In this document: positions 1 through 37,806 of the stretch, piece after piece
How positions within the stretch are numbered: the first letter of the stretch is position 1
Layout of the letters: each line of letters starts with the position of its first letter
NCBI GenBank assembly: GCA_964576115.1
Contig: CAZNUA010000034.1
Coordinates: forward strand, 1-37,806
Source: an uncultured Gemmatimonadota bacterium
GTDB lineage: Bacteria; Blakebacterota; Blakebacteria; Blakebacterales; Blakebacteraceae
DNA: 37,806 nucleotides
Direction: 5' to 3'
Position numbers and translations under genes: made by a program
The notes under the pieces: model-generated
Database searches by the model: none
The model's input: only the letters and a program-made list of their open reading frames with translations
What the model was told of the DNA's origin: nothing

Positions 1-210
1 CTGCTCAGACGATGGCGTCTGGCGCGCGAAACGTCGGCTTTCGAAGCCCGCCTGGAGGAACTCGATCGGCGCCAGCTCGACCTGGAACGCCGCCGGGGCG
101 AGATCGGCGATGACGCCGCCCTGGAACGCATCGCCCGCGAGGAATACGGTATGGTCCGCAGCGGCGAACACGTGTACCGCCTGGCCTCGCCCGATACCAC
201 GGGAAGGTGA
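1..210 (+). CDS. ftsB: Septum formation initiator FtsB/DivIC family, 5'-truncated by the window edge
   Basis: Not in the ORF track. Frame +1 translates to ...ARLEELDRRQLDLERRRGEIGDDAALERIAREEYGMVRSGEHVYRL...TGA(208-210): a coiled coil followed by the E-x-x-A-R-x-x-x-G-M-V-x-x-G-E signature. Confidence 0.8.
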   Translation: MLRRWRLARETSAFEARLEELDRRQLDLERRRGEIGDDAALERIAREEYGMVRSGEHVYRLASPDTTGR

Positions 211-212
211 CG

Positions 213-914
213 ATGGAGCGCGAGACAAACCGTTTCTGGACGAGCCTGCGCCTGAGTTTCGCAGCCGGACTGCTGGTGCTGGTGCCCCTGCTGCTGACGC
301 TCTGGATCGTCGAACAGCTCTTCAAGATCCTCTCCGGCGTCTTCGACGGCCCGGTAGCCTGGCTCTGGGGTGGGGCCGAAGGGCTGGCCGAACCGCTTCC
401 CCTGCTGGGATGGGCCGGAGTCAAGGTCGGCCACCTGGTTCCGATCGTAAGCATCATCGCCCTGCTCCTGATCATTCTTCTGCTGGGCATCTTCGCCCGC
501 AATATCGTGGGGGCGCGCCTGCTCAGATTCGGTGAGGTACTCCTGCACCGCATTCCCATCATCAATCGCATCTATATGGCGGTCCGCCAGATCAGCGAAA
601 CGTTTCTGAGCAGTCAGAAGGGCGCCTTCAAGAAGGCGGTTCTGTTCGAATACCCCCGGCAGGGAATCTGGTCGGTCGGGTTCGTGACCCGCGAGTCGGG
701 CGCCGATCTGAACTGCGATCTGGACGATGAAGATGTCTACCACATCTTCCTGCCCACCACCCCCAACCCCACCAGCGGCTTCATGCTCATCATCCCCCGG
801 GCCGACTGTCACGAACTGCGGATGCCGGTCGAGGATGCGCTCAAACTCATTATCTCCGGGGGAGCGGTCTCGCCCGACAAGCTGCCGACCGGAGTGGATA
901 CCAGGGCCTGCTGA
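213..914 (+). CDS. DUF502 domain membrane protein
   Basis: GGAAGG upstream of ATG 213; two TM segments, RIPIINRIY, EYPRQGIWSVGFVT and FLPTTPNPTSGF motifs. Confidence 0.9.
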   Translation: MERETNRFWTSLRLSFAAGLLVLVPLLLTLWIVEQLFKILSGVFDGPVAWLWGGAEGLAEPLPLLGWAGVKVGHLVPIVSIIALLLIILLLGIFARNIVGARLLRFGEVLLHRIPIINRIYMAVRQISETFLSSQKGAFKKAVLFEYPRQGIWSVGFVTRESGADLNCDLDDEDVYHIFLPTTPNPTSGFMLIIPRADCHELRMPVEDALKLIISGGAVSPDKLPTGVDTRAC

Positions 915-915
915 G

Positions 916-2304
916 ATGCGCCGGACCTCCGAGGATCTGGAAGAGCACAAACGCGAACTGGTCGGCACCCTCGACCGCCTGCTCGAGCAGGGAGAGCAGG
1001 GCGCCGGGTTGATCCGGAATCTGCTCGTCGACCTGCATCCCGCCGACGTGGCCGACGTGCTCGATGTCATGGAGTCCGACGACGCCGGCCGGGTTCTGAT
1101 CCTGCTCGACAACGAGATGGCCTCCGACATCCTGGGCGAGATGGAGGAAAGCTCCCGGGCCCCCGTGCTGGAGTACCTGGCCCCGCACGAACTGGCTCCC
1201 CTGGTGGAGGACATGCCGACCGACGATGCCGCCGACCTGGTTGGGGATCTGCCCGACGAGGCGGTCGAAGCGGTCCTGCGGCATGTCGCCCCCGAGGAGC
1301 GGCAGGAAATCATGGAGCTGCTCGTTCACGAGGAGGACACCGCCGGCGGGCTCATGGAATCCGATTTCGTGGCGGTACGCTCCGAAGCCACCGTGAACGA
1401 GGCCATCGAGGCGATCCGGCAGGCGGTCGAAGAGGTCGAATTCATCTACTATGTCTACGTCACCGACAGCGCCGGTCGTCTGGTCGGCCTGCTGCGGCTT
1501 CGCGACCTGCTCCTCTCGCCCGGCGGCCGCCGGGTGGCGGAGATGATGAAGACCGATCTGGTCTCGGTTCCCCTCGCCATGGATCAGGAAGATGTGGCCC
1601 GGCAGGTCTTGCAGTACGATCTGGCGGCTATTCCGGTCGTGAACGAAAACGGCATTCTGGTCGGCCGGATCACCCACGACGATATTGCCGATGTCCTCGA
1701 GGACGAGGTCGAAGAGGACCTGCGCCTGATCGCCGGGGTGGGCGATGAGGACGTCACCGAACGTTCCCCGGTACGGGCCGCGGCCGGGCGCCTGCCATGG
1801 ATCATGATCGGTCTGGTGAGCGCTCTGGTGGCCGGAGTGATCATCGACTCTCACGCATCGATCCTCGAACAGTACCTCGTCCTGGCCACCTTCATCCCGG
1901 TCGTGATGGCCATCGGCGGCAGCGTCGGACTGCAGTCATCTACCATCGTCGTGCGCGGACTGGCGACGGGCCAGGCCGATATGATCGATACCGGGACACG
2001 GATCTTCAAAGAGCTGCGGGTCGGCCTGGCGATAGGGCTGGCCTGCGGGGTGGCGGTGGGAGCGATCGCCTGGCTGTGGAAGGGCATGTACGAAATGGGA
2101 TTGATCGTGGGGCTGAGCATGCTGGCGGCCATTCTCGTCGCGGCCATGATGGGAGCCATCGTGCCGGTGGTTCTCGATCGTCTCAAAGCCGATCCGGCTC
2201 TGGCCTCGGGGCCCTTCATGACCATGTCGAACGATATCCTCGGTCTGCTGATCTATTTCGGTCTGGCCACCCTGCTCCTGAGAGCCCTCGGGGTTGGGCC
2301 ATGA
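916..2304 (+). CDS. mgtE: Magnesium transporter MgtE
   Basis: LHPADVAD N-domain, CBS pair (TAGGLM, YYVYVTD, IPVVN), RLPW, GGSVGLQS, DPALASGPFMTMSND. ATG 916 follows the previous TGA. Confidence 0.95.
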   Translation: MRRTSEDLEEHKRELVGTLDRLLEQGEQGAGLIRNLLVDLHPADVADVLDVMESDDAGRVLILLDNEMASDILGEMEESSRAPVLEYLAPHELAPLVEDMPTDDAADLVGDLPDEAVEAVLRHVAPEERQEIMELLVHEEDTAGGLMESDFVAVRSEATVNEAIEAIRQAVEEVEFIYYVYVTDSAGRLVGLLRLRDLLLSPGGRRVAEMMKTDLVSVPLAMDQEDVARQVLQYDLAAIPVVNENGILVGRITHDDIADVLEDEVEEDLRLIAGVGDEDVTERSPVRAAAGRLPWIMIGLVSALVAGVIIDSHASILEQYLVLATFIPVVMAIGGSVGLQSSTIVVRGLATGQADMIDTGTRIFKELRVGLAIGLACGVAVGAIAWLWKGMYEMGLIVGLSMLAAILVAAMMGAIVPVVLDRLKADPALASGPFMTMSNDILGLLIYFGLATLLLRALGVGP

Positions 2305-2305
2305 C

Positions 2306-3130
2306 ATGCCGTATGTCGCCTTCGATGCCGTTACGCTTCGTTCCCGTCTGTATTCGGAATCGAGCCGCATCGTCACTTTCCTGACGCGCGAAGAGGGACT
2401 CATCACCGGTATCGCCAAGGGGGTGCGAGGTACCCGCAGCCGGTTCGGGGCCGCCCTCGAACCCCTGCAGCACGTCCGGATCACGGTCTCGATGCGTCGG
2501 GGCCGCGACCTGCAGACCGTCACCGGCGCCGATCTGCTGCATCCCTGGAGCCGGATCCGCGAGGATCTCTTCACCGCCGCGTATGCCCAGGCGGCGGCCG
2601 AGCTGCTCACCCGTACCCTCTGGCAGGCACATCCCGGCGAGGATCTGTACGAACTGCTGCTGACGATCCTGCAGACGTACGATGAGGGCCTGGCCGATCC
2701 GCAGCTGCTCTTCCTCTGCTTCGGGATGCATCTGGTCGCCGACCTGGGGTATGCTCTCGACCTGGAAGCCTGTGCCGGCTGCGGGGGGGAACTCACCGAG
2801 CAGGTTACGGTCTCGTTTTCCGAGGGAGCAGTTCGGTGTGCGGGGTGCTATCAACCCGGGGGACAGGTGCTGAGAACGCAGCGCGATACGATTCGCCTGC
2901 TGGTCGCTCTGGGACGCCCCGACGGTCCCGCGGCCGCGGCTTCCGTGAAAGCAAGCACCCAAACGCGACGGGAAGCTGAACGTCTGTTGAGAAACCATCT
3001 GGAATACCACACCGATACCCGGCTGGATCTCAACGCGCTGCGTCTGGCCGAATCGCTGGGACCCCGCCGGAGGTTTCGCCGGACCGGGAACCGTGACGAC
3101 TCACACTCCGGTACCGCGCCACCGGAGTGA
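2306..3130 (+). CDS. recO: DNA repair protein RecO
   Basis: YSESSRIVTFLTREEG..IAKGVR..SRFGAALEP N-terminal OB fold; CxxC...CxxC zinc motif. Confidence 0.92.
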   Translation: MPYVAFDAVTLRSRLYSESSRIVTFLTREEGLITGIAKGVRGTRSRFGAALEPLQHVRITVSMRRGRDLQTVTGADLLHPWSRIREDLFTAAYAQAAAELLTRTLWQAHPGEDLYELLLTILQTYDEGLADPQLLFLCFGMHLVADLGYALDLEACAGCGGELTEQVTVSFSEGAVRCAGCYQPGGQVLRTQRDTIRLLVALGRPDGPAAAASVKASTQTRREAERLLRNHLEYHTDTRLDLNALRLAESLGPRRRFRRTGNRDDSHSGTAPPE

Positions 3131-3803
3131 AGAGAGCCGGGAAGCAGGATGTAGAGAAGTGGGGACCAGGAACGGAAACGATCGCCATCCCACCGATGAG
3201 CAGCTGGTTGGCTCCATCGCCGGTGGGGACCGGACCGCCTTCGAAGAACTGGGCCGGCGCTATATCAAGAAGGCCTATTCGATCGCGTTACGGATGACCC
3301 GGAACCGGGAAGATGCGTGGGATCTGGCCCAGGATGCGCTTCTGGAGATCCACCGCTCCGCTTCAGGTTTCGACCGGCGATTTTCCTTTTCGTCCTGGTT
3401 CTACCGGATCGTCGTGAACAAGACCCTGAACTTTCTCAAGCGCGAAAAGCTGCGCAGCGGGGCGTTCGCGGCGGGAATGGAAGAGAAATTCATCGGGGGC
3501 AAGAGGATCGCCCTGCGCGGAGGGGATCCCGCCGATCCCGATGATGAATACACAACCGGGACTCTGGTGGAACCGCACGATCCGGAGTCCGATTACGAGC
3601 AGACCGAACTGGGAGAACGGATCAAAGCAGCTCTGCAAACGCTTTCTCCCGATCAGCGCACGGTGGTTATCCTCTTCGACCTGGAGGGTTTCACACACCG
3701 GGAGATTGCTGATATCATGAATTGCCCCGAGGGTACCGTCATGAGCCGTCTGCACTACGGCCGGATGAAACTCCGGGAGCAGCTGGAGGGAATGCTGTTA
3801 TGA
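3093..3803 (+). CDS. ECF (RpoE-like) sigma-70 factor; start uncertain (GTG 3093 or GTG 3159)
   Basis: Region 2 DAWDLAQD..FSSWFYRIVVN; region 4 LSPDQRTVVILFDLEGFTHREIADIMNCPEGTVMSRLHYGR. Confidence 0.93.
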   Translation: MTTHTPVPRHRSEESREAGCREVGTRNGNDRHPTDEQLVGSIAGGDRTAFEELGRRYIKKAYSIALRMTRNREDAWDLAQDALLEIHRSASGFDRRFSFSSWFYRIVVNKTLNFLKREKLRSGAFAAGMEEKFIGGKRIALRGGDPADPDDEYTTGTLVEPHDPESDYEQTELGERIKAALQTLSPDQRTVVILFDLEGFTHREIADIMNCPEGTVMSRLHYGRMKLREQLEGMLL

Positions 3804-4285
3804 GTGGCCACCCGGAAACGGAATATCTGACTGCTCTGCGGGAGGGTTGGCTGACTGCGAGCGAGGCGGCCAGGCTCGAAGCCCACCTGGCCGAGTGTGC
3901 CGCCTGCCGCCGTACCTTTCGCGATCTCGACCTTATCGTCGAACACCTTCGGACCTCGGCCGGCGAGGTAGACCCTCCTCCGGGCGGGTACGAGGCCCTG
4001 CTCGAGGCCACCCTGGCCCTGCGCGAGAAGATCGAACCGATCAGGCTCCCCGCCGTACGGCGCTGGTTCACACCCGCCATCGTCGCTGCGGCAGCCCTCA
4101 TTATCACCCTGACGACCGTGTTTCTCCTCGACCGTAGTGCCTCTGTACAAGCCCCGGCCGAGGTGACAACGGCCGAAACCGATCTACCCGACGCCATGCT
4201 CGAAGAGCATGCCCTGGCAAGCGATGCGGTGCCGTTCAGCACCGGTGTCACCCTGCTCGTTTCGGCCGGGAACAGCCGGTGGTAG
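3800..4285 (+). CDS. Zinc-binding (zf-HC2/ZAS) membrane-anchored anti-sigma factor
   Basis: ATGA overlap with the sigma stop; HLAECAAC (HxxxCxxC); one TM helix (PAIVAAAALIITLTTVFLL). Confidence 0.88.
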   Translation: MSGHPETEYLTALREGWLTASEAARLEAHLAECAACRRTFRDLDLIVEHLRTSAGEVDPPPGGYEALLEATLALREKIEPIRLPAVRRWFTPAIVAAAALIITLTTVFLLDRSASVQAPAEVTTAETDLPDAMLEEHALASDAVPFSTGVTLLVSAGNSRW

Positions 4286-4297
4286 GAGAGACGGGTT

Positions 4298-5380
4298 GTG
4301 GGCGGAAGTGAATTGAACTCGCGGGTGTTGATTGCACTCCTTCTGTTCTGCGGTTTTTTCGGGGCCCCGGTCCCCGCTGAGGCCGCTCCCGGAATGGCCA
4401 TCATGCCCCAGGATGTCCTGACCGACGTTCTGCGCAGACAGCAGGAAATCGCTTTCATCGGCCAGCGCTTCCAGACCCATGTCTCTTCCGATCCCGAGCG
4501 GGAGGACACCGTCTACCGGCAGCGAATCGGCCACAATCCCCCCTCCGACTACCGTGTCGATTTTCTCGATCTGCCCGAGGGGGAGGAATATCACGTCCTG
4601 GTCAGGTGCGAGAAGCTGTACGAGTGGGACGAGCGCGAGCGGGTCAGGGTTCAGGAACGGAGCGACGAACAGACCCTGGGACTGGTCATCAGCGATACCT
4701 ACATCGATCTGCTGCGCAGGAACTACCTGGTGCAGGCCGAACTGGGTCCCGATGTGGCCGGCCGCCGGACCTACGCGGTGCGGATCGATCCTCTCTATCC
4801 CGGTCGGCCTTCGATCCGGGCCTGGGTCGACTCCACTTACGGTGTACCTCTCAAAGTCGAAGTCTACAATGCCCGGGCCGAACTTCGGGCCCGATACGAA
4901 TACACCCGGATATTCTTCCGCTCCCGGCTCGATCCGGCCCATTTCGAACCTCCCGCCGAACCTCAGCCCCGCTCCCCCCGGCGGGGAGTGGAATGCACCA
5001 CCCCTGATGAATTCCTCGACGAAACCGGCATCCATCCCCCCCTGGCCGACCGGCTCCCGGCCGGTTTCATGCTGGTGAAGATCAGAATGGATGCCTGGCG
5101 GTTTCGAAGCGGGAATGAGCAACCCTTTCTTCAGAGCGTGTATTCGGATGGCTATGCCACGTTCTCGATATTTGCCGAGAAGGATCACCCCGAGCCTCCC
5201 CCGGGGATCGAGGAACCGGATCTGCGCGATGTCCGTTCGGGGGAAAGACGCGGGATGAACTATGCCGTCGGCTGGATCGGCACAACCAAGATCACCGTGA
5301 CCGGCGATATCGGGGAAGCGGAACTCGTCGAAGTGCTCTCCAGCGTCAAACTCGAGGGCCAGCCGATTCTCATACCCTGA
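4298..5380 (+). CDS. MucB/RseB-like (LolA-fold) periplasmic sigma-E regulatory protein
   Basis: Signal peptide; VAGRRTYAVRIDP..WVDSTYGVPLKVEVY, LPAGF and YSDGYATFSIF motifs; position after sigma and anti-sigma. Confidence 0.8.
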   Translation: MGGSELNSRVLIALLLFCGFFGAPVPAEAAPGMAIMPQDVLTDVLRRQQEIAFIGQRFQTHVSSDPEREDTVYRQRIGHNPPSDYRVDFLDLPEGEEYHVLVRCEKLYEWDERERVRVQERSDEQTLGLVISDTYIDLLRRNYLVQAELGPDVAGRRTYAVRIDPLYPGRPSIRAWVDSTYGVPLKVEVYNARAELRARYEYTRIFFRSRLDPAHFEPPAEPQPRSPRRGVECTTPDEFLDETGIHPPLADRLPAGFMLVKIRMDAWRFRSGNEQPFLQSVYSDGYATFSIFAEKDHPEPPPGIEEPDLRDVRSGERRGMNYAVGWIGTTKITVTGDIGEAELVEVLSSVKLEGQPILIP

Positions 5381-5442
5381 GGATGTTCCGCCACGCTATC
5401 TCTGCTTGACGCAGACTCGCCCGGCAAGGTTACTAGAGGTCC

Positions 5443-7872
5443 ATGAGAGAACCGTATGATCCGCGCCGCATCGGAGCCTGGCTCGTCGGCTTCCTGACAC
5501 TCAGCGTGTATCTGTTGACCCTGGCGCCGACAGTCGCGTTCTGGGATGTGGGGGAGTTCATCGCCTGCGGCTTCACGCTCGGCATTCCCCATTCGCCGGG
5601 GGCGCCGACCTTCATCCTGCTCGGCCGGCTTGCCACCCTGCTGCCCACCCCCTTCGGACCGGCGGCGGAGATGAACGCCATCTCGGCCCTGGCTTCGGCC
5701 GCCACCGCTCTGCTGCTCTACGGTATCCTGCTCGAGATGCTCGAGCTGTGGAATGCCCGTCTCGAGTCCGTCCGGCTTCTCTCACCTGCGGTCCAGGCTG
5801 TGGCTGCGGCTACCGGCGCCCTCGGGTACGCGTTCGGTCATTCGGCCTGGTTCAACGCCGTCGAAGCCGAGGTCTACGCGCTCAGCATGTTCGTGACGGC
5901 TCTCTGTCTCTGGCTGGCCCTGCGCCATGCCCGGGGCGGGGGGGACCGGGCCCGGGGCTCCTATCTGCTGCTGATCGGATACCTGCTCGGGCTCGGAGCC
6001 GGGAACCACCTGCTGGCGTTGCTCACCATCCCCACCATCCTGATCCTGCTCTGGTTTCTGGACCGCCCCTCCCTGCGCAGGATCGAGACCTGGGTCTGGA
6101 TGGCGGTGCTCTTCGTGGCCGGCTACAGTGTCTATGCTCTCATCTTCGTGCGTTCGGGGCTCGATCCCCCGATCGACATGAACAACCCCGAAACCTGGCA
6201 CGGTTTCGTACAGTTCCTGCAGCGTCGCCAGTACGGCGACGAGTCGCTGCTCTGGAACATGTTTCCCCGTTCGGCCGATTTCTGGTCCTATCAGCTCGAT
6301 TACCACTTCTTCAGGTACCTGCGGGGCGAGTTCATCGTGCCGCTCAGCCTGCTGGCGCTCTTCGGCGCCGTCGTCAATCTCTATCGCGATCACCGGACCT
6401 TTCTGGCCACCGGTGCGCTCTGGCTCGTCATGGGGCTGGGGCTGGTCTTCTATCTCAACATGCCCGACCCGCAGCCGCGGGACCGATTCTATATCTTCGC
6501 CGGCTGCTGGTTCGCCATGGCGATCTGGATGGGAATGGGAATGGCCGGCGTGGCCGGCTATCTGCAGCTCCTGCCCGCAGCCCGCAGGCGACTGCTTGCG
6601 ATCACGGCCCTGCTGGCCCTGCTGGGGGTGGGGAGCCAGCTGGCCCTGCGCTGGCACTCGCACGATCGCAGCGGCAACTATCTCGCCCATGATTACTCCT
6701 ACAACATTCTGCAGAGCTGTCCCCGCGATGCGATCCTCTTCACCAACGGCGACAACGATACCTATCCCCTCTGGTACCTGCAGGTGGTCGAGGGACTCCG
6801 GCAAGACGTGCGGGTGGTCAACCTGAGCCTGCTCAATACCCCCTGGTATGTTGCCGAGCTGCGCGATCGCGACCCGCGTGTGCCGATCGCCCTGACCGAC
6901 AACGAACTCGACTCATTCGGGGTGGCCATGGTAGCCGGGGATTCGACCTGGACCCTGGCCGGTCTGCAGTGGACGGTACCCGGGAATGTGCCGATCCGCC
7001 CCCAGGACCAGCTCATCGCTCATATCGTCGCTGCCAACAACTGGCAGCTGCCCCTGTGTTTCGCCATTACGGTGCCGACCGAGAATCAGGCCTGGTTCGA
7101 CGAACACCTGCAGCTCCAGGGCTTTGCCTTCCGCCTCGTGCGCGAGGGGCCGTCGGTCGAGATCGAAAGAACCCTCGAGAATCTGGTCGAGGTGTTCCGC
7201 TATCGCGGCATCACCGATCCCCGGATCTACAAGGACACCGATACCGCCGAACTGCTGCACAACTACCGGGTGGTGTATTCCGAGCTGGCCCAGCAGATGC
7301 TCCGGCGGGGCGAGGTGGAACAAGCCTGGGGAGTGCTGCAGTTCGGTGACGAAAAGGTGGATCTTTCCGGTCCCGATTACGTTCTCCTGAGAGCGCTCGT
7401 CACCCAGGTACGCGGGGACACGCTGGCCGCCCGTGAGATGATCGCCGACGCGATCGACGAGGGTTTCGATCTCCTTTTCAGCCGGCTGCAGGCCTATTCC
7501 GTCCTGGTCCGCTCCTACGCCGACGGGGGCGAGCCGCGCGAGGCGGAAAGGGTGCTCGCGGGCTGGCTGGGCCGGATTGCAGGGGTGGAGGGGGCCGGCG
7601 AGGGGCCCGATCCACTGGCCGAAACAGAGCTCGCGGCACTGATCGCCGCCCTGCCCTTCAACGACGAGATGATCTACGCTTTCGTGAGCCTGGTGTACTA
7701 TTTCGCCGAGCGGGGGGAGTGGGAGCGGGCCGCCTGGACCATGGAGCGCTGGCTCGATCGGGCTCCCGCGGATGAGGGCGCCCGGGATTGGCTGGAGGCG
7801 ATTCGCGCCGGTTCTGTGCCCGACGACCTGCGCCTGATGGCCCTGCGCTTCATTCCTGCGGTCGGTCGCTGA
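5443..7872 (+). CDS. DUF2723/TMEM260-like GT-C membrane glycosyltransferase with C-terminal TPR-like helices
   Basis: YLLTLAPTVAFWDVGEF..LGIPHSPGAP, AVEAEVY, NNPETW..RRQY, AILFTNGDNDTYPLWYLQ.VEG.R.DVRVVNLSLL motifs; many TM helices. Confidence 0.88.
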   Translation: MREPYDPRRIGAWLVGFLTLSVYLLTLAPTVAFWDVGEFIACGFTLGIPHSPGAPTFILLGRLATLLPTPFGPAAEMNAISALASAATALLLYGILLEMLELWNARLESVRLLSPAVQAVAAATGALGYAFGHSAWFNAVEAEVYALSMFVTALCLWLALRHARGGGDRARGSYLLLIGYLLGLGAGNHLLALLTIPTILILLWFLDRPSLRRIETWVWMAVLFVAGYSVYALIFVRSGLDPPIDMNNPETWHGFVQFLQRRQYGDESLLWNMFPRSADFWSYQLDYHFFRYLRGEFIVPLSLLALFGAVVNLYRDHRTFLATGALWLVMGLGLVFYLNMPDPQPRDRFYIFAGCWFAMAIWMGMGMAGVAGYLQLLPAARRRLLAITALLALLGVGSQLALRWHSHDRSGNYLAHDYSYNILQSCPRDAILFTNGDNDTYPLWYLQVVEGLRQDVRVVNLSLLNTPWYVAELRDRDPRVPIALTDNELDSFGVAMVAGDSTWTLAGLQWTVPGNVPIRPQDQLIAHIVAANNWQLPLCFAITVPTENQAWFDEHLQLQGFAFRLVREGPSVEIERTLENLVEVFRYRGITDPRIYKDTDTAELLHNYRVVYSELAQQMLRRGEVEQAWGVLQFGDEKVDLSGPDYVLLRALVTQVRGDTLAAREMIADAIDEGFDLLFSRLQAYSVLVRSYADGGEPREAERVLAGWLGRIAGVEGAGEGPDPLAETELAALIAALPFNDEMIYAFVSLVYYFAERGEWERAAWTMERWLDRAPADEGARDWLEAIRAGSVPDDLRLMALRFIPAVGR

Positions 7873-8960
7873 TGGAACCCGAGCCCGCCGCCCCCATGCT
7901 CTCGGTCGTCATCCCGCACCTGCGGGGACGGGATGCCTTCATGAGCTGCCTGGGCGCTCTGGACCGCGTGCGGCCCGAACCCGAAATCGTCGTGGTGGAC
8001 AATGCCTGCGAGGACGGCTCGGTCGCCGACGCGCAGGCGGCCTTTCCCGCGCTCCGGGTGATCCGCAGCGAGGTCAACCGGGGCTACGCCGGGGGCTGCA
8101 ATCTTGGGCTGGAACACGTCCGCGGCCGCTGGTGTGTGTTTCTCAACGACGATGCGATCGTCGAGACAGGCGCCATCGAGGCCCTGCTCGAACGGCTCGA
8201 GGTTCATGGTCCCGAAGAAGCGCCGCTCCTGCAGCCGGTTCTTCGTTCGGCAGCCGAACCCGAACGGTTCGATTATGCCGGCGGGGCAGGGGGGCTGATC
8301 GATCGCTGGGGGTATCCCTTTGCGCTCGGGCGTCTGTTCGAGACCTGCGAGATCGACACCGGGCAGTACGCCGGGACCGGTCCCCTGGCCTGGGCGTCGG
8401 GGTGCTGTCTGGCCGGAGCGACCGCGGCCTTCCGCAGTCTGGGCGGATTCGAGGAGAGTTACTTCGCCCACTTCGAAGAAATCGATCTCTGCTGGCGCCT
8501 GCGCCGCTCCGGGGGCCGGATCGAAAGCGTACCGGAAGCGATCGTGCTTCACCGGGGAGCCGCCACCCTGCCGACCGGGGGCCGCAAAACCTACCTGAAT
8601 TTCCGCAACAACATCTGGACCCTGCGGCGCAATCTGCCCCTCTCCCGCCTGGCTGTCGTGCTCGCTCTTCGGGCTTTGCTCGATACGGCCGCGGTCGTAC
8701 GCTGGCTGCTGCGCGGCGAGGTCGTGACCGCCCTGGCGGCGGTGCGGGGCTGGTGGGCGGGAGTGCTGCGCCGGCCGTGGGCCGTGATCGTCCCACCCCG
8801 GTCGCAGCAGGCTCCCCGGACCTCGGAGGGTGTGTACCGGGGTTGCCTGCCCTGGGCCTACTGGGTGCGGGGAGTGCGCAGCGCGGCCGAACTCCTGCCC
8901 CGGACCCGGGGCTGGAACACAACTCCCGGCAGAGACTCGGGGCAGGGGGAGGGGGCGTGA
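7872..8960 (+). CDS. Family 2 glycosyltransferase
   Basis: VVVDNACEDGS, NRGYAGGCN, FLNDD, WASGCC, GFEESYFAHFEEIDLCWR; ATG overlaps the upstream TGA. Confidence 0.92.
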   Translation: MEPEPAAPMLSVVIPHLRGRDAFMSCLGALDRVRPEPEIVVVDNACEDGSVADAQAAFPALRVIRSEVNRGYAGGCNLGLEHVRGRWCVFLNDDAIVETGAIEALLERLEVHGPEEAPLLQPVLRSAAEPERFDYAGGAGGLIDRWGYPFALGRLFETCEIDTGQYAGTGPLAWASGCCLAGATAAFRSLGGFEESYFAHFEEIDLCWRLRRSGGRIESVPEAIVLHRGAATLPTGGRKTYLNFRNNIWTLRRNLPLSRLAVVLALRALLDTAAVVRWLLRGEVVTALAAVRGWWAGVLRRPWAVIVPPRSQQAPRTSEGVYRGCLPWAYWVRGVRSAAELLPRTRGWNTTPGRDSGQGEGA

Positions 8961-8961
8961 G

Positions 8962-9803
8962 ATGACACGGGGGGGACGCAACCGGCTGCTGAAAGTCGTT
9001 GTCACGGTCGTCATTCTCGCGGTCCTGGCCGCCCGGCTTGATCTGGACCGTATCTGGCAGCTGCTGCGAGCCGCCCAGGCCCTGCCGATCGCCATGGCGA
9101 TCGGGCTCCTGGCCGCCAGCCACCTGGTCGTGGCCCTGATCTGGCGCCGCCTGCTCGCTGCCGTTGACGTCCGGCTGAGCGTGGAACGCACCGTCAGTCT
9201 CTACTACGCCGGACTGTTTCTGAATATCTTCTTCTTCGGCAGCGTGGGAGGGGACGGCTACCGGGTCTACGCGGCCTGGAAGGGGACCGGCGGTTCGGGG
9301 CGCCCGGTTCTGGCCGCCACCCTGCTCGAGCGACTCATCGGAGTCGCCGCCCTGCTGCTACTGGGGACGATCGCGGTTCTGGCGAAGTTCGCCGTCCTGC
9401 CCGGCGCTTTCCGCTGGCTGTTGTTAACGCTCTCGGGAGGCGGCACCATCGCGGCCCTGCTGATCATCCTGGTTCCCGGGCCGCTGGGGCGGCTGGTTCT
9501 ACGGCTGGCCCGAAACCGCTCGGAAATGACCCGTGAGCGGATCGCCGGGACTCTCGCCGCCATGCAGCAGGCCGGACAGCCGGGTGCGGTCGCAGTGATG
9601 CTACTGGTGGCTGTAGCTGCTCAGGGGGTGCGCATCTGGACCCACTGGTGGTGCGCCCGGGCCCTGGGTATCGAGGTGGCTGCAGCAGACCTCTTTCTGG
9701 TCATCCCGATCATCGCCGTGGCTTCGGGGCTGCCGATCTCGATCGGCGGCCTGGGCGTGCGCGAGGCCACCGGCGTACTCCTGCTGGCACCGCTCGGGGT
9801 CGC
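8962..9803 (+). CDS. Flippase-like membrane protein (lysylphosphatidylglycerol synthase TM / UPF0104 family), 3' end lost in gap
   Basis: GLFLN..GSVGGDGYR, LLERLIG, LPISIGGLGVRE motifs; runs into the N gap at 9804. Confidence 0.85.
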
Positions 9804-9903
9804 NNNNNNNNNNNNNNNNNNNNNNNNNNNNNNNNNNNNNNNNNNNNNNNNNNNNNNNNNNNNNNNNNNNNNNNNNNNNNNNNNNNNNNNNNNNNNNNNN
9901 NNN
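9804..9903. other. Assembly gap (100 N)
   Basis: Run of N; the two flanks belong to different genes. Confidence 1.
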
Positions 9904-10716
9904 TTCGATCCGGCGGTGCGCGTCATCACCTTCCGGCGCAATTTCGGCAAGGCGGCCGCTCTCGACGCCGCTTTCCGCCGCACCCGCGGCCGTTATGTGG
10001 CGACCATCGATGCCGATCTGCAGGACGACCCCGCCGAAATTCCCCTGCTGATCGACTATCTCGAACGGTCGGATCTCGATCTTGTCAACGGCTGGAAAAA
10101 GGTCCGGCGCGATCCGCTGACCAAGCGCATCCCCTCGAAATTCTGGAACCTCCTGACCCGGATCATCAGCGGGCTCCGGCTCCACGACTTCAACTGCGGG
10201 CTCAAACTCTATCGGCGCGAAGTCGTCAAGGCCCTGCGGGTGCACGGCGATCTGCACCGCTACCTGCCCGTCCTGGCTCACTGGGCCGGTTTCCGGGTGG
10301 GCGAGAAACCGGTCAACCACCGGCCCCGCCGCTTCGGCCGGACCAAGTACGCCGGACCGGGCCGGTTCGTGCGCGGTTTTCTCGACCTCATGACGGTCAA
10401 ATTTCTGAACCGGTACGTTTCCAGTCCGCTGCACTTCTTCGGCCTTTTCGGACTGCTGCTTCTGACCGTCGGGGTGGTCCTGAACCTCATCCTGCTCTGG
10501 GAGAAGATCCAGGGCCACGGGATCGGCGATCGCCCTCTGCTCTTCCTGGCCGTCATGCTGGTGATCGTCGGGATCCAGTTCATCTCCTTCGGCCTGCTCG
10601 GCGAGATGATGGCCCGCGAACCGCAGGAGGGCCAGACCTACCAGGTGGAGAACCTCTGGGGCTTCGAGTCCGGGTCGAATTCCGATCCGCACGGGGAGAC
10701 GGACCGCGCTCCATGA
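9904..10716 (+). CDS. ArnC/GtrB-like polyprenol-phosphate glycosyltransferase (GT2), 5' end lost in gap
   Basis: RRNFGKAAAL, TIDADLQDDP, HDFNCGLKLYR, LHRYLP and two C-terminal TM helices. Confidence 0.9.
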   Translation, partial: FDPAVRVITFRRNFGKAAALDAAFRRTRGRYVATIDADLQDDPAEIPLLIDYLERSDLDLVNGWKKVRRDPLTKRIPSKFWNLLTRIISGLRLHDFNCGLKLYRREVVKALRVHGDLHRYLPVLAHWAGFRVGEKPVNHRPRRFGRTKYAGPGRFVRGFLDLMTVKFLNRYVSSPLHFFGLFGLLLLTVGVVLNLILLWEKIQGHGIGDRPLLFLAVMLVIVGIQFISFGLLGEMMAREPQEGQTYQVENLWGFESGSNSDPHGETDRAP

Positions 10717-11855
10717 GGATCGTCTCGATCGGTCCCGCTCCTCCCTGGCGGGGAGGTATCGCCCATTACCATCTGGCCCTGACCCGCGCCCTCGAGGACC
10801 GCGGTCTCGAGGTCGCCGTGCTGAATTTCGGACGTCTCTATCCCCGGCTCTTCTTCCCGGGCACTTCGCCCGTCGATCGGGCCGAGGGGGCGGCTTCCGC
10901 TCTCGGGGAACAGATCCTGTATCCCTGCCGTCCCCTGAGCTGGCGCCGGTCCGCACACTGGGTCCGATCCCGCGATCCCGACGCCGTTCTGGTGCACTGG
11001 TTCAATCCCTTCTTCGCTCCGGCCTGCCGGGGGGTGCTGGCCCGATTGCAGGGCTCCTCGGAACGCCGCCCGACGGTCGGCGTCATCTGTCATAACGTCC
11101 GGGCCCACGAGCGGCTCCCCGGGAGCCGGCTGCTGACCCGGATGCTGTTGCGGCGGGGCGATTTCTTCATCACCGGGGGAAACGTTCTGGCCTCCGAGAT
11201 CGCCCGCCTGGTTCCCGGCGCCCCGGTCGAGGTCGTTCCCCATCCCCGCTACGACCTGCCCTGGACCCGTTCCCTGCCGTCCCGCGACGAGGCCCGCCGC
11301 CGGCTGGCCCTGCCCCTGGAGGGTCCGGTATTTCTCTCCTTCGGCCTCATCCGGGCCTACAAGGGGCTCGAAACGTTCCTCGAGGCCCTGGCTCTGCTCC
11401 CCTCCGGGGAGCCGTGGTACGCTCTGATCGCGGGGGAGTTCTATGTCGATCGCGAGCCGTATGAGCGGCAGGTCGAGCGGCTCGGTCTCGCCGGACGGGT
11501 CCGGATCGAGGACCGCTACATCCCCAATCCCGAGGTGCCGACCTATTTCGCCGCCTCCGACGTCTGCGTGCTTCCCTTCCATCACGCCACCCAGAGCGGA
11601 GTGGCTGCTTTGAGCGTGGCGCTGCGGCGCCCGGTTCTCACCACCAGGGTCGGCGCTCTGAACGAGGCGATCACCGAGGGGCGCGAGGGCTGGCTGGTGG
11701 AGCCGCGCGATCCGGTGGCCCTGGCCGAACGCCTGGCGGCGATCATCCGCGATCCCGACTCGGCCCGGCTGCCGGTCTGTGAGGGCCTCAGCGGCCTGCC
11801 CGGTTGGGACGATCTGGCCGCGGTCGTCGAGCGCCTGGCGGCGGGTCCGGGGTAA
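10713..11855 (+). CDS. Family 4 (GT-B) glycosyltransferase
   Basis: ATGA overlap; GPAPPWRGGIAHY, FGLIRAYKGL, YFAASDVCVLPF..ATQSGV, PVLTTRVG. Confidence 0.92.
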   Translation: MRIVSIGPAPPWRGGIAHYHLALTRALEDRGLEVAVLNFGRLYPRLFFPGTSPVDRAEGAASALGEQILYPCRPLSWRRSAHWVRSRDPDAVLVHWFNPFFAPACRGVLARLQGSSERRPTVGVICHNVRAHERLPGSRLLTRMLLRRGDFFITGGNVLASEIARLVPGAPVEVVPHPRYDLPWTRSLPSRDEARRRLALPLEGPVFLSFGLIRAYKGLETFLEALALLPSGEPWYALIAGEFYVDREPYERQVERLGLAGRVRIEDRYIPNPEVPTYFAASDVCVLPFHHATQSGVAALSVALRRPVLTTRVGALNEAITEGREGWLVEPRDPVALAERLAAIIRDPDSARLPVCEGLSGLPGWDDLAAVVERLAAGPG

Positions 11856-11872
11856 GCGCCGCCGGTTCGGTC

Positions 11873-12970
11873 ATGATCGATCCCGGAACGCCCTCGCTCA
11901 CCGTCGGACTCCTGGCCCGATTCTCTCCTGCAGAGCTCGAACGTACCTTGGGAGCGATCGCAAGCCAGCTCACCCGTGCCGACGAACTCCTGGTCGTACC
12001 GCTCGCAGGACTGACCGGGCCGGACGAAGCCGCCGTCCGGGTCGAGGAAAGCCGGATCGTCGGGGGAGTAAGCAAGCGGATCGCGCTTCTCTCCGGCAGC
12101 GGCCCGGGAGTGGTCTTGGACCGATCAGCTGCGGTGGTGCCGGCCTCCTCGCCGGCGGTGGCCTTCAATGCCGTTCTCGCCGCCGCCTCGGGTGAGGTGG
12201 TGGCCTTTCTCGACGACGGCGTCGTTCCCGTACCCGGCTGGCTCGAATCACTCCGGTTCGCGTTCCGCAATCCCGGCACCGACGCCGTGGCCGGGGCTCT
12301 CGATCGTCAACCCGACCCTTATGAGAAAACCCGTCGTCCGGGGGGACGGTTGCGCTGGACAGGGCACCTGGCCGGAGATTTCACCGCTCTGCGCGGAGGT
12401 GTGACCTCGCTGGTGCCGCCCGTCAACTTCGCCCTGCGGCGCGCCCGGGTGCTCGAGGCCGGCGGCTTCGATACGGGCTTTACCGCTGCCTGGCCGCTGG
12501 TCGAGGTTGAACTGCTGGTGCGGTTGGGCAAGGGGGGCTCGCGTTTCCGCTATCTGCCCTCGGCCCGGGCCGTGAGCTCACGGCCCGAACGGGCCCTGCA
12601 CGCACGGTCCGGATCGACCGCCGGGGACTCCGGTACTGACTCAGGGTTCGACCGTTCCGCAATCGATGAATCCGCCGGCGGTCACACAGACGATGAACCC
12701 GCGGGCGGTCCCGCGGCCGAACTCGAACAGCGGATTGCGGTTCTGCGCAGTCTGGCGGCGGTCTTTGCCCGTCACGAGTCGTGGGCCGTGCCGATCATGT
12801 TTGCCAGCCAGCTGCTGCAGGCTGTCATAGAAGTCGCCGCCCGGCGCCTGCCCCCCGAAGCGCCCGGTCATCTCAGTGCCGCCATCCGGGAGGGGCTCCG
12901 GCTCGGCGGCCGGCCGGCGGCCGGCACGTCTGCCGGGATGGCAGACAGTGCGAGAGAGGAGCACGAGTGA
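11873..12970 (+). CDS. Divergent family 2 glycosyltransferase (degenerate active-site motifs)
   Basis: EVVAFLDDG, NFALRR..EAGGFD; visibly paralogous to 18216-19262. Confidence 0.75.
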   Translation: MIDPGTPSLTVGLLARFSPAELERTLGAIASQLTRADELLVVPLAGLTGPDEAAVRVEESRIVGGVSKRIALLSGSGPGVVLDRSAAVVPASSPAVAFNAVLAAASGEVVAFLDDGVVPVPGWLESLRFAFRNPGTDAVAGALDRQPDPYEKTRRPGGRLRWTGHLAGDFTALRGGVTSLVPPVNFALRRARVLEAGGFDTGFTAAWPLVEVELLVRLGKGGSRFRYLPSARAVSSRPERALHARSGSTAGDSGTDSGFDRSAIDESAGGHTDDEPAGGPAAELEQRIAVLRSLAAVFARHESWAVPIMFASQLLQAVIEVAARRLPPEAPGHLSAAIREGLRLGGRPAAGTSAGMADSAREEHE

Positions 12971-13815
12971 CCGATCCGCCCCCTGTCGCGGCCATCGTTC
13001 TGACCTGGAACGACCGGGAAAATCTCGAGGCCTGTCTGGAATCGCTCGGGCATCTCGATTATCCGGCCCTGGAGATCGTCGTCTCCGATAACGGCTCGAC
13101 CGACGGTTCGCTCGAGATGGTGCGCGACCGCTTCGCTGAGGTCACGCTGATCGAAAACGGCCGCAATCTGTTCTGGTCGGGTGGAAACAACGTCGGGATC
13201 GAGTACGCCCTGTCGACCGAGGCCGAGTGGATCATCCTGCTCAACAACGATATCGAGGTCGATCCGCACTTTATCACCGCCCTGGTCGAGGAAGGCGAGG
13301 CCCATCCCGAGGCGGGTCTGCTGGGACCAAAAATCTACTATGCCGATTCCCCCCGGCTGCTCTGGTACGCCGGCGGCGAGGTCAACCTCTGGAAGGGAAT
13401 GATCCGGCACCGGGGCATCCGCGAGATCGATCGGGGCCAGTACGACGAACCGGTCGAGACCGATTACGTCACCGGTTGTGCGCTGATGATGCGCCGTGAG
13501 GTGCCCGAGCTGATCGGTCTGCTCGATCCCAGCTACATCGCCTATGCCGAGGATACCGATTTCTCGCTGCGGGCGCGGGCAGCCGGGTGGACCCTGCGCT
13601 ATGTGCCCGGCGCCGTGCTCTGGCACAAGATCGGGGCCGCCTGGGGGGTCATCAGCTGGCGCAAGATCCGTCAGAAACTGCGCAGTCAGATCATCCTGCT
13701 ACGCCGCTGGGCTCCGCCCTGGGCGTGGCTGAGCACCATCCCCCTCTTCTTCCTGCTCGATGGACTCCGGATCCTCTGGCTGATCCTCACCGGACGTATC
13801 AGGGACCGGCGCTGA
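12967..13815 (+). CDS. Family 2 glycosyltransferase (rhamnosyltransferase-like)
   Basis: GTGA overlap; VLTWN, SDNGSTDGS, LLNND, DYVTGCALM, AYAEDTDFSLRA. Confidence 0.92.
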   Translation: MTDPPPVAAIVLTWNDRENLEACLESLGHLDYPALEIVVSDNGSTDGSLEMVRDRFAEVTLIENGRNLFWSGGNNVGIEYALSTEAEWIILLNNDIEVDPHFITALVEEGEAHPEAGLLGPKIYYADSPRLLWYAGGEVNLWKGMIRHRGIREIDRGQYDEPVETDYVTGCALMMRREVPELIGLLDPSYIAYAEDTDFSLRARAAGWTLRYVPGAVLWHKIGAAWGVISWRKIRQKLRSQIILLRRWAPPWAWLSTIPLFFLLDGLRILWLILTGRIRDRR

Positions 13816-13844
13816 GGCCCGGAGTCAGGGCCGTTTCTAAACGG
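13816..13844. terminator. Possible weak terminator between convergent genes
   Basis: GGCCC-N7-GGGCC followed by GTTTCT, overlapping the palindrome CCGTTT-CT-AAACGG. Confidence 0.3.
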
Positions 13845-13847
13845 GAA

Positions 13848-14801
13848 TCAGACCAGGGTCTCGAAAACCTTCATGTTGTAATAAGCGGGATTGTCGAAAT
13901 CGGCGAAGGTCTCGCGGTGCTCGATCAGGTCGCGGACGATGGCCGCAATGTCGTGCTGCGGTTCGAAACCGAGCACCTCGGCCGCCCGGGCTGTCGAGAC
14001 GCGGTAATTGCGGTAATCCCGGATGGCTTTGAATTCCAGTTCGATCGGCGTGCCGAGTTCGGTCTCGAGGGTTTCGGCGACCAGACCGGCCACCTCGCCG
14101 ACGGTATAGTTGCCGCTGGCGATATTGAAGACCCCCGAGACGGGTTCGGCGATCTCGACCGCGGTCGTATAAGCGGTTTCGACATCGCGGATGCTGATCA
14201 CGGGGCGCCAGATGTCGGGATTGTTCACCACGATCCGTCCGTCGCGTACGGCGGTCATGAACATGGTGTTCACGATCAGATCCAGCCGCATGCGGGGGCT
14301 GTAGCCGCTCACGGTCCCCTTGCGCAGGCAGATCACGCCGAATTCCTCGGTCACCATCTGCAGCACCGCCTGCTCCCCCTGCAGTTTCGAGATCCCGTAG
14401 GGATAGTCGGAGATGGCGGGATCGCTCTCGGTGAAGAGGTGGTCGACGGCATAGCCGTAGACCGAACAGGAACTGGCGTAAATGAAGCGCGGCACTCCGG
14501 CCCGGCGGGCGATATAGCCCAGGTAGGCGGGAGCGGCGGCATTGTGCACGAAGTTCATGGCCGGGGAGAGTTCGGCCATCGGGTCGTTGGACAGACCGGC
14601 CAGCCAGATGACCCGGTCATAGCCCTCCAGCTCGGCTTCGGCCAAATCCATGACGTTTTTTTCGATCCGCCCCGTTTCGGGGGGCAGGTGATCGCCGAAC
14701 CAGAACAGGTCGGCGCAGTCGACCGCGTGACCGGCCGCCAGAAGCCGCGGGATCAGGGCGCTGCCGATATAACCGCCGCCGCCGGCCACGAGGATCTTCA
14801 T
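13848..14801 (-). CDS. NAD-dependent nucleotide-sugar epimerase/dehydratase (extended SDR)
   Basis: GGGGYIGS, YASSCSVYG, YGISK (YxxxK); AGGAG 8 nt upstream of the ATG. Confidence 0.92.
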   Translation of the reverse strand: MKILVAGGGGYIGSALIPRLLAAGHAVDCADLFWFGDHLPPETGRIEKNVMDLAEAELEGYDRVIWLAGLSNDPMAELSPAMNFVHNAAAPAYLGYIARRAGVPRFIYASSCSVYGYAVDHLFTESDPAISDYPYGISKLQGEQAVLQMVTEEFGVICLRKGTVSGYSPRMRLDLIVNTMFMTAVRDGRIVVNNPDIWRPVISIRDVETAYTTAVEIAEPVSGVFNIASGNYTVGEVAGLVAETLETELGTPIELEFKAIRDYRNYRVSTARAAEVLGFEPQHDIAAIVRDLIEHRETFADFDNPAYYNMKVFETLV

Positions 14802-14907
14802 TCACTCATCTCCTGTTGTCGCCGCTTCTCTTGTCGCGCCCGGGCGCACGCGCTGCCCCGGCCAGGATTCGCCCGGACTCTGTGCCCGGGTCGGGATCAC
14901 CCACCGG

Positions 14908-15480
14908 TTACGGGGTCCAGGTTAAGGCCTGTGCTTCGGGACGATCGAGCCACTCGGCCAGGGTCTGGGCGTTGCGGTCCTTGTCGGAGAGAATCGGGTC
15001 GCTCACCGGCCAGGTGATGCCGATGGCCGGATCGGACCAGAGGATCCCCGATTCTCCGGCCTGGTTGTAGATGCCGGTGCACTTGTACTGGATCTCACCC
15101 CACTCCGAGAGCACGCAGAAACCCCGGGCGAAACCGGCCGGGGCGAAGACCTGCAGGCCGTCCCCGGCTTCCGATTCGATCCCGAACCACTCTCCCAGGG
15201 TCGGCGAGCCCGGGCGGATGTCCACCGCCATGAGGAAGGCCCGCCCCGAGGTGACCCGCATCAGCTTGGCCATCGGCGGGTCGTACTGGAAGTGCAGCCC
15301 GCGCAGGGTGTTCTGCACCGATCCCGAATGGTTGTCCTGCACGAAGGCAGTGGGCAGCCCCAGCTCGGCGAACAGGTCGGCCCGGAAAACCTCGGTGAAA
15401 AAACCGCGTTCGTCGCTGAAAACCTCGCTGCGCAGTACCACCACCCCGTTCAGATGCTCGGCTTCGATATGGACCTGCAT
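14908..15480 (-). CDS. rmlC: dTDP-4-dehydrorhamnose 3,5-epimerase
   Basis: DERGFF, FVQDNHSGS..TLRGLHFQ, VDIRPGSPT.GEW, QYKCT, DPAIGITWP..ILSDKD. Confidence 0.93.
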   Translation of the reverse strand: MQVHIEAEHLNGVVVLRSEVFSDERGFFTEVFRADLFAELGLPTAFVQDNHSGSVQNTLRGLHFQYDPPMAKLMRVTSGRAFLMAVDIRPGSPTLGEWFGIESEAGDGLQVFAPAGFARGFCVLSEWGEIQYKCTGIYNQAGESGILWSDPAIGITWPVSDPILSDKDRNAQTLAEWLDRPEAQALTWTP

Positions 15481-15684
15481 GGATGGATCTCCCTGAGAGT
15501 GACCGGTTCATTGCCTTCGAGCCAAACTAAGGATAAAGGATAACCGATTCGCCACCGGCGTCAGCATCGAATCCGGTTTCGGACATCCGGACAGGACCGA
15601 TCCGGAACGGATCATGAGCCGTTAGGCATATGGTTGGGCAGCTGACATATTCTTCCGGTCTCGATTTCACAGGAGACGTGTGTC

Positions 15685-16724
15685 ATGCCTGTTCGAAGTG
15701 CCAGCCTGTTTCTCCTGGCCGGTCTTCTGATCGCCTGCTCGCGGGAGGCCGGTCGGAGCTCGCCCGATGACCGGTCGGGCGCAGCCGCACCGCAGCTGAG
15801 TCATCCTGTTCCCTGGTATCATTACGATGAAGAGGGTCGGTACCATCTCGTCGACTCCGCTGAGCGGCGGATCGCTGTCTTCGGATCGGACGGCTCTTAC
15901 CTGTTCAGCTACGGCGGACGGGGCGGGGGTCCGGGGGAGTTCCGTTCCCTCGATTCGATCGTGATCCGGGATTCTCGGGTGACTGTTTTCGATCAGGCGC
16001 AGTACCGCTCCACGGTGTTCACCACCGCCGGCGAGCTGCTGCGCATCATTCATCCGCCGACCGGACTGGGCCGTCTGACCGGCTTCGAGGAAGGTGAGGA
16101 TCGACGGCTGATCGGTTCCTATTCACGGGTTCGGGTCGATGATGACGGTTACCGCGAGAGACGCGGCCTGGTGATTGTGACCGACCGGTTGCGATATACT
16201 CACCCCGGCACGGCTTGATCAGGAGTGTGGGTAGCGAGCCCCTGATCGAGATCTTCGATATGAGAGGAATTCTCTGCCGCCGCATTGAACTGGACCTGCG
16301 GGCCGAAGAGATCCCGCCCGATGATAAACAGGGCGTACTCGAGGGGATCAGGGCGCGTCAACGATTCGAGATCCGGGAGTATACGGATGAGATGATCGAT
16401 GAAAGTCTCGAGAATCTCCGCTTTCCCCGCCACAAGAGTTTCTGGTCGACTCTCACGGTGGATCAGAACGGGTATTTCTGGCTGCGGATCTGGGAACCGC
16501 CCCCCATGGAGGTCGGGGAGTGGAGCGCCTGTTACCGCCTGCTCAGCCCCGCCGGCGAGTATCTGGGCCTGACGCGCTGGCCCGGATCGACGGGTATGGT
16601 CGTCGGCAACCGGCTCCTGACCTGGGAGCTGAACCCCGCCACCGGCGAGCTCGAGACACCGGTGATCTACGCCATGCGGCCCCTGCCGGCCGGTTTCACC
16701 TTCCCCCAGGAACCAGCCGGATGA
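15685..16724 (+). pseudogene. Six-bladed beta-propeller lipoprotein split into two frames (15685-16218 and about 16182-16724)
   Basis: Lipobox LLIAC and GRGGGPGEF in the first frame; the C-terminal half (FPRHKSFWSTLTVDQNGYFW..YRLLSPAGEYLG) is in another frame. The architecture matches the intact neighbour 16777-17994. Confidence 0.65.
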
Positions 16725-16770
16725 ATTCGCCGGTTGTTACGACAGGCTCCTGGAAATCGCCGGCGGATTC
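16723..16770. terminator. Inverted repeat between the convergent beta-propeller genes, possible bidirectional terminator
   Basis: GAATTCGCCGG (16723-16733) pairs with CCGGCGGATTC (16760-16770), 10/11 plus one G-U; no U-tract. Confidence 0.4.
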
Positions 16771-16776
16771 TCGCCA

Positions 16777-17994
16777 TTAAGAACCGGGGCTAATCCTCAC
16801 GAGCTGATAGTACCGGATGATCGGGGTTCCGTCCCCGGCCTGGCCGGTGAAATAGACACCCTCGCGTCCGAAGAAGGAGGGGTTATCGGGCAGGTGCTGG
16901 CGGAAGAGCCAGACGCCCTCGGCATCGAAGACATTGAACCAGAATCCCGTCGGTTCTCCGACGGCATACCCGGCGGTGTAATCCTGCACCCAGAGTCGGC
17001 CCGCACCGTCCCACTGCAGGTCCCGTATGGCCGGTAACACGGGGGGAAGCCGAAGGCGGTTCAGACCTTCTTCAGACCACCCCTCGTCCACGTGCTGGTC
17101 GCGCCAGCGAGACCGCAGCTCGGCCGTGACGGCCACGGGCGAGTGGGGCAGATACAAAGCGCTGCGTTCTCCCGAATCGGGATCCAGAAACTGAATGGTG
17201 TAGTCGTCACGCTCGACCCAGGCCACCGGCAGATAGGGGGCGGAGGCGAAATCCACCGGTGCATCCCGCGCCAGAGGAGGTGCCAGATAATGATTGTCGA
17301 CGATGAACCAGGTTTGCTCATAGATACTGTCGAGGTGGGTCGTGATCGGTTGCAACTCGGAATCAAGACTCTGGATCAGGAATTCCCACCCGAATACGGT
17401 CTCATCTGCGGTGGTACTGAGGCCGCGCCCGTCAAGAGCTACCAGGCAGAAGTGCCCCCGGCTCCGGGGCAGGAGACGCAGAGTGAGAGACCCGCTCAGA
17501 TCGGGAGGAAATCGCTGCTGCTCCAGGTAGGAACCGGACCGCGAAAAACGGGACAGGCGCCGGTTGGCGCTGTCGACAACAATCAGTTCATCGGCGGTAA
17601 AGAAGACATTCCCCACTCCCCGTAATTCCCCCGGACCTTCACCGGATCGTCCGAACGAGTCGATGTACCGGCCGTCGGGTGCAAAGCGCTGGACCAGTCC
17701 GGTCTCGTTCCGGCCTCCGAAGGCCAGCAGGCCCCCGTCAGGCAGTTCGGCCACCGGACTGGCGTACCGCCAGAGATAGGTCGCCTCCGACTGATCGGTG
17801 CCGAAGATCGCCCCGGGCTCGAGGCGGTAGGGATCGAGTTCGGGTGGATCGGCTGAGCGGTACACCCGGGTCACAATGCCGTTACGCTCCTCAATCGTCC
17901 AGGCGGTATCGGCCGACCTGTTGGTACAGGCGGTCAAAACGGGTGGTATCAGGAGGATAAGAATCACCAGGGGCGGTATGGTTCGATATGTCAT
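16777..17994 (-). CDS. Six-bladed beta-propeller lipoprotein
   Basis: Signal peptide ending LTAC; FGRSGEGPGEL, VVDSANRRLSRF, WDGAGRLWVQ, FNVFDAEGVWL. Confidence 0.85.
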   Translation of the reverse strand: MTYRTIPPLVILILLIPPVLTACTNRSADTAWTIEERNGIVTRVYRSADPPELDPYRLEPGAIFGTDQSEATYLWRYASPVAELPDGGLLAFGGRNETGLVQRFAPDGRYIDSFGRSGEGPGELRGVGNVFFTADELIVVDSANRRLSRFSRSGSYLEQQRFPPDLSGSLTLRLLPRSRGHFCLVALDGRGLSTTADETVFGWEFLIQSLDSELQPITTHLDSIYEQTWFIVDNHYLAPPLARDAPVDFASAPYLPVAWVERDDYTIQFLDPDSGERSALYLPHSPVAVTAELRSRWRDQHVDEGWSEEGLNRLRLPPVLPAIRDLQWDGAGRLWVQDYTAGYAVGEPTGFWFNVFDAEGVWLFRQHLPDNPSFFGREGVYFTGQAGDGTPIIRYYQLVRISPGS

Positions 17995-18100
17995 GGTGAG
18001 TATCCTCTATCCATATCGGAGATAGAATTCAAAGAGCAGAATACTCTCTTTCCGGTCGCGAGGGAAACGACACCCCTGTCATATCCCGCCTGATTCCCCG

Positions 18101-18129
18101 TTCCTGAATCGTGTTCTGCATTGTATGCT
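18101..18129 (+). promoter_or_regulatory. Candidate sigma-70 promoter for the 18216-26778 gene run
   Basis: TTCCTG-N17-TATGCT within an AT-richer divergent intergenic region. Confidence 0.35.
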
Positions 18130-18215
18130 GATGCCTTTCGCCGGCGGCCGCCGTGATCCTCATCGTTGATCCGTCACCGGTACGGTCAGTGAACCGGAAT
18201 GGAGATCAGACCGGG

Positions 18216-19262
18216 ATGCATGCCAGCGTCGTCATACCGACCGTCGATCGACCCCGGACTCTGCGCGACTGTCTCGCCGGGGTTCTGGCTCAGCTCGAAG
18301 CGGGTGATGAAGTCATCGTGGTGGCCCAGGGTACCGGGCAACAGCGGTTCACCACGGCCGAAGCGGTGAAATCGAGCGCGGCCGAGCGCGTCCTTGCCGG
18401 AAAAAGTGTAGAACCGGAGGGAACCCCCCTCATCCGGGTCGTGGATCAGCCCGACCCGAATCTGCCCGCGGCCCGGAACCGCGGCCTGCGGGAGGCGTCG
18501 GCACCGGTGGTGGTCTTTCTCGACGACGATGCCGTACCGCTCCCGGGCTGGATCGCCGAACTGCTCCGCCCCTTCGACGAGCAGGGCGCCGACCTGGTCG
18601 CCGGGCGGCTGATCGAAGAGCCCGATCTGACCACCAATTCGCGTCGGCGTCCAGGAGCCTGGCTGACTGTGACCGGCCACACCCGACGCAACTACAACTG
18701 TCCGGTGGCCGGACCGTCGGGCCTGGCGCCGGGGGGAAACATGGCCGTGCGCCGCGAAGCGGCTCTGGCCGCTGGCGGTTTCGATGAGGAGTTGGGGACG
18801 GGCACGGCGGTCTACGAGGATACCGAGTTCGCCGAAAGGCTTCGGACCGGCGGGGCGACCGTCTGGTATGCCGGCACGGCGGCGGTGGAGCACCGGGCGG
18901 TGCGCCGTGGCGGTTGTTGGGAAGTGGCCGAAGGAGAGCGCGAAATCGACCGGGCCCGGAACATGAGTCTGATCTTTTCGCGTCACCGGCCGCTCGGCTG
19001 GCCTATCATGGCCCTGGCCTATATTGGGGCGGCGAAGTGGAAATGGCTCCGGGGCCGGTTGAGATGGCGGGATCTGACTGCGATCGCCCGGGCCCTGATG
19101 ACCGGCCGGCGGGCCGGACGCCGTCAGCCGGTGCCGCTCACGGCCGAAGCAGGGGATCCCGGGGAGAGCTCCGGAAACGCGGGACCGACGGGTGGCGATC
19201 GTACTGCGGGCGGCGAAGGTGCCGGGAGCAGTGAAGAAAGGCGGAGGCATGGGCAGGAGTAA
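18216..19262 (+). CDS. Family 2 glycosyltransferase
   Basis: SVVIPT.DR, ARNRG, VVFLDDD, GGNMAVRR..GGFDE, YEDTE; GGAG upstream of ATG 18216. Confidence 0.9.
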   Translation: MHASVVIPTVDRPRTLRDCLAGVLAQLEAGDEVIVVAQGTGQQRFTTAEAVKSSAAERVLAGKSVEPEGTPLIRVVDQPDPNLPAARNRGLREASAPVVVFLDDDAVPLPGWIAELLRPFDEQGADLVAGRLIEEPDLTTNSRRRPGAWLTVTGHTRRNYNCPVAGPSGLAPGGNMAVRREAALAAGGFDEELGTGTAVYEDTEFAERLRTGGATVWYAGTAAVEHRAVRRGGCWEVAEGEREIDRARNMSLIFSRHRPLGWPIMALAYIGAAKWKWLRGRLRWRDLTAIARALMTGRRAGRRQPVPLTAEAGDPGESSGNAGPTGGDRTAGGEGAGSSEERRRHGQE

Positions 19263-21741
19263 GGACGTGACCCTCGATCCCGTCGACCTCCGCTCTGCGG
19301 CGGTGGACCCGGCCGGCTCGCGCGGGACGGGACGCCGCTGGCTCGAAGGCCTGGCCGCGGCCGGCGTCATTTACCTGATCGTCATCGTCTTCTTCCGCGC
19401 CCTCGTCTTCGGGGGCCAGGTTTTCGACGGCTCGAGTGATTCGCTGGCGGCGTTGATCTTTGAACGCTGGGGCCGGGGGGCCATCGAGCGCGGCTTCTTC
19501 CCACTCTGGAATCCCTATCTCTTTTCGGGCATGCCCAGCTTCGGCAGTCTGCAGTTCGCCCCCGGGGTCTATCCGGTGCACTGGTTCAAGGGCGCCTACG
19601 CCCTGCTCCTGTTCGGCGGGGCCTCGCAGAACATCCTCATCCACCATATCCTCGGCGGTCTCTTCGCCTTCCTGCTCCTGCGCGACTTCAAACTCGAAAC
19701 GCCGCTGGCACTCTTCGGCGCGATCGTCTTTTTCTTCAGCCCCCAGGAGATCGTGCTTGGCCCGGTGGCGCACGGCGGCAAGCTCTTCACCATCGCCTGG
19801 CTGCCGCTGGTTCTGCTGCTGACCCGGCGCCTGCTGCGCCGCCCCGATCTGCTCTCGACCGCCCTGCTGGCCGGCGGCCTGGCCCTGCAGCTGCTGGCCC
19901 TGCACATGCAGATCGCCTATTACGGCCTGCTGATGATCGCCCTCTGGTTCGTGGTCGATGCCGTCGAGCACCGCTCCGAGCGCGGGCGGGCCGAGCACCT
20001 GCGGCGCCTCGGCGCGCTGGCAGGGGCCGGTCTGCTCGCCCTGGCCCTGGCCGCCTACCTCTACTGGCCGGTGTACGAGTACAGCCAGTTCAGCATCCGG
20101 GGGGGCAGCGCCGTGGGGGGCGGGGTGTCGTATGACTACGCCACCAACTGGTCCTTCCACCCCCTCGAGATACTCACTCTGTTCATTCCTTCCTGGTTCG
20201 GTTTCGGAGGCGGTTCCTACTGGGGCTACATGCCCTTCACAGATCATCCCTATTACTTCGGTCTGGTGCCGCTGCTGCTGGCCTCCTCGGCGGTCATCCT
20301 GCGGCGCCGGGACAAGGGCGTCATCGCCCTCACGGTGCTGGCCGGGTTCAGCCTGCTGATGGCCTTCGGCAAGTGGCTGCCGGTCCTCTATGCCCCCCTC
20401 TTCAAGCTGCTGCCCTTCTTCGGCAAATTCAGGATTCCGGCCATGATCATGATCCTCTTCCTGCTGGCCATGGCCGGTCTGGCCGCCCTGGGGCTGGAGG
20501 GCCTGCTCCGCCTCGAGGCCGAGCAGCGGGAAAAGTGGACGAAGATCCTGCGGCTGACCGCGATCGGTGCCGGACTGCTCTTTCTGATCATGCTCGTGGC
20601 CGGCGAAGGATTCCGCTCCGGGTATGTGGCTGCGGCGACCCGCCGGCTGGCCGATACGCGCTTTGACGGCAACATGGCTGCCGCCCGGCCTTTTGCAGGT
20701 GAAGCCTTCCGTCTCTTCCGGACAGATTGTCTGCGGGTTCTGGCCGTCACCGGGCTTGCTGCCGGAACCCTGTTGCTGACCCTGAAGCACACACTGGCAC
20801 GGACCGCCGGGGTGGCGATCGTGGCCCTGCTCGTGACGGTCGACCTCTGGGTCGTCAACGACCGGCTCGTCGAGACCCGGCCGCGGGCTGAGCATGCCGC
20901 CGAGATCGAGACCAACACCCACGCCGCCTTCCTGCAGGAACAGGACGGTCCCTTCCGGATCGTCAACCTCGACCTGCCGGTGCCCGCCAATTACTGGATG
21001 TCGCAGGGGATCGAAGATGCCGAGGGCTACAGTCCGGCCAAGCTGAGGATCTACCAGCAGGTTCTGGAGCGCTTTCAGCAACAGCGGCTGGTGTCGCTGC
21101 CCCTCTGGTCGATGCTGAACGTCCGGTATCTGGTCGTTTCCACGTCCACTTCCGCCCAGCTCCCCGAGGGATTCACTGACGTTTTTGCCTCCGGCGGATT
21201 CGGTATGTACGAATACGACGGCGCTCTCGGCCCGGCCTGGCTGGTCGGCGAGGTGATCCGGGCCCGCGACAGTGAGCAGATTCTCGAAGCAGTAGTGCGC
21301 GGCTTCGACGCCTCGCAGGTGGCCCTGACAGCCGAAGAGATCGCCCCCATCGAACGGACCGCCGCACAGGCGGGGCGGGTCGAACTGCTCGAGCGCTCCG
21401 AACACCTGCTGCGCTACCAGGTCGAAGCCCCCGGGCCGGTTCTGCTGGTCATGAGCGAGGTCTACTACCCGGCCGGCTGGCGGGCCGAGGTGGCCGGCGA
21501 GCCCGCCCCGATCCACCGTGTCGATCATCTGCTGCGGGCGGTGCGGGTCGATCCGTCGGCACACGGCGGGACCTGCGAGGTCTCCCTCACCTTCGCGCCG
21601 CGCAGCGTATACGGCGGTCGGACTCTCTCCCTGGCGGCACTTCTGGTCGGGCTCGGGCTGGCCGTCGGCGGGGCGGTCGCGAGGCGCCGCCGGAGACCCT
21701 CCGCCGACGCGACGGCCGGGGAGGATACTGGGGCGCCGTGA
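19249..21741 (+). CDS. YfhO-family GT-C membrane glycosyltransferase
   Basis: GGAGG RBS; FPLWNPYLFSGMP, HMQIAYY, WSFHPLE, KFRIP, MLNVRY, SEVYYPAGWRAEV motifs. Confidence 0.88.
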   Translation: MGRSKDVTLDPVDLRSAAVDPAGSRGTGRRWLEGLAAAGVIYLIVIVFFRALVFGGQVFDGSSDSLAALIFERWGRGAIERGFFPLWNPYLFSGMPSFGSLQFAPGVYPVHWFKGAYALLLFGGASQNILIHHILGGLFAFLLLRDFKLETPLALFGAIVFFFSPQEIVLGPVAHGGKLFTIAWLPLVLLLTRRLLRRPDLLSTALLAGGLALQLLALHMQIAYYGLLMIALWFVVDAVEHRSERGRAEHLRRLGALAGAGLLALALAAYLYWPVYEYSQFSIRGGSAVGGGVSYDYATNWSFHPLEILTLFIPSWFGFGGGSYWGYMPFTDHPYYFGLVPLLLASSAVILRRRDKGVIALTVLAGFSLLMAFGKWLPVLYAPLFKLLPFFGKFRIPAMIMILFLLAMAGLAALGLEGLLRLEAEQREKWTKILRLTAIGAGLLFLIMLVAGEGFRSGYVAAATRRLADTRFDGNMAAARPFAGEAFRLFRTDCLRVLAVTGLAAGTLLLTLKHTLARTAGVAIVALLVTVDLWVVNDRLVETRPRAEHAAEIETNTHAAFLQEQDGPFRIVNLDLPVPANYWMSQGIEDAEGYSPAKLRIYQQVLERFQQQRLVSLPLWSMLNVRYLVVSTSTSAQLPEGFTDVFASGGFGMYEYDGALGPAWLVGEVIRARDSEQILEAVVRGFDASQVALTAEEIAPIERTAAQAGRVELLERSEHLLRYQVEAPGPVLLVMSEVYYPAGWRAEVAGEPAPIHRVDHLLRAVRVDPSAHGGTCEVSLTFAPRSVYGGRTLSLAALLVGLGLAVGGAVARRRRRPSADATAGEDTGAP

Positions 21742-23411
21742 TCGGTTCGACCCTGAAGACACTGGGCCGACAGACGGCGGTCTATTCCTTCGGCGACCTG
21801 CTGGTCAAATCGCTCTCCTTCCTGCTCATCCCGATCCTCACCCGGGTCTGGGCGGCCGACGGTCCCGAAATGGGGACCTACGGTCTGCTCCACCTGGCCG
21901 AATCGATCGCCTATATTGTCTTCAACCTCGGTCTGGCCACGGCCGTCATCAAGGTCATGGCCGATTACCGGCATACCCGCGCCCGTGCCTCGGTTCTCTT
22001 CACCACTCTGGGTATACTCGGCACCCTTTCCCTGCTTCTGTTCGGGCTGGGCTGGATCGCCGCACCCCACGTGGCCGCTCCTCTCTTCGGTCCGGTGGTC
22101 GATCCGGTCGATGGGACCCGCTTCCTGCGGCTCACCCTGATGGCGACCTATTTTTCCACCTTCCGCTTCGTGACTCTGAGCGTGTTGCGGGTCGAAGAAC
22201 GACCGTGGCTCTACACCCTGCTGAATATCATCAACTTCATGACCTATGTCGGAGTAGCAATCTGGCTGGTGGTCTTCGAAGAGCAGGGCGTGCTGGGGAT
22301 CGTCTATGCCAACCTGACCGCCAGCATCATCATGCTGGCGGTGGCGGTCGGTTTGCTTCAGGCCCGGGCCCAGCGTCCCTTCAGTGCTGAAAAGGCCCGC
22401 GCTCTGCTCGGTTTCGGCCTGCCCCTGTTACCCAACGGTCTGGCTCTCTGGGCCCTGGCGCTGCTTGACCGCTGGCTTCTGCGTCTTCTCTCGTCCACTC
22501 CCGAACTCGGGATAGCCCTGACCGGGCAGTACGATGTCGCCTACCGTTTCGGCATGATCGTTTCTTTCCTGCTCGTCGTGCCGTTGCGCACGGCCTGGGT
22601 GCCGACCCTGTTCCGGATCCGCGATCATCACGAAGCTCCCGTCCTCTACGGCCGCCTGATAACCTACGTACTCGCCGTGGGTGGCGGAATCGCCCTGGCT
22701 CTGGGGGTGCTCTCGCGCGAGATCCTCGAAATCGTCGCCGAACCGGAGTGGCTGGCGGCGGCCGCCCCTCTGCCGCTCATTGCTTTCGCCTACCTGGCCT
22801 ATGGTGTGAGTCAGATCGCCGACGCGGGGATTCTGGCCCGCGGCCGGACCACCATCTACCCGTTGATCACCTTCACCTCGGTTCTGGTTAACGTGTCGCT
22901 CTGCGTTCTGCTCATCCCTCGGCACGGCATGATGGGGGCGGCCTGGGCGACGCTGGCCGCCTATGCCTGGCACGCTCTGCTCATCGCCCGGGCCTCCTGC
23001 GCCATCACCCCTTTCCGGGTGGAATGGAAGCGTATCGGGATCGTCGTCGTGGCCGGGGCGGTTGTCTGGTTCGCGGCCTCCCGGTTGCCCGAGTTCGCGC
23101 TCATACCCCGAATCGTGTTCCGTACCGGGATTCTGCTGCTCTACCCGCTCGTACTCTGGGTTCTGGGTTTTCTCTCGGCCGAAGAACGGGCGGCCCTGGG
23201 ACGCCTGCGGTCCGGCGAGCAAACGGTTGAGGACCCCGCCGGGGAAGAGAGGTCAGCCGGGAAAGAAGATCCCGCCGGGGGAGAAGAGCCCGTCGGGGAA
23301 GAAGGGTCCGCCGGGGAAGAAGAGCCCGTCGGGGAAGAAGGGTCCGCCGGGGAAGAAGAGCCCGCCGGGGAAGAAGAGCCTGCCGGGGAAGAGAGGAAGG
23401 ATCCGTCATGA
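21738..23411 (+). CDS. Wzx-type oligosaccharide flippase (MOP superfamily) with acidic repeat tail
   Basis: KTLGRQTAVYSFG..FLLIPILTR, FGLPLLP..DRW, G.Y.VAYRFG, GMMGAAWAT; 12+ TM helices. Confidence 0.88.
   Translation: MIGSTLKTLGRQTAVYSFGDLLVKSLSFLLIPILTRVWAADGPEMGTYGLLHLAESIAYIVFNLGLATAVIKVMADYRHTRARASVLFTTLGILGTLSLLLFGLGWIAAPHVAAPLFGPVVDPVDGTRFLRLTLMATYFSTFRFVTLSVLRVEERPWLYTLLNIINFMTYVGVAIWLVVFEEQGVLGIVYANLTASIIMLAVAVGLLQARAQRPFSAEKARALLGFGLPLLPNGLALWALALLDRWLLRLLSSTPELGIALTGQYDVAYRFGMIVSFLLVVPLRTAWVPTLFRIRDHHEAPVLYGRLITYVLAVGGGIALALGVLSREILEIVAEPEWLAAAAPLPLIAFAYLAYGVSQIADAGILARGRTTIYPLITFTSVLVNVSLCVLLIPRHGMMGAAWATLAAYAWHALLIARASCAITPFRVEWKRIGIVVVAGAVVWFAASRLPEFALIPRIVFRTGILLLYPLVLWVLGFLSAEERAALGRLRSGEQTVEDPAGEERSAGKEDPAGGEEPVGEEGSAGEEEPVGEEGSAGEEEPAGEEEPAGEERKDPS
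23229..23390 (+). repeat. In-frame 18-bp tandem repeat, 9 units (consensus GAAGAGCCCGCCGGGGAA, EEPAGE)
   Basis: EDPAGE-ERSAGK-EDPAGG-EEPVGE-EGSAGE-EEPVGE-EGSAGE-EEPAGE-EEPAGE. Confidence 0.95.
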
Positions 23412-24313
23412 TGAAACTGGCCGTCACCGGTGCCGCCGGTCTGCTGGGGCAGAAACTCGTGGAACAGGCTCTCAAAGCCGGCCACGAGGTCATACCCTTC
23501 GATCTCGATCCCACGGTACCGGTGCCTTTCGGGACCATCATACCCCTCGATATCACCGACGCCGGGGCGGTAGGGGCGGTGATGGATGAATGTCGTCCCG
23601 ACTGGGTCGTCAACGCCGCGGCCTATACGGCCGTTGACGCCAGTGAAGAAGCTGAAGCGCGGGTTCTGGCGGTCAACGTTGAGGGAGTCCGCAACCTGCT
23701 CCAGTCGGCCGGGGAAATCAGCGCCCGGGTGATCACACTTTCGACCGATTATGTCTTCGACGGCCGTGAGGGACCCTATCGGGAAAACGCAGCCATGAAC
23801 CCCCTCGGGGTCTACGGCCGCTCGAAGGCCGACATGGAGCAAGCGGTACACGAAGCAGGCGGCGGACACCTGATTGCGCGCACGATGGTCCTCTACGGTG
23901 CGGCTCCGGGAGTGCGCAGGAACTTCGGACTCTGGGTACTGCAGAACCTGCGGGCCGGCGAGCCGATCCGAGCCGTAACCGACCAGATGGGCAATCCGAC
24001 CCTGGCTTCGGATCTGGCCCGCCTGCTCATCGCCATCGCCGCTCAGGATGGTAGCGGGATCTGTCACGTCGCCGGTGCCGACCGGGTGAGCCGATACGAT
24101 TTTGCCCTGGCCCTGGCCGATGAGTTCGGACTCGATCGGGGTCTGATCGAGCCGGCCCTGACCAGCGACCTGGGACAGGCGGCCGAACGGCCGCTTGAAT
24201 CGGGGTTCGTTCTCGATACACTCGAGACTGAGTTCGGGCTGCGCTCTCTCGGTCTGCGAGCCGGTCTGGAACTCTTTCACGCCGAGGTTGACGCCTACGG
24301 AGACGGTATGTGA
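23408..24313 (+). CDS. rmlD: dTDP-4-dehydrorhamnose reductase
   Basis: TGAAGLLG, NAAAYTAVD.SE, STDYVFDG, YGRSK, DQMGNPT. Confidence 0.92.
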   Translation: MMKLAVTGAAGLLGQKLVEQALKAGHEVIPFDLDPTVPVPFGTIIPLDITDAGAVGAVMDECRPDWVVNAAAYTAVDASEEAEARVLAVNVEGVRNLLQSAGEISARVITLSTDYVFDGREGPYRENAAMNPLGVYGRSKADMEQAVHEAGGGHLIARTMVLYGAAPGVRRNFGLWVLQNLRAGEPIRAVTDQMGNPTLASDLARLLIAIAAQDGSGICHVAGADRVSRYDFALALADEFGLDRGLIEPALTSDLGQAAERPLESGFVLDTLETEFGLRSLGLRAGLELFHAEVDAYGDGM

Positions 24314-25041
24314 ACAGCGAGGCGCGGGAACGCGGTCTCGTCATCATCCCGACCTACAACGAGGCCGAAAACATCGAGCGGGTAATCCACGGGGTATTCG
24401 ACCAGGCCCTGCCGGTCGATATCCTGGTTGTGGACGACGGCTCGCCCGACGGGACCGCCTCACTGGTGAACGCGATGATGGCCGAAGAGAACCGGCTGCA
24501 CCTGCTCGAGCGGACCGGGAAAATGGGCCTGGGCAGTGCCTATCTCGCCGGTATGACCTGGGCTCTGGAACGCAACTATGCCTACATTTTCGAGATGGAC
24601 GCCGATCTCTCCCACGATCCTCATCATCTCAGCGACCTCTACTGGGCCCTGCGCGAGCACTGCGTGGTGCTCGGATCGCGGTACGTCAAAGGCGTCAATG
24701 TGATCAACTGGCCGATGAGCCGGCTCCTGCTTTCCTGGTTCGCCAACCTCTACGCCCGTATCGTCACCGGTCTGCCCGTCCACGACGCGACCAGCGGTTT
24801 CAAGGGTTTCCGGCGCGAGGCCCTGGAGGCAATCGATTTCGAACGGGTCCGCAGCGACGGCTATTCCTTCCAGATCGAAATGGTCTTTCGGGCCTGGAAA
24901 CAGGGTTGTGATGTGCACGAAGTCCCGATCACCTTTATCGAGCGTCGCTCCGGGATCAGCAAGATGTCGCGGGGAGTGATCTGGGAAGCTGTCTGGATGG
25001 TCTGGTACCTGCGCTGGCTCTCCCTGATCGGTCGTCTGTAA
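24310..25041 (+). CDS. Polyprenol-monophosphomannose synthase (Ppm1/DPM1-like GT2)
   Basis: IIPTYNEAENI, VDDGSPDGT, GKMGLGSAY, EMDADLSHDP, GSRY, DATSGFK, GYSFQIEM, F.ERR.G.SKMS. Confidence 0.92.
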   Translation: MNSEARERGLVIIPTYNEAENIERVIHGVFDQALPVDILVVDDGSPDGTASLVNAMMAEENRLHLLERTGKMGLGSAYLAGMTWALERNYAYIFEMDADLSHDPHHLSDLYWALREHCVVLGSRYVKGVNVINWPMSRLLLSWFANLYARIVTGLPVHDATSGFKGFRREALEAIDFERVRSDGYSFQIEMVFRAWKQGCDVHEVPITFIERRSGISKMSRGVIWEAVWMVWYLRWLSLIGRL

Positions 25042-25071
25042 CCACCCTAACGAGTTCCCCGGTTGGCCACC

Positions 25072-26778
25072 ATGATCCGATCTGACCACCCTGAAAACCC
25101 CTCCCTCTTCCCGTTAACCGGCGCTGCCGGCGAGCCGCTGCGGGCCGATCGGGTACTCATTATCGGTCTTGACGGTGCCACCTGGTCGATTCTGGGTCCG
25201 GCGCTGGAAGGCGGCTACATGCCCCGGCTGGCGCATCTGGGCTCGACCGGCTGCAGCGGCGTATTGACCTCGGTCGTGCCGGCGATTACCCCGGCAGCCT
25301 GGTGCTCCTTCCAGACCGGCTCGGATCCCGGCCGGACGGGGATCGTCGATTTCACCCGTTTCGACCGCGCCGCGGGGTGCGAGGTGCCGGTCGATACCCG
25401 CCGTCTGCCCGAAACGCTCTGGGAACGAGTTGGCCGGGCCGGTCGCCGGGTGGGAGTGGTGAACCTGCCCATGACCTGGCCCCCGCGCGAGGTGAACGGA
25501 TTTCTGGTCTCGGGTCTGCTCACCCCTTCGACCGGATCGGTCTTCACCCATCCTCCCGAACTGGGGTCGGAACTGCTCGAGGCCGTACCCGACTACCACA
25601 TCTTCAATCTCGAAACAGCGGTCGAGGAAGCCAACCGGGAGAGCCTTGAGGCTTTCCTCGATTTCGCCGCCGCTACGGTCGCGACCCGGGCCGAAGCCGC
25701 CTGCTGGCTGGTGCGGCGCCAGCCGGTCGAGCTGCTGATGGTTCACTTTCAGGCGACCGATATCGTTCAGCACGTTCTCTGGCACTATCTCGATCCCGGC
25801 CACGAGCGTTTCGATCCCGCGAAAAACCGGCTCATTTTCGAGCGGTTCTACGGCGCCCTCGACCGTGCTGTCGGAAGAGTGCTCGATACCTTCGCCGCAC
25901 AACGCTCCGATTCCCCGGTGACTTTCGTGATCTCCGATCATGGCTTTCAGCGGCATGCGAAGAGGTTCAACCTCTGGCTCTGGCTGGTGCAGCAGGGGTG
26001 GCTCATACCCGGGCTGGCGGGTGCTGCCGCTTTGAGCGACACGGTCGCCGGCGGGATTGTGACCGGGACGACGGCCGCCTTCCCGGAGAGCGATCCTCCG
26101 GTCGCATCGAGCAGCACCTGGAGTCAAGCACCGGTCGATCTCGCCACTTCCCGCGCCCTTTCGACCGGACGTAGCAACGAGGCCTTCATCTGGCTGCTGG
26201 TCGACGATCCTGTGGAGCGTGACCGGATCGCGGACACGATCGTCACCGATCTGGAAGCGGTCCGCGACCCGCTCGACGGCGAGCCGCTCGTGGAAAGGGT
26301 CTGCCGCCGGGAGGATATCTGGAGCGGTCCCCGCCTCGAGGAATGTCCCGATCTGGTCGTGGTGCCGGCCGGACCGGTTTCAATCACCGGTCGGTTCGAC
26401 CCTGGAACAGACCTGGTGATCCCGGTCGAACCCGGTCACGACTTCCATGCCGGCCGCCATCATCCCGACGGCATCATTATCGTGTCCGGGCCCGGAATTC
26501 TCCCCACTCCCGTTCCAGCTCACACAGTCGGGGGTGCCGGCACTGACGGCCCGGTCGCCACGCCGGATTCCGTACCCTTCACCGACCTGAAAACCCGTCT
26601 TGTCGATGTGGCTCCGGCCGTTCTGGCCCTGCTGGGTATCGAGGAAGAGGGCCCCGGTCGGGGAGAAGACGCCGCCAATACGGCCGAAGACGCTGCCCAT
26701 ACGCCCGGGGACGCTGTCTATACACCAGAGGAAAAGGCGATTATCGAAAAGCGCCTGCGGGATCTGGGTTATTTCTGA
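25072..26778 (+). CDS. Alkaline phosphatase superfamily protein (phosphodiesterase/nucleotide pyrophosphatase type)
   Basis: IIGLDGATW, SVVPAITPAAW (Thr nucleophile), TDIVQH, ISDHGF, HHPDG, C-terminal RLRDLGY; alternative TTG start at 25063. Confidence 0.88.
   Translation: MIRSDHPENPSLFPLTGAAGEPLRADRVLIIGLDGATWSILGPALEGGYMPRLAHLGSTGCSGVLTSVVPAITPAAWCSFQTGSDPGRTGIVDFTRFDRAAGCEVPVDTRRLPETLWERVGRAGRRVGVVNLPMTWPPREVNGFLVSGLLTPSTGSVFTHPPELGSELLEAVPDYHIFNLETAVEEANRESLEAFLDFAAATVATRAEAACWLVRRQPVELLMVHFQATDIVQHVLWHYLDPGHERFDPAKNRLIFERFYGALDRAVGRVLDTFAAQRSDSPVTFVISDHGFQRHAKRFNLWLWLVQQGWLIPGLAGAAALSDTVAGGIVTGTTAAFPESDPPVASSSTWSQAPVDLATSRALSTGRSNEAFIWLLVDDPVERDRIADTIVTDLEAVRDPLDGEPLVERVCRREDIWSGPRLEECPDLVVVPAGPVSITGRFDPGTDLVIPVEPGHDFHAGRHHPDGIIIVSGPGILPTPVPAHTVGGAGTDGPVATPDSVPFTDLKTRLVDVAPAVLALLGIEEEGPGRGEDAANTAEDAAHTPGDAVYTPEEKAIIEKRLRDLGYF
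26665..26727 (+). repeat. In-frame 21-bp tandem repeat, 3 degenerate units (EDAANTA/EDAAHTP/GDAVYTP)
   Basis: GAAGACGCCGCCAATACGGCC GAAGACGCTGCCCATACGCCC GGGGACGCTGTCTATACACCA. Confidence 0.8.
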
Positions 26779-26843
26779 CGACTGCTCATGGCGCTCTTGT
26801 GAGAGAGGGGGGGTAAGGGGGTATCCTCTGGGCAGCCTGTTTT

Positions 26844-26887
26844 TATAGTTAACAGTTGTATACTATAATATACATCCGTTAATTATA
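26844..26887. repeat. AT-rich imperfect inverted repeat, 19-bp arms, 6-nt centre
   Basis: TATAGTTAACAGTTGTATA-CTATAA-TATACATCCGTTAATTATA, 16/19 complementary; contains TATAAT on both strands. Confidence 0.85.
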
Positions 26888-26908
26888 GTAAAAGTCCCTG
26901 CAACGGGA

Positions 26909-27135
26909 ACATGTGTCCTCGCCGGTTCAGATCCGATCCTCGCGCGGATACATATGTCCTCGCNNNNNNNNNNNNNNNNNNNNNNNNNNNNNNNNNNNNN
27001 NNNNNNNNNNNNNNNNNNNNNNNNNNNNNNNNNNNNNNNNNNNNNNNNNNNNNNNNNNNNNNNACATGTGTCCTCGCCGGTTCAGATCCGATCCTCGCGC
27101 GGATACATATGTCCTCGCTGGTTCAGATCCGATCC
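26909..27135 (+). repeat. 41-bp non-coding tandem repeat, copy number unresolved
   Basis: Unit ACATRTGTCCTCGCYGGTTCAGATCCGATCCTCGCGCGGAT at 26909-26949 and 27064-27104; partial copies at 26950-26963 and 27105-27135. Confidence 0.9.
26964..27063. other. Assembly gap (100 N) flanked by an identical 55-bp sequence
   Basis: 26909-26963 is identical to 27064-27118. Confidence 1.
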
Positions 27136-27167
27136 GCATTCGCGGTCCTCGCACGAAAGAAACGGGT

Positions 27168-27920
27168 ATGCGTAAACCGACCAGACCCTCCCTGTATCAC
27201 GAAACACCTCTCGATCTCATCCTGGGAACACCGGCGGCGGTCCGTATCCTCCGCGTCTTCTCGAACGAAACAACCCCCCTGACGGTTCCCGATCTTGCCT
27301 CTCTGGCCGGGCTCTCGCGGGCGGGGGCACATCGGGCTCTGTCACGGCTCGTCCAGACCGGGCTGGTGCGTGATGTCGGATCGGGACATGCCATGATCTA
27401 CCGAATCAATGAGATCCATTATTTCGCGGACATGGTTGAACAGATCTTCCGCAGGGAACAGACCTTCAGTGCCGGTCTCTACCACGTGGCACGGGATCTC
27501 GTGACCCGTACGAAGGAAAATATCGTCGCCATCTGGCTGATTGAATCGGAGCAACCCCGGGATTCCGAACCGGCTTTGAGGCAACGCCGGGGTCACAGGC
27601 CGGTTTCGAAGCACATCCGTGGTCCCAGGCCGTTTTCGGATTACCTCCAGGGACTCGATCCGGTGGATGAGGATGATGGCATCCACCGCGGATTGATCAT
27701 CGTCGTCGAGGGTGAAGATACCGACGGAGTCAGGCGGGCTCTCAAAGAAGAGATATTACTGCAGAGCACCTACGAGCCATACAACGAGGTCGAGGTGATG
27801 ACACAGACTGAACTCCGGAGATTTACAGCGGCATATCGGGACCGCTGGCAGGTGATCATGGACAACGCTTTCGTCCTCTACGGGCTCTTTCCGCGTGACT
27901 ACGATGAGCTGGGAGAGTGA
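27168..27920 (+). CDS. Winged-helix DNA-binding protein with a degenerate nucleotidyltransferase-like C-terminal domain
   Basis: PLDLILGTPAAVRILRVF..LTVPDLASLAGLSRAGAHRALSRLVQTGLV HTH. The C-terminal IVAIWLIES...GLIIVVE...EVEVMTQTELRR..I...A.VLYG pattern parallels MNT domains. Confidence 0.75.
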   Translation: MRKPTRPSLYHETPLDLILGTPAAVRILRVFSNETTPLTVPDLASLAGLSRAGAHRALSRLVQTGLVRDVGSGHAMIYRINEIHYFADMVEQIFRREQTFSAGLYHVARDLVTRTKENIVAIWLIESEQPRDSEPALRQRRGHRPVSKHIRGPRPFSDYLQGLDPVDEDDGIHRGLIIVVEGEDTDGVRRALKEEILLQSTYEPYNEVEVMTQTELRRFTAAYRDRWQVIMDNAFVLYGLFPRDYDELGE

Positions 27921-27998
27921 AGCGCAGGGGATCCTGACTATCCAGGCGCCTGAAGACCGGAGACCCTGAATATCCGGGCGTCAGAGGCGCAGGGAACC

Positions 27999-28979
27999 TC
28001 ACTTCTCAGCCGACGGGAAGAGGCGCTTTCGCCAGCGGTGCAGGGTGTGGCGGGTTTTTCGTCGCACAACCGCCAGCGGGCCCGGACGAGCCCGACGCAG
28101 AACCGTACGGAGTTTTTCAGGAACGTCGTCTGGAGCCGGACAGGCGGGCAAACTCTGGTCACCACCATTGCGGGGGTAGCCGAGCAGATCGAGCAGGGGC
28201 CCGGCGATCCGTAGAGCGGTGTCTTTCTGTTTCGGAGTCAGGACTTCACGCCACTGGCCCCCGGTACCGCGGCGGAGATGATCGGGGTGTTCGCGCTTCA
28301 TGCTCTCGAACGACGTGGCTTCGATGATGCGCTCGCATTGGCCGGGATCTAGGTCCACCTCCAGGTAGGTCAGCAGCCTTTCCAGCTCGGCGGCCGGTTC
28401 GACCTTCAGACGCTCATAGAATACGACGTACATGCCCTGTGAGAGCTGTGCGGGCCGTGCGGGACCATACAGCAGATAGGGCGCAACGTGAAGAACCCAG
28501 TCCCGCTGGGCCTGCTCGAAATTGTCTGTGAGCCACTCCCCGGCGCTCTCGTAGGGCACCGGGTAGTGCCGGCGCGAGTACGGGGTTTGAGTGAAATTGG
28601 CTGTTGATATGGCCACGTCGCGCGGATCGCGGCAGAGGTAGAGAATCTTTTCGAAGCGTTCGAGAAAGGCGGCACTCCGGTCACACCAGGGCGAGTGGGT
28701 CCAGACCAGGGTGGCCGTGTCGAGGTAGGTCTCGATGTCGGGGACCGGTTCCCGAACCCGATTGGCGATCCGCCAGAAAACCCCCTCCTCGGTGATGTCG
28801 ACCACGTCATGGCCGGCCTGATCGGCCTGACTCAACGACCACGAGCGGGCCTGCTCGTGGATCGGGTGGGTTTCGATCCAGCTGCCCTCCCAGCGTCCGG
28901 CAGCCTGCAGGATCTCGCGCAGCAGGTGATAGAGCCAGGAATTGCCACTCTTGGCCAGTCCGATCTGCAGCCAGCTCAT
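27999..28979 (-). CDS. PAPS-dependent sulfotransferase (Sulfotransfer_1 type)
   Basis: 5'-PSB GLAKSGNSW, 3'-PB YLCRDPRDVAIS, YERLK, C-terminal RRGTGGQWRE. Confidence 0.92.
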   Translation of the reverse strand: MSWLQIGLAKSGNSWLYHLLREILQAAGRWEGSWIETHPIHEQARSWSLSQADQAGHDVVDITEEGVFWRIANRVREPVPDIETYLDTATLVWTHSPWCDRSAAFLERFEKILYLCRDPRDVAISTANFTQTPYSRRHYPVPYESAGEWLTDNFEQAQRDWVLHVAPYLLYGPARPAQLSQGMYVVFYERLKVEPAAELERLLTYLEVDLDPGQCERIIEATSFESMKREHPDHLRRGTGGQWREVLTPKQKDTALRIAGPLLDLLGYPRNGGDQSLPACPAPDDVPEKLRTVLRRARPGPLAVVRRKTRHTLHRWRKRLFPSAEK

Positions 28980-28995
28980 TGCATTGGCCCTCGTT

Positions 28996-29115
28996 TCACC
29001 TCACCTCACCTCGACTCACCTTACCTCACCTCGACTCACCTTACCTCACCTCACCTCACCTCGACTCACCTCACCTCAACTCACCTCACCTCAACTCACC
29101 TCACCTCACCTCGCC
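28996..29115 (-). repeat. Intergenic pentanucleotide array, 24 units: (TCACC)n on +, (GGTGA)n on -
   Basis: 16 TCACC, 3 TCGAC, 2 TTACC, 2 TCAAC and 1 TCGCC in perfect phase; degenerate in-phase units continue to about 29150. Confidence 0.97.
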
Positions 29116-29178
29116 CAATCTCATCCCATTGTATCCTGTCTTACCTCACTCCCGTCCCCTCACCGGCCGTTCGATGCA

Positions 29179-30027
29179 TCACGGTTCATGTTCCCGCAGC
29201 GGTGGTTTGCCGACCGCCGAACGGTATGTATTGGCCAGCCGGAGCGCAGCCCGGTCACCCAGCAGGCGGGCCAGTCCGGCCTGTATCCTGACCCGCAGCA
29301 GGCGGGGGTGACACCATACAGGCCAACGGCTCACACCGTGTTCCCGCCGGGCCCGCAGAACCTCATGCACGGTTGCCACAGCGTAGCGCCGGCTGAGCGA
29401 GTAACCGCCTTCCTGCATGCCGGCCACGTCCAGACCGTCGATGAAGCGGGCCCCGGTCTCGCCCAGCGCCCGCAGGGCGAAGGCATAATCGCCGGCGATG
29501 CGATACGATTCGTCGAAACCGCCCAGGGTTTCGAACAGATGCCGGTCGAAAAAGGTGCTGGGATTGGGCAGGGCCATGTTCTCGCGCATTTTCACCCGGG
29601 CCTGCGGCCACGGTTCGCCGAGCGTCTCGAGCCGGCGCCCGGCCGCGTCGACGACATGCGTGAGCCCGTACACGATTCCGACCGCATTTTCGGCCTCGGT
29701 GAGATGGGGGACGGCCCGGGCCACGACCTCGGAATCCCAGAGGAAGTCATCGGCTCCCAGAAAGCAGCACCAGCGTCCCGAGACGTGCTCCAAGGCCTTG
29801 TTCCAGGCGTTGTATATGCCGCGGTCGGGGGCCGATTCCCAATACGTGTTGGCCCCGGCGCGATCAGTGAGAATCTCGATCGTACCGTCGGTCGAGCCAC
29901 CGTCCATGACGATGTGCTCGAAGCGGCGTGAACTCTGAGACGCAAGGGAGTCGAGCAGGCGGGGGAGGGTAGCGGCCCCGTTGAGAACCGAGGTGATGAC
30001 CGCTATGACGGGTTCGAAATCACTCAT
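29179..30027 (-). CDS. Family 2 glycosyltransferase (WcaE-like)
   Basis: MDGGSTDGT, SAPDRGIYNAWNKAL, FLGADD, GFDESYRIAGDY. Confidence 0.92.
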   Translation of the reverse strand: MSDFEPVIAVITSVLNGAATLPRLLDSLASQSSRRFEHIVMDGGSTDGTIEILTDRAGANTYWESAPDRGIYNAWNKALEHVSGRWCCFLGADDFLWDSEVVARAVPHLTEAENAVGIVYGLTHVVDAAGRRLETLGEPWPQARVKMRENMALPNPSTFFDRHLFETLGGFDESYRIAGDYAFALRALGETGARFIDGLDVAGMQEGGYSLSRRYAVATVHEVLRARREHGVSRWPVWCHPRLLRVRIQAGLARLLGDRAALRLANTYRSAVGKPPLREHEP

Positions 30028-30143
30028 GGCGCTCTATCGTAGGCCTGTACCATTATCCTCACGGTGTGCACTCTCCGGCCGGAGCCGGTGGTGGGCCACC
30101 CCAGGGCTAAGGTGAGCATAGTGATGCGGCGGCGAACCGTCAT

Positions 30144-31493
30144 ATGAGAAATCTGGCCAACATATTCCTGAAGAGCCTCGAAGAGGGAAGCGAGGAGTCG
30201 CAGGTGGCCCGGGGAAGCGCGGGTACCTTCTCACTGAAAGTGGGCTCGCGGGGTCTTTCCTTTGTGACCGCCGTCATCCTCGGTCGGCTCCTGGGGGCCG
30301 AGGGATACGGGGCCTATTCCTGGGCCATTGCGACGGTCGGCCTGCTGCTGATCTGCTCCCTGGCCGGTTTCGAACGGTTGATCGTCCGGGAGCTGGCGGT
30401 GTACCGGGCTACCGGACAGTGGGGTCTTTTCCGGGGACTGCTCCGGCGGGCCGCGACCGTGACCGGAAGCCTGTCGATCGGGCTGGCCCTGCTGACCGCC
30501 GTTCTGCTGCTGTTCCTGCGGCCGGTTCTGGAGCCGACCATGGCTGCCGCCCTGCTGTTGGCCCTGCCGATCCTGCCCCTGATCACCCTGATGGGTGTCA
30601 AGCAGTCGGTCCTGCAGGGCTTGCGCCGGGTTGCGACCGGGCATCTTCCGGGCCTGCTGGTGTTGCCCCTGCTGCTGCTGACCCTGGTCGTTCTCCTGCC
30701 CCTTCTGACCGGGCGGCCCCTGACCACCCAGCTTGCGGTCGGTTCGCACCTCGCCGCCGCCGCTGCAGCTCTGGCTGTGGCCCTGGTGCTGGTACGTCCG
30801 GTCATCCCCGGTGAGGTCAGGACCGCCGAACCGGTCTACCAGACGTCGCAGTGGATCAGAGCGGCCCTGCCGCTGCTGCTTGTCTCGAGCATGATCATGC
30901 TCAACCAGCGGATCGATATACTCATGCTGGGAGCGATCGGGGGAGCCGGCCAGACAGGGATCTACACCGCCGCCAACCGGGGTGCCGAACTGGTCAGCTT
31001 CATCATCAAATCGATCAACCCGGTCCTCTCGCCGCTCATCGCCGCTCTCTACGCCCGGGGCGAGATCGAGCGGCTGCAGCGGATTGTCACCAAGAGTGCC
31101 CGGGTGATCCTGCTCCTGACCGTACCGATCGCAATCGCGATGATTCTCTTCGGGCGCTGGTTCCTGCTTCTCTTCGGACCCGAGTTCGCGGACGGGACGA
31201 CCGCTCTTACCATCCTGACAGTCGGTCACCTGTTCAGTGCCGCCATCGGATCGGTGGGCATGCTGCTCATCATGAGCGGGCACGACCGCGACGCGGCCCT
31301 GACCTTTGCCGGTTGCGGGGTGCTCAACATCATCCTGAATGCTCTCTTCATTCCTCGCTGGGGGCTGAACGGTGCCGCGATAGCGACCACCATCAGCCTG
31401 GTGACCTGGAACGTCATTCTCACCCTCGTACTCTCCCGGCGGATGGGTATTGCGGCCCATGCCTTCCGCCGGCTCGGGAATCGGAAGGAGTAA
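30144..31493 (+). CDS. Wzx-type polysaccharide flippase
   Basis: GRLLGAEGYGAY, IDILMLG, GIYTAANR, NIILNALFIPRWGLNGAAIAT. Confidence 0.92.
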   Translation: MRNLANIFLKSLEEGSEESQVARGSAGTFSLKVGSRGLSFVTAVILGRLLGAEGYGAYSWAIATVGLLLICSLAGFERLIVRELAVYRATGQWGLFRGLLRRAATVTGSLSIGLALLTAVLLLFLRPVLEPTMAAALLLALPILPLITLMGVKQSVLQGLRRVATGHLPGLLVLPLLLLTLVVLLPLLTGRPLTTQLAVGSHLAAAAAALAVALVLVRPVIPGEVRTAEPVYQTSQWIRAALPLLLVSSMIMLNQRIDILMLGAIGGAGQTGIYTAANRGAELVSFIIKSINPVLSPLIAALYARGEIERLQRIVTKSARVILLLTVPIAIAMILFGRWFLLLFGPEFADGTTALTILTVGHLFSAAIGSVGMLLIMSGHDRDAALTFAGCGVLNIILNALFIPRWGLNGAAIATTISLVTWNVILTLVLSRRMGIAAHAFRRLGNRKE

Positions 31494-31498
31494 GGGCC

Positions 31499-32356
31499 AT
31501 GGCCAACCGGCTTCCCGAGGGTGCGGCACTCCTGCTGACCCTGCCCCGTTCCGGCAGCACCTGGCTTTTCGATGCCCTGCGCGCCCACCCCGCCGTGGAG
31601 ATGCTAACTGCCGCGACCCTCTTCCGCCGGCTCGGGCTTCACGGTCGGCGCTATCCCCGCGATCTCTCCGAGCCCGATCCCGATCGGGGGCAGCGGATCG
31701 AGATCCGGCCCCGACAGTGGGCCTGCGTGCCCCCCTTCGAGGTGCCGGGGGCCGCCGAACTGATCTCCAAAGACACCCGGGCCCGGCGATATGCAGTCGA
31801 AAAACTCCACCCCCATTTCTACGATTGGGATCTCGACCGCTTCATCGAGCGCCTGGAACGACTCGAGCGCCGGGTTACGGTACGGCTGATCTACCTGGTC
31901 CGCGATCCGGAGAGCAGCATGCTCAGCTTCGTACGGTACCAGGAGCGCAATCCCGACTGGAACCCCGACGTATCGCGAACCGATCTGCCCCGCCGGACCA
32001 CCCGGTTCTATGAGGCGATTGCAGCCTGCCGGCGGCTCCGTTCCGGACCTGTTCTCGACTACCGGAAGCTGCAGAACGATTTCATCGGCACCCTGACCGG
32101 ACTCTTCGAGTACCTCTGGCCCGGGCGGGCGGAGGGGGAACGGGCCCGGGAGCGCGAGTTGGCCGAACGCATCGCCGCGGCCACGGACCGCAGCGGGCGC
32201 ACCTCGGGCCACGGTTCGTTCTTCGAAAGCCGGGCCGCCCAGACTGCCGACGACACTGCCGCCCTGTTGGTACAGATCGGCGGCGATCGGGAAGCGATCG
32301 ACCGCTGCCGGCGGGCCTACCGGCAGCTCGTGCCCGAAGACGGGGTGGAGGCCTGA
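31499..32356 (+). CDS. Sulfotransferase-fold protein
   Basis: AGGAG upstream of ATG 31499; LTLPRSGSTWL..AL.AHP (5'-PSB), EK, IYLVRDP..S (3'-PB), LDY. Confidence 0.82.
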   Translation: MANRLPEGAALLLTLPRSGSTWLFDALRAHPAVEMLTAATLFRRLGLHGRRYPRDLSEPDPDRGQRIEIRPRQWACVPPFEVPGAAELISKDTRARRYAVEKLHPHFYDWDLDRFIERLERLERRVTVRLIYLVRDPESSMLSFVRYQERNPDWNPDVSRTDLPRRTTRFYEAIAACRRLRSGPVLDYRKLQNDFIGTLTGLFEYLWPGRAEGERARERELAERIAAATDRSGRTSGHGSFFESRAAQTADDTAALLVQIGGDREAIDRCRRAYRQLVPEDGVEA

Positions 32357-32360
32357 GCCG

Positions 32361-33269
32361 ATGTCATCGCCGGGGCGTCTGCCGGCTGCGCTCTGGATGC
32401 GGGCCAGAACCCTCGTCCAGCTGCGCCTGCTGCGGCGGACCCCGATCGTCATCTACCAGATGGGCAAGGTGGGGTCGCGCTCGATCTACGACAGCCTGCG
32501 GGCGCAGGGCATCGGTCCGGCGATCCACGTCCACCGGATGAACCCCGCCCATATCGCCGCTGTGGCCGAGCGGAACCGGCGGGCCGGGCGGCCCCCACCC
32601 ACCGGAGATGTGCTCGGCCCCCTGCTGTATCAGCAGGCCGTGAAGCGGGGCCGGCCGCTGGAGGTCATCACCCTGGTGCGCGATCCGGTGGCCCGCAACT
32701 GGTCGGCCTTCTTCGAGAATCTCGACCGCTTCGCCGGCCCGCTCTCCGATCGACAGCGGCTCGATCCCTCCGAACTCAGGCGGCTTTTCCTCGAGGTCTA
32801 TCCGCACGAGATACCTCTGACCTGGTTCGATGACGAATTCCGCGCCGCGCTCGGGATCGACGTGTATGCCACCCCGTTTCCCCACCGGAAGGGGTGGCTC
32901 GAAATCGACGCTGGACCGCACCGGGCTCTGATACTCAAACTCGAGGCGGGGGATGCGGTCATCGAAGAAGCGGTCGGCGCTTTCCTGGGACAACCGGGGT
33001 TCAGACTGCAGCGGACCAACGTGGGGGTGGAGAAACCGTATGCCCGCCTTTACGATGAAGTGACGGGATCGCTCCGGCTGTCCGAGGAGTATCTAACGCG
33101 GATGTACGAGTCGCGTCTGGCGACCCATTTCTACTCCGCCGCCGAAATCGCCGCCTTCCGCGAACGGTGGGGGGGCGGTTCGGATTCCGCGCCGGCCGAC
33201 GATATCGCTCCCCGGACAGCCGGGGAAGCGGGCAGGAATCCGGAAACCGAAGGGAGCCCGGGCTCATGA
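32361..33269 (+). CDS. Putative capsular polysaccharide synthesis protein (NKWYS-type, sulfotransferase-like fold)
   Basis: IYQMGKVGSRSI, ITLVRDPVARNWSAFFEN, WFDDEF..LGIDVY..PF, N.G.EK.Y, HFYS. Confidence 0.8.
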   Translation: MSSPGRLPAALWMRARTLVQLRLLRRTPIVIYQMGKVGSRSIYDSLRAQGIGPAIHVHRMNPAHIAAVAERNRRAGRPPPTGDVLGPLLYQQAVKRGRPLEVITLVRDPVARNWSAFFENLDRFAGPLSDRQRLDPSELRRLFLEVYPHEIPLTWFDDEFRAALGIDVYATPFPHRKGWLEIDAGPHRALILKLEAGDAVIEEAVGAFLGQPGFRLQRTNVGVEKPYARLYDEVTGSLRLSEEYLTRMYESRLATHFYSAAEIAAFRERWGGGSDSAPADDIAPRTAGEAGRNPETEGSPGS

Positions 33270-33910
33270 CCTCGGAATGGATAGATATCAGCGCCACTAT
33301 CGACCCCGCCACCCTCCCGATCTGGCCCGACAGTCCTCCGGTCGAACTGACCCTGATCCACAGCCTCGAGGCGGGTGAAGAGTGGAACGAGACGCAAGTG
33401 AGTTTCAGCGTCCATACCGGCACCCATCTCGATGCCCCCGCTCACTTCATCCCGGGGGGCGGCACGGTCGAGGCCATCGCACCCGACCGGCTCTGCGGTC
33501 CCTGCCATGTAGCCGGCCTCGAGGGCCGGGATGTCATCACCGCCGACGATCTGGAGCAGGCCTCTGTTCCCGAGAGCGTCGAGCGGCTCCTGCTCAAAAC
33601 CGACAACGGTCGTCGGTGGGGACCGCAGTTCGATCCCGGATTCACCGGGCTGGATGTGAGTGCGGCCGGGTGGGTCGTCGAGCGAGGTCTGGAACTGATC
33701 GGAATCGATTACCTCTCGATCCAGGCTTTCGAAGAACCGAACGAGGTTCACCGCCGCCTGCTGGGAGCGGGGGTGATCGTCCTCGAAGGAATCATTCTGG
33801 CCGGTATCGAACCGGGCTTCTGGGAACTCGTCTGCCTGCCGCTCAAACTGGCCGGGGCCGAGGGAGCTCCCGCCCGGGCGATGCTCAGAACACCGGAGGC
33901 CGGGCTATGA
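33266..33910 (+). CDS. Cyclase family (kynurenine formamidase-like) metal-dependent hydrolase
   Basis: HTGTHLDAPAH, LIGIDYLS, VHRRLL, LPLKL..AEGAPARA; ATGA overlap. Confidence 0.92.
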   Translation: MTSEWIDISATIDPATLPIWPDSPPVELTLIHSLEAGEEWNETQVSFSVHTGTHLDAPAHFIPGGGTVEAIAPDRLCGPCHVAGLEGRDVITADDLEQASVPESVERLLLKTDNGRRWGPQFDPGFTGLDVSAAGWVVERGLELIGIDYLSIQAFEEPNEVHRRLLGAGVIVLEGIILAGIEPGFWELVCLPLKLAGAEGAPARAMLRTPEAGL

Positions 33911-34854
33911 GCGAGGCGTACCGCATTCTCATCACCGCCCCGTACTTTCTGCCGGTTCTGGAGCGTTTCCGCGACCGCCTCGAGGCGGCGGGGTGCGAGC
34001 TGGTCCCCTATCCCGTTACCGAACGGGCCGGTGAAGAGGAACTCCTGACCCGGATCGCCGGTATCGACGGCGTGATCTGCGGCGACGATGCCTTCACCCG
34101 CCGGGTCGTCGAGGCCACCGATCGGCTCAAGGTCATCGCCAAATGGGGAACGGGCATCGATTCGATCGACACCGGGGCCTGTGCCGAACGGGGGATCGCG
34201 GTTCTGAACACCCCCGACGCGTTCAGCCTGCCGGTGGCCGATACGGTTCTGGGCTACGCTCTCATCTTCGCCCGCCGGCTTCTCGAGACCGACCGTGCGA
34301 TGCAGGCGGGGGAGTGGTCCAAGCAGAGCGCCGCTGCGCTTTCGGAATGGACCTTCGGCATCGTCGGGGTCGGGAATATCGGCCGCCAGGTAGCCCGTCG
34401 CGCAGCCACCTTCGGTCCCCGCCTGCTCGGCACCGATATCGTCGAAATAGATGCCGGCCTGCGCGCCGAAACCGGACTGGAAGCGGTCGAATTGACGCAG
34501 TTGCTTGAAACCAGCGACGTGGTCAGCCTGAACTGCGATCTCAATCCGACCAGCCGCCACCTCGTCAGGACCGCCACCCTCGAACTCATGAAACCGGGGG
34601 CGGTTCTAATCAACACCGCCCGGGGAGCGGTTGTAAAAGAAAGCGACCTCGTTGCGGCCCTCGATTCCGGCCGACTCGGCGGTGCCGCACTCGACGTTTT
34701 CGAAGTCGAACCGCTTCCGGCCGACTCCCCCCTGCGCGGCCGGCCCAACGTCCTGCTCGGCCCGCATAACGCCAACAGCAGCCCGCGGGCCTGGGAGGCA
34801 GTCCACGAGAACACGGTCACCAACCTGCTGCAGGGCCTGGCCGGGGCGGAGTAG
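33907..34854 (+). CDS. D-2-hydroxyacid dehydrogenase (phosphoglycerate dehydrogenase-like, no ACT domain)
   Basis: KWGTGIDSID, GIVGVGNIG, LINTARG, GAALDVFEVEP, LGPHNA. Confidence 0.92.
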   Translation: MSEAYRILITAPYFLPVLERFRDRLEAAGCELVPYPVTERAGEEELLTRIAGIDGVICGDDAFTRRVVEATDRLKVIAKWGTGIDSIDTGACAERGIAVLNTPDAFSLPVADTVLGYALIFARRLLETDRAMQAGEWSKQSAAALSEWTFGIVGVGNIGRQVARRAATFGPRLLGTDIVEIDAGLRAETGLEAVELTQLLETSDVVSLNCDLNPTSRHLVRTATLELMKPGAVLINTARGAVVKESDLVAALDSGRLGGAALDVFEVEPLPADSPLRGRPNVLLGPHNANSSPRAWEAVHENTVTNLLQGLAGAE

Positions 34855-34916
34855 GGGCATACGGAAGCCGTCGCAGCGACAGAGAACCGGCACGAAGGCA
34901 GAGAAGGGACAGTACC

Positions 34917-35678
34917 ATGGAGAAACAGGTCGTTCTCATCACCGGCGTACTGGGTGGGATCGGGCTGGCCACGGCGGCGACCTTCCGGGCTGACGGGTGG
35001 CATGTGGTCGGGGTGGATGTCGCCGAACCTCCCGCGGGAACCAGCCCCGAAACCGATCGCCTCCTCCAGTCCGATATCGCCGATCCCGAAGCGGTCACCG
35101 CCCTGATCGAAGGGATCGCCGCAGAAGAGGGGCGTCTGGACGCTCTGATCAACAATGCCGCCGTACAGATCTGCAAGCCGTTCGAGGAGACCACTCTCGA
35201 GGACTGGGATCGGCTCATGAGCGTGAATCTGCGGGCGCCCTTCTGGTGCATCCGGCAGGCCCTGGAACTTCTGCGTTCCGGACCCGGGGGTTCGGTTGTC
35301 AACGTGAGTTCGGTCCATGCCGTGGCGACGTCGCAAGAAATCGCCGCTTATGCTTCGAGCAAGGGCGCTCTGGCCGCGCTGACCCGGGCCCTGGCGGTGG
35401 AACTGGCCGGGGAAGGCATCCGCATCAACGCCGTCCTGCCCGGGGCGGTGGACACCCCCATGCTGCGGGCCGGTTTCGCCCGCGGACACCTCGAAGGCGC
35501 CAACCTCGAGGACCAGCTTCGCGAGTTCTACGACCGGCATCGAATCGGGCGGATTGCTCGACCGGAAGAAATCGCCCAGGCGATCCTCTTTCTGGCCGAC
35601 AACCGCCGCGCGGCCTTCATCACGGGCGAGAGCCTGGTGGTGGACGGCGGTGTGACCGTCACCCTGAGCACCGAGTAG
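34917..35678 (+). CDS. Classical SDR oxidoreductase
   Basis: TGVLGGIG, INNAA, NVSSVH, YASSK, RINAVLPG, TGESLVVDGG. Confidence 0.93.
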   Translation: MEKQVVLITGVLGGIGLATAATFRADGWHVVGVDVAEPPAGTSPETDRLLQSDIADPEAVTALIEGIAAEEGRLDALINNAAVQICKPFEETTLEDWDRLMSVNLRAPFWCIRQALELLRSGPGGSVVNVSSVHAVATSQEIAAYASSKGALAALTRALAVELAGEGIRINAVLPGAVDTPMLRAGFARGHLEGANLEDQLREFYDRHRIGRIARPEEIAQAILFLADNRRAAFITGESLVVDGGVTVTLSTE

Positions 35679-35681
35679 ATC

Positions 35682-36377
35682 ATGGCTGATCGATTCACTG
35701 CCCTGGTGCCGATGAAAGGCCATTCCGAGCGTATCCCGGGCAAGAACCTGCGACCGCTGGCCGGCAGGCCGCTCTGCTTCCACGTCCTCGATATGCTGCA
35801 GGCGGTACCGGCCGTGGAGAGAATCGTCATCAATACAGATTCCGAGGAGATCGCGGCCGCCTGCCGGGCGGAGTTCGCGGTCACCATCCACGAGCGCCCC
35901 GGGGAAATCAGGGGCGATATGGTCTCGATGAACCGGATCATCGCCGACGATCTGGACCGCCTGCCAGAGGGCGAGTTCTTTCTCCAGACCCATGCCACCA
36001 ATCCCCTGCTGAGTGCGGTCACGCTCTCGGCGGCTGTCGCTGCCTGGCTCGGGGATCGCGAACGTTGTGACTCCCTCTTCTCGGTCACCCGGTATCAGGG
36101 CAGGTTTTACGACCGTGCCGGCGGGCCGGTCAATCACGACCCCGCCGAACTGATCCGCACCCAGGACCTGGCGCCGCTCTACGAAGAGAATTCCTGTTTC
36201 TACCTTTTCAGCCGGACCTCGTTCGCCGCGACCGGGCGGCGGATCGGAACCGCTCCCCGGTTGTACGAGATCGATCGGCTCGAAGCCATCGATATCGATG
36301 ACGAGCAGGACTGGCTGCTGGCCGAGGCTCTCTTCGAATTGCAGCGGCGCACTCCGGGCGGGGAGAACCGTCCGTGA
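35682..36377 (+). CDS. Acylneuraminate (ulosonate) cytidylyltransferase family protein
   Basis: VPMKGHSERIPGKN.R.LAGRPL, INTDS, QTHATNPLL, RTQDL..YEENS, DIDDEQD. Confidence 0.9.
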   Translation: MADRFTALVPMKGHSERIPGKNLRPLAGRPLCFHVLDMLQAVPAVERIVINTDSEEIAAACRAEFAVTIHERPGEIRGDMVSMNRIIADDLDRLPEGEFFLQTHATNPLLSAVTLSAAVAAWLGDRERCDSLFSVTRYQGRFYDRAGGPVNHDPAELIRTQDLAPLYEENSCFYLFSRTSFAATGRRIGTAPRLYEIDRLEAIDIDDEQDWLLAEALFELQRRTPGGENRP

Positions 36378-37735
36378 GCGGTTCCGGGGACAACCGCGGC
36401 GATCGGAACGGCAACCGGGAGGCGGATTCCACCGCTCTCGCTCACGCCCCCCGCAACCGGCTGGCGATCCGTCGGCGGGCCGGGCTGCACTTTCTCATCC
36501 GGGCGGCTTCGAAGATCGTCCGCACCCTGCGCGGCCGCCGTCTGCCCGACCGCTTCGCGACCGTCGCCCTGGTGCCGGGGCCCGGCAGCGGGCCGGCGGA
36601 ACTGGGCTCCGCGCTCAACCGGCTGGCCTGGTACCTGGGTAGCGCCGGCGCCGGCAGCGATGTCGGGGCCGAGTACCGGGTCGACTGCCTGGTGCCTCCC
36701 GACCTGCTCTCCGTCAATCCCGTCGTCGGATCCGAACAGCGGGACTATCTCGAACACCTGCCCGAAGTCGCCCTGCGCACGACCGCCGAGGCCTCGGGCC
36801 GGGATTACGACTGGCTCCTGCTCGATGCGGTGCGCGAGCTGGGACGCTGGAAGTGGCTGCGCTTCATCGACCGGATCCGGATCGTCGACCCGACCTTCTA
36901 CAGCGGGGTCGAGCATGCCGGCTGGCAGATGGTCGCCGAGCGTACCGTCGATCGGGCCGAGGGGGCCGAGCGGGAGGCGGCCGCTTCGGCCTTCGAGAAA
37001 CTGGTTGTCGAGCACGGGGGGGCCGACGAGGTGGTGGTGCTGGGTACCGGACCGTCGGTCGAGGAAGTACTCGACCTGGACCTCTCCGGCCGACCGGTGG
37101 TGATCTGCAACAGCCTGGTCAGAAATGCGGAGCTTCTCGAACGCCTGCAGCCAGCCGTACTCTGCTTCGCCGATGAGGTCTTCCACCTGGGGCCGAGCGC
37201 CTATGCCGCCGCCTTTCGCGACGATCTCTGCCGGGTAGTCGAGCAATATCGACCCTGGCTGGTGACCCGCCCCGACGGGGCCGCCCTGCTGCGTCGGCAC
37301 TATCCCGGGCTCGCCGATCGGCTCATCGGCATACCGCTCACGGCCCGACGGTGGAACGTGCCGTGCAGCGAAGCCTTCCGGGTTCGTCCGACCGGCAACA
37401 TCATGACGATGTACATGCTCCCCGTGGCCGCCCGACTCGGACAGACCATCCTCATCGGCGGTTCCGACGGGCGCCGGCCCGATGAAACATATTTCTGGCG
37501 TCACGGCCCCTCGGTGCAGTACGACGATCTCATGGCGACCGCCTTCGCCACCCACCCCTCCTTCTTTCGCGATCGGATGTATGCCGATTACTATGCCGAA
37601 CACATCGCCCGGCTCGAAGATCTGCTGACCGAACTGGAGGCCCGCGGGCACGACGCCAGGGGGATCACCTCGAGCTGGATTCCGGCTCTGACCCGTCGCT
37701 CCGCACCCCGGCCCGCTGACTCACCTTCCGATTGA
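36374..37735 (+). CDS. Putative CMP-ulosonate glycosyltransferase (CstII/GT42- or Maf/DUF115-like fold) with an uncharacterised N-terminal domain
   Basis: VVVLGTGPSV....VVICN and NIMTMYMLPVAARLGQTILIGGSDG resemble the GNGPS/CN and ALGY..IYL.GID motifs of CstII/Maf proteins; GTGA-coupled to the cytidylyltransferase. Confidence 0.6.
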   Translation: MSGSGDNRGDRNGNREADSTALAHAPRNRLAIRRRAGLHFLIRAASKIVRTLRGRRLPDRFATVALVPGPGSGPAELGSALNRLAWYLGSAGAGSDVGAEYRVDCLVPPDLLSVNPVVGSEQRDYLEHLPEVALRTTAEASGRDYDWLLLDAVRELGRWKWLRFIDRIRIVDPTFYSGVEHAGWQMVAERTVDRAEGAEREAAASAFEKLVVEHGGADEVVVLGTGPSVEEVLDLDLSGRPVVICNSLVRNAELLERLQPAVLCFADEVFHLGPSAYAAAFRDDLCRVVEQYRPWLVTRPDGAALLRRHYPGLADRLIGIPLTARRWNVPCSEAFRVRPTGNIMTMYMLPVAARLGQTILIGGSDGRRPDETYFWRHGPSVQYDDLMATAFATHPSFFRDRMYADYYAEHIARLEDLLTELEARGHDARGITSSWIPALTRRSAPRPADSPSD

Positions 37736-37757
37736 AAACGGGACGGGGGATGCCGTC

Positions 37758-37786
37758 TTGACACGAAGACATCCCGTCGGTAGTGT
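37758..37786 (+). promoter_or_regulatory. Sigma-70 promoter pointing out of the window
   Basis: TTGACA (37758-37763), 17-bp spacer, TAGTGT (37781-37786). Confidence 0.7.
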
Positions 37787-37806
37787 GCAGCCCTGATGGG
37801 CGTGCC

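Follow-up and report, generated by a model that had tools for sequence, protein, structure and literature searches.

A candidate synthase-less cassette for a CMP-activated acidic sugar in a sulfated-glycan operon

How might an acidic sugar be supplied, activated and attached by a locus that encodes a NeuA-like cytidylyltransferase and a sialyltransferase-like protein, with no gene for NeuB, KdsA, NeuC or a Pse/Leg-type aminotransferase among the 36 open reading frames of the window scanned against Pfam? The window is the whole stretch of DNA analysed, an entire contig of 37,806 nucleotides from an uncultured Gemmatimonadota bacterium, and the absence of these genes from it, which a first-pass annotation had reported, is borne out by our scan. 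With slightly more belief than doubt, we propose that five of its genes constitute a self-contained module, which would make an acidic keto-sugar, activate it with CMP and add it to a sulfated glycan exported by a Wzx-type flippase.

A five-gene cassette in a glycan operon

The features on which the analysis draws are as follows.

27999..28979, minus strand: sulfotransferase (PF00685 Sulfotransfer_1, E 2.5e-24), context for a sulfated glycan
29179..30027, minus strand: GT2 glycosyltransferase, divergent from the operon (PF00535, E 2e-17)
30144..31493, plus strand: Wzx-type flippase, gene 1 of the eight-gene operon (PF01943, E 2.3e-20)
31499..32356, plus strand: sulfotransferase (PF13469 Sulfotransfer_3, E 3.9e-9; ATG at 31499 read from the sequence)
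32361..33269, plus strand: NKWYS-domain 'capsular polysaccharide synthesis' protein (PF10364, E 2.3e-17)
33266..33910, plus strand: cyclase-family hydrolase (PF04199, E 7e-25)
33907..34854, plus strand: D-2-hydroxyacid dehydrogenase, HADH (PF02826, E 3e-55; also PF00389)
34917..35678, plus strand: classical SDR (PF13561, E 2e-57; also PF00106)
35682..36377, plus strand: NeuA-like cytidylyltransferase, the CTP enzyme (CTP_transf_3, PF02348, E 1e-23)
36374..37735, plus strand: ORF5, putative two-domain CMP-sugar-dependent glycosyltransferase of an unnamed family, 453 aa
36545..36955, plus strand: ORF5 N-terminal Rossmann-like domain, residues ~58-194
36950..37714, plus strand: ORF5 C-terminal Maf/MptE/sialyltransferase-like domain, residues ~193-447

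The five tightly linked genes at 33266..37735 are all present and had been correctly identified; they lack internal stops and have an even GC3 of 0.75-0.82. The run does not begin with them, however: the flippase, sulfotransferase and NKWYS genes precede them in the same orientation, at spacings of 5, 4 and -4 bp; the operon has eight genes, starts at 30144 and closes with the cassette. Four-bp start/stop overlaps (ATGA, ATGA and GTGA) join NKWYS to cyclase, cyclase to HADH and CTP enzyme to ORF5, the other junctions being gaps of 3 bp and 62 bp. The new promoter proposed to follow the cassette was not recovered, as a sigma-70 scan of 33000-37806 returned 0 sites; a TTGACA at 37758 has a -10 candidate 17 nt downstream that fits at 3 of 6 positions only. 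The last 55 bases of the window are identical to the first 55 of another contig (C24), which opens with accA and a PorV-like gene, and the glycan locus thus ends at 37735. The proposal that the acceptor is sulfated is plausible, with two sulfotransferases and the NKWYS protein in the window. Relatives of the 27999..28979 sulfotransferase occur in 3 related loci (cluster c25), and NKWYS homologues adjoin the cassette in two (L007 and L024). The cluster of the divergent GT2 gene (c3) recurs in 22 of 31 loci collected around ORF5, a frequency tempered by the fact that GT2 enzymes are common.

The genes of the module keep their linkage in Bacteria and Archaea alike. Among the 31 ORF5-anchored loci (30 genome loci and the window), the CTP gene is found in 24, HADH in 22, SDR in 15, cyclase in 12, an HpcH aldolase in 10 and NeuB in 1; in 11 of the 24 loci that carry it, the CTP gene is the immediate neighbour of ORF5. 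A second sample was anchored on the CTP enzyme and took the best 80 of 208 metagenome relatives, 33 of them on loci of at least 8 kb; these hold HADH in 24, SDR in 22, HpcH in 16, ORF5 or an MptE-like (DUF115) protein of ~275 aa in 18, cyclase in 10 and NeuB in 4. Both sets of counts overstate independence, since they include near-duplicates and relatives (L046, 100% identical to the window; L049 and L050; L063-L065). The minimal conserved set is SDR, HADH and CTP enzyme, with the cyclase optional. We found no account of this gene set in the literature searched.

Proposed activation and transfer of the sugar

The family assigned to the cytidylyltransferase is upheld by full-length alignments: it matches PF02348 with 84.6 bits (cut-off 22.6) and aligns end to end with NeuA (9ftb, E 2.4e-16) and mouse CMP-Neu5Ac synthetase (1qwj, E 7e-16), whereas KdsB structures match it mostly in the first ~60-130 residues and its score against the PseF equivalog, 87 bits, is far under the cut-off of 205.7. 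It carries RTQD (159) and DID (204), and its YEENSCFY aligns with mouse YENGSFY, which together with RTQD represents the NeuA-type sugar site. In the NeuA/KdsB-type enzymes that have been characterised, it is the anomeric hydroxyl of a cyclic 2-ulosonic acid that becomes esterified. We propose that the cassette enzyme would make a CMP-2-ulosonic acid because this is, to our knowledge, the only substrate class of NeuA/KdsB-type enzymes with such a motif set. The retained sugar-site motifs and the chemistry of the family also argue against an improbable alternative, in which the CTP enzyme nucleotidylates not a ring-forming sugar but a small acid with a hydroxy or keto group, similar to glycerate, hydroxypyruvate or phosphoglycerate, which the PGDH-like HADH makes and ORF5 adds as a non-carbohydrate acidic substituent. 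The top matches of HADH are indeed phosphoglycerate dehydrogenases and glyoxylate/hydroxypyruvate reductases, and an HAD phosphatase in the aldolase-type sister cassettes suggests a phosphorylated small intermediate; the aldolase of those cassettes is nevertheless GarL/YfaU-like, a type that builds longer 2-keto-acid sugars.

ORF5 matches no Pfam family, even at E 1, and no NCBIfam model, and a profile search of the PDB with it found nothing. A search of 1.84 billion proteins recovers 1227 representatives of its family at E<=0.001. Its AF2 model is confident (pLDDT 88.8, pTM 0.89) and matches Maf, GT42 and GT29 enzymes, in agreement with the sialyltransferase fold first suggested for it. In VIA-align the C-terminal domain is closest to the Maf glycosyltransferase 5mu5 (Z 13.4, 200 aligned) and to MptE 8sd5 (Z 12.7); it superposes on CstI 2p56 at Z 11.1 and on four GT29 sialyltransferases at Z 8.9-9.2, the next unrelated matches having Z <=5. 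Foldseek gives probabilities of 1.00 for 8sd5, 0.98 for 5bo8 and 0.90 for 5mu5. For the N-terminal domain the only structural resemblances, to LMW phosphatases and GT-B half-domains, are weak (Z 4.6-7.1). The motifs described as CstII/Maf-like, GTGPS (224), CNS (245) and GGSDGR (362), all occur in ORF5 and vary little or not at all across its family; the fold match is a computed result, and the likeness of the motifs to those of CstII is presumed.

The same fold is common to SteA (Z 10.7), thiamin pyrophosphokinases (Z 6-7.7) and the HPPK MptE, and many GT2/GT4 genes were found in the window by the Pfam scan, so ORF5 might instead be a nucleotide-dependent kinase or pyrophosphokinase (MptE-like) or a regulator or scaffold (SteA-like), with another enzyme of the locus transferring the acid. 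We hold this to be very improbable: a Maf glycosyltransferase is the top structural match and is followed by five sialyltransferases, ORF5 overlaps the CTP gene, and ORF5-type domains are fused to glycan-assembly partners in large proteins (among 22 long relatives, to FkbM methyltransferases in 10, GT1/GT4-type domains in 10, GT2 in 4 and a sulfotransferase in 1). Like Maf and GT42/GT29 enzymes, ORF5 would draw on a CMP-sugar donor, and we regard formation of a CMP-2-ulosonic acid and its use by ORF5, taken together, as probable.

Like the Maf proteins that glycosylate flagellin with nonulosonic acids (DUF115/PF01973), ORF5 adjoins a CMP-synthetase gene, and a Clostridium homologue that matches the MptE-like PF01973 at E 6e-7 lies in a locus with PseB/PseI/PseG-like genes. 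The sequence-level homology to DUF115 is nonetheless weak: 5 of 22 family members match PF01973 weakly and the window ORF5 does not, and DUF115 proteins taken from equivalent loci align to it in hhalign with a probability of 26% over 46 columns. ORF5 also differs from Maf in its N-terminal domain and its setting, a Wzx polysaccharide operon with sulfotransferases and no flagellin gene seen in the window; in an archaeal locus (L031) the cassette adjoins AglB.

Possible origin of the keto acid

In comparison with the CMP-sialic acid/CMP-Kdn pathway (NeuB, NeuA and GT42/GT29), the cassette shares the activating enzyme and the transferase fold, with HADH, SDR and the cyclase-family hydrolase in place of NeuB, NeuC and the aminotransferase of that pathway, none of which was seen in the window or the genome. 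Beyond the window, the absence of a synthase held for NeuB in the whole genome (G000, 93.7% complete) and failed for KdsA, which lies on contig C11 beside its own KdsB-type gene (182 bits); the sole HpcH-family gene there lies next to aconitase and encodes a CitE-ACP fusion of citrate lyase. Full-length NeuB is present in 5 of 17 carrier genomes and was not found in the other 12. When 9 genomes were searched for NeuB as well as DAHP_synth_1/KdsA, 5 yielded neither, including G004, G005, G315 and G317; these are MAGs of unstated completeness, and incompleteness weakens all such absences. Archaeal and actinobacterial genomes in which no KdsA-family match was found also carry the cassette.

As KdsA makes Kdo available in the organism, Kdo could be the acid used; for the activation step, the CMP-Kdo pathway and the cassette draw on one enzyme superfamily. 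The acid may accordingly be made elsewhere, by KdsA here and by NeuB in other hosts, with the CTP enzyme a second, glycan-dedicated CMP-Kdo/CMP-nonulosonate synthetase, HADH, SDR and cyclase tailoring the acid or making an unrelated substituent, and ORF5 transferring the acid. Such transfer has a precedent in Maf enzymes, which are reported to attach Neu5Ac and Kdo to Ser/Thr (10.1101/2020.06.03.131540). We consider this explanation unlikely. KdsA already has a KdsB-type partner, the cassette enzyme resembles NeuA rather than KdsB over its length, 5 of the 9 genomes searched for both synthase families yielded neither, and NeuB, absent from the source genome, is accompanied nearby by a separate, PseF-like cytidylyltransferase in the three loci examined for one, L038 (Clostridium), L032 and L084, among NeuB-bearing loci that also include L064, L065 and L104. 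The tight linkage of HADH to the CTP enzyme (24/33 and 22/31 loci) would also be left unexplained.

We return to the proposal that the cassette makes its own acid, with oxidative steps taking the place of PEP condensation. In it, the SDR would act on C1 of a sugar and form a lactone, which would open spontaneously or with the aid of the hydrolase, and HADH would oxidise C2 to a 2-keto (ulosonic or ulosaric) acid. A route of this kind, with aldose, aldonate and 2-ketoaldonate in turn, is compatible with the minimal conserved set and the family precedents. The SDR (TGVLGGIG, NNA and YASSK motifs) has glucose 1-dehydrogenases among its PDB neighbours (3vtz and 2dtd, E 1e-39 to 4e-38). HADH, with top PDB match 1wwk (E 4.5e-51), shares family and catalytic motifs (GVGNIG, NTARG, PH) with the phosphoglycerate and glyoxylate/hydroxypyruvate enzymes and with a 'probable 2-ketogluconate reductase' (9m0t, E 5.8e-35), though its oxidative direction and substrate are our suggestion. 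The absence of the cyclase from half of the CTP-bearing loci is expected if lactone opening can be spontaneous.

In this exact form the redox route is tentative, and we think it rather doubtful. Thermodynamically, oxidising a 2-hydroxyacid with NAD is an uphill reaction, which would need a pull from the CTP step. The cyclase is a metal-dependent, kynurenine-formamidase-like hydrolase (HTGTHLDAPAH at residue 50; top PDB match 4cog, E 9e-32; TIGR03035 at 127.7 bits, cut-off 223), and its closest relatives count against the route, since kynurenine formamidases are amidases; we know of no lactonase in the cyclase family. No cassette enzyme reaches an NCBIfam equivalog (HADH scores best against PGDH, 184 bits for a cut-off of 454, and every SDR match is under its cut-off), so the substrates proposed for them are tentative.

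Sister cassettes provide a further indication of the product. About half of the related cassettes (16/33 CTP-anchored and 10/31 ORF5-anchored loci) contain a class II (HpcH) pyruvate aldolase, which is GarL-like (1dxe, E 4.6e-47), alongside an orthologous CTP enzyme of 46-56% identity. In 5 of the 33 CTP-anchored loci it occurs with HADH, SDR and cyclase homologues, so these enzymes can serve an aldolase-based route. The window cassette and its closest relatives lack such an aldolase, and all 5 other carrier genomes tested have HpcH-family genes elsewhere. By analogy with the HpcH/GarL/YfaU 2-keto-3-deoxy-sugar-acid aldolases, a keto-acid sugar is still the likely product type. At the level of the sugar, hex-2-ulosonic acids have a reported precedent in bacterial surface glycans, in the 4-deoxy-2-hexulosonic acid of the E. 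coli K3 antigen capsule (Dengler et al. 1988, as cited in PMC10433991).

Overall, the initial interpretation of this locus is partly supported. The cassette looks like a widespread, previously undescribed means by which microbes could synthesise a sialic-acid-like acidic sugar, couple it to CMP and transfer it, all in the absence of the usual synthase.

A five-gene cassette at the end of a surface-glycan locus

A surface-glycan locus takes up most of the window; it contains two Wzx-type flippases, at least eight GT2/GT4 genes, RmlC/RmlD-like genes, a TMEM260-like GT-C enzyme, a type I phosphodiesterase-family protein, two sulfotransferases and an NKWYS-domain protein. Its last five genes, the cassette, encode a cyclase-family metal hydrolase, a D-2-hydroxyacid dehydrogenase (HADH), a short-chain dehydrogenase/reductase (SDR), a NeuA-like cytidylyltransferase (the CTP enzyme) and a putative glycosyltransferase of an unnamed family (ORF5). 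All five reading frames are intact, with an even GC3 of 0.75-0.82, and lie close together, with 4-bp overlaps, one 3-bp gap and a single 62-bp gap between neighbours, in keeping with the linked run described in the first-pass annotation. A flippase, a sulfotransferase and the NKWYS gene lie upstream at equally tight spacing, so the run is an eight-gene operon. A new promoter had also been placed downstream of ORF5; a consensus scan found none.

Features of the window
3093-3803, ECF sigma factor, neighbour of the TMEM260-like gene
4298-5380, MucB/RseB-like protein, neighbour of the TMEM260-like gene
5443-7872, forward, TMEM260-like protein O-mannosyltransferase-domain protein of 809 residues (PF11028, E 3.6e-46), upstream of glycosyltransferase genes
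8830-10716, forward, long ORF with an LPG_synthase_TM domain match and a GT2 domain downstream; gene boundaries uncertain because it overlaps adjacent long ORFs
25063-26778, forward, type I phosphodiesterase/nucleotide pyrophosphatase family protein (PF01663, E 1e-31)
26913-27920, HTH (IclR/MarR-like) protein, directly ahead of a divergent sulfotransferase
30144-37735, forward, eight-gene operon
33266-37735, forward, five-gene cassette
36374-37735, forward, ORF5, 453 residues

The HTH gene lies in a region (26000-28000) with a GC content of 0.55-0.60, against about 0.65 elsewhere, and homologues of the PF01663 protein occur near the cassette in four further loci (L007, L008, L014 and the archaeal, AglB-linked L031). 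In the assembly of the host genome, G000 (3.96 Mb, 93.66% complete), the window is one entire 37.8-kb contig, C34. Its tail (37752-37806) is identical to the first 55 bases of contig C24 and its head (1-55) is an exact 55-mer common to the tail of contig C117; shared 55-mers at both ends are typical of assembly-graph junctions and suggest the contig order C117-C34-C24. The first genes of contig C24 are accA, a PorV-like gene, a peptidase gene and cell-wall genes, and thus the glycan locus ends at ORF5.

The CTP enzyme passes PF02348 (84.6 bits, gathering cut-off 22.6) and falls below both the PseF equivalog TIGR03584 (87.2 against 205.7 bits) and the KdsB models (27-36 bits against cut-offs of 155-281). 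NeuA-type CMP-sialic acid synthetases align with it end to end, and KdsB structures match it mostly over the first ~60-130 residues. Its N-terminal loop, PMKGHSERIPGKN, aligned to ARGGSKRIPRKN of NeuA, is presumably phosphate-binding, and we take RTQD at 159 (RxQD) and DID at 204 (DxD) to be the sugar-carboxylate and metal motifs. HADH matches PF02826 (E 3e-55) and PF00389 (E 4e-18), with a GVGNIG NAD loop and the NTARG and PH (Arg/His catalytic) motifs; its closest relatives are short phosphoglycerate dehydrogenases and glyoxylate/hydroxypyruvate reductases, and its PDB matches include a probable 2-ketogluconate reductase. The SDR is of the classical type with YxxxK intact, and has glucose 1-dehydrogenases among its PDB neighbours. 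The cyclase-family hydrolase, which most resembles kynurenine formamidases (4cog, E 9e-32) and has an intact HxGTHxDxPxH motif, lies above the cut-off of PF04199 (88.3 against 23.1 bits) and below that of the arylformamidase model TIGR03035 (127.7 against 223.05 bits). None of these four enzymes reaches an equivalog cut-off in an NCBIfam scan, and hence the substrate cannot be read from the databases.

Conservation and gene linkage

The cassette was followed from two anchors. The ORF5-anchored sample comprises 30 reference-genome loci and the window, from Gemmatimonadota- and Zixibacteria-labelled MAGs, Flavobacteriales, Saprospiraceae, a Clostridium isolate, Peptococcaceae, Actinomycetota, Planctomycetota and other bacteria, and from the archaeal Halobacteriales (including, twice, the complete Haloglomus halophilum genome) and a Thermoplasmatales MAG. 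Haloglomus halophilum ZY41 and Clostridium sp. BSD9I1 are cultured carriers. The second sample, not picked through ORF5, was anchored on the CTP enzyme.

Genes in ORF5-anchored loci (n = 31)
CTP enzyme, 24
HADH, 22
SDR, 15
Cyclase, 12
HpcH-family (class II pyruvate) aldolase, 10
NeuB, 1

Genes in CTP-anchored loci (n = 33, each of at least 8 kb, among the best 80 of 208 metagenome relatives)
HADH, 24
SDR, 22
ORF5 or an MptE-like protein of ~275-365 residues, 18
Aldolase, 16
Cyclase, 10
NeuB, 4
Neither HADH, aldolase nor cyclase, 3

In 11 of the 24 ORF5-anchored loci that carry it, the CTP gene is the immediate neighbour of ORF5; of the seven loci without it, several are short or truncated by the end of a contig. 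From the CTP-anchored counts, the CTP enzyme is therefore tied to HADH and to a protein of the DUF115 (PF01973, MptE-like) superfamily. The DUF115-type query ORFs of loci L056, L072, L075 and L079 match PF01973 at E 7e-8 to 6e-14, and the remaining DUF115 calls in this sample rest on tblastn matches to three of them. Since there are near-duplicates (L046, which equals the window; L049/L050; L063-L065) and the samples overlap, the phylum sample included, the counts are not independent events. Within the GTDB phylum of the window (10 species genomes), seven genomes carry the CTP enzyme, and the cassette was seen in two further stretches examined. Among 300 Clostridia genomes, four match at E<=1e-35; one of these is the genome that supplied the query and the other three are 36-40% identical, so the cassette is rare there. 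No ORF5 match was found by tblastn against 72,556 plasmids, nor any relative of ORF5 or the CTP enzyme in viral contigs with the queries used.

Individual loci show further features. In a Halobacteriales MAG the cassette adjoins the oligosaccharyltransferase AglB. In the Thermoplasmatales MAG (L034, 5565-11959), a sulfotransferase, GT2, CTP enzyme, HADH, SDR, ORF5 and cyclase follow a DDE transposase, with a GC3 of about 0.28-0.36, whereas that of the flanks is 0.45-0.86; the segment has the appearance of an island gained by horizontal transfer. On the Haloglomus halophilum chromosome the cassette lies between transposase and integrase fragments (L035, 9206-16531), and a second ORF5 homologue (L023) has no CTP or HADH gene nearby. 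A CTP homologue of the same phylum (G012, contig C66, 7843-8499) contains two in-frame TGA codons and the CTP gene of L010 is split into two tblastn segments; either disruption may reflect a pseudogene or a sequencing error.

Two types of cassette recur. The window type consists of an optional cyclase, HADH, a classical SDR, the CTP enzyme and ORF5; the sister type consists of the CTP enzyme, a GarL/YfaU-like class II aldolase (the hydroxyketoacid aldolase 6r62 is among its PDB matches), HADH, an extended SDR of the epimerase/dehydratase family, a cyclase and a HAD phosphatase. CTP enzymes of both types are 46-56% identical to that of the window. Low-GC aldolase-type cassettes (L072, 2934-7926; L084, 4566-7987) also encode GFO/IDH/MocA oxidoreductase, DHQ-synthase-like and DUF386 (YhcH-like) proteins, and L072 additionally a SIS-domain protein; these extra genes suggest that the pathway has more steps and that its acid is more complex. 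In loci of the order CTP-HADH-SDR-DUF115-PMT_2, conserved proteins of ~665-700 residues without a Pfam match flank the CTP gene.

Conserved proteins of ~665-700 residues flanking the CTP gene
L056, 5925-7982 and 8672-10669
L075, 5884-7938
L079, 2310-4403

Fold and family of ORF5

ORF5 has no Pfam or NCBIfam match, and PF01973 is absent even at E<=1 (gathering score 34.6 bits). A word-indexed search returned 22 relatives, all without names, and exhaustive profile searching extended the family to 1227 representative clusters at E<=0.001, 915 of them at E<=1e-30. In a protein atlas the nearest clusters are labelled 'hypothetical protein'; one row (score 0.87) with PF01973 in 17% of its members serves as a lead only. 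The AlphaFold2 model, built with the 22-sequence alignment, has two domains and is of high confidence (pLDDT 88.8, pTM 0.89). A profile search of the PDB gave a chance match only (E 0.88), and Foldseek gave uniformly weak E-values (best 4e-4) and low TM-scores on whole-chain alignments, its top probabilities going to MptE (8sd5, 1.00), a human ST8Sia and Maf (5mu5, 0.90). Clear matches came only from exhaustive structural alignment of the model against 48,161 chains, and cover residues ~193-447.

Structural matches of the ORF5 model, residues ~193-447
Maf glycosyltransferase (5mu5), Z 13.4, rmsd 3.9, 200 residues aligned
MptE (8sd5), Z 12.7
CstI, Campylobacter alpha-2,3-sialyltransferase (2p56), Z 11.1
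SteA (9hmy), Z 10.7
Four animal GT29 sialyltransferases, Z 9.2 (2wnf), 9.0 (6apj), 9.0 (4js1) and 8.9 (5bo8)
Thiamin pyrophosphokinases (several), Z 6-7.7

Unrelated structures reach a Z of at most 5 against this C-terminal domain. The sialyltransferase-type fold claimed in the first-pass annotation is thus borne out in the predicted structure, as a GT-A variant, with matches to Maf, CstI (GT42) and GT29 enzymes (Z 13.4-8.9). The N-terminal domain (~58-194) is Rossmann-like, with weak structural matches. Three histidines (H271, H377 and H394) and an aspartate (D365) are invariant across the family.

ORF5 is probably one branch of the DUF115 superfamily, and the sequence links between the two are thin. 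Five of the 22 family members weakly match PF01973 (best E 7.6e-4), the Clostridium homologue reaches E 6e-7 at 29.8 bits, under the gathering score of 34.6, and hhalign of ORF5 with the DUF115 proteins of equivalent loci gave a 26% probability (E 7e-4) over 46 columns only, around GxGPS...N. Domain fusions support a role in glycan assembly: among 22 long ORF5 relatives, ten carry an FkbM methyltransferase, ten a GT1/GT4-type domain, four a GT2 domain and one a sulfotransferase, with a separate MptE-like domain in three and no Pfam match at all in four.

Source of the acid and a model for the cassette

The first-pass annotation had called the cassette NeuB-less and suggested an oxidative origin for its acid. 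At the scale of the genome, the lack of a synthase held for NeuB, with no match in G000 (93.66% complete; a control search matched nine of 14 known genomes); it did not extend to KdsA, one copy of which lies on contig C11 about 1.8 kb from a KdsB-type gene. The single HpcH-family gene of G000 was rejected as a sugar aldolase, since it encodes a CitE-ACP fusion of citrate lyase and has aconitase as its neighbour. Full-length NeuB occurs in five of the 17 cassette-bearing genomes searched, and two more give weak partial matches, of which that in G001 overlaps a DAHP-synthase-family match. Five of nine carriers searched for both families have neither NeuB nor DAHP_synth_1/KdsA (one each from Actinomycetes, Thermoplasmatales, Halobacteriales and Actinomycetota, and an Acidimicrobiia MAG), absences that are provisional in MAGs. 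Where looked for (the Clostridium locus, L032 and L084), a nearby NeuB has a second, PseF-like cytidylyltransferase beside it. HpcH-family genes are present somewhere in all five carrier genomes tested.

We propose that the cassette makes a 2-keto acid sugar, whose anomeric hydroxyl the CTP enzyme would esterify to CMP, and that ORF5 would add the CMP-activated acid to the sulfated glycan made by the locus, which Wzx would then export. Activation and transfer are proposed on the strength of the protein families, the predicted fold and the linkage of the genes. For the acid itself, the SDR may act as a sugar 1-dehydrogenase that oxidises C1 of an aldose to a lactone, which would open with or without help before HADH oxidises C2 to give the 2-keto acid. 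This is the simplest scheme that would use exactly the conserved genes of the window-type cassette, and it would explain how half of the loci can do without a cyclase gene. We hold the redox route with reserve because the cyclase family is known to us for amidase and not for lactonase chemistry, because 2-hydroxyacid oxidation is uphill, because the sister cassettes use an aldolase and because Kdo is available in G000. More speculatively, both cassette types might converge on 3,4-dihydroxy-2-keto acids, one by double oxidation of an aldose, the other by aldol addition of hydroxypyruvate supplied by the phosphoglycerate dehydrogenase-like HADH and the HAD phosphatase.

The cassette works like the CMP-sialic acid, Pse and Kdo systems in its CTP_transf_3 family and Maf/GT42/GT29 fold class, whereas it differs from any specific known pathway in lacking NeuB and an equivalog-level CTP match, and in a window ORF5 that lies outside PF01973. 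A full-text search, with most subscription journals and supplements outside its scope, found no description of this gene set; the Clostridium locus described in PMC4000134 is another one. That the cassette is a conserved, uncharacterised CMP-acid glycosylation module is well supported, and it is found across many bacterial phyla and in archaeal N-glycosylation clusters.

CMP-activated keto-acid sugars (sialic acids, Kdo, Pse and Leg) are key surface determinants, and every one described so far is, to our knowledge, made by a synthase that condenses PEP. A NeuA-like enzyme and a sialyltransferase-fold transferase accompanied only by oxidoreductases, or in sister loci by a class II pyruvate aldolase, implies that at least one acidic sugar, with a new mode of synthesis, has gone unrecognised. 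It is a possible, if rather doubtful, reading that the window-type cassette represents a third route to CMP-activated 2-ulosonic acids, apart from PEP-dependent synthases (NeuB/KdsA) and aldolases, in which an aldose or uronate is oxidised twice (C1 by the SDR, C2 by HADH) to a hex-2-ulosonic or ulosaric acid, activated by the NeuA-like enzyme and transferred by ORF5. The analysis offers a predicted function and a testable donor for a family of more than 1000 representative clusters without a Pfam or NCBIfam model, and a genomic marker for glycans that NeuB-based pathway predictors would miss. Were the third route true, ORF5 would define a new, unnamed glycosyltransferase family of about 1200 representative clusters, and bacterial polysaccharides and archaeal N-glycans would carry an unrecognised 'sialic-acid-like' acidic residue.
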